In this document: positions 1-64,000 of the stretch, piece by piece
Position numbering within the stretch: the stretch's first letter is position 1
How the letters are laid out: each line of letters starts with the position of its first letter
NCBI GenBank assembly: GCA_010909165.1
Contig: MU008192.1
Coordinates: 1-64,000, forward strand
DNA: 64,000 nucleotides
Reading direction: 5' to 3'
From: Anthoceros angustus
Lineage: Eukaryota > Plantae > Anthocerotophyta
Program-made: the position numbers and the translations under genes
The notes under the pieces: model-generated
Seen by the model: the letters and a program-made list of their open reading frames with translations, nothing else
Database searches by the model: none
Told to the model about the DNA's origin: nothing

Positions 1-2112
1 TAGTGTACATGTGGTCTTCCACAATGTGTCTTTGATTTCGGTCGTAGCGAAGCGCCACCTTCAAGTCTAATAGGGTAGGACCCGCGTAATCGCTTTGTGT
101 CATGGAGCAAGGCTCCCCTATGTGCTTCTGACATGGTAAGCGCCTCCCACCGCTTCCTGACTCTTCCCGTAGTCGTCCACTTGGTTCACGTCCGAGGGCT
201 TAGCCTGAATGCCCATGCTGGTGCACACCGCACCATAGATGGGTCCGACTGTGGTGGCCGCCCACCGCCGATCCTTCTTCACCGGTTGATCGTCAACTCT
301 TCCACCTCTTCATTACCCGCCTCATCTTCCTCAAACCCGCCACTTCTTTCAAGGGGTCGGATGGAGCCTCTCACCAAGGCATGCATAACCTCCTTTCTAC
401 CTCCGACTACTGCCTCTTCTTCTTATTTCTAAGTGAGTTCCTCCTCCAGAGTCTCCTGGATTCCTTCGAGATCTCTTCCTCTTCCTCAAGTGACCTCGCC
501 TCTTCACCTCCTCCTCCGAGGGCTCTTCATCTTGATTCGATCCCGCCTCTTCTTTTCTTCTTCCTCCTGAGGCGCCCTCGCCTTCACAGCATCGATTCGT
601 AGTTCTCCGCCTGACCGCCTTTCTCACATCCTTCTCGCGAGCAAGCAAAGACATGCTTAGCCATTGGCTTAGGCCACGAAACCATCGCACCGCATGGTGG
701 TGTGGGGTGGGTGCGATCCGGGAGGGCGAGAACCATCGATGTACGATCCCAACTTCTCCGCCTTTCCTCGCTTTCGTTCTCGAGCTTGACAGACGTAGTT
801 TCTGGTCGATTCCACGGAATCTCTCCTGTGAAGGCATCCTTGGCTTCAAAGGTCGCAGGGGGCGTTGGGTGGTTTGCATTTCTCCCACCATGCCGCGTTC
901 CTCAAGAACCCCCCGGAACAATGAATGAGTCGCGCCCGAGCCTTGCTGAAGTTCGCTCGAGACACGAAATCCTCCACGAAGGTTTCCGCATCCCATTCCT
1001 TCTTTCCCCCAAAGAGGGAGTATGCTTGCTTTGTCGACGTCCGCCATCGCATGATGGTTGAGGAACCGCCCCTCACCGCTTGACTTTCTACTACGCCTCC
1101 TCACTCCGACATGATTGCTTACCTCACGGCGGAACTCTCACGCTGAGCTTGCCGCCGCTTCCCCCGAGCTCGAGTGCTCTAGCGCACCACGTCCGGCTCA
1201 CTCGCATGAATTGCTCTTACCTCACGCCCCTCTACGCATTCAACCTTACCTCCACACTATGCTCACGGAGCGATTTCATTCCCGCAACGGGCGCCAAAAT
1301 GTGGCGCGACTTACCGACGGGCCACCGGGCATAACCTGTCGTAGTAGTAAGGAGTCCGCTCCAAGAGAATGATAGTCTCCGCTTGCCACGTTTCAATGCT
1401 TTCACCCCAACGCGACCGCTTCGACTCAAACACACGCTTATCGCTTTCGACTAACTCAGAACGTCCACCGAATAGGCTGCGCGTGGCCAAATGTTTAAGG
1501 ACCTGCTCATCGTGTATCAACCCCCGCCTGCTCTTCTAGTCCGCTTCCTCTCACTCTCACTCGCCACACCTCATCGCTCTTGGGGAAAAGGCGGTGGCTG
1601 CGTGGTCCGGACCTCCTCCGTCGTCCGCCTCCGTCCGGCTCTACACACGAGTCCTCCGGCTCACACGCCCGGCCCGGCCCAACGCCGCCCGCCGCTTCCG
1701 ACGCAGCAAGGTTCTCCGATGCCCCCTCTACACACCACCATAATAGGGTCCGATCACTGGACTTGGATCCCCTCTCCGGCCGCTGCTCGCTCGGTGACTC
1801 GGGACTCACGTTAGCAAGAAGACGACAAGGGTCTGGCAGTAAGAAACGCGGTATCCACGAGAAAGATACCTACCAGAGCATCTTCAACCCTCTTATACTA
1901 CTTCACCAAGTGCGGCGCCTTTATTAACCCCTATTCCTCGAATGATGGCCCATTTCGATTGCCCTAATTCGGCACACCTACCGCCGTTCCCCCTCCCACC
2001 TATCTCGTCGTCGGCGGTGGGCCTGCAGGAGTGGCCTTGGTTAATCCGTGGCCCGGCGACCCCACTTCTTGCCACTACACAGCGTACCCAATCGGATGAT
2101 CCGCGGTATGAC

Positions 2113-2325
2113 TAACAAATTATAATGCATTATGTAGCAAATAAATCACATCATTAAGTAATTACATTGTATCTCAAGAAGGGTTAAGTGCTTATGCGTA
2201 AAGACAACTTAAACTAAATGTGAAAAGACATAACGTTTCTCAGCGGCGTAAACCTAATGAGCGGTCATGTACTATAGCTTTAACTAAAATACAACCCTAA
2301 TCATGACTCCAACACATCTATTACA
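2113..2325 (-). repeat. LTR, probable 3' LTR of copia element A
   Basis: Closely similar to 10243-10464 (taacaaa...aaatcacatcattaagtaattacattgtatctcaagaa...atctattaca). No matching target-site duplication found. Confidence 0.8.
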
Positions 2326-3067
2326 TTACACCCACTTGTTGATCATGATTTCAGTTTACAGATCCTCCGAGTCTCATTGCAGTGCCGTGGGCGGAGTTCG
2401 GTGGTGTATTGATTCTTCAAGCGCCATAGCCATTCTCTCTTATGGCCCAGATTCGCCCGGGCTAATAATCTGAACAAGATGCTTTGTCCAGTGATGAGGC
2501 GGCAAAAGGTGCGCCTTCCTCTTAAGCATACTTCACGAGTCTCTTACTCTCGAGGTGCTAGGCGCAAGATTGCTGCGCTTTTCACCATGTCTCCGTCCTC
2601 GTCAGTCATCTTGCTCCCAAGCGTCGAGCTTAACCTCGTGGCCTTCAGGCGATTTCTTTGAGAACAAGCCAAGTGAACTGCTAAGCGGCAGAGGAAGAGA
2701 CGCAGGAACCACACTGTCTTAGAGCAAAGAAGACCGCGGTGACAAGTCCGTGAGGAAGCATCCGTTCGGTGAGTCTCGGATGTTGAGCTGTTTAGATGTA
2801 GTCTTGGCGCATAAGATTGCGTGAATTTTGTGTCCAGATTTGAAAAAAGCCGAACGAATGGGACTTTAGGTTTTTGCCATGTACAATCTACAATCTCAAA
2901 TAACTATCAAAACAATTATTCAAAGGTTGCGGGGTAACATGTGCAGAGAAATATCAAAAAGCACGATTATAGTGCGGATTTTTCAAGTGCAAAAAGGGGT
3001 CCGGCCAAGTCCGTGTGCAAAAAGGGGTTTCAGGAGAAACCCCTTTCTAAACAGACGTTGTTGATGC

Positions 3068-3640
3068 TGGGTTCTTGAGAATCGGTGAAAACCTGGACTA
3101 GCTTGAAATGTCATCGAGGATACCCCTAATAGGCAGTACCAACATGGGCATCAGATACAAACATGAGAAGGGAAAACCCCTAGACCTCGAAGTCTTCACA
3201 GACTCTGACTATGCTGGTGATATTGATAGCGGCAAAATCATCTCGGCTATATCGATTCTTTGGAGGACCGATCTATTGGTCGAAACAAAAACTTGCCTTG
3301 GCTTTATCCTCGTTGGCAGTATAGAGTCGACAGCTGACTAAAGAAATTGTGTGGTAAGTTACTCTTCGGGACTTGGGTATACCAATTCCCACTTGCAGCA
3401 ATTGACACGGCAATCGAGGTTCCATGTCACTTGCTAAGAACCGGTGTTTCATGCCTTGAAACATGTGGAGGTCGAATACCACTACATCAAAGGTCCTCCG
3501 GTGACAGGGGAAAATTGAAGCGCAATATGTACTGACTCAAGACAATCCTGCGGACATACTTACCAAGGCTCTTAGCCGAGAGCTCCACAACAAACATGTT
3601 CAGCGTTTGGGGCTTGGGGACTCAAGCGAGTTCTTGACCT
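3068..3640 (+). pseudogene. Copia RT C-terminus and RNase H fragment, inverted relative to the rest of element A
   Basis: DLEVFTDSDYAGDIDS, KHVEVEYHYI and DNPADILTKAL motifs on the + strand. Confidence 0.8.
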
Positions 3641-4269
3641 CAACTACCAACAAAGTCTAATCCAAGCAAACCTAAAACGAGTCAAAGTAGGATCGGGAGT
3701 AACAGTCAACCTCTCCAGGGATAAAGACTACAGGCGATTCATCCTCATATGAATCTTTTTCTAACGGATGAGAAGCTCTCATCGAGACCGTGGAGAATTA
3801 CGTTTCTCGCTCTTCATGGAAATCCTCTCCTCATTTCAGGTGCCTCTTCCTCGATCCTCAAGTTGGAACCTTCAGGAGACAGTGGGAGTAGTTAGCAATT
3901 GATGGCTAAGGCTTGGTTAGCATAAATGGAAACATGGAGATATGTAAACAGCAGGATGTAAACGGCAAAGGGACTTACGATATATGCTTACAACGTGCCC
4001 TGTGTAGGCACGACAGGAACGCACATCAACACGCTTCATGATGACCTCGATCTTTCCATAGTCACAGGTCTTGTACCAGATTGGCGTTTGAGGACGAGCA
4101 AGAGTTGCACTACTCACCAGTTTAGTCTCCTGTAGATAATCGTTGGGCCTAGGAAACTTCAGAGGCAGTGAGGGCTGACCTTCATCTTCAGAATCCTATG
4201 ACTATACTGCTTTGGATGATCCGTCTGGGAATGCACTAGGAGGCATGAACCATTTGGGTTCATGCTTCC

Positions 4270-4990
4270 AGGCCCTTCTTGACCTTGGTGCGCGCGCATG
4301 CACCGCAGGCCTCCTTGCCCCGGGTGCGTGCACAAGTCGCGGCGCCGGGCCTCCTGCCCACAGTGCGCGCGCGCACCCGGGCATCCTTGCCCCACAGTGC
4401 GCGCGGGCATCACTGCCTTACAGTGCGCCCTCAAGGGCATCCTGCCCACAGTGCGCGCGCGGGCATCACTGCCCCACAGTGCGCGCACAGACGGGCAAGA
4501 TCACTGTTCCTTTGGGTGCGCGCACCGGGCATCACCTGCCCACACAGTGCGGCACCGGGCATCCTTGCCCGGTGCGCGCACCCTGAACCACTGTCTCGGC
4601 GCGCACCGGTGCATCCTTGCCCACAGTGCGCTTCCCGGGCATCCTGCCCACAGGTCGCATGCCGGACAAGATCTCAGCCTTACTGATGCGGCGCGCGGGC
4701 ATCCTGCTTCCCAGTGCGCGCATCTGGGCATCACTGCCCGGGTACATGACCGGGCATCACCCCAGTGTGCGCGCACCGGGCATCTCTGTCTCGCAGTGCA
4801 GCGCACCCGGGCATCTGCCCTGCCCCCTGCGTGCGCGCACCGGGCATCCCTTACGGTGCGGCGCACCTCGGCATCACCCTTACAGTGCAGCGGTGCATCA
4901 CTGCCCCACAGTGGTTACCCGGAATACAAGGCCAGGTCAGGCGCACTTGTCGCATTCCAATCCTTGCCCACGGTGTGCAATTTGCCACCA
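4270..4990. repeat. GC-rich minisatellite, ~30-bp unit gcccacagtgcgcgcaccgggcatc
   Basis: Many degenerate tandem copies are visible. Confidence 0.85.
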
Positions 4991-5685
4991 GAGTAGTCTC
5001 TGCAGCGCTTGGCCCCCTGCATTTTGGTGCAGTGCACTTGTTCACCCAAATTTGCATTTGTACAACATGTTTGGATAACCCGGTACTAGGTCACTCTAAC
5101 AAAGAGACGGAAACTAAACACCGTAAAGAATAAAAGGATAGGGTGTTGCTTCGTCGCATTGGGGCATAGGATAGGTATATAAGAGTGGTCTAGGTGAACC
5201 CTCACTTCGACAATGCTCTGCTACTTGTTATTTTGTCTTTGGAGTTAAGCACATCGAACCCGTAATCGCCAAAAGGACGTATGCTTCCCATTAGAAGATC
5301 ATTTTCACGTTCTTTTTGCATAGTGCATGCATAAGTTTGCACATAGCGTTGTTTAGGTGCTGCACTTATGCGCCTAGGATTACGGTATACAAAAACATAC
5401 AAAACCACAAAATCACGTAAACTTCTGGACGCATGGCGAAATTATGGAACAATGAGGTCACCGCCCTTCATCACCACCGGTATAAGCGGCGTGTCACGTG
5501 GAAATGACTCGGCTGAGGAAGTGGTCTTGGGAGCGCCAGGAATGCCGAAACCGATGGGAACACCCTGAACACCTACAAAAACCAACAAAAACCAAACCAA
5601 CTTCAATTTACGGTGAAATAGGGTTGGGATTTTTTCCAAAACCCCTTTTGACAGGAGAAACCCCTTTCTAAACATACGCTGTTGC

Positions 5686-8600
5686 TGGTGGTGTAGGCAA
5701 CTTCTAACCTGGCTGTATTTGAAGCATATATTAGCTTCCCAACACCCTGCCTGTAGGGAACTCCCTTCATCTATTCCTTTTCTTGTTGTGTTGAAGGGGA
5801 CATGAGCTTGCTAAGCCTCGATCATGGGGCATGGGTGTTGCGTTCTTGCCACCGCAAAATGTATGTTTCAAAAGCTTGTCATGTCGTGGGCCTAAGCGCT
5901 TAGATTGAGGCTGCATCCTTGAGGCGAGTTGCTCTGAGGAATATCTAGGGTACATGTAAGTCATAATCCTAGCCTATTTCTTTGTATGTGTATACCAAGG
6001 CTATGTAAAGGTCCAAGGCTGGACATTTTGAATCTCTTAGCAAGCATGTCTTATTTTCTTTATAAAGTCCATTTGTGTGACGAATCAAGTCGTCAGCATA
6101 TCTTGCCAAGTACATCTTCTTTTGTAAATGTAGAGGCTAAATGCGCAAGGCTTTTAGTGAAGTCTAGGGCTTGGAGTTACAGGTCCAACTCGCATTCCAC
6201 TTCATAGCATTGTTTAAGACCATACGAGACTTGATAAGTCGCATACATGGTCCTCTTTCCTTCCACCTCAAAACCGGAGGTTGCATGTATATCTCGTGTC
6301 CGCCTTTCCATGCAAGAAGGCATTTTAACGTCATACATTTGCAGTTCATAATCATTGTATGTTGATCGCAAGGAGGACACAGTGTGGCTAGTTTTACAAC
6401 GGAGCGAAAGTCTCTAAGTAATCAAGTCCGAGAATGCGAGAATCCTCTTGCTACTAGCCTAGCTTTGTACATCAAAGGTACCATCAGCTTTCACCTTTAA
6501 TTTGAAGACCCATTTACAAGACACCATTTTCCGCCAGGGGTAATTTTGCTATCTCCCATGTGCCATTTTCTATGAGCGAGTCATATTCTAAGCGTATAGC
6601 TTTCTCCCACTCCTTGTGATCGGTCTAGTCAACGCCTCGGATAGGTTTGAGGTTCTATGGGATCAAGAGAGGTTGCGCATTGACCCTCACATTATGGGAA
6701 GAAGTTACAAGTCGGGGCACAATAATAATGGGGTCTTCATCACGAGTAGGATATCGCGGATAGTTCTCGGAGGTGCTTCATCGGGTTCATCGTATGTCCT
6801 CAAGCGTGTCATCGGTATCAAGCTGGTCGGTTGAGACATCGATCTGTTTATGTATCGCCGGTGATCGGAGGAAATTGATCTGTATATGGCTGCGGGCATA
6901 GTGGCTGCATCTAGCTGCCGCTCTGCATCGCATATTCCCCACCGGAGCAATATTCTCAAGTGGAGCTAGGGTGAGTGCCATGGTCGGAAAGATCAAAATG
7001 AGTGGAGATGTCATCCTCCGTCATCTGTGGTGGAGGATCTTTCTGCTCCACTTGAAGCCCAAGTCGTGCCTCATTAAAGGTAACACTCGAGCATAAATAA
7101 CTTTGTTGGTGGGAACATCATACATTTGTATGCTTTTATGCCCTCAGATATCCCAAAGATGAGTAGCTTTCTAGCTTTGTCTCGAAAGCTTCTTCCGCTT
7201 CTCTTTAGGGATAAAGGCGTAGGCAAGGCAACCAAAGGTCCTTAAATGTTTAAGAGATGGCTTCCTTCCGTGAACACCTCATATGGGGTCATCCATTAAC
7301 GTTAGTAGGTAACTGCGTAGGTAAGTTGAAGTCATAAGGGCCTCAATATGGCATGGAAGCGTCATGGAGCAAAGAGGAGGTCATTTCGCAATGTAAGGTT
7401 GAGACGCCACCCTTACGCTGGTGGAGTGTAGACAATCGTGAGTTGTCTACCTATTCCTTCATCCTTGCAATAGGCCGAATTCATGTGATGTGAATTCCCC
7501 ACCATTATCGATCTTAAGGTTTTAATTTTGCTTCCGTCCATCGTTGAAACTTGATATACTCCTTGAAGTAGGAGAAACACTCGCTCTTACATTTCGGATG
7601 TATGTTGTGACAAATCTGCTCTTGTCATCGGTGAATGTGAGGAAATATTTTCCTCCACCAATTGAATCACAGACGAGAGGTCCACACAGATCTGTGGACA
7701 AGTTCAAGAAGATCACTTGCGGTGAGGGGCCCGATTTTGAAGGTGCTTGATGTCTCTTAGAAAGAACACAAGCCTCACATAATGGAATTGAGGTCAAGGG
7801 ACCAATGGGTCCATCTGGTAAAGGTCACTAGCACTTGCTTTTGCAACTTTGCCATGTGTGGATGACCTAAGCGGGCATGCCACAACCGAGATTTAGTTAT
7901 CTGTGCCGATGCCTTGGAGACATCCTGTGTCGTGGGACTCAACTATTCCACTATTCAAATGGAGGCGCAGGTCATGGTCCAAGACCCATATGCAAGTACC
8001 TTCCTATGGTCAAATGCATCTATCGATACATTCTAGTAAATAGCACATGGCTGCTATTATGCGCATTGATCTTCTAAGCGAGATGAGGTTTCTTGTCATG
8101 TCGTACATAGTAGACATCCTGCAATTTGAGGGTTAGTCCGGTGGGAGGCGTCTCTGACCTCGACCGGGAGACAAGAGACCTATCGTCTCAAGATACACAT
8201 CTTGGTCGACAAGTGGCACATATGTTAAGAATGCGTTTCTGTCAAAGCAAATATGAGCTGTGGCTCCTGTGTCTAGATACCACTCAGCAGTGGGTTTAAG
8301 ATGTGCTTTGGCAGACAAGCATGTGGGCAGCAGAAGTGGACTTGCAAACTCCCTTGTCCCTACTGTTAGGGCAGATGGAGTGTTTGGCTTCTTAACCACA
8401 ACGTGTGTCTCAGCTGAAGATCCCTCCTTGCGAGGAACTCCAGCCTGCTTCTTACGACACTCACGTTCCCAATGGCCAAGTAACTTGCACCAGTTACAAG
8501 TACATGCCTTTTTGGTTTTCTTGTATGGAGTGTTGGTTCCTGTTGACCCCTTATCTGCTTCCACCCTTTGAGAAGGTTCTTCTACCTCCTCGTCCTTGGT

Positions 8601-9228
8601 TGGATGTGTACAGGGCCTGCTGCTTCCACCCTTTGTGGTTGGTCTTGCTTGCTTCCTCTTGAAGCATTGAGCTCCTGGTGTGAAAAGCTCATCTCGGCAT
8701 TTCCACACCTTGTTTCTTGGCTTCTTGAGCATGAAGTCACAAAGTGTCTCAACTTTCACTTTGAGTCCCCATCCTTCATTCTCAAATTTTGGAAGTTTCG
8801 TAAAATTTGTCATTTACTGACCATGTTACGCCTGCGTAGAGTTCCTTGAGGCGAGTTAGGATTTGGTGAAGTCTTCACAAAGCTGCCTCAACATTTCGGA
8901 TGTTAGGCCACTGCGTATGAGGTACTTGGCTCCATTGTCTTTAGCTAACCAATCGCTTCCACTGTATCCCTTGGAGATACTCTACATTTCGGTTGCATAT
9001 TTAAGGAGGCCTCTCATCTCGAGAACACTCCATCCGGATGAGCCAGATATCAAAGTCATTGCCGTTGAACCTGTCCTTTTCTTTGAAGGATTCACTACTA
9101 CCAAAGTTAGAAGATAAGGCTGTATCACCCATGTTTCTGGGTATAGACTGCTCTTCTATGACAGGTTCTGACTCTGCTTTATTGAAGACGTTTCCAAAAT
9201 CGTCTAGATCACTTTCTGATCGTTCCAT
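5686..9228 (-). pseudogene. Copia gag-pol remnant (gag, PR, INT, RT), frameshifted
   Basis: ORFs 9001-9228, 8133-8813 and 7522-7797; RT motifs CKWVFK (~6520), YMQPP and PYRQGVGKLIY (~5750). Confidence 0.85.
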
Positions 9229-10230
9229 TCATTATTACTTACAGTGCATGTTGGTTTTGACGTTGCAAGGTTTGATCCCATGCAATTCTGCGTGCTGCTA
9301 TCCTAGCACTTCTCATCTCATATTTGTTATAGACGTAAGTTGAACATGAAGGGCAAGAATTTGGTGAGTCAAACTTCCTTTCACGATTTGTTTTACTTAC
9401 GTGCTTGCATACCTCGAATCTTTGGGTTAGACAATAACTCGGGTTTTAATAGCATTACAAGTTTGTAATCTATATGTGGTTCTTTTAAATCGCAAATCGA
9501 TACTAAACTGCGAAACATGACTGAAATTTGGTTGAATCTATTTTCAACATTCCTATTGTTAGTTTCAAGGCCTGAACAATTGTGTTTTGATGTTGATTGT
9601 GCCTTGTCGTGAGAAGCTGCGTTGGTACAATTTTGAAGTGGTTGATTTTGTACAACGCTCCTCTCCACGAATGTCGGTCGAGTTACATTGGGAGCGCAAT
9701 TCAAGTAGTGTGTTGAATGCTCCCCTGTCTCTGTTTGCGCGGTTGAGTCACTGCACCGTGGCTCCATTGTTGGACACACACATGTAATTGATTGGGTAAA
9801 TCATCGTGACTACTGTATCGATTCTGCCTAGGATTGTTGTTCCCCCTAGGATTTTCCTGGGGAGCAAGATAGATATAATTTGCCATGGCCTTGAGCCAGG
9901 ATTGTTATATCTAAAATGCAGAATTTCTGCATTATAGAGATCCTTTTATATAAATCATATACACTAATCTGCCTATTAGGCAGTTGTTCTAGTGCATCTG
10001 CATGGAATTGTCTAAACTGACAATTTAATGGAAATGCATTAATCAAACTGATTGACATACATGTTAGATTTTTCTAAAAGAAAATATCAGAAACTATTTT
10101 CTTGAAAATCTTCTTGTTTCTTTCTTTTGAACTCATTTTCAAAATAAGAAGACTAAAGAAGATAAATTCGTGCACATTTTCTAGTGCAGAATTTCAATGC
10201 GCATCTTCCTAGATGCATTCTACATAGTTA

Positions 10231-10242
10231 GCTCTGATACCA
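10231..10242 (-). other. Primer binding site (tRNA-iMet)
   Basis: gctctgatacca is the reverse complement of TGGTATCAGAGC and sits next to the LTR. Confidence 0.9.
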
Positions 10243-10464
10243 TAACAAAATTATACAGATTATGTAGAAATAAATCACATCATTAAGTAATTACATTGTA
10301 TCTCAAGAAAGGGGTTAAAGTGCTTATGCGTAAAAGACAACTTAAACTAAATGTGAAAAGACATAACGTTTCTCAAGCGACGTAACCCTAATGAACGGTC
10401 ATGTACTATAGCTTTAACTAAACCCAATTAATACAACCTAATCATGACTCCAACATCTATTACA
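10243..10464 (-). repeat. 5' LTR of copia element A
   Basis: Begins TGTAATAG on the minus strand, is followed by the PBS, and matches 2113-2325. Confidence 0.85.
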
Positions 10465-13400
10465 TTGGGGACCTTCCCTTCCGAGACCCTATCGAGTTAG
10501 GCTACCGCGGGACAGCAACCGCGGTAACCACCATCCTCCTCTCCCGGCCTTGGTGGGTCCACCTGCAGCAGGGCCACCCGGTGGGCACTCCTCCCGAGCA
10601 AGTCGGGGGTGACTCCCTCTCTCCTCTTGAGCCCGGACCTCGGGGTCCGGTCTCGACTCCGGGGTCCGATCTTGATCGGCCTTATTTGAAGTCCGGACCT
10701 CAGGGTCCGGTCTTGTCTCTGGGGTTCGGACCTCAAGGTCCGAACCTTATTACCAGGGTCCGGTCCTCAAGTCCGGACCCCAGGCCACCCGGACCTGGTT
10801 GAGGCCCATCCTCTCACCCCCCTTCCTGGCTTGGGTCCGGTTGGTTTCCTCCTTCCCCACCCCTTTCGGGGTCCTCGCTCTTATCCTTCCTGGCGGGTTG
10901 CAGCTGGCTTACCTCAAGGTCGGTTACGTTGGCCGCATCATGCTCCTCCTGGGGCTTCTCTCCTCCATCGTCGTCACCGAACAAGGCCCCAAGGTCGTCC
11001 CCGTGCCTTCTTCTCCTTCCACTCCTTGACCCTTGGGAGGTCCGTCCGATTGTGGCAGGTGCGAGCTTCGCCTTGAGGCTCGGTGGTAGTAGGCAAAATC
11101 CGAGTCGATTTTTTGGTTGCCTCTTCCACATGCGCCCGAGCACCGATACTCCCCGCCCGCCATAGGTGCTCCGGCGGTGGCGTCTTTGTCCCGCGCTGTC
11201 TCTATTGCTGGTTCGTCGGATTGGGCGGCGAGAGATCTCGTGAGGCCACGAGGGAGGCCTCCGTTACTTCTGCGGCAGCTGCTGCTCCAGCTGCTCTCTC
11301 GTTTAGCTCCGCTCCGGCTTCACCGCCATGACGGTAGCGCACCCTCCGCCTTCCTCAACTGGACCAGCAGCGTCTTTTCTGCGTCCAAAGCCCTTGCTCC
11401 TCCGTTCATCCTGGCCTGAAGCTCCGCCATCTCCCTCCTCAGGCGGTCCGGCACTCCGCCCGGTTCCTTGCCTCGTCCAGGTTCCTCTCCATTACGGCGA
11501 CGTCCTGCTCCTTGTTCCATCGCCTTACCTCCTCCGCCTCCAATGAGATCGCTCTATCTCCGCTCGTGATCGATCATGCCTCGAAACTCCGTTCCTTCGA
11601 TTGTGTCTTGGAGCTGCAGCTCCAAGGTCTCCTTGCGGTCTTCCATCTCCTGCCCGTTCCTCCGCTCCACGCAAATGAGCCCGGAGATCCTCCATCTCCT
11701 TGTTGCTAGCCTCTTTCTCCCATACGGTGTGCACTCCATGCCTCTGCTCCGCCGAGTTAGCCGCGGGTCTCCCCCTTGGTCTCCACCCCGATTCGATCCG
11801 CCCGGTAATGATCACGATCCCGGTTTTAATGTGGCCTCCTCCCTGCCTTTCACTCAGAGCTCCGAGGTTTGGTGTTCGAGCCAGCTTTCGGCCAGCTCGA
11901 GCGCTCCAGGCGTCCTGCTTCTCCAACTCCCCTGCAGCAGCTTCCCGTCGCTGCGGAGATCCTGCCCCCGGCTTGGGCCCCTCTGGACTGCCACTGCTCG
12001 CGACAGTGAAGTACTTTTGGTCTTCTTGAATAGACTGGACCTCGCCTCGGCCTTCCCGGATGCTTTCCCTCCTCGATTGACGAGGATTCTCGCTTCTTCT
12101 TGGCCTCACGGGCTGCGTCTCCACCTCCTCGGAGGAGCACCATCGCCTCCTGGTTTACCTCCACCTCCACAGGCCTTCTCTGCCGTCCCACAGACCCTGT
12201 GAGGCTATCCGGTCCACGCCTGGTTGGTGCCATGACTCATGTGTCTCTTCCACGGCAGTACAGTAGGCACCCAAGAAGTCCGTCGGTGCGGGCACTCAAG
12301 GTCCGCTGGACCGCCAGATCGGCACCGGGAGTGAGTCCGGACTTGGCTCTCCGGACCTAATCAGGGACCCTCACAGTCCCGTGTGGTCCGGTCCTTCCAA
12401 CTCCTGGTTGCTTTGGCCGCTTAACTCCTTCTCACTTGCCTCTGCCTTGGGCTTGGTGGCGGTGAGGGTCAACTCCCTCCCGTAAGTCTTTGGGCCGGTA
12501 GCGCCAACTCCCTCCCCGTAAGTGCTCCGTCCGGCGCAGGCACCTCCGCCTCCGGAACCAGAAGAGGGAGGCAGGGATATCCTCCCATACCTCCCGGGGC
12601 GGCGAGGGTGTCCGTTCCAGTCAGATGGAGTCCGGAATCCCCTCCCAATCATCTTCCTCCCGGGCCCGTTTGGCCTTTGGAGGTCGGGCCTCGCCTCTGG
12701 CGCCTGGCTCCTTCCCGGTCATCTCAGTAGGGCCACATTTCCCCGCTCCTCTCTTCTCCCTCATTCGGAGGTTGAGGTGTCCCCATACATGGATGAGAAA
12801 GGGGCAGTCTTGTGGGCGGCTTCTCGCTCCGTAGCCTGCCTCTGGCGATCCGGGCGAGGATCGCCCCAGTCGGCCCGTTGCCCGGCATGGGCGTGCGGTA
12901 CCGAATTATCACCAAGGTGATCCACCTTGGTGAGCATATTCCGATGGACAATGACCTTAGCTAACGCCCTCACCCGCCTATCCGGGGTCCAGGCATGACC
13001 CGGCGTTGGACAACGTTCGTCGGCAGCGCCACGCCTTCGCGTACCGCCTTCCCCTCACCTTGAGGGGCTCGGGACACCCCTAATTTCTTCACCAAGGTTG
13101 TAAACCGCCTCAGACCTCCACGGTCCACCGCAGGGTCCTCCCTCAAGCTCTTGGGCGGACCTCCTTGTTGGCGGCCGACATCTTCTGGCGTATTCTCTAG
13201 CGTAGGCGTGGCCGAACGTCAAGCTACTGAAGATGTCGGGTGCCATTTCTCCACCAAGTCTTGCTTCCCTCCGGCCGAGGTCAAGTGGGTATCTCACGGT
13301 GACAATGTTAAGCTCCACCAAGCGCTGTGGCTCCCATACCTCCGCTGCCTTCTTGGGTCCCATCGCCCAGCTCCTTGTTGGCGGTATTGGCGATTGTTGG

Positions 13401-13770
13401 CGCCTCCCTCTTCGCGCGTTTGCTCCAACCACAAAGGTGGGGTGCCAGCTCGAAAGATAGCGCCCAATTTGGGTGACGGAGCGAGGCTGCAAAATCGTCG
13501 CGAGGTCACAAAGAGAAATGGTCTACCCTCCAGGCCGCGATGTCGGGAGTAATCGCCCGGGCGGAGGTGTCGCCGGCTGCGTCGGCCGATGCATGGCCTA
13601 CTCCCGTCTTACGCTTCCGCTTACTCTGGCCTCCTTCGACCTACTCCGGAGTGCAGTCCGGAGTACTCCGGGCTTATTTCTTCCTTTCCACCTTATTTTC
13701 TACTCCGCACCTACGAAAAAAAACAAAACCTAACTCATTTCCTACCCCAGGGGAGAGTCCGTGGTCCACA
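10465..13770 (-). mobile_element. Unclassified retroelement-like fragment inserted into copia B
   Basis: The RT of copia B breaks at 13770, where the minus strand begins TGTGGACC (LTR-like TG). GC-rich degenerate ORFs with coiled-coil-like stretches follow. No diagnostic enzyme domain recognised. Confidence 0.35.
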
Positions 13771-16359
13771 GCCATAATGGGGTATGACCTTCATCTTGTA
13801 CACCCATTTGCAGGAGTGCCTTCTTATCCACTCAGCAAGACCAACTCCCAAGTTTGGTTCTTGCACAATTCATTTAATGCATGGCCTTCTCCCACTTCTC
13901 TTTGTTACTCATTGACATGGCCTCTTTGTAAGAAGAGGGTTCCCCACAATCTGTCGGCATGACATAATCCAAAGATGGATCATACCATCGAGGTCGTGTA
14001 ATCTGCGACCTGGCCGCACCTCTATAGGAGCTTGTTCGACTCTTGGTTCATCTACCGGTGGAGGAATGTGCTCCTGCACATTACCACGGTTATCAACCTG
14101 CCCATGATGATCATGTCCATCTTCTTGGAAGATCACCCTTCGCACCTCCACGGTTGGAGTAGGCTTCCTGCATCTTGTTCTCATTGAAGAACACGTCGTT
14201 AGTACGAACAACCTTTCTAGCCTCGGATCCCACAAAGCGGTATCCCATCTCACGGAATCACCATAGCCAAGAAAAATACATTTCTTGGACTTAGGTGCCA
14301 ACTTGTCCCGAAACTCTTTTGGAACATGGCAGTATGCCTCACAACCAAACACTCAGATGCTTGTAGGATGGTTTCTTTCCAGACCATAGCTCCTCTGGAA
14401 CCTGCTCATCAACAGCCTTATTAGGAGATCTGTTAATAAGATGATGAATTGCGATGAACACATACGCCCAAAACCCATTAGGCAATCCGAGTTTGACAAC
14501 AAACTACGCATCCTCTCGAATGGTTACATTCATCCTCGGCCACACCATTTTGTGGAGGGTATGGTGATCAATTCTCTTTTGATTCCCTTGGAATCAGAAT
14601 GACTGGAAAGCTTTGAAACATACTCTCCACCATTATCTGTCCTTAGACACTTCAATCGGTGGCCAGACTGATTCTCTACAAGGGTGACAAATTTCTGAAA
14701 CACCGTCAGAACTTCATCCTTTTTCCTCAAAGGATAAACCCACACCTTGCGTGAGAAATCATCTATGAAAGTGACAAAATAGGAGGCACCGCCTAATGAT
14801 GAGCATAGGTCCACATACATCATCTGAACCAACTCAAGAGGTTTACTCCTACTTTTACCTCTTGTTCGATGTGATGATTTTGTCTGCTTCCCATATAAGC
14901 AGTGCTCACACATCGAGATCGGAGAAGTTAAACGAGGATATAACCGAGCGAGATAAAACCTTCATTCCCTTCTCGAGACATATGTCCTAACCGCAATGCC
15001 ACAAGGAAACATTTGGGCTGCTCATTACGATTATACATGATCTTTGGCTGTTTACAAGTGAGTACAAAGTGCCACACTTGATCCACGAGCTAACACAAGA
15101 GAACCTTTGGAGATCTTCCAAGAGTGATCCCCAAACCAGTGGTAACCAAAGATCATCCAATCTGCGCTAATCATGCTTTTGTCAACTTGAACATGCCTAA
15201 CGTCCTTGACATGAATGAAGATCCGTTGTCAAACTTGAGTTGCACATCAGCTGCGATCGGCATGCGTAGTTATTTCCAAGCCTAACATCCTTTCCTTGTA
15301 GCATCATGCTAAACCACTCTCTATGAGGAGTAACATGGAAAGATGCACCAGTCAATTATCCAATTGCGAGAATAAATGACTATCCACGGTAATTGTGCGA
15401 CATTCAAGTAAGAAGAGATAAGGACATCTCCGTCCTCAATGTTTAACTCTTCCAACTGACATTAAGTCGCCTTCTTGTCGTCTGCTTCTTCTCTTTTCCT
15501 TGGTCCTTTTGAACTTCTCGCACTCTCTTTTGAAGTGACCCTTTGTGACAATAGTGACACTCCACATTCTTGTTACGACTACGAGATTTGCTACGAGAAA
15601 ACTTACATCCGGTTGCTTCCCTTCGCAGCGGACCTCCCTCTCACTATGAGGGCATGGAACCTTTGGAAGGTTCCATTTTTCCTGCTCACCTCCTCGGTTA
15701 ACTACCTTCTACATTTACAATGGTAAGACCACTAGCGAGGCGAATTACTCGGTATCGAAAGGTGTCCCAACTCTCGTAATGTGACCAACGAAACATAGCT
15801 CTCACGGAATGGGGTGATACCTTGAGATGAGAGGCTGGCTGAAAATGGTATTGAAATCATTCGGATGATCGGACATCCTCGTCCCTTCCTTCATCTTCAA
15901 GTCCACCATGTTTCAACCAATACACGAGAAGCCGCACTTTGCTTCTCATGTCCACACTTACGCCACTAACAACGTGGTCTTATCTTTCACATTGAAGTAC
16001 ACTGCTTTTGACAATGTTAGCATGATAGTAGATCTAGCAAGCTCATCCAGTCCCGCCACTCATCACGTGTCATACTATCCGGTTTGACGCCTAACAACTT
16101 TATGGGCTTGATCGCTTTTTACGCACTAGAACATTATACACTTGTTCTTTCGAGCGGGAAGTTAGTACCATCTAACTTCGATATTGAACATGACGTTTTC
16201 GATGATGAAGACATCATGACTCAAAAATCGTCTGATAAACACTCGACTCGCCTTGTCGAAAAGTCAAAGAATGTAAGCGCAAGTTCGGTTATTATTAATT
16301 ATGCCTTGTCTTCATCGCCGGTCGCCGCGCTCACTTCCGGTGCCTGAGTTGACTCTCAC

Positions 16360-16780
<421 letters not shown>

Positions 16781-16869
16781 CGCGATATGGATCACACCGC
16801 AATTCCACGCTCGCCCACCAGCTAGAAAATTCTAGCATCACAACACAACAAACCAAAGCTCGATACGGT

Positions 16870-17099
16870 TGAAGGATCGTGGCCATGATGGTGGAAAGAG
16901 GAGAGGAGAGGAGGAAGCAAATGTATCTCTCTCATTGAGATGAGGCTAGGGTATTTATACCCTCCAGACTCCCTAAGCTCCACAAGAAGCCCCTAGGAAG
17001 GAGCAGAAGCTTCCTAGTTATTAGCTTCAGCTAAACTAATGACACCTAACTTAGACTAAGCGTATTAGTCTAGGTACATTGGGCTTTAATACCCTTACA
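16870..17099 (-). repeat. 5' LTR of copia B
   Basis: TGAAGG...CCTTACA termini, TATAAATA on the minus strand at ~16952-16959, and an adjacent PBS remnant. Confidence 0.75.
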
Positions 17100-18689
17100 A
17101 AGTGAAGGTCAGGCCATGAGCGTCGTGAATGTGCAAACCAACAAATGCTGGTGACGACAAAGGTTGTCTGCAGGACATGCAAGTGGCGAGAGAGACATGG
17201 CGTACGAGGCAGGCTTGAAGTGTACAAATTACCTCCCGGACATGTATCGCTTTGCATGTGATGAGCGTGTGCATATTGCGGGCGGAGATCCCACTGCAGG
17301 AGATGGTGTGGGAGTGGAATGAAGACCAGTGCACAGTGTGGACATGGAGAGCCCTTAACCTCTTGAGAACACTTTTTGTCTGAGGTGCGTCGCGAGAGGC
17401 AATGATGGCAACTAGTGGAAAAGGCAGGTTGTAAGTAATGCGAAGCTGGCCGTGTATAGGAAAGGCGGGGAGGCGTGACCTCAAAATGGACGAACATTTG
17501 GAGAGCGAGTTCCGCGCTCCCTACACACTAAAAGTAGCCACCCTGTTTGGGATCTCACTTCAAAAGCTAGCGTGACGCACATGGAAAGCTAGGGCAAGTG
17601 AGGGGGGGCTGACAGGGCCAAGGGAAAACGTATAAGCAGTGCAAAATTCAGGCACGGCGGAAGGCGATGCGCGGCGGGGGCAATAACCGAGGGCCATTTC
17701 GATTTTGAGGGCACAGGTACCTGGCCGAAGGGTGGGAAGCCACCACGGAGGTAAGAGTAAAAAACTGTGGGAAGCGAGATATGATTAAAGCTACAAACCT
17801 AAACCCTAAAGGCCTCCACCACCATGTCCTAACCAAATCCCTGCTTTAAGGTGCCTTAAGCCGATGACCACGAGTCCTAACCCCCATGATCATTGTCCTC
17901 TATGATGTAGAGGTTGTTCATCTCCTCCACAAGACATGGTTGGCGTGCGTCCAGTTCGTAGAGGAGGTTGTGATGAAATCCAGAAGGGGGGATAGTGTCG
18001 GGGCTAGCCGTGCAGCCTGTGAGTCAAGCCGTCGGAGTGAAACTTGGCCATCCACAGCTTGAAGTCCTCCAGTGACTCCGGATGCTTGGACTGCGAAGTC
18101 TCGCAGTGATCGTTAGGACCTAATGGCCATCCATCAAAATGAGTATGCATGAAATAGTGTGCTTCCAGCTTCTGGAAGGCACTCTCGCAGTATGAAGTCC
18201 AGGTCCAGTCCAAATACCTGCGACCACATTCCCTCAGATCGAAAAGAACTTCGAAGTCCAAGGGGTAGTTCTCTATGTGGCAGATGAGGTCGTTGTGGTC
18301 CTCCGCATGCTGCAATAGCGCATCAAGCTCCTCGTAGGACAGAGGATGCATTGGCTTCTTCGGGTCATAAGACCTGTAAAACAACTCACTCCACATATTA
18401 GGATCGGGTGAGGTCGGAGGCGTGGAACCTCCTCACACTGCCCTTGTGGCTCAGAGGCTGCAGGGCTGCGGCATGTGAGGAGGAGAGGGTGGGCGGTGCC
18501 ATCGCCCCACAACCGCAATATGCCTGCAAAACTACGTGCAATGGCACTAGGCAGTCGTGTAGATGTCAGCCATCTACAAGAAAAGGAGCATCAAACAATT
18601 TGGCATCACCCGGCGTGAAGAAATGGGGACGAGGTTGGTTGGTGCTTAGTGCGAGGATGGGGAGGCGATCCGTGAGTGTGCCTCCTTCA

Positions 18690-19395
18690 ACCGCCTCGCC
18701 CGCCCGCCCGCGCCCCGCCTCGCAACTCCTCGCCCGCCCGCCCGCCTCGCAACTCGCCCCGCCCGCCCAACCGCCTCAACCGCCCGCCCAACGCCTGCCT
18801 TCAACCGCCTCGCCCGAACCGCCTCGCCCGCCCCCCGCCCGCCCCGCCCGCCTCGCCCCGCCCGTGCCTTGCCCGCCGCCCGAACCGCCTCGCCCCGCCC
18901 GCCTCGCCCCGCCCCGCCCGCCTCACCTCGCCCCGCCCACGCCTCCCCACCGGCCGCCTTCACCCGCCCCGCCTCCATCCTCGCCCCTAACTGAGACCCT
19001 TTGCCCGCGTCCTTCCTCGGCCATTGCAGGCCCGCCCGCCTGCGCCTTAATCCCTCGTCTGCTGAACCGCCTCCATCCCAAGCCCCGACCACAGGCCCGC
19101 CCGCCCGCCTCACCTCGCCCCGCCCGCCCGCCTGCGCCCGAACCGCCTCGCCCCGCCCGCCCGCCCGCCCGCCTGCGCCCCGCCCGCCTGCGCCCCGCCC
19201 GCCTCACCTCGCCCCGCCTGCGCCCGAACCGCCCGAACCGCCTCGCCCCGCCTGCGCCCGAACCGCCCGAACCGCCTCGCCCCGCCCGCCTGCGCCCCGC
19301 CCGCCTGCGCCCCGCCCGCCCGCCCGCCCGCCCGCCCGCCCGCCCGCCCGCCTCGGACCTCGCCCGGCCCGTGCCTTGCCCGCCGCCCGCCCAGC
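18690..19395. repeat. GC-rich low-complexity repeat (ccgcc/cctcgccc/cccgaa units)
   Basis: Direct inspection of the sequence. Confidence 0.85.
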
Positions 19396-19637
19396 ACTAT
19401 GTGTGGGTCGATCAGCTTTCGATTTCCGGTGTTCCTCGCCCTTGCCCTAAACCATGCTGCTCCACCCTCTTAGGACATGAACCCTAAAAACGGGCACGTG
19501 GCTTGCGTATGCCACCTGGCGCACCCTACAGTGGAAGACCGCGCGCGGGGAAAAGAAATTTCTTGATGCGCGCGCAAGAAAAAATCATAATGAGTGCGGG
19601 GAAAAAATTAAGTTCCCTTTCTATCTACTAGTGACCG

Positions 19638-19723
19638 CGAAGTGGCCGCTTTGGTGCGTCCCCTTTGGGCTACCCCATTCGCGAAGTGGCCGCTTTGGTG
19701 CGTCCCCTTTGGGCTACCCCATT
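19638..19723. repeat. 43-bp tandem duplication
   Basis: cgaagtggccgctttggtgcgtcccctttgggctaccccatt occurs twice. Confidence 0.9.
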
Positions 19724-19959
19724 TCGGTCGGGTTACCAAACCGGACACCAAAAGTTTTGCGCGTGAAAAAAAAGGCCCGTCCCCTCTGTCTTCTTTGATA
19801 TGCCATATGAATCACCCCTTGGGATACGGTACATAAAGAACTGGTAAAAATTATTTTTGGTGAAACCTATCAATCAAAATTTAAATTTTCTTTTTTTTGG
19901 ATATTTTTGATTTGTTTTTTATATTATAACATTTTTCTTATTTTTAGGAAAAATACAAT

Positions 19960-20030
19960 CGGGACACCTCCCTTAATGGGACCTCTAAAGGCACTCCGGA
20001 CCAGTCCCAATTAGGGGGGGTGGACTGTAC
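19960..20030 (-). mobile_element. Possible Tc1/pogo-type MITE terminus
   Basis: The minus strand reads TA|CAGTCCACCCCCCCTAATTGGGAC, resembling a pogo-type TIR with a TA target. No partner TIR found. Confidence 0.3.
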
Positions 20031-20185
20031 ATGGCAATGCGCCCCAAGGCCAATACGTGGGAAGAGAGTTTGTGTAGAACATAAATACTTAGCGCGACGT
20101 TGAGCGCATCCTAACCAGGGTCCCCGGACGACCACTCTTCACCTAAGTTGGCCAAATGCAACATCCACTACCTATGTTCAAGAAC

Positions 20186-21695
20186 TTAGCGGCGGTCTTC
20201 CCATTTCCAATACCTGTATTTACATACATCCAATCCCCTATCATCCCGGCATACTAGACGGAAGTTGATAGAAAGCTCAGAATTGAGCAAACTCATACCA
20301 ATACCATCCTTCGCATACCGCCATACTCTCCCCGTCTTATGTAACGCTGCATGTCCATCATCCATGGCTTGAGCGTTTCCGTCATGAAACGCCCGGCCAG
20401 CACTCTCGTCAGAAGAGGACGATGCGCCACAACTTCCTGAGCCAGCCATCAGCATTAAGCACTCATCTACAGGGTTGGTACTCCAAACGACACGTTCCCA
20501 GTGGTCGAAGTCTGAAGAGGCGCCGATGCCACGGCATGTTACCTCGTCATCATCGTTGTACGAAAGCAAGATAAAGACCAGTTCCTGAGATCGCCCGATG
20601 CCCTACAACACAAAGAGAACACACAACGCATAAGAACTCGCTGGCACAATGCACACGCCCCGAGACTACAGACCCCAACAAAGACCTGCAAATCATCACC
20701 TTCCAAAGCCCTTGGAGCGGGCGACTAGCTGTGGGACAGCAGTCCATAACTTTCACGAAATGCTGAGGATCACCTAACTTTCTTCCATGATTCACTAACT
20801 CGGCTTTGAGTTTCCGCCTATGCTTTCGCAGGGCACTGGCACCTCCGGAGCCTGCCACTTTCCTAGATAGAAATTCACACATCTCGTGATGAAAACGGCT
20901 GGATTGACTGGCCGCCTGGGAGTCCCCCTCTACAATACCAGCGGGTCTAGACAAATCATAGGTGTCCATAGCTCCAAACGAGGCAAGAGCAGCGGCCTTA
21001 GCTGAGTGTCTAACTCCACATGGCTGCCTTTGCCCGTCATAATCCACAACGACGTGATGTTTCGCTACAAAACTCAAGTTCACCTCAGCCAAGTTGGCGG
21101 GAAGAGGGAGGTCAAAGTCGAGTACCCCCCAGTCCCACACGGGCATGGTCTCCCTCGGAGGTGAGGAGACACTCTTACATCGAGCATCCTCATCCATCGC
21201 AACTCCAGGTGATGACAACCCAGGCAATACAAAGCAGACAGGTCTGCCTTCACATGTCAGGCCCAAACGAAGGAACGGAACCTTGCAAACTCGTAAACTT
21301 CCCGGCTGAGAATGGAGTAAGCGAAAGGCCATGACGCAACGGGGCCTCCATTCAAACACTATCAGGAAGGGAGCATCCGCAGTCCCTACGCCCCTCCAAT
21401 AGCCGATAAGATTCTCCCATTCACTTAATACATCGTGAATAGCTCGGAAGGAAACAGATCCCGTCCACCAGCTGGCAAGCGATGTATGAGCACCCCATCG
21501 TCGCTCGCAGACTTCTCGCCAAACCTTACTGTCGTCTGCGCACAACCTTCTCATCTTTTCACATGATACTGAGCAGGCCGCAATGTCTGAAGCTGACAGG
21601 AAGGAGACAATCGTGGACACACAGTCTTCATTGAGCATATCCAAAATAGGCGCTTCACACGCCCCTGCAGCTATGCGATCCACTCGGCAATCCAT
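20186..21695 (-). CDS. F-box protein, At3g12350-like; 2 exons (21695-20700, 20602-20186)
   Basis: N-terminal F-box (LDMLNEDCVSTIVSFLSASDIAACSVSC); LIGYWRG; PTASRPLQGLWK|GI across a GT-AG intron at 20699-20603. Confidence 0.85.
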
Positions 21696-21958
21696 GTTCG
21701 AAAGCGCAAAGAAAACGAAGTGCCAGGTAAGAGTAGCAGCTGAGGAAACTGCCCTTGGCCTACCTGTTCACACTGATATGGGAAAGAGGGAGGGCTCTAA
21801 AAGACCTAAAACGTAGGGCACTATCGGATTGTGTGATAAACTTAGTAGGGGTCGATTGTGTGAAAATAGGGCGCTTTCTGAACTAGGGCCCTTGCGTCGA
21901 GGATTGGGTACAGGACGTATATGTTTCTATCAGTCCCAGCCTTGCAGGTTAGAAGAGG

Positions 21959-24900
21959 ATGGATCGCTATTCCTGGGCAGTGGAGGCTATCTCGGGCGTC
22001 GCGAAGGACTTGAAGCTTAGGACGAAACAGCAGGAGCTTCTGATTCGTGTGGGGACGTTGATCTTGATCTATGTACTAGCCTTCGCTACTCGGCTCTTCA
22101 GTGTGCTTAGATACGAGAGTGTCATTCATGAATTCGATCCTTACTTCAACTACAGGACGACACTTTTCCTCACAGAGAAAGGATTCTATGAATTTTGGAA
22201 CTGGTTCGACTATGAAAGCTGGTATCCCCTTGGCCGCATCATCGGTGGGACCTTGTACCCAGGGCTCATGGTTACAGCGGCGCTCTTATACTGGCTACTG
22301 AGATTCCTCAGGTTCTCGGTGCACATACGAGACGTGTGCGTCCTGACGGCTCCGTTTTTCGCCTCGAACACTACTGTAGTGGCTTACTTGTTCGGGAAGG
22401 AGCTCAGGGACACTGGGACTGGTTTGATTGCAGCAGCATTTATAGCAATTTGTCCCGGGTATATTTCTCGGTCTGTTGCAGGCTCTTATGACAATGAGGG
22501 TGTTGCCATTTTTGCTCTGCTGCTCACTTTCTACTTGTTCGTGAAGGCAGTTAATACAGGCTCGCTAGCATGGTCAGTTGCCTCTGCGTTTGCATATTTT
22601 TACATGGTGTCTGCCTGGGGGGGCTATGTTTTTATCATCAACTTAATACCGATGTACGTCATAGTGCTACTGGTGATGGGGAGGTACTCTCTCCGGCTGT
22701 ACATTGCTTACAACACGCTGTACATTCTGGGAATGCTTCTTGCAATGCAGATCCGTTTTGTCGGTTTCCAGCACATACAGTCGGGCGAGCATATGGCTGC
22801 TTTGGGTGTGTTCTTCTTGTTGCAGGTAGCTAACCCTTGTCATCCGTCGGTCGCATGTGCATGCTCAGTGGCTCTCTGCGTTTTGCCTGTGCTTATGCAC
22901 TTAGACAGACCTGGGCGTGCTGTATTTCTATACTCGGGCTTGAATGTCTTTTGTTGCCACAGCAGAAAACTATTTGATTTCGTCTCCTCAGTATTTGTTT
23001 GTATGAAAACGCAGTCCACTTTGGAGACAATGTTGGTTCACTGAGAAGGTTGCTATGTTCTGAGGGTTTGAGCCTGTACATCTTTTACACAGAAGGCTCA
23101 GTGTGCAGTGTGGTGTTTTTTGCAGGTGTACTACCTTGTTGATTCTGTGAAACAGCAGCTAGATGACTTGATGTTATTTCAAGCCTTTGTGAGAATTACT
23201 GTTATAGCTGCTGCAATTTTTGGTGCTTGTGGACTGGGATTAGGCTTAGCAAGTGGGTACATCTCCCCCTGGACAGGCAGATTCTATTCGTTGTTGGATC
23301 CAACGTATGCAAAAGATCACATCCCTATAATCGCCTCTGTCTCTGAGCATCAGCCGACATCGTGGTCTTCTTTCATGTTTGACTTCCATGCCCTCCTATT
23401 TTTGTTTCCAGCTGGGCTCTACTTTTGCTTCAAGAGGCTCAACGAGGCAACTGTCTTCATTGTCATCTATGCACTGACTAGCTTATATTTTGCTGGGGTT
23501 ATGGTGCGCCTGATTCTAGTTGCTAGCCCCGCAATATGCCTTGTTGCTGCTGTCGCAGCGTCTGCAACTATCAAAACTTTGATGGGACTTTTTCGCGAGC
23601 ATCCCCCTCTTTCTGCCCCTGTGAAGCAAGCTGGCAGTGTCAAGAACTCTCCCAAGGTGAGTACTGCCATTCTTCCTGTAGACCCGATGCACTCAAGTCT
23701 CCACACAGCTAGTCGAGCACGAGCTGTAGAGACGGTTGCAGGTGCATGTCATCTGCTCTTCAGCTGTCTGCCCGCTGAATTCATCTCCAATATCTATCTG
23801 AATTTGATTTTCTAGTTGGATTTCTCCAAGTCTGCCAGGGTGTGGTTTCGGTTGATTGAATGTCATCATTGACAGCTGGGATTCTTCTGCTAATGGATTT
23901 TACTGTCACTGCAGATGGGAAATGAGCCCCTACCATTTCAAAAGGAATGCTCTTTTGTCTTGGTGCTAGGTGTTCTATATTTGCTTCTTAACTTTGTTGG
24001 GCACTGCACATGGGTGACATCTGAAGCTTACTCGTCCCCATCTATAGTTCTTGCAGCAAGGCAAAGCAATGGAGATCGAGTTATCTTTGATGACTTCCGC
24101 GAGGCATATTTTTGGTTGCGACATAACACTCCACCAGACTCAAAAGTTATGTCCTGGTGGGATTACGGGTACCAGATTACAGCCATGGCCAATCGTACTG
24201 TGATTGTAGACAACAATACATGGAATAACACACACATCGCCACAGTTGGGAGGGCAATGTCCTCCCTTGAAGACGATGCATATGAGATTATGCAGTATCT
24301 GGATGTCAACTACGTGCTTGTAGTTTTTGGTGGGGTTACAGGGTACTCCTCTGACGACATCAACAAGTAAGTAGGCCTACATCTGTACGGTCTTCCCAAT
24401 TCAATTGTATGTCCTTGGAGTATGCACTGCAGTTTCCCCTCTAGGCAGGTTGAAAGCAGAGTTGTTGCTTGAGGTCATCATATTGTGTGTGACCCTGAGT
24501 CCTGGCAGGTTTTTGTGGATGGTTCGGATTGGTGGTGGTGTCTTCCCATCTATCAGAGAGCCTGATTTTTTGAGAAGTGGCGAGTATCGGGTTGACAAGG
24601 ATGCAGCACCTGCAATGTTGAATTCTCTTATGTGAGTTACGTTAAGTGGGAAGGAAGACCTGATGGATTTTCTTATCCTGGTAGCTGATGGAGGGTCCCT
24701 TACGTTTGCTTGTCTGTGGACTAATTAGGCGTGGTTTTCATCAGGTACAAATTATGCTACCACAGGTTTGGGGAAGTAAGCACAGAATATGGACGACCTC
24801 CTGGGTATGTTTTCCCTGAACCTTGCTGTATATTGCAGGTGACGCAGCAAAACATTGTCTTGTATGTTGTCCTACAGTTTGCCCAACCCAAGTGTCTGTG

Positions 24901-25055
24901 GTTCTCACAAAGAGCTCGTTTACAGATGGGACCGAGCACGTGGCGTGGAGATAGGGAAGAAGGATATACAACTGGAGTTCTTGGAGGAAGCTTTCACAAC
25001 GTCTAATTGGATAGTTAGGGTGTATAAAGTGAAGCATCCTGACAATCGCTGGTAG
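21959..25055 (+). CDS. STT3B: Oligosaccharyltransferase catalytic subunit STT3B; about 6 exons
   Basis: [41 protein letters not shown] and DINK|FLWMVRI motifs. Exons at about 21959-22826, 23126-23656, 23915-24367, 24509-24631, 24745-24804 and 24927-25055, with GT-AG junctions. Confidence 0.96.
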
Positions 25056-25228
25056 ATATGAGTTACAAGTCGCACGTTCTACGTTTTTACATGCAACACC
25101 GGCAGAAGTTTTCTCAGGTGTGATCATCAGAGAAAAAAATAAATGTTTGACATACAATTGACCTTGACACTCCCACCCATCTGCAACTGAAGTTGGAAAT
25201 CTATTGGATAGCCTTACTTGCTTCCTCC

Positions 25229-28200
25229 TCAAGGGCTCACATGCGCCACATGGGGTCCCAGCTGAAAAATGTTTCGACGAAGAATGGCTTGAAATGTTGC
25301 TTCCCATAAACTACTTGGCGCGGCTACTCCCGTAGAATCACCTATTGAGCTGGATACCTGTAAACACATACATACATGCATTATCACAATAATCGATCAT
25401 ACCAGACTCGAAAGCACTCATGCCAGGCGAACTGCCAAACCACAGATATCTTCACGGACCACTTTTACACAGGATGGATACCACATTTCCTATTAGTACC
25501 TTAAATGCTACGGCAGGCCATTCATACCTGTGAATGCTGATCACCTGTGATACCTTCTAGAACGTCTGCTTCCAGCCAGCCCTTTGAACCACATGCCATG
25601 CCATGGTGCATGCAGCGCCATACCAGTAACAACAAGTCTGCTACGCAAGGCCCATCTACTACTGGCACTATCTCTTTACTATAAACAAGTGCCTCTGGCA
25701 GCCAACCACTCAATGAAACCAGCTGAATCAGTCTGGACAATTGAGTACGTGCTGATAACTCCATGTCCTCTGCCTGTGTCACAAACGAGATTAACTGGCA
25801 TCACACCAAACGGCGTCCAGAATGCAAGTAGTGCAGGGTGAGAGAGATCTAGCAATTGACCTCCATTTGAAATAGATCATTTGCTGACTTCTTACCTTCA
25901 TGAAGCCCACAGAAGGCTGCTGAGAGCGAAATGCGCTGTGGAATTGGACTATGCAATCTGCAACAAGGGTGCGGATAAGCTCTGCACACTGCAATGCCTC
26001 TTGTTTTTTACCATGCTCGAAGACTAGCTGCAAGATCTGTGTAGACGTTTGAGACATCAGACGCACACTTTCTAGAGCACAATGCTGCATCTAAGTTTCG
26101 CATCTTCGTTCACCTCAAAGAGGAAAGGATTGCTGTTGAAGCACTCCATCAGATAGATGTGCCTCGGTGAAGAAACCTGTTTTGGTAGTATCTGCAGATG
26201 GGCACTGTTAGGACCACAAGGTTCCACTTTGCAAAACAAAACATACTGGTGATTACAAGCGTTCCTCTTGCCTCCTCATATTGCTCCATGGTCATGGGCA
26301 TTTCATGTGGTGTTTCCATGCGAGTCGTTATAATAGTAGCAAGTATTGTGGCAGGGTTGCTGGGCCAACATTGACTGCGTCCCATGTCTGAGGCTTCAAG
26401 AATTCCCTTTTCCAAGGTGGCCCTTAGAAGGATGCCAAGCTCGCTGGCTATTCTGGTACTAATTCTACCACCTCGTTGCCTTTGTGAAGGTATATGCATG
26501 TGAAATCGCAGTAAATCAGCTCCCCCACAGGATGAGGACACATCTCCTGTCATAGAGACAAATCACTCAAAGTTCAGGAAGGGTCCAGAATACATACTTT
26601 CGGCCGAAACTGAAAGAATATTTGACCCAGCCTAGCAGAAGTTAAGCAGTCAACAGTTGCACTTGAGGAAAATCTCTGGATGACATGTCTATAAGCATAC
26701 CATTCTGGGATGAAACTCCTGTAATCCTCTGCTCACGCCCATGCAGGCTGAAGGAAAAGTCCAGGAGCTTGTTTACCATCTGCAAAAATTACATCCAATG
26801 CTCTGATACTCCAGAATTTTGCTAGACGGAGAGGGACCTCACGAAATAGAGAGGAAGAGGGTCAACACCTTACCAAAGTGAAGCTCGATGGTCTGAGAGC
26901 TCCATGATCAGCAATTATCTTCTTCAGCTGCTCAATGATTCGCACATATTGCCACCTCGAATCGACACACAATGTCAACTTCCCATGATTTACTGCAGAA
27001 TTTGCATCAGGTGCATAAAACTTTGCGTACAGCTCTTGAAGGAGGGGGAAAAAAATCTTCAACACACGCTGCAACCAAGTACACAGCCTTAGCGGCAGAG
27101 CAGGGGTCACTAGACCCTGTTTTCTACAGTTTACTTCACTGACAGACATCTAGCTTGAGAGCTGACGTGACTCACGACCACTCAGTCCAGCTCTCTGCAC
27201 ACAATTTACATCTGGCATACACACATATACATGGAAACTGCCTAAGGTAAAATAACAAGACAGCTCTTGAATCACGAGATGCACGGCTCCTATACGATGG
27301 TTCAGGAATATGTGCCACACTAATATTCTGGTGCACAAGGGCCTAAAGCAACATAATCTAGAGAATGCAGTAACATAATCTAGAAGCAATGCATTCGACA
27401 TTGGCTGGCTCATTCCCTTACAGTCAAGTAGGCCTGCCACAACGTGTAATGAGCTGCAAACTGGCAAACGCAGAGAAAAATCCATGTAACAAACCTTTAG
27501 GTGCAGTGCAGCTCCGAGTTCACTTTTCACATCAGAGGGGAGGAGGCGGAGAACGTTTAGCACAGAGATTTTCATCTCCCATGCTTGCTCCCGGTCCAAC
27601 AAGGCAATATACTGTGGCCATCCACAATGGAACAGCTGGTTCATAAGTTGCCATACAGACTTCCATGCCAATCCTGACTGCTCCTCCTTCTCAAACACCA
27701 GATTTCCAAGGAAAGTTGCAGAGACAAGCGTGTTTTTCCGCCACATGGTTGGTAAAAGTAGTACCCTGACGGTAGCCATTATAGACAAGACCTGCAAAGG
27801 TCACAAAGATGTCATCACATTAACTTAGTATTTGCATCTGCGAAAACGAAAGAGTTGCCACTTTTGAGTTCCAGGCGGCCATTCAATTGATACTTTTGCA
27901 GTTTTGAAGTCGTGAACAAACAAAAAACAGTTGAACATTTCTAACACATGTTTCCAACCATGAGCAAGCTGTTCCATCAATCAACCTGCTTTTCATCAAA
28001 GATTTGCAGCAGTCTGCAAAGCTTCAGTGCCCAGGATTTCACAGCAGGCTGCATGGCCCAGTGTGACACAAGAAACTGTATGACGTTCATCATGATCGAC
28101 AGTTTCTCCATGGAATTCACATCGATCTGGCCGTCCGCTTGAAAAGTTACACCCGTTCCCTGGACCAGCAAGTCTGCAATAACATTCTCCTCACAGACCA

Positions 28201-30444
28201 CCATGCCAAGGGAACAAATCTGAGAAAAGATAAATTTAGCTCGCAGGCATGACCAAGCAAGCTGGCTCCCTTCGCACATCTTATGATCACCTGTGATTGC
28301 ACGATCCAGGAGAAGTGCCCTGCTATCCATCAACATAAAAATTTCGTTTCTAGCACCCTCACACGAGCTACAAACCCCTGCAGGTGATAATTCCAGCAGC
28401 ACATCCCAAAGGAGATGCATATTCTCCTTCAGGTTGTCCACACACAAAATAGCTCCATTACTGTGTGCCAAATTGTTTGCATTTCTGGCAAAGCTAGCAC
28501 CTGTAAAATCAAAGCCCATGTTTCAGCCAGGTGAAACCAACCTACGGAAATGATATATTCTCCTGAGCTATTACAACAAGCATTCCCAGTCAACAACCCT
28601 GCTCTGCTGCCAATGTCCTATCAAGATTTTTAAGCTAAATATGCATACATTACCAGGGCATCCGGAGAGAAGGCAATGTGCAAGTTGTGACAAGATAACT
28701 TCTAGGAGTTCGCATGCAACTCCACCCACATCCTCAACCAGCTGAGTCTCATGCTGTTGGGCACTGCGGTATAGTAAGACTACAATATCTGCAGCCACAG
28801 GAGCAAGCTCTGCAAGCCGCCTTTTCAGTAGTGCAAATAGCCAGGTCCTCACACATTGTTCCTCAAAATCCAGACCCTATCACGAGGTTTTGATAGAGAT
28901 TAGAGAACTGTAATATTGCACAAGTGCACAATTCTTCAGCAAAACACAGGACTGCCCCTATTGCAGGCAAGCTTGATCGCTAAAGTAGAATCTAATGAGA
29001 TGTCAGAATGTTTCCAATCCAACATGAGTTAGAGCCACATCAAAGATGCAGTTCTGAGCTGGCAAGAAATAAAAAAAAAGCAAATATTATATCCCACGAG
29101 AAGCTGCTCTATTCTCAGCAAGTCAGAAACAGTACAGACACCGATCTGGCACTGCAGATGATCAGCAAAAAAGTAATAACGTTGGGGTTAGCGTCTCACC
29201 TCAAACACCTCCGAAATTTTGGGAAACAAACTTGCTTCTTCCTTACATCCCAGGAGCCAGTTGCACCATATTAGACCAGTCTGATAGTCACGGGGAAGCA
29301 CCCAAAGACGGACAAACGCACGAAGAAGACATCTACTAATACTTGCCAAAGCAAGCCACACGCTTATATAGGTGGTCGGAACAGACTCCCCGCTCTTCCA
29401 TTTCTGCATGCTCGAAGGCTCCTCCCCTCCAGCGTTGAAAGATAAAGAGGGCAAGGACGGCAATAAAACGAAGTATAACTGCTCCGGCATCCTGTTTCAG
29501 CAAGTTGTCATTACCCAAGTCAGGTGACCCGCACTAGTAAGAACAAAGGCAGGTGATTAATCCGTCAAGAGCAACAGAATGTATAGAAGGCAAAGGGGTG
29601 AAGGAATGAGAGCGGAGTCAAAGGAAAAGAACAGTGATGACAGTAAACACTCTTCCCACCTTAATGCGGCAAATTCGAAGATGCTGACCCGGCGCATATA
29701 AACAGCCAACATTCCAGAACCTTTTGATTGCGTGTCAAGAAGCTCAGACGTGAGGTCTTCAAGGACCACCCTGATGACGCCAGTAGGATCGGCTATGGTC
29801 AGATAGGCAACCAGCCAATCCATTGCAGCAACATTGAGGTCGCTGTCAATTGCGGTGTTTGCAGGGACCCAGAGCAAAGTCTTGACTAGCCACCGGTACA
29901 ACCACATGCTCTTGTTGGAATCGGAAGCATCGAGTTGAACATGTTTCGCAAAGGCAGAGTGTGTAGCGTTCGCACAAGATGCTCCACTGTCCGAATGCTT
30001 GTCATCATCGTCTACACCCGGGGCCAGAGGCCGCTGGTCCAAGCTAAGCAGCAGACAGTGGCTCACAAACTTGATGAGGACAGAGACGTCACGTAGAGCG
30101 AGCCGGACTTGTATGCGCTCCGCCGTCCGAGAGCCGGCTTTGCCAGCGGAGTCGACTGCATGCACCTCTTGTCTGGACCTCTTGACGGGGGAAGCAGCCG
30201 GAGAGACATGCGCAGCTGCCTTGCGTTTCAGGGGGGCTACAGCAAGCAGGGCAACAGGCTCTGAAACCGGAGCCGCGGAATCAGGCAATAAGGCATCCAG
30301 GCGCTCCAACAGGGCAATGGCCCAACGAAGTGACCGCAAGGTGCAGAGGCTATCCGGCTGGCTCTGGTGGAGGTCGAGGAGGCGCGTGTGGCAGCGCTCT
30401 TGCAGAGACTGCCAGTCTCCTTGCTCCGAGGCCTGCTCCGACAT
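25229..30444 (-). CDS. Uncharacterised large multi-exon, Leu-rich (probably alpha-helical) protein
   Basis: Chain of minus-strand ORFs separated by short GT-AG introns. Probable start MSEQASEQGDWQ at 30444; last exon VSSSIGD...HVSP* ends at 25229. Family not recognised. Confidence 0.7.
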
Positions 30445-30632
30445 GTCGCAAGCTTCCACCCAGACCCCCGTGCTCGGCCTTTGTTCAACCAGCACTGTGT
30501 TGTGCAGGTTCACATGGTACTCGGATTGTTTTAATCCGAGGTCTTGTTTGTTTATCACAAGTTTCTCGAGTTCGTGAATAGATACGCCCTTCAACAGGTG
30601 TCACATCGTGCCATACTTGCGCCGGATCCAAC

Positions 30633-32630
<1,998 letters not shown>

Positions 32631-32732
32631 TATTGCTCGCAATTTGCGTAGCAGGTGTTGTGTGAAAATCGCTCTGAATGAGTGATGGGAGAAAACAGTC
32701 CGGCACGATAACATAATTAGAATGCTCATGGG

Positions 32733-35700
32733 TTATTGATCAAGTTCGCCAGCGGCAGTTTCGTACACTGCTTGTCTGACAAATTGTCCTCGAATCCGTG
32801 GCCGCTGCTCGGCCAATCGTTTCCTACTCTGATAACGCACCTGCACATTTGAGTATACATCTCAGATCATAGTTCCAAGCCTGAAGAACAACGTTCATCT
32901 TCCTCTCAAAACAGCGCGAGATTTACCTTCTTCTCGAAACAACGCTCCTTCCTCTTCTGCCGGAATTTGTTCAACGCGGCCTCCCGTCTTGAGAACTTCG
33001 TTGTTTCTGAGCCAACTAAAAGGGCACTGCTCCCACCACCATTCCCATTGCCAGTTCCACCCACACCCGCATCTCCCGGTCCATTCCCATTACCGCTTCC
33101 ACTGTTGCCGTGAGTCACGTTATTTGTGCCACTGTCCCCATTTCCATTGTTGTTCCCACTGTCTCCGTTTCCTCCTTTACCAGCATTGTTACTCCCAGAA
33201 GCACTTCCATTCACACTTCCATTCAAATTGCCATTGCTTCCATGGCAGTTGCTACTACCACTCTGGGCATGGCATCCATCTGGAACATGTCCAGCCACAT
33301 TTGAAGAACCACACCGGTGACCGGGTCGGGCACCAGCACATCCAAGCATCTTATCGTCTGGCTGCTGCGCTAACGTGGGAGGTTGAGGTACAATTGAATA
33401 GTGGTGGTGATGGTGGTGCAGCTCCTCATCAGGATGATGCTGATGGAGACCATGGTGCTGTGTATATCGATGTGCCTGTGGATGTGAAAGCTGTCCATGC
33501 TCATGGAAAGGAGCCAACCTGTCAAACATTTCCCTGTCAGGGCGCTGACCTGACCCAGATGTCCAAGGTGAACTTCCTGGGTGAGGGTAAAACCCTGGGT
33601 GCATGGATGGCCCAAACGCTGCGGACAGCCCGTCATAGGTCATGCCGGAAGGAGGCAATGACCCTGACACTGGTATTGCTTGTCCGGAGCCAGGCACCAA
33701 AGATACGGCCTCATCCTTAACATGTCGAGTACCCAAAAACCCATCCTGTCCTGACGGCCCAACGATCGAAGAGCTCATATCTTGCCCATTGCAATTGTTG
33801 GACATGCTTGGGTGAACTAGAAACTGTGTCGAAAGTTCACTGCCTTTGCATGATCCTGCCCCGTCTTTTCCCAATCCTATGTGCAATAAACTCGGGTTGG
33901 TTGTTCTCTGAACCCCATGGGAAATAGATTGACCTCCAAATCCAGCAGGAAGTCCATTCAGAAGACCATTACCCACAGTGAACTGTTGGGGCATGTTTAC
34001 AACACTGGTGCTGTACCTGCGAGCTCAGAGCAGAACCTAGCATCAAGACCAATCAACCAACAGTTGGGGAGACATACCAACACCACAAAGAGACACACAG
34101 ACAGCAAACAGAACTGGAGCACACATATATTCCTTGATCTAATGCGCCCCACAGACAAATATCCTCTCCACACCTTCGATACCTTGAAAAGGCAGACCCT
34201 CCAGATTGTCTCAGAACTCGCCGGTCGTCAGTTTCCCCCTCATGATCTCTTGCAGCACGAGGCCTTTTCAAAGACAACTCCAGAGTGGGTAAGGAATTGG
34301 AGTCAGACCCAGTCTTCTTTGTAACAGGGCTGTTACTTGCACCCATCTCGCCTTCTCTCTCTGTAGCCTCACCAGGATCTGCTGCGTCTGCCTTAGACTG
34401 GCGGGAAATAGTGGCAGTCAAATCCATAGGCTCAGGACACTGTTCATAAGATGGGGTCGCAGCCACCCCAGCATCCTTTCTGACATTCAGGTCCTCCTGA
34501 CATTTGTCTGCTCCAGCTGCATCCTCCACAGTACCAGCTTCAGCTATCAGAAGGGCAACTGCATCTCCCATTCCCCCTTCCAAGTTCAGAGTAGCTCTCT
34601 TTTTGACTGATTCCACATCATGTGCTGATTCACTTTCTGCACACGTACAAGCAACCGAGTTGGAGTAATGAAGGAACCAAGGAACATGGACAAAAGGACA
34701 GATAGGAAACCAATGCAGCACAGGTAGTTCACCACTGGGTTTTCCCTGAGACTCATGCCCCTCTTCTTTCTTGCTGGGGCGCTGACCTTGAGAATCTTCC
34801 ACCCTTGCCTGTGGAGGAGGAAAGTCACATCTAGGAGAGATCCCATGCGACGGGCCACCCGGGTCATGTCCACCTCCCTGTTGAGGACTTTCCACTTCCA
34901 TAGCTCTTTTGGTCCAAGAACTCTGCAGTGTACACAGCACGCTGACAAATGGTGATTAAAATTGATTTTTTTGTGTGTTTCAGGAGTGTATTGTTCTTAT
35001 AACTGTTCGAAATGGTAAGTTCAACGTGTTTGATCAAGACCCCTCTCACAACTACGTCTTCGTTTTTGAGACAACATACAACACAATTACCTGCGTTCCA
35101 CTGCCATTGTCGCTCCCACCTCTCAGGTTTAAGCCACTACTTCCATTATCACTGCCATCGTTACTGCCACTGTTGTTCCCAGAACCAGCTCTGCTCTTTG
35201 CCCGCATCACTTTTCCGGTCTGGCTACCACTGCCGCTGCCGCTGCCACTTGACTAACAGGAACACAACAAACCTTCAATTGTGAGGCCATGAATGAGACG
35301 CTGGAAACTGGAACAGCGCATTCAGCAGACATAAGCTTTCAATTGACAACCCCTGTACTCACACTGTGGCACTTCCTCCAGACGTGTTGCCACAGGTTCT
35401 TCAACTCATTCTTCCGGACAGGCTTCACCAGGTAGTCCGCAGCACCTTTCGATAGACATCTGAAAACGAAGTCCATAGAATCATGTGATGACATCACTGC
35501 AATAGCAAGTTATTGGCACACACTAGTCAGCCACTCGTTCGAAGTCTATATAGAAAGATGGCAACAACTTGAACAGATACCAAACGATTGACTTACTGAC
35601 AACAGGAACTCGCTTCCCAGGGTCAAGACTCATGATCCTGGAGAGCAGTCCAACACCGGATAGGCACGGCATAACTACGTCAGTTAGCACAAGGTCAAAA

Positions 35701-36470
35701 TGGTTGCTGGGCGTTTCCAATAGCTCCCAAGCTTGCAATCCATTGCCTGCCGATGTCACTGGGAACAGCACAAATCAGCCACGGAACACGGAAATGAAAG
35801 GACCCTCAGATCACAGATGCCATCGATGGGCATCGCACACCATTCTGGCTCGTTAACAACGAAGTCTAAAGGAAGAAAGATGAAAAAGAGAGGGATACTT
35901 TAGAAGCAGGCTAAGGTTGCGACTACCTTCGTAACTACAGTTTCTCAAGAGCGCGCCGACGACGTGCCTGGTGGAGTCATCGTCCTCCACCAGCAGCACC
36001 CTGAGATGACGCTGCGGGAGAAAGCTTTCCCAACCCTCGCTGGCAACTTGATGGGCTGTATGTTGCGGTTGGGTTGGAGGCGGTGGCGGTGGCGGTTCGG
36101 TGGGGGGTTGGGAGCCCACTTCGGCAATTGTACCATCCTCGTCGTCGGAATCATCCTGCACTTCACGGTCCCGACAGTAATCCTCCTCCGACGCTTCCAA
36201 CCTGCCGTCGGGCCCACTTCTAGCGGCTGTGGAGGCTAGCAAATTGTGGGGTGCAGCCTGCGTCGCGAGAGCGTTAGCTGAAGTGTCGCAGGCTCGGATC
36301 TGGTCACTACATTCTCCGGCAGTGTGGAGTCCATCCTGTACAGCATCCGCAGCACACAGCCCCGAGGCAGCCACCCCTACCGAGACAGCTCCATGCTGGA
36401 GATCTCGGTCACCGTTGTGAAAACATCCAGCGATTGGCTCAGTCCGGCCCTCGCCCAAATTTGCAGTCAT
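32733..36470 (-). CDS. PRR: Clock-type pseudo-response regulator (receiver-like domain plus CCT), PRR3/7-like
   Basis: [25 protein letters not shown]|[11 protein letters not shown]; [21 protein letters not shown]; LELSLKRPR; [12 protein letters not shown]; CCT domain [20 protein letters not shown]|[20 protein letters not shown]. Confidence 0.93.
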
Positions 36471-36851
36471 GAGCAGGCAAGCTCTCAGCTGCGACCTCCG
36501 GGGGGGTGAGTGCGAGGGAGCTAAGCGTCTGCGAAGTACCTCTGCTTCCCCAAGAAGAAACAAACATCCGTGAGGCACCTGTGTGGAGAAGCCGGGGGGA
36601 GCAGGCTGCGCAGGCTCATTTCCCGGCGCACACAGCAAACAGCTCCTTCTCCATGTACAAATGCTTGCCCGAAACACATAACACGGAGAAGAGTACAAAT
36701 CATGAACGCATATGCGATGCAAATCAACACCTGGGATGCTAGAGTAGGAAAGATGCAACAAGCGAGAGTAGGCGCACACGGGCACGACGGCGCGCAGGCA
36801 ACCCCAGTTAGCGCGGCGGCAAATCAAAAGCAGAGACGGGAGAGGACGCAC

Positions 36852-37042
36852 AGATATTTCTCAAACTTGGCACAGCCATGTCAGCCATATCAATTTTCGG
36901 TATGCCATATGATGCCATCCCATACCACTATCTTTTGCTTGCACCTCATTTGCACAGCCGGGCGCAGTGACCGTGAGTGGCACATGCCACGTCCAGTTCC
37001 ACCGGCTTGCGCTTAAGTAGGAGATATTATGAGTCCACGTGG
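36852..37042 (-). promoter_or_regulatory. Candidate evening-element core and G-box/ABRE motifs upstream of PRR
   Basis: AAATATCT on the minus strand at 36852-36859, GCCACGT at 36986-36992 and CCACGTGG at 37035-37042. These are short motifs and could occur by chance. Confidence 0.35.
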
Positions 37043-37598
37043 AGACTCTGGACACCAGCAATCCTTTTCTCGAAACCCCCGGTCCCGGCCCCTCACTTGC
37101 AACATAGACTACATAGATTAATTTCTCGTGCAGAACAGATTCTTTATTTTCTCCCTTGCACTTGACTCCTTTGTGTTTGCACATATTGCTCGGGTCGGAG
37201 TATCCCCATGCCCAGTAAACTCCAAAGGAGACTATCTTTAGTGATCGACAAAAGAGAAAACGTAAAAAAGCACACAAAAGAAATCAAAGATACAATCTAA
37301 GAATAGGCAGTTACGGCAAAGGCATTCGAGGGATTAGGACTTCCCCTCTTACCATTAGCCCTTTTTGAGTTGTTCCTCCTCGGACTTCAGGGTTAGATGG
37401 GATTTCCCATCTCGTCTATTAATAACGTCTATTCTATTCTATTTAAGAATATAGAGGATAATAAATGAAGAAACATTAAACGCGAAAATATCATGAAGTC
37501 CTATGGTATTCACTGATTTAGTTAGGTGAATGTCATGGTATAAACGGAGCATGTAGAAAGGAGTAGGAAATAGACATGACTATATATGTAAGAAAGGG

Positions 37599-38041
37599 CT
37601 AGGATGGTGTCACACCTCTTGATGTAGATTCCTTGCCGATTGCGCGGCGCTTGAGATCCACAAAACAGCCCCGACCCCCTACCACATTGTTCACCATCGA
37701 CTCTTTGGTGAACCTCTTGGGTCCCGCATAGCTCTCAACCTTTCCAACCTCTTCCGCCTCGATTGGCCAGTTGTCTAGCGTATTGAGATGGAGATCCATG
37801 AATTGAACTGCTCTAGGATCCACTTCTACTGAAATCATCTTGCGGCCAGACTTGAGAGTGGCTACTATTCCTGGTCCAGAGCCTGCACACCCATCCAAGA
37901 CCTACTCGCCTTCCATTGTGTAGAGCTCAATCAACTTCCTCAACAACCTGATAGGCTTCTGGTAAGGGGAAACTACCCTATCATTCCTATCATCTGACAA
38001 CTTATGTTCCACAGCCTTCTCCTCAAAGCAAGTTGTCAACA
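37599..38041 (-). pseudogene. C-terminal half of a beta-class N6A/N4C DNA methyltransferase (copy 2)
   Basis: Single frame: VVSPYQKPIRLLRKLIELYTMEGE*VLDGCAGSGPGIVATLKSGRKMISVEVDP, matching motifs X, I and II of N6_N4_Mtase (HPTQKP..GDxVLDPFxGSGTT...GRxxIGxE). Confidence 0.8.
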
Positions 38042-38247
38042 TGTGCCATCATTCATCACTTCCTTGCAGAAACACAACCTCTCCATCTCGCAATCCGCGC
38101 ATGTTGTGGAAGGGACATCTTCGAAATTCCAAGACCTTAGAGCTCCTAAATGTGCCATGAATGCTCCCAAGCCTCCCACCAAATTTCCACATAATCCTTC
38201 GCAGCAAGTTCCAAAGCTTGCAATTCCTCTCTTCAAGGCTTTGGTCA
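38042..38247 (-). repeat. Putative LTR interrupting methyltransferase copy 2
   Basis: TG...CA bounded and preceded on the minus strand by a PPT-like TTGAGGGAGGAGTGA. No partner LTR found in the window. Confidence 0.4.
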
Positions 38248-38721
38248 TCACTCCTCCCTCAAGACGTCCACTTCAATCCACAATTCCTCCTCAAATTCTT
38301 CCAAATTCCTTCAAGTGATTCTCTCCCCACCTCGTTCCTTGCCGTCTTCCATCTCCAGTCTGCTCACATCAAGACAAAGCAAAGCCTCGAGATGCAACTT
38401 GAAGCAACCTCCTTGAGATAGCTCTTCCACTTGACTCCTCCTTGCAACATAGGCAACCCCATCTTGAGCACGGTACCAACCCGTCCGCTGCATACAAAAA
38501 GAACACTTCTGCTGACGATAAATTGGAAGCACTCGCCTGCCCTTCAATGGCCTTAGAAATCTCCTAGCAAATAGCTACACAACCTGCTCAACAACGTCAA
38601 TTACTTCCTCCCTTGATCCTAAAAAGAAGCATCCGAGTCCTCCAAGCTCGAATTTAAGCTCCTCCTCTCAACCACACAGTCCGCAAGGCAACTGTACCTT
38701 GTCAAGGTAAAATTTGAACCG

Positions 38722-40230
38722 GCGGAATATACATCAAGCGGCTTTATGCATGAATATACGCTGAACCGGGTTGTGGATGGTCACTAAATGGCTGTTCCTG
38801 TATGTAGTCGCGATAATGTGTTCAAAATTATGGTCAAAATCACATTCTACTTCAAATTTACAAGGAGCTAGCAAAAAGGGTCGTGGGGACATTCCTGTGG
38901 GTTTGCAATGATTTAGCACCGACTTCACACTCCTGGGATCCGAAACCCGATGTTGTTTACAATATATTGTCTTATAATCAAGGGAATGGAAGCCACTTTT
39001 GCATCCGGGTTCACATTTACGGTGGCAAGGTATGGAAAATGTGGTTCTCTATGGTAGAAAGGTGAGTAACAGCACGGCGGGGCGATGCCGGCGCCCATCG
39101 ATGCACACCTTGCGGCAAAGGCCCTTAGCCATTCTCGGCACCAAACAGTTCAACATGGTTTTTTTGATATCCTGTGAGCGGAGAAATCTCTTGTAGTGTA
39201 CCATGTTCTTGTGAACCTCAACAAAACCACAATTTGGCATACGCTCGAAAGGGCTGCCAAGTTTCACGGAAACATTGGGTTGGCGCCACCATTAAACGAA
39301 TCCACTAACCGAACAGAGCCATGGCAGCCCCGTGACAATGGAAGGGGCCACTAGGAATAGACGACAAAATGTGGTGCGGAAGGAGTGCGGCATCGCAAAG
39401 GGTGTTAAAAAGGGTTGCGCCATAAGTTCTTAGGAGCGACCATGATCGGAATATACATCAAGCGGCTTTATGCATGAATATACGCTGAACCGGGTTGTGG
39501 ATGGTCACTAAATCGATGTTCATGTATGTAGTCGCGGATAATGTGTTCAAAATTATGGTCAAAATCACATTCTACTTCAAATTTACAAGGAGCACCAGCG
39601 CCAAAAGGGTCAGGTGGGGACATTCCCCAGGGGTTTGCAATGATTTAGCACCGACTTCACACTCCCTTTGTGCTGGGATCTGGAAACCCGCCGACAGTGT
39701 TTACAATATATTGTCTTATACTGAAGGGGAATGGAAGCCACTTTTGCATCTGGTTCACATTTACGGTGGCAAGGTATGGAAAATGTGCGGTTCCTCTATG
39801 GTAGAAAGGTGAGGAAACTACACCGATCGATGGGCGCCGGCATGCCGGCGCCCATCGCATGCACACCTTGCGGCAAAGGCCCTTAGCCATTCCCTGTGCA
39901 CCAAACATGTCCAACATGGCCTTTTAATATCCGTGAGCGGAGAAATCTCTTGTAGTGTACCATGTTCCTGTGAACCCCAACAAAACCACTTTTTGGCATA
40001 CTGGCCTGGAAAAAGGGCTGCCAAGTTTCACGGAATCATTGGGTTGGCGCCACCATTAAACGAATTCCACTAACTGAACAGAGCCATGGCAGGCCCCGGT
40101 AACAAAGGAAGGGGCCACTAGGAATGGACGCACAAAATGTGGTCCTGAAGGAGTGCGGCATGCCATCGCAAAGGGTGTTAAAAAAGGGTTGCGCCATAAG
40201 TTCTTAGGAGCGGACCATGACTGGAATATA
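38722..40230. repeat. Tandem duplication of a ~730-780 bp subterminal block
   Basis: Copies start cggaatatacatcaagcggc at ~38723 and ~39448; a third ggaatata lies at ~40223. Confidence 0.9.
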
Positions 40231-40250
40231 TTTCGAAGCCGTTCGGTTAT

Positions 40251-43200
40251 TCACTCCTCACCTGACTCGAGACCGTCGGGTTCTCCATGCCCAAGACCTG
40301 CGTCATCCCCATCATCCTCACTGTCCACCGATGAGGGAGTGCAGGGTTGAAGATGGGGACGGAGGGCACTTAACTTCTCTTTGATAGCTTTTTTATCCGC
40401 CGCGTACTGATGTTTCCTAGAAGTGAGATTGAACCCATAGTACACAATGACTGTCTTATGGACAAACAACTTCTGAATGTTGGGAGGCTTCCATGCTTTT
40501 GCACCTTTGTTGGTAGGAGGTAGTTCTCTCCTCCGGTCCTAACAAAGTATTCCCCGGTACTTGCCCTCGTATGCATCTGTGCTCGGTTCGCCACCGGCAC
40601 TGTGAAGTAGGGGTCATCGGTCATGTGCACACTCAAGACCTTTGCAACCAATGCCCTGTGAGTGTCCCCTCACAAGGTGACAATAAACATACCTTTTTAT
40701 CTCCATGATGTCACCATTCATCCGCTCGACCTCTTGTTCCCGTCTTTCCACACTGTAAGCACCCAAGTACATGTCCGTGAGGCACGCCTCGCAATAAGGC
40801 TTCGTCCAATATAGCCTCCTCCGAACACTGCAGTGGTACAAGTGCATCTGCTGCGATCTGTCATACCACTTCCACGCCTTTTCGCAAAGGCCGATGTTAT
40901 TGTCCACAATAGTTGCGATCTCCTCTTGATCCTCCCAGTCACTCCACCACTCCTCCTCACCGGTTAGATATGTTGATGCTTTTGCAAACCCTTCTTAAGT
41001 GGTCTACTCCATCCGGTGAGGCTTCCATCAACGCCTTTCTTGTCCTTGGCCTCAGAGCTAGCAGGTTGTAGGTCCAATCTCAAAGCATTTGGAATAAAAG
41101 ACAAGAACTCCAGCCCATCTTCTGTTTCCCATAACGGTGAGGTCGAATACTGTTTACTCCGAATAACGGTTACTTTACCCCTGCGACTTTTCCTCCCGCG
41201 TGATTTTGAACTGGTGTTGGTATGATAGATTGTTTAGCTTGCGAACCGCAGCTTTAAACTTCCGTGCAGCTTTCCCTGTTTTCAAAGGCCAGACGAAAGA
41301 ACGGAAGTCTGGAACCTCGGTCAGGACCTTCACTTCTGGGTTTGGCGTGAAAGCCTTGCTCAATATATCCTGCATGACGGGAAGAGTTTTTGCCTCTTTG
41401 TGCTTCAAATGTTTGGAAAAACACGAGAACATTTGGTCCACCTGGTCATGTGTGTGACCTACAAGAAGAAAGCCCACCTTCACTTTTTCAAAGTCCCCAC
41501 TCCACGAGCATATTCGATAAGCAAGCAGCTTGATTCTTGTTCTCCGACATGTGTTGTCCAGTTGCAAATATAGAACCTTGGGAAGTAAGCCAACATATGT
41601 ATGTATCACATCTTGGATAATGCATATGGTTAAATTAGCATCATTCCGCAAATTTGCGAGTGACACGCCTGACTTGAACGTGTGATTGTGGATCATACAC
41701 CCCACCACATGGGATAACACGCTCTTCCTTTAGCTCCTTAGGCCATCTAAGTATATGCGGTAAGGATGTTTTTTCGATCCATGCCATCGATACATAACAA
41801 CATGTACTTGTGAGGCTCGGTGTATCCTTTCGCTCGATGTTTTGTCAACTTCTTCCGCCTCCTCCATAAGCTTTATGCGATGTTTGTTCAACGCGTCCCG
41901 ATATATATCGCCTTCAACCAAACATCATGTCGTGTCCATCCATGAAATATAACGTCATCGTAACCAGACCAACCAACGCCATTTGCAATGGGCGAATAAC
42001 CTCGTGAGTGGGCAAGTAGGCAAAGGGCAATGCATGGCAACCCTCGGAAGGGTCATGCCCCCAACGGCGAACCTAGGGATCCACCGTTGGCAGGCAGATC
42101 CGGGTCCTTAAATCCCATCGGTAGGCGCCGCATGCCGCCGCCTCCCTACCGCCTCAATTAGGGATGTGGCATGCCGCCCAAGCTCCTTTAGGGTTTAGGT
42201 TCAGCATGTTGCCGCCTCCTCCCCCATTGCACCCCTCACCCATGAGGGCGGCATGCCGCCTCCTCCCTCCTCCCTCCCACACATGAGGGCATGCCGCCGC
42301 CTCCTCCGAACCCGGCCCCCCTCCCTCCCCTCCGCCTCAATGAGGGTGGCATGCGCCTCCCTACCTCCTTTAGGGTTTAGGTCCCGGCATGCCGCCCTCC
42401 CTCCTCTCGCACCCCTCCACCCATGAGGGCGCCGCATGCCGCCTCCTCCTCCCTCCCACGACCGGGGCATGCCGGCCCCTCCCTCCTCTCCCCACCCGAT
42501 GGCGTCGCTGCACCGCCCGCCTTCGAGGGGCCGAACCGGTTGTGCCTCGACCAAGGTTCAACCTCCACCATCACAACGCCCACCGTTAGATATCGGATGG
42601 CCCATCACTTCTAACCTTTCACCTCTTTATACCATGCCGAAAAACGGTGTGGAGCGATGAGCTTACCTTGATCATCCGATCCGATTCAATGTTGAACTTT
42701 AGACCGCGAAAGAGAACATGTTGAAAACCGATTGGATTTGGGTATCTTCACGCTTGAAGTTCTCGCTCCCATAGTCTCGTAAAGTAAGCATCAAAATATC
42801 TGCAGCCCTTTTGCTCCATGCCACATTTGTATTGTGTCCACACTTCTAGTTTGGTGAAAGTGTCGAAGATTGTAGACTTCAACATTAGGCGCCCGCCAAT
42901 TGCGTAAATGTTGCATCCATCCATGCAATAGCGCCCAATGCATGAGAGGATTTCACCCGGGCTTGGCTTGCTACAATCCCATGGTGAATTCGATCTACGC
43001 CCTTCACCTCCTCGTACCTTTCCGACCCTATGCAATACACCCTTCTGAAGGATTTCAGGCAACACTTGATTGGAACCGGTGCCTTCAGGAAAGTACAGAC
43101 TTTGTCTTTGCCATTCGAACCATGGTCAGGTCTTACAAGGGTCTCTAGGAATGTCTCCCTCGGACCTTCCCAACCTAAGGAACCTTTGCCTCTCTTCCGA

Positions 43201-43550
43201 AACCTTCCTCGAAAGTCGTTGAATACATACTTTGTTGCAACACGGTTTACGGAAATCCTCCAGGCCTGTCCGCTCGGTCTTCTTCAAGGAGACACCGGCC
43301 GCCCGTGTTTGCAAACGCAAGCTGCTCGCTGCAATGTCTCCGACATTGGCTTCGGATGATATGTACACTGCAGCCAGGAGGTGAACGGGAGGGTGGGGAA
43401 CGTTGTCGCCAAGAATATCGCTCCCGATGCACCCAAAACTCCACACGGAGGGCGAAGAGACCTCTCATTGCGTTGATGGCTCAGGGGCGGCATCTCCTCG
43501 TCTTCGGGCTAAGTTCCATAGCCGCATACAAGTTCAAGTTCCGTCGGTGG
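40251..43550 (-). pseudogene. Sola1-like (DUF7869-type) DDE transposase, frameshifted as assembled, probable intron at ~41918-42666
   Basis: N-terminal CCNKVC; AIAWM; FTRLW..IP..FSTC; IDGMD at ~41780; LPKVLYLQLDNT; KVKVGFLLVGHTHDQVDQMFS; acidic tail ending at 40251; AG|GTAAGC donor at ~42666. Confidence 0.75.
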
Positions 43551-44599
43551 CACATAGGGGTGCGCGAAGGTGATGAGTCCTTCGCACTCGAGCCTGCAAG
43601 CATGTTGCCGAATACAAGGTGAAGCTCATCGTCATCCACCAGACAGCGATGATTACCATTGCAAACGCATGCCCCAGTGGCAACTTGCTGAAAACATCCG
43701 CACGAATTATGAAACAGAGCTTTTCAACAAAGAGCACTTGAATGTGGGCTCCCTTGCTCGGCAAAGTTTGCAAGCGCTTATGGAAATAGATCGGATGCTC
43801 CTTTCGTCGCATGTAGGTGGAGTGCAAGACATTACAAGTATGCGGACAAGTTCCTCCCATCGCACTCGTCGATCGCATGACACCCACGGTCGAGAACAAC
43901 GACCAATGGATATAAACTACATTGAAGGAGCAGCAATCGCTTTCGAAGCTACCTCATCCTCATCGGTATGGGTGGAGTGGAGCATGGTGTCGTTCACGCC
44001 TCGCGAACGCGAACGAGCCACCACAACCAGAGCAACAAACAAGGAGGAGGGCAAATTAGTATGAGACATCGGAGAACAAGCGGATGCCTTAGCGTGAATA
44101 TTTCCAGCATTCACGTTGGAGAAGATCTACCTATCAAGTGCGGATCCGACGCCGCTCATTTCGTGACATAAATGTTGCGGCTTTTGCCTTGGTATCGGAA
44201 TCATTTAATGTAGCAACACCACGCTGGAAAACATGGGCACCGCTTAACGAAACCATGGCAAAGCAAGCGGGTGCCAAATTAGGGTTCAAAATGGACACAC
44301 ATCAACGCGGTGGCGATTCATCTGCCGCTTTTAACCCCGCCCGACCTTTTAGGGCTTCAACCTACCGTAATGGAGCGCCCATCACGGCCTACACCGTGTT
44401 CACCAAGCCGAGTTGCGCTCCACTTCCGCAAGCCGTGAGTTGCGCTCCACTTCCGCAAGCCGTGAACGCCGCCGGATTGCGCCGCCCACGCCGCTTGTTC
44501 AGGATTTTTTGTCAATTGCAGCCGCCGTTCCGTGACTTCGTGCGGTGCGTGCATCTCCTTTTGCATTGAGGAGAATGGGTAGTCACCGTAATCAAGCTG

Positions 44600-47500
44600 C
44601 TTCATGCGAGCTATGGCAAGTGGGCGGCGCGGAAGAAGGAATTGGCGGGTGGGAGAAGAAACCCCGCCGCATGTAGACAAACCAAAACGCCAAGAGACCA
44701 AAGGGAAGAAGGCGAGCGACCACGCAAAGGAGCCGTGCGTGGAGTGGATGCACACCAAAGTTCGAGCCGACCGGTGTTCCAATTCGAGCACATTCTTCAA
44801 AACGAGCTGCCGATGTAGCCGCGAACTCTCGTGGATCCGCGGGTCGGCAAAGGTGAAACGAAGGAGGCGAGGGAGGGAAATCGAGATGGCCAAGTCACAA
44901 GCCAGTGCGATTCTAATCCTCACCTTTTACGTTTGAGGAGACTGCTCAATTGCGCAGACACACTAACCGATTGATGAGACAATTCTCCGGAGAAGGACGC
45001 TTGTGACATGAGCGAGAAGAAGACAATGTGGTGTGGACACCCATGCTGAAATTGTGGATTTATGGCCACAATGGTGCTTTGCCGAATCAGAGAGCCTGGG
45101 TATGTGGTCCGGCAACTTTGATAGAAGCGGAAGGAGATCCGGATATTCTCTGGTGACTTCAAAGCCTTATGGGTTTGAAGCTTTTGGGTCGAGACTACGT
45201 GTGTTCGTGTTGAGCATAGCGTCTTGCATAAAAAGTGCGAGCCACGGAACTGCTCTTAAATTCGGAAGCTCTTCGACCAAGGATTGTAAGTGTGTGTCTT
45301 TGGAAGTCATTGATTTTGAAGTTTTGGAACATCATTGCATCCACTTAACACTTTTGCACTTCTAACGCTTGGGCGTAATGCAAGGAATTTTTATCGATGC
45401 TTATGTGAGGTGATTACAAGTTCTATCATCAATCACCGTGAGATGTCTTTAGAAGGACCGTGGGCTATCCGACTATGAATGGAAGGAGATGAGGACGAGG
45501 CAGTATGGACCCTCGGTGAAGAGGATGGCCCTATACCGGGCTTGGCACGGATGACGAAATGTCGGAGGACGGTGATAACTTGAGGGGCGAGATGGAATTT
45601 GCTTCCATAATGCCGGGCATCCATGTGCCCACTATTCCTTCCAATCCAGATGAGGACATGGGTCGCAGGCGGGAATTACTGCGGCAGAGCACATGGAGTT
45701 GGGTACCCACAGGCGGGTTTATATCGGTATGAAGGCATGGGAGGAGAGGAAGGGCGCCCGTGCGCCCTTCCCTCGCGCAGAAGGCGGCATCCAAGTACTA
45801 TGGGATGTGCGAGGGCACTGGGTTAGCTGCATCGGCCAACCAGCCGCCGGTGAACGGAGGGAGGCGCCGCATGCCGCGCCCGCTGGCCTTGGGACGAGAG
45901 GGCGGCATGCCGCGCCCCCGGCCTTGATGGAGGCGCCGCATGCCGCGCCCGCCGCCAGAGGGCGCGCATGCCGCGCCTCTGCCTTGGGACGCAGAGGGAG
46001 GGCGCCGCATGCGCCCCCCGCGAGGGAGGGCGCGCATGCCTCCCGGCCTTGGGAGCAGAGGGCGCCGCGCCGGCCCCGCCAGCCTGGGACACGGAGGGCG
46101 CCGCATGCCGCCCCGTGATGCGTGGAGGCGATCGGAAGTAGTGGGAAGCGAAACGAGTTCGACATATGCCGGGTTTGGGGCAGGTCAACAAATGTGGAGC
46201 CCGAAAGAGATTTGAGAAGGAAGAAAGGTGGCGCAGCAGAGCGGCAGACACATATCCCGACTATGCATGTCGCGATCGACGGGAGAGGCTGGAGGCCTCC
46301 ATTCGTGATGAAGATTATTTATGGAATATCGAAAGATACGGAAGAAAGTGGTTCCTAAAGCTTCTTGAAATTAGAGAATTTAAGGCGCATCCTTTCTTTC
46401 TCCGGATGCATGATTCGGATTGTGGATGAAGCTTGGACCAACCACTGCTCGAGTCATTTCGAAGGTAGAGTGGAGGAAGGTGTCGCCTCTACTATGCATG
46501 ATTGACCCATGAGGCAAACATTCAATCTATAGATGGAATAAGTTTAGAGCCAAGAAGTATGTCATGGGAGTGCTCGTGGCAATCACACCTATGCAATGAA
46601 GCATCCGCGACATATCTCCATCAAGGCCGATACCAATGGATGGAAGCCCATGTGTATTGTGGGCTCACTTTACGAGATGAGGGTTCCGCCACCACCACAA
46701 CACTATGTCCGACAAACGGCGGAAGATGAATTTCATTGAGCAAGTAAGGTACTTATAGATGAGTTGCGATTGCAAAGAGAGATGTCAATATGAGCACGGA
46801 AGTTCAACTGTATAAGGTGCTAGGCTTGATAGATGATGATGAGGCCGAGAGGAGGCGCCGGCATGCCGCGCCTCTGCCTGGGGGCCTGCGAGAGGAGGCG
46901 CGGCATGCCGCGCCCGCTGGCCTTGGGAAGCGGAGGGCGCCGGCATGCCGCCCTCCGCCTTGGGAAGCGGAGGGCGCGCATGCCGGCGCCTCTGGGGACA
47001 CGGAGGGAGGCGCCGCATGCCGCCCTCCGCTGATAGTGGGCGTGTCGGAGTAGTGGGAAGCGCAAAGGAGTTCGACATATGCGGTTTGGGGCAGGTCAAC
47101 AAATGTGGAGCCCGAAGAGATTTGAGAAGGAAGAAAGGCAAGCAGCAGGCGGAGGCAACGACATCCCGACTATGCATGTCGCGATCGACGGGAGAGGCTG
47201 GAGGCCTCCATTCGTGATGAAGATTATTTGCGGAATATCGGAGGCGATACGCGAAGAAAGTGGTTAAAGCAGTTCGAAATTAGAGAATTTAAGGCCTGCA
47301 TCCTTTCTTTCTCCGGATGCATGATTCGGATTGTGGATGAAGCTTGGACCAACTACACTCGAGTCATTTCGAAGGTAGAGTGGAGGAAGGTGTCGCCTCT
47401 ACTATGCATGATTGACCCGGAGTCTGACATTCAATCTATAGATGGATAAGTTTAGAGCCAAGAAGTATGTCATGGGAGTGCTCGTGGCAATCACACCTAT

Positions 47501-49520
47501 GCCGATGAAGCATCCGCGACATATCTCCATCAAGGCCGGATACCAATGGATGGAAGCCCATGTGTATTGTGGGCTCACTTTACGAGATGAGGGTTCGCCA
47601 CCGACCACAACACTATGTCGACAACGGCGGAAGATGAATTTCATTGAGCAAGTAAGGTACTTGCGAGATGAGTTGCGATTGCAAAGAGAGATGGTGTCAA
47701 TATGAGCATGAACGGAAGTTCAACCTATAAGGTGCTAGGCTTGATAGATGATGATGAGGCCGAGAGGATGAGCGATAAGCAAAACAAGGTCGATAATCGC
47801 ACATATCCTTTGCATCGCCAAACCGGAAGGGAGAGTGTGGGAAAATGTTGATAAGATCTTCACGAAGTGGGAGGCCATGGAGTTGCGTAACAAGCCAAAC
47901 ATGTTGTGCGACAAGCAAGAAAAGCAAGGGAAACGGAGGATGAGGCGAAGTCGGTGGACCAAAGTTTTGTGAAGCCAAAAGACATGCAAGGAAGCCTTGG
48001 CGAAGTTTTCGGTATTCCACCGGGTGAGACTGCCAAAAATGTTGATCGATGTCACCGAGAAGGTCTGACAGTCTCATAGACCTCAATGGTATGGCCAAAG
48101 AGATCACTCTTGGAAGAAACTACATGTGATCCAAGTGGCTATGGCGAAGCATCTAGGCTGCAATTCATTCGAGATGGTGAGGAAGGAGTACCTGCACTCA
48201 ACGGATGAAGTCATTGCGATTTCACCGCTTTCAAGGGAAGGTGAGTTTCTTTGTTCTTACCAAGATAGAACTATAGAGGCGCCGCATGCCGCGCCTCCCT
48301 TTCCCTATTGTCCCCGCAATCGACTTTCGGCAACCTCACTTGTTTTGTGTTATTTTGCAGCAAGTTAAAGATGTTGAAGACCAAAAGCTACCAAGATTTC
48401 CGCTTTTATATTAGAGGTCCACACATGGAAAGGGCTGGAGGATGAGCAGAGGGCACTTGCGGACATGGACATGGAGGAAGGGCTGCAATCTTTATTGTGC
48501 CCAAAACAGAGGAGTTAGTGAAGTATCAAGTGGTGCGCAGAGATGTGGCAGAAATGAGAGGGTTTCTGTGGAGTCGGAAGTATACAACGCTGGTGATGGA
48601 TGTCCCTGTGGATTCAACAAGGGAAGTATGATGTCAAACTTGAGCAGCAAATGGCAAACATATTTCATTCCTTCCATGACATGACAATGTGCGACGAGAT
48701 CGAATGATAGTAATGCATGGTGTGGAAGAGCGCATATTGTCGTGAGAGTATGAGGAAGTGGTGTGCGGTGGAGGCATGGTCTCATTTGTTTGGGACAAAA
48801 CTAATATGCACAATGACCAAGGAGGCTTTGACACATGGAGTACATCACATCAGTGGGGTGGGGTGCACGAGCAAGAAGACAAAGGTGTCCATGCCGAATA
48901 CCTTGCGTGGCTCTTTCAATAATGGGCGAGCGGTTATTGCACACGTGGTGAAGAAGTTATTATACATGTCGACAAGTGGTTGTTTCCGTATCGAGGCCAC
49001 GGGTCTAATGATGAAGTTGATCAAGAACTTCCAGAAGGAGATTGGATATTAGATGCGTGGAGTGGAACAACGACATTAGCGGCACTCCTTTGTGGCCGAA
49101 ATTGCATTGTGGAGGTTGACAAACGCCGTGTGTAGTTCATTCCGCAAAGGATTCATGGCTATGAAGTTTTACCGGACGCAGAGGAGGAGAGACCCATGAG
49201 CCACACCGAGGCCCCACCCACCTCGGGCAAAAGAATTGAGCTTGTCCGAGAAGGATGCATCCTGTGCCCGTAGTCCCACTTGGGTTGAGCAGATGAAAGA
49301 GAAGACCGGAGATCTTAGATGATCGCCAAAGAAACCCGCATTGTGGCATCCCGACTATTTGGAGAAGAGCAAGGAGGATGCTCGATATCACGGAAATGCT
49401 ATGGTCGAAATTTGAGGATCCCGAGGATGCTCGACCAAGGACGGAAGTTGTGTTAGATAGCGTGTCGACAATGCCTCCCGAGCCACCCTGCCGAGAATCC
49501 TCCTCAGAGGGAAGAGTCTA
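44600..49520 (+). pseudogene. Cargo gene: ParB/Srx-like domain plus beta-class amino DNA methyltransferase, frameshifted as assembled; 5' end uncertain
   Basis: GNHTYA..AHVYCGL..TDHN..MNFIEQVR (47478-47660); TLVMDVP[C/Y]GFNKG (~48590-48625); FVWDK (~48786-48799); PY[Q]KP-like (~48986); GDWILDAWSGTTTLAALLCGRNCIVEVDKR (~49037-49126). Confidence 0.75.
46130..47765 (+). repeat. Tandem duplication of the ParB-like segment (~46130-46850 and ~47045-47765)
   Basis: Two near-identical blocks, each preceded by a GCATGCCGC-rich spacer. Confidence 0.9.
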
Positions 49521-50059
49521 GTTTAGTTTTGAAAGTACCATAACCCGCATGGTTAGAACTCGCATCGATGCCACCGCTATGCCTCCTTCTTTAACCATGA
49601 GCATTGTTATTCGCTTTGTCAAGGATGACTCGACGGCCGCAAAATATCCGAGAGCTCGTTTCACACCTTTAAGACATCTGTCGGCACCGCATTTAGAGGT
49701 CCGTAATGCACAAATATACCCACATTCGTGTGAAAGGGAACCGCAACCCTGAAGCATTAAACTTGCAGACAACCGGAGTGGATGGGGAACCCGAATCTGG
49801 TCCCGGGTTTTCGAAAGCGGGTTCGTATATTCCGCCGATTCAAATATTATCTTGTTCTGGTATTCACTTGGTGTCTTGTGGTAGGGAAAACCCGGGGCAC
49901 TCCCGAGGTCCTCCCACTATAGCGGCCACACTTATCCCAATCGCCGCTCAGACGCTGGGTTTCGTCCCATGAGACTTGTGTGAAAGTTCGAGGTCTTGTG
50001 ATGCCCGATCACACCGCACAACTCTCGCCTTCTCAACAAGCGCCCACTCTCTACAGCCT

Positions 50060-51420
50060 GCACACACCTAAAATCGCCAACCTCGACCCACAACGACACA
50101 AAACACCATGGTCACCGCAGCAGGAGCCTACCACGGGCGCCTGTGGACCCCCGTTCACACCGCGATTTCGTCCCTACTTAAGACCAAACTCACCACAACG
50201 ACACAACACAATTGCGTCCCGCCTCCAGAGTGCTCACCACGGGCGCCTGTGGACCCCCGTTCACACCGCGATTTCGTCCCTACTTAAGACCAAACTTCAC
50301 CTACAACGACACAACACAATTGCAGGTCCACAGAGCCTACCACGGGCGCCTGTGGACCCCCGGTTCACACCGCGATTTCGTCCCTACTTAAGACTACTCT
50401 TCCACCTGTGAGCTTTACTTGCAGGGATTCGTCCCTTAGGCTCGGTGGCCTTCCACTAACACCTACACCTCTAATCCTCTACTCTCCTCTCCTATGCAAA
50501 TGCACCTTTGCAATCGCCCGAAAATCGCCAATCCTCGACCCACAACGACACAAAACACTGCGGTGTCCCGCCGCAGCGAGGGAGCCTACCACGGGCGCCT
50601 GTGGACCCCCGATCCACACCGCGATTTCGTCCCTACTTAAGACCAAACTTCGACCTACAACGACAACACAATCAGTGTCCTCACAAAGAAGAGCTCACCA
50701 CGGGCGCCTGGGGACCGGTTCACACCGATTTCGTCCCTACTTCTAAGACCAAACGACCTACAACGACACAACACAATGTGTCCTCCAAGAAGAAGAGCCT
50801 ACCACGGGCCTGTGGACCCCCGGTTCACACCGCGATTTCGTCCCTACTTAAGACTACTTCTCCACTCTGTGAGCGCTTACTTGATTTGGGATTCGTCCCT
50901 TAGGCTCGCCTGTGGCCTTCCACTAACACCTACACCTCTAATCCTCTACTCTCCTCTCCTATGCAAATGCACCTTTGCAATCGCCCGAAAATCGCCAATC
51001 CTCGACCCACAACGACACAAAACACTGCGGTGTCCCGCCGCAGCGAGGGAGCCTACCACGCGCCTGTGGACCCCCGATCCACACCGCTGATTTCATTCCC
51101 TACTTAAGACCAAACTTCGACCTACAACGACAACACAATCAGTGTCCTCACAAAGAAGAGCTCACCACGGGCGCCTGGGGACCGGTTCACACCGATTTCG
51201 TCCCTACTTCTAAGACCAAACGACCTACAACGACACAACACAATGTGTCCTCCAAGAAGAAGAGCCTACCACGGGCCTGTGGACCCCCGGTTCACACCGC
51301 GATTTCGTCCCTACTTAAGACTACTTCTCCACTCTGTGAGCGCTTACTTGATTTGGGATTCGTCCCTTAGGCTCATGTGGCCTTCCACTAACACCTACAC
51401 CTCTAATCCTCTACTCATCT
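50060..51420. repeat. Higher-order tandem repeat: ~105-bp monomer x9 in three ~467-bp units
   Basis: Core ccacgggcgcctgtggacccc..cacaccgcgatttcgtccctacttaagac recurs nine times. The ORF track repeats with an offset of 467 (50508 and 50975). Confidence 0.9.
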
Positions 51421-51449
51421 TCTCATCTCCTCATCCTCTTCCTCCTAGT

Positions 51450-52435
51450 CTAACCTCGCCTGGCCACTGCTCGCACAACCTGGGTCCGCCTCCACCAAGT
51501 TCTTCCTTGGGCTTGCTATGAGTTTGACACAGACAATGAGAACCTCCAGGAGTCTTTCTAGTCTACCCTCAAGCCGAGAGTTCTCGGCATTTGCCACACA
51601 CCCAAAGCAAAGCAATTTCACAAAGAACCATTCACAAGGGGAGCAACTCGCTTAGGCACTTGCACGAGCAAGTCCTCCACCAAGCACTCCGACCACCGCG
51701 ACTTCCTCTACTGTGACTGTGTTGGCTCAGACGAAATTCCTCAGAATGGCAAAGGACTCGGTGAGCGTGGAAGCGCAAGACATGATACTTTACTTTGTGA
51801 AAACCTCCTCCTCTTATAGGAGGCCTTCCACATAACCTCCCTTGGGTGACCCTCCAGTCACCTTTTCCAATATTCTATTATTGCCTACCACAAGATTTAA
51901 TGTCCGGCACCTAAGTCTATTGTCCGCATTTCTTGGTAAATCCTATTCTAACCTGGGCTGGCCACTGGCTTCGACCGCCTCACGCACAACTGCCGGCCTC
52001 CACCAAGCAAGTTCTTCCTTGGCTGGTGGAGTTTGACACCACCGAGCGCCACTGTGGAGTCTTTCCCTGGCCTCGATCTCCGAGTGTTCCCTCGGCACGC
52101 CACACACCCAAAGCAAAGCAATTTCACAACAACCATTCACAAGGGGAGCAACTGCCAGGCACTTCGAGCAAGTCCTCCACCAACACCACCGCGACTTCCT
52201 CTCTACTGCACGCTGGCTCACAAATCCTCAGAATGGCAAAGGACTCAAGGAGGGTGGAAGCGCAAGACGTGATACTTTATCTGAAGTCCTCCTCTTACAG
52301 GAGGCCTTCCACATACAACCTCCCTTGGGTGACCCTACCGCAGTCACCTTTTCCAATATTCTATTATTTCCTACCGCCAGATTTAAGGCCCGGCATCTAA
52401 GTCTCATTCGATCCTAGGTAAATTCTATTCTAGCA
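51450..52435. repeat. Two ~500-bp direct repeats, LTR-like
   Basis: The block ccacacacccaaagcaaagcaatttcac...aggaggccttccacata...cggcacctaagtct occurs at ~51590 and ~52100. Confidence 0.8.
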
Positions 52436-52439
52436 ACTT

Positions 52440-54050
52440 CACCTATGGCCACTCTTAATGTTGCCAACCTACACCTATCCTATTATTCCCCAAAGCTCAT
52501 TTATGGTCATTGACAATTCTTAGTCCTTATCTTGCTGGGTGGCGAGTTCCCTTGTGGATTGGTCTTCTCATCCTTTTGCTCCCCCTCCTTCCTGACCCTC
52601 GTCTTTTGGGGCAAGTACCCGCCTTCTTCCCTCTGCGGGCGCCCGATTCCTCTTGCCATCCAGCAATCGCGCCTTCCACTCGAATGGCCCATCTTCTAGC
52701 CTCCACCGACGCCGCTCCTTCAAGGGCACCCTACCGCGTAGTCCGCGACTCATCGGGTAGGTGACTACCTACCATGGTAGTCTGGTCCCTATCTCCTTCC
52801 TCTTCCTCATCGGTGATGGTCCCTGGGTTGAGATCCTTTTGCTCCTTCCTATTGTTTGATTTGTCCATACCTATCATGGAGCATGTCTTCAAAGGTTCCT
52901 CCCCATTTGCCGACCGATGTTGTCACTCTCATAATTCCTCCGGCCTTTTGCGTGGTCTCCTCCTTGGCGGCCCTCCCTTATCCGGTGAGGGAATTTCTCA
53001 CCCTTCTCCTCGACGGGCCACGCCTTGGTCTCCTCCGTGGCATTGCTTCTCAACCACCTTATCATCTATCTTAGGGGCATGTTGGATCCCCCGCCCTTCC
53101 ATCCTCAATCGCCTTCGTGGCTCCCTCGTGTCCCACGCGTAGGTACCGCCTACCGCTGTAGTCCGGCAGACGTGGTAGGTGGTCACTCACCGTGGTAGGG
53201 TGACTCACCTTCCCCTGCGCCATCTCCTTCCTTTGGCGCCGAGGACTCATCCTCCCTTCACTTGTGGAACAAGTGACCTCCTTGCTCCCTGCACTTATGT
53301 TGGTAGGTTGAGCTCCTCTTTGTGATTTTTCATTCTCCTAGGGAGACAACCTCCTCCTTAACATCTCTGTGGGGCCAAAGTACTTGCCTCCCCTACCATC
53401 GCTCCCTCAATAGCACTTGCATCCATTGCCTCCTCGACACCCACGGTAGGCTGCCCCCCTGGTCGCCTCCTCTCGTGGGTGCCTCCACCGTGGTAGGCCT
53501 TCTTCCCTCCCTGCTTCCTTATGGCACTATGGGCTCCTCTCGCCATTTCTTCTCCAAACTCCTCGGAGTCCATATCGCTTGTGACCTCATCAAAATCTAA
53601 GGCCCTGCTTAATGCATGAGGGCCTCCCTATCATCATCGTGTGGCCCAAGCATCCTCCTCTTCACAATTATTGTAGGCCTCCACACACATGCCATCGCCC
53701 AATATTTTTGGCAATGGGTTTACACTCCAAACTACCACCATGCGCTTCATGAGTTGGGGTTTCTTGGCCTTGAAACCCTTCACGGCATCCACACTGCTTC
53801 CTCCGAACCTCCTCATCCTTGCAGCTTGGCTCTTAGCAATCCCATGAGGAGAACAAACACCAAGCTAAGCACCAAGAACACTAAGGACGTCCCTCTTAGA
53901 AGAAATTCACTCTCAAAACCAAGCCAAGGCACACAAGACCCAAGAAATTGGTGCCACAAGAAAAGAGAACACCAAGAGGAGATGGCGGCATCACTCTTAA
54001 GAAGGCACACAGTGAGGGCGCACACAAGCTCTAGCTCACTCCCTCTGCAC
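52440..54050 (-). mobile_element. Possible degenerate LINE ORF1 (DUF4283-like)
   Basis: Weak resemblance only: MKRMVVVWSVNP..GGPHA segments, and an ATL.V.-like ORF2 start near 52460. Confidence 0.25.
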
Positions 54051-56939
54051 TTTTAGACGCTCGGTCTTCTCATGCGACAATTATAGCAACAGAGCTCCTA
54101 AATTGCAGCCATAGATTTGAGTGGTTGCAAGCATGTGGCCATATCCCATCCATTATTTAGCATACCAGCCATAACCTCTAATTTCTATCGTAGCCATCAA
54201 TCCCCACCATGAATCTAAGGATCCTTTCCATCCATCTTGCACAAATTCAAGACCCTAGTTGGTTTGCACCAAGAAGGCTCTTAAGTCATCAATCCTTCAC
54301 TCAAAGAGCAACATTCCCTGCATCTCCTTGGCCCTAGGCGCTCCCATAGAGACCATCCTACCCCAGAAAACCCAAGGAAAAAGCTCAATCCTCAGCCTCC
54401 AAAATCGTGCGCCGTCACCTGCAACTCCCTACTAAGAACTTTCCCAATCCGTGTCTTTTGCAAATATAAGCTCATACTCCTCACAAAAGGCACCCCATCC
54501 GAGTCTGATCCCCAAGGACGCTTAACTGGAGTTCTTATATCCACATATCCAACACACCAAGTTCCTCACATACATTTTACATTTATTCATTATTGAACTC
54601 CTCACCAAGCTCCTTCTCCACATTTCTCCTTAGCGAACTCCTTGACCAACTCTCGAATCAGCTACCTTGCTGCCCAATTCTCCTCACCACAACGACCTCC
54701 CTTCACACCTACTTGCAGCCCAAGCGAATTTTGCCTTCATGATGCACACCCCATTGCGATTCCTTCACCATATTGCAGCCCATCGCACATCGCTTCTGTG
54801 GTCATGCCACCTCCATCTTGCACCCAAATGCAACCAGCTTGAGAGCTCTACCATGGCCTCTCCTAGTTCAGACACGCCCTATCATGCCATCCTCACATCA
54901 TCATACTCCACCCAAAGTCTTGCAAATGACTAGCATTGGTGCACCATAACTTCAGCTCTCTCTCTTCATCCTTCGCCTTGTGGCCTTCACCGCAACATGT
55001 GCTAGGCACTCCAATTCCCTTCCTCGTCACAGAGGGCTGCCTACTACCCACCCTATAGTGGGTCACCCCACGTGTTGTTCCTATCACGGTAGGGTGTGCA
55101 CCTACCATGGTAGGCGCCTCCCTATACACCATTTGGCCCTATCCGGCTGCATCTCTTGAGCTCCTCTGGGGCTCGCTCATGGAGGTTTCCTCCTCCTCCG
55201 CAACCCTCCCCTACCACGCTTCCTCCTCTTCCTTCGCAGTCCTCCAGCCTTGATCTTTGCGGCTGACGATGCCTGTCTTCTTCATAAAAGGCAATGGTCT
55301 TTCCATGCTTGGCCTCGAGATGGACAATCTTGAATGGATGCCAAGAACCTTCCAGCTCCTTGCACACACACACCCGGCCTTGACCTCGCCTTGCTCTCCC
55401 TAGCTCTTATACCCTTGCTTTTCCGCACGAGTTTCCAATTGCTGTGATTTCAAAGAAGGAATTCTCTAAGGTTCACGATTCTTACATCTTCTCCAGCAAG
55501 TTGAGAGTCCCTTCTCCGCAATTTCTCTTCAATTTTGACATGCCTTGCTCTTCCCAACACTTTGGGCTTGGGCAAGCATTGCCTTCTTCCTTCCACCCGG
55601 CCCTTTCCTTCCTTCTTCTTCTCTTGCACCCCTACTTGTCTTGCCTATTTTCCTCCTCTACGCCTAGCTTGCACCTCTTCTCTATCCTGCACGCACGCAT
55701 CGCACACTGTGGGGCTCTTCTGACTCTTGGTGTGGCGCGCCTTCGCAGTGTTGGCGCTTCCTCACCTTCAAGTTGTGACCTCCTACACACATGCGCAGAT
55801 TATAAAGATAACTTGGGGTTAGGAATGGTAACTACCAATCTACTCGCCCTTGGATATGCACCACGTGGCACCTTTTCTGTTGATTGGAGTTTCCCAATTC
55901 CTCTTATACTAAGATACTATTTCCCCTAGTTTCCTAACGGCCCAATCTAGCTTTTAATTTCCTATTCGACCCATTTATCTAGTCCACTATTGGTGGGCAT
56001 ATAGTGGATATCTCCCTATCCTAATTTCCCTTGTCGAGACGCCACCTCACTACCCACCGTTAGTCCGCTTCCTCCTCACCACCGTCAGAGTGTGGCACAC
56101 CATGGCGTAGTCCGCGCACCGCCTCTGCCACTCTTCGTCTCGCCCAAGGGTCATTTTGACCCGCTTTTCCTGAGATATCCTCTCTCGCCTCCCTAACAAA
56201 GATCCTACAACTCCAGCTTCAAGGATTTCGAAAATTCCTGCATGATCCCCTTCAATCGTTTTAGCCAAAAAATCAAGTTCGTTTTCCTCCTGCTCTTTTA
56301 ATGGTTGCCCAAACACTAGATTCCACATGTCTATTTTTTTCTACCCTGCCGCCCAGTTTCAACATTTATGGTGGAGCCATTTCACCCTACATGGCATGTT
56401 TTCTACTCTATTGTAATAGATTTTACTATATTGAGTAAAAATAATGACCAAATGGTCAATTCTCTCTCTAGAAATCTACCCCCCCCCGAAAAAAAATCTA
56501 CCTAGCGCGTCGAGGCCCTAGAACACGCAAGTAATTTTGGCAGGCACAAAGCAAATGGGAGTGCTTTGAGAGAAAGCACAAGTGACTTGCTTACAAATAT
56601 GCCTTGCAGGAGGAATGACAGCAGATTCCAACATTGTTGTTTTTCTTTTCCTTTGCAAGCCTGCTGTAATCAGCCAGCACGTGAATACACTTGCTATCAT
56701 CAGCAGTATACACAGACTCCTACACGATGCAATAGTTCGATTTTTCCCGTCGAGTAAAGACCGGCCTCACGCCATTAAGAACCTCAGATCACACTTAAGA
56801 CTTCTGGAAGAATACACACATGTAGCAAAACATAATCATAAGAAAGAACTGATCTCTTTGCACAAACAAATTGGAGTTTTGACTAAGCAATTTACACGAC
56901 TGTCACATGACTTTGCTAACTTAGGACTAGTTGCTGCAA

Positions 56940-57760
56940 CCCGTCTTCATACAAACAAATCACCTAAAACAGCTGCTTCAACGATTCAACATGTTGGAGG
57001 CATGACCAATAACAACCCCTATGACTACTGGAGAAAAGCTTTCCAAGGAACAGTCACCTGTTACTCAAGAAGAGAAGGACTTGATGGCCACGAGGCCTTC
57101 CAGACAAGCAGTTGGGAGCCTGCTTTATTTAGCATCATGGACGAGGTTGGACATTTCACGGGCAGTCACTAACGTCTCACAATTCTTAGAGAACCCAGGA
57201 GAAGCCCATTGGACAGCTGTGAAACGAAGATTTCGGTATTTTAAGGGGACTCCTCGATATGGTCTACGATATTCAAGACAACAAAATGGCTTGCAGCTTA
57301 ATTCTTTTTGTGATACAGACTGGGCAGGTGACCTAGATGGAAGAAGGAGTATAGCTGCATACTGTAACATTTTGGGTGGCTCAGTTATATCATGGTCTAG
57401 CAAGAAGCTTTCTACTGTATGCTTGTCTTCTACAGAGGCCGAGTATGGTGCTTTGTCTCAAGCTGCAAGAGAGATCATCTGGATACGATCCTTTTTTAGA
57501 GGCTTACAACAATTATTGGCAGGACCTACAGTTTTATGGTGTGATAATCAATCTACAATAGCACTCTCAAAGAATCCAGTCTTCCATGCGAGATCCAAGC
57601 ATATTGAAATCACACACCATTTTATACGCAAATAGCTGATACAGGTGAAGTTGTGGTAAGGTATATCCCAACAGGTGACAATGTTTCAAACCTGCTTACA
57701 AAAGCCTTACCCAAACCTGTACACTTTAAACATGTTCAATCTGCAAGTTTGTTTCTTGTC
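56940..57760 (+). pseudogene. Copia RT and RNase H remnant
   Basis: RQAVGSLLYLASWTRLDIS, FCDTDWAGDLDGRRS, LSSTEAEY and VFHARSKHIEI. Confidence 0.9.
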
Positions 57761-57778
57761 CCTGTTAGAGGTTACTTA

Positions 57779-57944
57779 TGTAACCTATGGTTAACCTAAC
57801 TCGGTTATTAGGTGTTAAGGTTAATTATACTTGACTATATAATATACAATTTTTTTTCATAATTCATTCTTTTCAAAGTTCTCTTGATATATTGCCTCTA
57901 GCTCTTCTACACTAGAATGTCTTGAGCAATTATATAAAGTATCA
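57779..57944 (+). repeat. Short copia LTR followed by tRNA-iMet PBS (57945-57956)
   Basis: TGTAAC...TATCA followed by TGGTATCAAAGC. The start of the LTR is approximate. Confidence 0.7.
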
Positions 57945-60900
57945 TGGTATCAAAGCTGATCGATGCTCTGAGCCTTCCGCTGCACATTTCCTAGACACTG
58001 TGCGTAATGTCCAGTTAGTGAAACAGAGATGTCAGCGAATCTCAACCTTCACGCAATATGAAGGCTGAAATTTGCTGACACCTCCATTCCACCAACCTGC
58101 ACACAACACGTTAGTCTAGTATGTCTTTTCTATCTACATCTTCTACAGATGATTGACAGATACAATTTAGGGCAGGCCCTGCATTAAAGATGCCCGGAAG
58201 AGGAGGAAGGCGTAGTTCCAGGAATGCCCCTTTCTCTCCGAGGGCTGGCAGGGAATGCTACCCTCTTAAGCTACGTGATCTCTTTGTTTCGGAACTGTGG
58301 ATTCAAGAGCAATCACGCTAGGACAGAAGGAGGAGACAATTTGCTGCTTCTCCTAATTCATTTCCCAGCCGCGTTGCAGCAAGGCGCCTGGAGTTCAATA
58401 GACTGGATAGTCGAAATCCTCTGCAATCAAGGAGTATAAGAGATTAGTGGACAGAGGAGTCTGAGGAAAACAAGACGTTTGATAATCATCATAACTTATC
58501 TGGACGCTCCACTTATTTAATTTGCTCGGCGATTTATACGAAGAAACCCTTGTGGTTCGCTACGATTGTCGATAAGGCTTGGCCAGTGCCTTCGTTGAGT
58601 CACTACAATTTGAAGTTGCTGATTTGGTGAATCAAGTTGCTCAACTCAAAGTACTCCAATCTTAGCCCGATCTCATCGACCCAACCATTTCTTTGTCAGA
58701 TCTTGAACTTGGTGCCTGCATGAGAAGGAGCCGGTAGGACAAGCTTAACGATCCCCGGATCCGAACGGTGCAAGACAAGGGATCCTCGCACCGACATGAA
58801 GGCTCATAGCGGTCATTCCCCGCCGTTGATGCATTTAGGCTGTGATCCACCGGCCGTCTCTCAATATGAAGAATTGGTCACCTGCTGAGCAGCCTTGGTA
58901 ACCTGTCACATTGATATGAACCGTTGTCAGTTTCAGTTAGGGTTTTGTTTCAAGTTCACGGGACATTTCCTAGGATTCACTCAAAACAGCACTTACCCAT
59001 TCATGTCTGGGCTAGTGTCGTTTTATTTTCCGTGAATCCTGTTGGTTATGTTGTGGTTTGATCTAGATAGTGACTCCGATAGTTATCCATTCTCTTGGCT
59101 TTACTCTAATCCACCGGTCCCTACACAATTGCAAACACTTGTTTGTCTTAACATGTCGACAGGTGGAGTCCCTCGGTCTACATGTGTAGGATCCCTCTAC
59201 TCTAGAGAATTTAAGGAAAAAGACCGGTTTGATGGAAAGCCACTTTGCTTTGAGAGTTGGAAAGCTCGCCTGAAGGCAAACTTGGACGCTAGAGACGTAT
59301 GGGAATACGTGGATGGCTCAATTCCCAACCCTTTTCTTATTCCTGCCACAGCAGCAGTTCAACCGTCAGCAGATGATAAAGCAAAATGGAAGAAGGGCAA
59401 TAAAATAGCCTTCGCAATATTGCTATATCGCCCGGATGAGACAACGTCAAGTTGACTTCACGAAATAGCTGAAGCGATCTGAATCAACTTTCGAGACTTA
59501 CTGTGTTCGTAATATACGTATTTATGATTAATGTTTGAAATGACTTCCATAGTCTTAGGCTGAAGGAGGGGGAACCAGTTGGAGCACATATCACTAAGTT
59601 GAGGCACCTGCGAGCACAACTTGCTACGTTGGGTACCAAGATGACGGACGTGGAAATGACTGCTCAACTGTTATCCGGCCTGCCTTCTTCCTATCAAACA
59701 TTTATCTCCAGCCAGAATGCCACTCCGTGTGATGCATATAAGGCAGCAGCAAGTGGGCAACCTTCAACACTGAACCTGAATGAAATAGTTGGGCACTCCT
59801 GCAAGAGGAGCAAAGTCGTCAGCGAGCACATTCAGGCTCTCGGCTTCGTGGTGAGAAAGTACTTTTTGCAGCAAAGGGCAAAGGACTATGGAAGGGGAAG
59901 GATAAGAACGAGAAAGGCCAAAACTTATCTGGTTCTGCTAGTCCTCCTTCCTCCGCCACCAAGCATCAAGGCAGTTGTAACTGGTGTCAAATACCAGGAC
60001 ACTGGGAACGAGACTGCAGGAAGAAAATTCTGGTGAGCCAAAGAAGGATGCAAGGTCTGAAGCTCATGTTTCTACAAAGGAACCAAAGTCACCGCCGACA
60101 AAGAACTCCGATAGTAATCGATCCTACAGTTTGCTTAACCTTGACCATGGAGAACTCTCAGAGTAGGTATATTGACTCAGGAGCTAAAGCTCATGTTTGC
60201 AACAACCGGTAGATGTTTTCTACCTTCCACAAACAGAAGACTTCATTGTCAATTTTTGTAGGAGATTCCCGAGGTGTAGAGGTAAAAGGAACTGGTGAGG
60301 CTTATATACCTCTGCTTGATGGCTCCACACTGCATCTTCAGGATGTCCTGTACGTTCCTGATATGGGTAAGAATTTGCCGTCCATACGAGCTATTGCTGA
60401 AAGCCATAAGTATGGTTTTAGATTTGAAGATCAGACCTATTACATTTACTCACTATCTGATCCAGAAAGTCATGTTGCTAGAGCCGTCCTTGTCAATGAC
60501 CTTCATCAACTAGTGACCATACATAAGTCCAAGTTTAGGGCTTTACTTACAGCTATGGATGCACAGGCTCAAGTGTGGCATGCTAGGCTAGGTCACGTGA
60601 ACAGATCCAAACTTGACTTGATGTCTAACTCGTCTTGCTATCGTGAGCGTCTGCCTCCGTGCTTTAAACACCTTGCATCTTGTAGTTCCTGCATTCTGTC
60701 CAAGCAAAAAGAATTTGCGTTTAGGAACAAACAAGCCACACGTGCAAAGCAAGTATTGGAGCTGGTGCAAGCAGACATAGCCGGCAAGTTACCTGTCAAG
60801 TCCCTTGGAGGTGCTGAATATTACTTGACATTGACAGACGACTGCTCTCGTTACACATGGACTTTCCCCCTCACTTTGAAGAGTGATGTATTTGAGACCA

Positions 60901-61738
60901 TCTCCACATGGATCAAGATGGTACAGAGACAAATTGGTAAACCGGTGAAGTGTTTCCGCACTAATAATGGCAGAGAGCTCACAAGTCGACAGTTTGACGA
61001 ACTCTTTGAGGAGTATGGCATCACAAGGCAGCTTTCTGTTCCCTACACACAACAACAAAATGGTGTGGCAGAAAGGAAAAATCAGACCCTCATGGGAATG
61101 GTAAGAAGTATGCTTTCATGGGCTGCTCTTCCAAAGAAATTCTGGGCAGAAGCTGTGGTATGTGCTACTTACATCCTGAATAGAGTAGTGACCTCTGCTT
61201 TGCCTGGCAAAACACCTTATGAAGCCTTTTGGGGTCAGAAACCTAGTCTACTCCACTTGAAGGTGTTTGGGTCACCTGCTTTTGCTCATGTCCTTGAAGC
61301 CAAAAGGAAAAAGTTAGATAACAGAGCTCAACCTCTTATCTTCCTAGGATATTCAGAGGAGTCCAAAGCTTATAAGTTATATGACCCTACCACATCAAAA
61401 ATTACCTTGTCACGAAGTGCCACCTTCTCTGAGCTAACCTCTCCTCGTTCAGATCTTTCAGTTGCACAGCTGTATGCAACAGATCCATCTTCCACCACAC
61501 AAGACTTGTTTGCTGGCCTAGACATAGAGCACACTCAAGTCTCCTTCACTTACCCAAAGTCTGATGGTGAGGCACCTACTCCGGCTGATCTTGCTGCTGT
61601 ACAAGCAGAAGTCGATGGCCTACATGCACAGGATGTCCCACCAGCTCCACCTATGGATCACGCAGCCAAGGCGCTGAGCGTTCACCGGACGATGCAAGAT
61701 TCTAATGATCGAGATGATTTTTCAGCAGAGGAGGTTGG
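57779..61738 (+). mobile_element. Ty1/copia element C (LTR, PBS, gag, PR, INT), truncated by element D
   Basis: gag KEKDRFDG..WKARLKA; knuckle CNWCQIPGHWERDC; YIDSGA; open INT ORF 60213-61811 with WHARLGH, CSSCILSKQ, TDDCSR and QQNGVAERKN. Confidence 0.9.
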
Positions 61739-64000
61739 TGTAAAAAGCGGCGGAAGCGAGAAAACTACGATAGTTAGAATAGAATGTAATCGCAATACAA
61801 AAAGATTTTAAATACTGATGTACGTGACTCTTGAGTAAACAACCCTAACTTAATTAACCTGCATTAGGTTTACCCCTACTTACTCTAACACTCCCTCTTA
61901 AACTAACCACGGTTAATTAGACGCGAATCCTGATAAACAAAATGCTCCACGAGAACCAGGCGAGCTGGTCTTCACGAGGAACAGTCTCCCGTTTACGCAC
62001 GCTCCAACATAACACAGTGGTGAAGCCAGCGATCCATCTCCCGCTCCGCATTAAAGCCGTCAGCTTAAGATCCATGGCGCTCCACCTTGCTGTGATCACC
62101 GCCCAGCTGCAAATTCTGCTCTTCATACTCATACGTCTAGGGTGTTTCCTGCTTCGACTGATCATGAGGACGAGGGAGGGTGGATTACTCTCAAGCGCTT
62201 AGGCCGTCAAGCGCGCGCTCGAGGAGGACTCCTACCAAAGACCGGGTCACCCGGCCCATTCCGGATGGATGGCGATAGGAGCTGGAAATGGGAGGGGCGG
62301 CACAACGCCGGCCAGTATATTTGCGCAGGTGGTTACCATGTAGCACTCAATGTTACCTTGACTTGGAGCAGAGTTCGTGAGGGGGAGACACTCACCCTAC
62401 CGGCACACGCTGTGGGAGAGGAAGGGAAGCAAGGGCTCCTCAATCAACTTCAGAAAGCTACAGAGCTCATGGGGCAGCTGAAAGAGAAGTATGGGCAGGA
62501 GTAGGGCTGTCGAGACAGGCATACAGATGATTAGGTATGTCCCTTACGCTTCATCCATCTGATCATGTGTCATTCAAGTATACATGGCTGCAGAAGGCTA
62601 ACTGTGTCGTTGCTCGTGCAGCAAAGACAAGTCATCTGGGAGGTGCAAACTAAACTTTCATATCAGGAAGCACAAGCTTCCACCCCCTCTCCCCCTCAGA
62701 TGAGCAACTGTCACTCAAAATAGGCAGAATAGTCCCTCAATCCCATGCCTTCCATGTGGTAGTAGTGTTTGTATTTAGGCAGTCCTTTCGTAAGGATGTC
62801 AGCCGTGTTTTCGTCTGTCTGTACATATTCCAATTTGAGAACACCTCTGTGGACCACATCTCGGATGTAATGATGTTGCACTTCAATATGCTTAGTGCGG
62901 GCATGAAACTTGGAACTTTCAACTAATTCTAGAGCTGCAGTGTTATCGCAGAGTACAAGAGTCGGCTTCTCCTGCGGCTGGCCCAAGTCCTTGAGGAAAC
63001 TGCGTTCCCATTCAGCCTCTTTTGCTGCCTCAGTTAGGGACTTGTATTCAGCCTCGGATGAGCTGAGGGCGACAGATGCCTGCTTTTTGCAGCTCCAGGT
63101 AACAGCTGCTGTGCCAAGCAAGTAGCAATATGTGGAGAGGCTCCTTCGTGCATCGGAGTCTGAAGCCCAATCGGCGTCAGTGAAGCCCCTCAAGATAAGC
63201 TGCTTCTGCCCTGTGTTCTTGTACATGAGCCCGTATTTGTGTGTACCTTTGAGATAACGGAATATTCTCTTACTTGACCACCCAAAGGCACCGGGTGGAG
63301 TTCTCTAAGCTAAACTGGCATCACAAGATAATCGTATGTCGTCGTGTCCAATTGGCGACAAATATCAAAGACCCAACGGCATGCCTGTAAGGTATATCTT
63401 GCATGTCCAGTTTTTCTGCTTGCGACTGAGGGCACTGGTATTTAGTCAGCTTCGTCCCTGCAGCATAGGGTGTGGTAGCTGGCCTAGCTTCATCTAGGTT
63501 AAACTTCCTGAGAATTTCGTTGATATACTTGTACTGGTGAATGAATAACAGGCCTTCTGCCCTTACACGGAGGAGTTGGATTCCTAAGCAGAATTTGAGC
63601 TCCCCTATGTCTTTCATGTCGAATCTGCTGCTGAGTTTGTCTTTTACAGATGCTAACAGCCCTTGGTCGTTTGTGGCAAATATTACATCATCCACATAAA
63701 GAGCCAAGATGACGATGGATGCTCCATGTGTGAGCTTGTACACATTACTGTCAGCTGCATTCTGGACAAAGTTAATGCTGAGCAGGTATAAGTGCATTGT
63801 TATGTACCAAACGCGCCCACTTTGATTAGGCCGTAGATACATTTCAGGAGCTTTAACACTTTGTCTGCATGTTGCTTGTCCTCATATGCTTCAGGCTGCA
63901 GCATGTACAGCTCTTCTTCGAGAGCACCATACAAGAATGCAGTGCAGACATCCATCTGCTGTAAATCCAGGTCGAACTCAGCAGCATAGGCAAGAAGAAT
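61739..64000 (-). mobile_element. Ty1/copia element D, 3' part (RT, RNase H, 3' region, PPT, 3' LTR at ~61739-61890)
   Basis: QMDVCTAFLYG, LYVDD, FTDADWASD, SSSEAEY and ADILTKGL motifs; PPT AAGAGGGAG directly followed by TGTTAGAG on the minus strand at 61890. Confidence 0.88.

What the first reader, a model, noticed from the sequence alone, without database searches (positions are those of the whole stretch)
48480..49140. Complete beta-order methyltransferase motif set with a variant DVP[Y/C] catalytic loop
Joining frames gives motif IV TLVM-DVP-[C/Y]-GFNKG, then FVWDK, PY[Q]KP-like..MMKLIKNF, motif I GDWILDAWSGTT and motif II GRNCIVEVDKR. This catalytic-before-SAM-binding order defines beta-class amino-MTases. 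A leading Asp (DPPY-like) is more typical of N6-adenine enzymes and SPPY of N4-cytosine enzymes, but the rule is not absolute. The ORF track does not show this domain because it is split across frames.
Basis: partly seen in the sequence, partly recalled or inferred. Interest (0 to 1): 0.82.

Follow-up and report, generated by a model that had tools for sequence, protein, structure and literature searches.

The report
Plant transposon carrying bacterial-type DNA methylase
The motifs are real and form the tail of an intron-containing gene inside an 11-kb jumping gene of a land plant, which likely marks its own DNA with methyladenine, but the 'variant' catalytic loop is a common type and this gene-in-transposon layout is already known from a brown alga.

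Summary
The motifs are at the stated places, in beta order. Read through its breaks, 48518-49190 aligns end to end to a family of spliced amino-methyltransferases: score 96, against 23-36 for 24 controls.

The domain ends a long plus-strand gene with an upstream domain that is likely ParB-like. The gene lies inside an 11.15-kb element with terminal inverted repeats (38703/49854), a DUF7869 DDE transposase on the opposite strand, and 27 copies of a palindrome core.

13 of 80 related transposon loci carry the gene. All 9 that cover motif IV read ADIPYGF, and the domain is under strong purifying selection. One relative folds like CcrM, M.MboIIA and M.RsrI.

The loop is not novel. D[IV]PY is common in phage enzymes, and DIPY is motif IV of the HindIII-like N6-adenine enzymes. 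One of 8 frameshifts hits the residue after DVP: Cys in the window, Trp in a run contig, Tyr in relatives. It stays unresolved. The breaks look like long-read error.

The layout is published for Ectocarpus Sola1-1_Ec32, and this scan noted it before in this and other genomes. Self-methylation is untested.

The parts
38703..38732 (+). left terminal inverted repeat of the transposon
   Evidence: 27 of 30 identical to the reverse complement of 49825-49854, E=3e-4 between the two flank regions
49825..49854 (-). right terminal inverted repeat; 4-bp flanks TTGT / TTCT (3 of 4 alike, not a clean target-site duplication)
41060..41857 (-). DDE transposase core, DUF7869 (Sola1-like); further 5' parts likely extend to about 43.9 kb (inferred)
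   Evidence: PF25273 E=1.2e-35; 132 of 264 columns identical to a profile of 12 relatives, 7 frameshifts, no stop; named relatives from Adiantum and Riccia at 42-43%
45479..46130 (+). likely 5' part of the accessory gene (acidic start, then a palindrome cluster, probably intronic); start codon inferred, no homology support
   Evidence: three-frame reading; 0 tblastx hits in 82 loci
46480..46760 (+). first copy of the likely ParB-like domain (GNHT..VYCGLT..HN), part of a 910-nt tandem duplication
   Evidence: score 80 against controls 25-34; duplication
47390..47900 (+). second copy of the likely ParB-like domain plus middle helical region of the accessory gene
   Evidence: score 78 over 47541-47894 against controls 25-34; tblastx to L016 and L031; GNHTY at 47486
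48241..48360 (+). likely spliceosomal intron (GTGAG ... TTTTGCAG) holding one palindrome copy
   Evidence: splice-like ends seen in sequence; not shown by RNA
48518..49190 (+). beta-class amino-methyltransferase domain (motif IV 48599-48612; motif X about 48983-49000; motif I about 49046-49072; motif II 49094-49126), 8 frameshifts and 2 stops in this assembly
42127..42475 (.). cluster of the GC-rich palindrome (core GCATGC, typical form GGCGCCGCATGCCGCGCC); further clusters at 45865-46110 and 46860-47020, single copies at 39840, 40158, 48284
   Evidence: CGGCATGC (either strand) 27 times in the element against 3 in the other 53 kb; Markov simulation mean 1.1, max 5 of 200; contexts

Best explanation
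This is the C-terminal beta-class amino-methyltransferase domain of an accessory gene, likely spliced, inside an 11-kb cut-and-paste transposon of a land plant; the intact protein would likely bind the element's repeated palindromes through a predicted ParB-like domain and put N6-methyladenine on the element's own DNA, likely to resist host silencing. Shown: the motif set and order, homology to an intact family along the whole domain and upstream, the terminal repeats, the opposite-strand DUF7869 transposase, the palindrome excess, purifying selection in relatives, and the beta-class fold of a relative's model. Inferred: that the frameshifts are mostly long-read assembly errors (about 0.75); that motif IV of this family ends in an aromatic residue (Tyr in relatives; about 0.75); that the target base is adenine (about 0.75); that the upstream domain is ParB-like (about 0.7); and the self-marking, anti-silencing role (about 0.4, untested anywhere to my knowledge).
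For: Family homology: window score 96 against controls 23-36; upstream domain 78-80 against 25-34; in a 54-row tree the window joins the 6 transposon proteins at 100/99. Association: 13 of 80 transposase loci carry the MTase or its upstream domain (10 MTase, 11 upstream, E<1e-3); 10 of the 23 loci of 6 kb or more; 12 of 13 on the strand opposite the transposase. Motif IV is ADIPYGF in 9 of 9 loci covering it, 8 distinct. Selection: pN 0.04-0.26 against pS 0.64-0.87 over 10 pairs, 9 saturated. Class: relative L076 passes the PF01555 cut-off (37 bits against 26.7); Atlas 0.97 to PF01555 clusters; model pLDDT 70.5 matches CcrM Z 18.1, M.BceJIV 17.8, M.MboIIA 16.8, M.RsrI 15.8, with unrelated folds under 6 (Foldseek E 6e-11). 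Adenine: with motif IV masked, phage DIPY and DVPY sets score a median of 34 bits against the family profile, DPPY 15.6 and SPPY 4.7; DIPY marks N6-adenine beta-class HindIII-like enzymes (PMC12294265). Assembly noise: repeat copies differ by about as many 1-2-nt gaps as substitutions, with no transition excess; unique host genes keep long open frames; run X1 contigs carry indels at 48645, 48702 and 48852, near three inferred breaks.
Against: The residue after DVP is not resolved. The window gives Cys. The deeper X1 contig has G at 48609, which would read Trp, but it does not restore the frame. A shallower contig lacks two bases there and would read D-V-P-G-F. X1's platform is not on record and it may be the source run. 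Two stops remain in the read-through. ParB identity is weak: PHROG ParB-like E=0.027 in 2 of 6 relatives. Palindrome arrays are not universal: L021, complete from repeat to repeat, and L016, L018 and L030 show no enriched repeat, while L015, L024, L028 and L031 repeat a different motif. 13 of the 23 long transposase loci show no such gene. The fold model used an alignment with 49 phage methyltransferases, which biases it towards that fold. N4-cytosine enzymes are only 3 Z units lower (N4CMT 15.1, M.PvuII 14.7). The tree flags long-branch joins.
Confidence: 0.55

Rival explanations
1. The gene is of the same kind, but this copy or lineage is catalytically dead: the breaks and the Cys are real, and any product only binds DNA or is not made.
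For: Literal Cys, 8 frameshifts and 2 stops; no X1 contig shown restores a full D-V-P-aromatic frame; an older remnant next door has real decay stops; window branch long, 2.0.
Against: The transposase core has 7 frameshifts but no stop and 50% identity; the indel-rich, transition-poor spectrum is not how methylated plant repeats decay (established knowledge); X1 indels lie near three inferred breaks; relatives are under strong selection.
Confidence: 0.2
2. The enzyme makes N4-methylcytosine (like bdelloid N4CMT or Marchantia DN4MT1), shielding CG/CHG sites of the palindromes from C5 methylation.
For: The palindrome is CG-rich; best PDB sequence hit of L076 is bdelloid N4CMT, E=0.044; some phage tblastn hits are annotated N4; the Ectocarpus paper leaves N4 or N6 open.
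Against: Motif IV starts with Asp, not Ser; SPPY phage enzymes score lowest and form a separate clade; top three structural matches are N6-adenine enzymes.
Confidence: 0.17
3. It is a host-domesticated methyltransferase gene like Marchantia DN4MT1a/b, or bacterial or phage DNA in the assembly.
For: Land plants have taken up such genes (bioRxiv 2021.02.12.428880); the nearest prokaryotic group found is of phage type.
Against: The gene lies between terminal repeats with a transposase; 195 X1 contigs with summed depth up to 277 suggest many copies; relatives have GT-AG introns; no close relative in viral or GTDB scans; the window is plant DNA.
Confidence: 0.04

Closest known systems
Sola1-1_Ec32 accessory gene of Ectocarpus (PMC12477816; passages; supplement rows)
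   Same: TIR DNA transposon with a second gene on the strand opposite the transposase, joining a ParB-like domain to an N4/N6 DNA methyltransferase; self-binding and self-modification proposed there; its best transposase match is a moss Sola1
   Different: Land-plant host; about 11 kb against 21.5 kb; 30-bp against 282-bp repeats; sequence homology to the Ectocarpus protein not tested
Plavaka accessory genes PAG2/PAG3 of Bostrychia (bioRxiv 2025.02.11.637652; passages)
   Same: Giant DNA transposons with a PF01555 methylase and a ParB-like protein beside arrays of inverted repeats
   Different: EnSpm/Plavaka transposase; methylase fused to SET and ParB fused to a 2OG oxygenase, in separate genes
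Beta-class N6-adenine methyltransferases: CcrM, M.BceJIV, M.MboIIA, M.RsrI; HindIII-like DIPY enzymes (PMC12294265); phage D[IV]PY methylases
   Same: Motif order IV-X-I-II, fold, D-[IV]-P-Y loop
   Different: Eukaryotic, likely spliced, fused behind a long N-terminal region, 13-20% identity to solved structures
Marchantia DN4MT1a/b and bdelloid N4CMT (passages; PMC10406627 seen in listings only)
   Same: Beta-class amino-methyltransferase in a eukaryote
   Different: DN4MT1a/b are host genes with TSPPY making 4mC (N4CMT likewise, recalled); this one is transposon cargo with an Asp-led loop

Membership tests
beta-class amino-methyltransferases (PF01555) | motif IV before motifs X-I-II | tested here: met
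   48599 < 48983 < 49046 < 49094, collinear with relatives
beta-class amino-methyltransferases (PF01555) | motif IV ends in an aromatic residue | tested here: inconclusive
   Tyr in 9 of 9 relatives; in this copy a frameshift sits on the codon: Cys in the window, Trp or missing in X1 contigs
beta-class amino-methyltransferases (PF01555) | SAM-binding motif I (D-x-F-x-G-x-G-T) and acidic motif II | tested here: inconclusive
   Window reads LDAWSGTT, one residue short; X1 has a 2-nt insertion at 49056; relatives read LDLFSGTGT or ADLCCGTGS
beta-class amino-methyltransferases (PF01555) | Pfam gathering score 26.7 | tested here: inconclusive
   Broken window piece 14.6 bits; relatives L016 and L076 37 bits
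beta-class amino-methyltransferases (PF01555) | permuted Rossmann fold | tested here: met
   Model of relative L076, not of the window copy: Z 18.1 to CcrM, rmsd 4.1, 215 aligned; alignment held 49 phage enzymes
beta-class amino-methyltransferases (PF01555) | methyl transfer to DNA | not testable with these tools
   needs an assay
Sola1 DNA transposons | DDE transposase grouping with Repbase Sola1 | not tested
   DUF7869 with an intact DGMD / DN / HTHD core shown; the Sola1 label comes from earlier scan notes and recall, and no Repbase set was available
Sola1 DNA transposons | terminal inverted repeats | tested here: met
   30 bp, 27 identical
Sola1 DNA transposons | 4-bp target-site duplication, AWWT preference (PMC3845634) | tested here: inconclusive
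   TTGT / TTCT, 3 of 4 and not AWWT; 2 of 15 offsets reach 3 of 4; noisy sequence
Ectocarpus-type ParB-methyltransferase accessory gene | N-terminal ParB-like domain | tested here: inconclusive
   PHROG ParB-like E=0.027 in 2 of 6 relatives; no Pfam, NCBIfam or PDB ParB hit; profile comparison to one phage ParB within shuffles
Ectocarpus-type ParB-methyltransferase accessory gene | C-terminal N4/N6 methyltransferase on the strand opposite the transposase, inside the repeats | tested here: met
Marchantia DN4MT1-type 4mC enzymes | TSPPY motif, stand-alone host gene | tested here: not met
   Asp-led motif; transposon-borne

The most novel reading that the evidence does not exclude
A young, multi-copy land-plant DNA transposon family encodes a working phage-derived D[IV]P(Y/W) adenine methylase that is steered by its ParB-like domain to the element's own GCATGC palindromes. 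It writes 6mA there to hold off CG/CHG silencing, which would make transposons a source of real, site-specific 6mA in plant genomes.
Probability: 0.25. Interest if true: 0.7.

Novelty: new member of a known kind. Interest (0 to 1): 0.3.

Why it matters
The catalytic loop itself is ordinary. The family is useful as a test case. Self-binding and self-methylation by ParB-methylase cargo has been proposed for algal transposons, and in the passages I read it is a proposal only. The intact, strongly selected relatives found here (L016, L031, L005, and L076 with an intron-free core) give ready constructs and candidate target repeats. I found no land-plant description in five searches of the held library, which lacks most subscription journals, and I did not read Iyer et al. 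2011, cited for green algal cases. This scan has noted the same layout at least five times, once in this genome.

Tried and rejected
No whole genome is held, so copy number and other copies' motif IV could not be read.

Direct protein searches with window pieces found nothing: 0 of 8 and 0 of 647 candidates, and 0 at E<=0.001 among 1.84 billion representatives. PDB gave only chance hits. PHROGs gave E=0.021-0.24. Phage tblastn gave 13 records at E 0.3-5, 12 of them annotated as DNA methylases, all related jumbo phages.

Viral scans with the transposase or the MTase piece gave nothing real (two chance loci). Pattern scans for close prokaryotic relatives were empty. ADIPYGF in viral contigs gave 19 loci, none a methylase.

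No RNA holder was listed, and run X2 laid 0 contigs; this is no evidence on expression.

The single-sequence fold failed (pLDDT 34). Mixed-exon alignment A2 was misaligned and not used. The ParB profile comparison had only one template and was uninformative. CpG observed/expected is 0.67-0.98 in the element against 0.48-0.57 in neighbours; young age alone can explain this, so I do not use it as support. tblastx found no second copy of this MTase in the window.

Rows dropped: L021 (identical to L018 in two exons) from the profile; L035 (stop codon) from alignment A5; phage loci with frames under 200 aa from the score comparison (47, 47, 45 and 44 of 120 per set); at most 12 per set were kept for the tree.

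Full report
Setting. The window is land-plant nuclear DNA. It holds STT3, a CCT-motif gene, a prenyltransferase, an F-box gene and Copia elements, and the named transposase relatives come from a fern and a liverwort. No whole genome is held. The stretch 38.7-52.4 kb is full of short indels and near-tandem duplications of 724, 910, 467 and 486 nt.

Observation. Alone they score poorly: Pfam PF01555 E=0.033 on the last piece, and nothing in three protein searches. I reached relatives through the neighbouring transposase. It gave 47 proteins, an alignment and 80 metagenome loci. tblastx from the window hit L016 and L031 in these loci, and L016 proved to hold an intact, spliced gene. A profile of six such methyltransferases aligns to 48518-49190 over 234 columns with 69 identities. 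The score is 96, against 23-36 for 24 controls, with 8 frameshifts and 2 stops. In a tree the window joins these proteins at 100/99.

The catalytic loop. All 9 related loci that cover motif IV read ADIPYGF (8 distinct). In the window a frameshift falls on the codon after DVP. The literal reading is Cys. Of the run X1 contigs across the site, the deeper one (33.4) has G at 48609, which would read Trp but leaves the frame broken. The shallower one (11.7) lacks two bases there and also differs upstream. So this copy's residue is unresolved. The loop type is ordinary. IADIPYN and IADVPYN occur in about 2400 and 1100 stored viral stretches. Five of five tested DIPY proteins are full PF01555 members. 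With the motif masked, 71 of 73 long DIPY frames and 75 of 75 long DVPY frames match the plant profile at E<1e-5, against 29 of 73 DPPY and 12 of 76 SPPY. DIPY, DVPY and DPPY are intermixed in one phage clade. DIPY is also the published motif IV of HindIII-like systems, described as N6-adenine beta-class (PMC12294265, passages).

Class and fold. Relative L076 has no intron in the core. It passes the Pfam cut-off, matches PF01555 clusters in the Atlas at 0.97, and its model (pLDDT 70.5) matches CcrM, M.BceJIV, M.MboIIA, M.RsrI, N4CMT and M.PvuII at Z 14.7-18.1. The alignment behind the model held 49 phage enzymes, so the fold is not fully independent evidence. Among five relatives pN is 0.04-0.26 and pS 0.64-0.87, and their introns are GT-AG. 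The domain is therefore kept by selection in the family.

Context. Terminal inverted repeats lie at 38703-38732 and 49825-49854, with an unclear target duplication. The DUF7869 transposase is on the minus strand. On the plus strand the methylase is preceded by a likely intron (48241-48360) and by a region homologous to the N-terminal exon of the relatives (scores 78-80 against 25-34). That region is ParB-like by motif and by a weak PHROG match; three other checks did not confirm it. The core CGGCATGC occurs 27 times in the element and 3 times in the other 53 kb; simulation gives a mean of 1.1. Among the 80 loci, 13 carry the gene, including 10 of the 23 loci of 6 kb or more, and 12 of the 13 have it on the strand opposite the transposase. 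Several relatives repeat a different motif (GCATCGAC), and four show no enriched repeat.

Are the breaks real? Probably most are not. Repeat copies differ by about as many 1-2-nt gaps as substitutions, without a transition excess. The transposase core has 7 frameshifts and no stop. Unique genes, and the aligned C-terminal 81 columns of the older remnant next door, keep their frames. X1 contigs carry indels near three inferred breaks; only 12 of 75 indel rows were shown. X1's platform is not on record and it may be the source run, so this is suggestive only.

Mechanism. I commit to a transposon accessory protein that docks on the element's palindromes and writes N6-methyladenine in cis to resist silencing. 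Anatomy, class and selection are shown. The base, the ParB role and the anti-silencing effect are inferred. The rivals are a dead copy (0.2), a 4mC writer (0.17), and a host gene or contamination (0.04).

Comparison with what is known. Ectocarpus Sola1-1_Ec32 has the same layout, and the same role was proposed for it (PMC12477816, passages; supplement rows). Bostrychia Plavaka elements carry related parts in separate genes (passages; bioRxiv supplements are closed and may bear on this). In the passages I read of Iyer et al. 2016, the ParB-fused eukaryotic methylases belong to a different (group 2) clade. Dam-carrying retrotransposons are a separate case (abstract and part 1 of 3 of Results). 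Marchantia DN4MT1 has TSPPY (passages). Five library searches showed no land-plant report. Earlier scan notes describe the same design in this and four other genomes; they gave me the Ectocarpus paper and the Sola label and are not independent support.

Verdict. The feature is real and the class call is right. The loop is ordinary and the architecture is known. New member of a known kind, interest 0.3.

Noticed in passing
window 37775-38400, minus strand: A second, older methyltransferase remnant of the same family just outside the left terminal repeat. It has SPYQKP, motif I and motif II, 31 of 81 columns identical, score 123, no frameshift in that part, and a stop at the Trp before motif I. 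Motif IV is not recognisable. Its 5' part was not found right of the element.
   Followed up: partly
window 50067-51424: Tandem array (467-nt and about 105-nt units) just right of the element, with a different 16-bp near-palindrome CCACGGGCGCCTGTGG: 4 exact copies plus variants. It could belong to the older element that the transposon landed in.
   Followed up: partly
window 38723-40230, 45961-47768, 51443-52432: Near-tandem duplications of 724, 910 and 486 nt whose copies differ mainly by short indels; likely assembly artefacts. The first starts inside the terminal repeat at a short internal look-alike.
   Followed up: partly
L016, L031, L076, L026: The accessory gene takes three arrangements relative to the transposase: divergent (most loci and the window), same strand (L016) and convergent (L076, L026). 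Intron positions differ too, which hints at repeated rearrangement or capture.
   Followed up: no
L015, L024, L028, L031, L008, L035: Relatives with near-identical methylases repeat a CATCGAC or GTATCGA core 3-15 times, a candidate shared binding or target site.
   Followed up: no
window 16330-16780 and 18640-19390: Long pure G+C microsatellite-like runs ((CCCGCG)n and (CCCGC)n-type), several hundred bases each.
   Followed up: no
window 20550-36900: Compact cluster of intact host genes: F-box, STT3, a prenyltransferase subunit and a CCT-motif gene (likely a pseudo-response regulator, name recalled).
   Followed up: no
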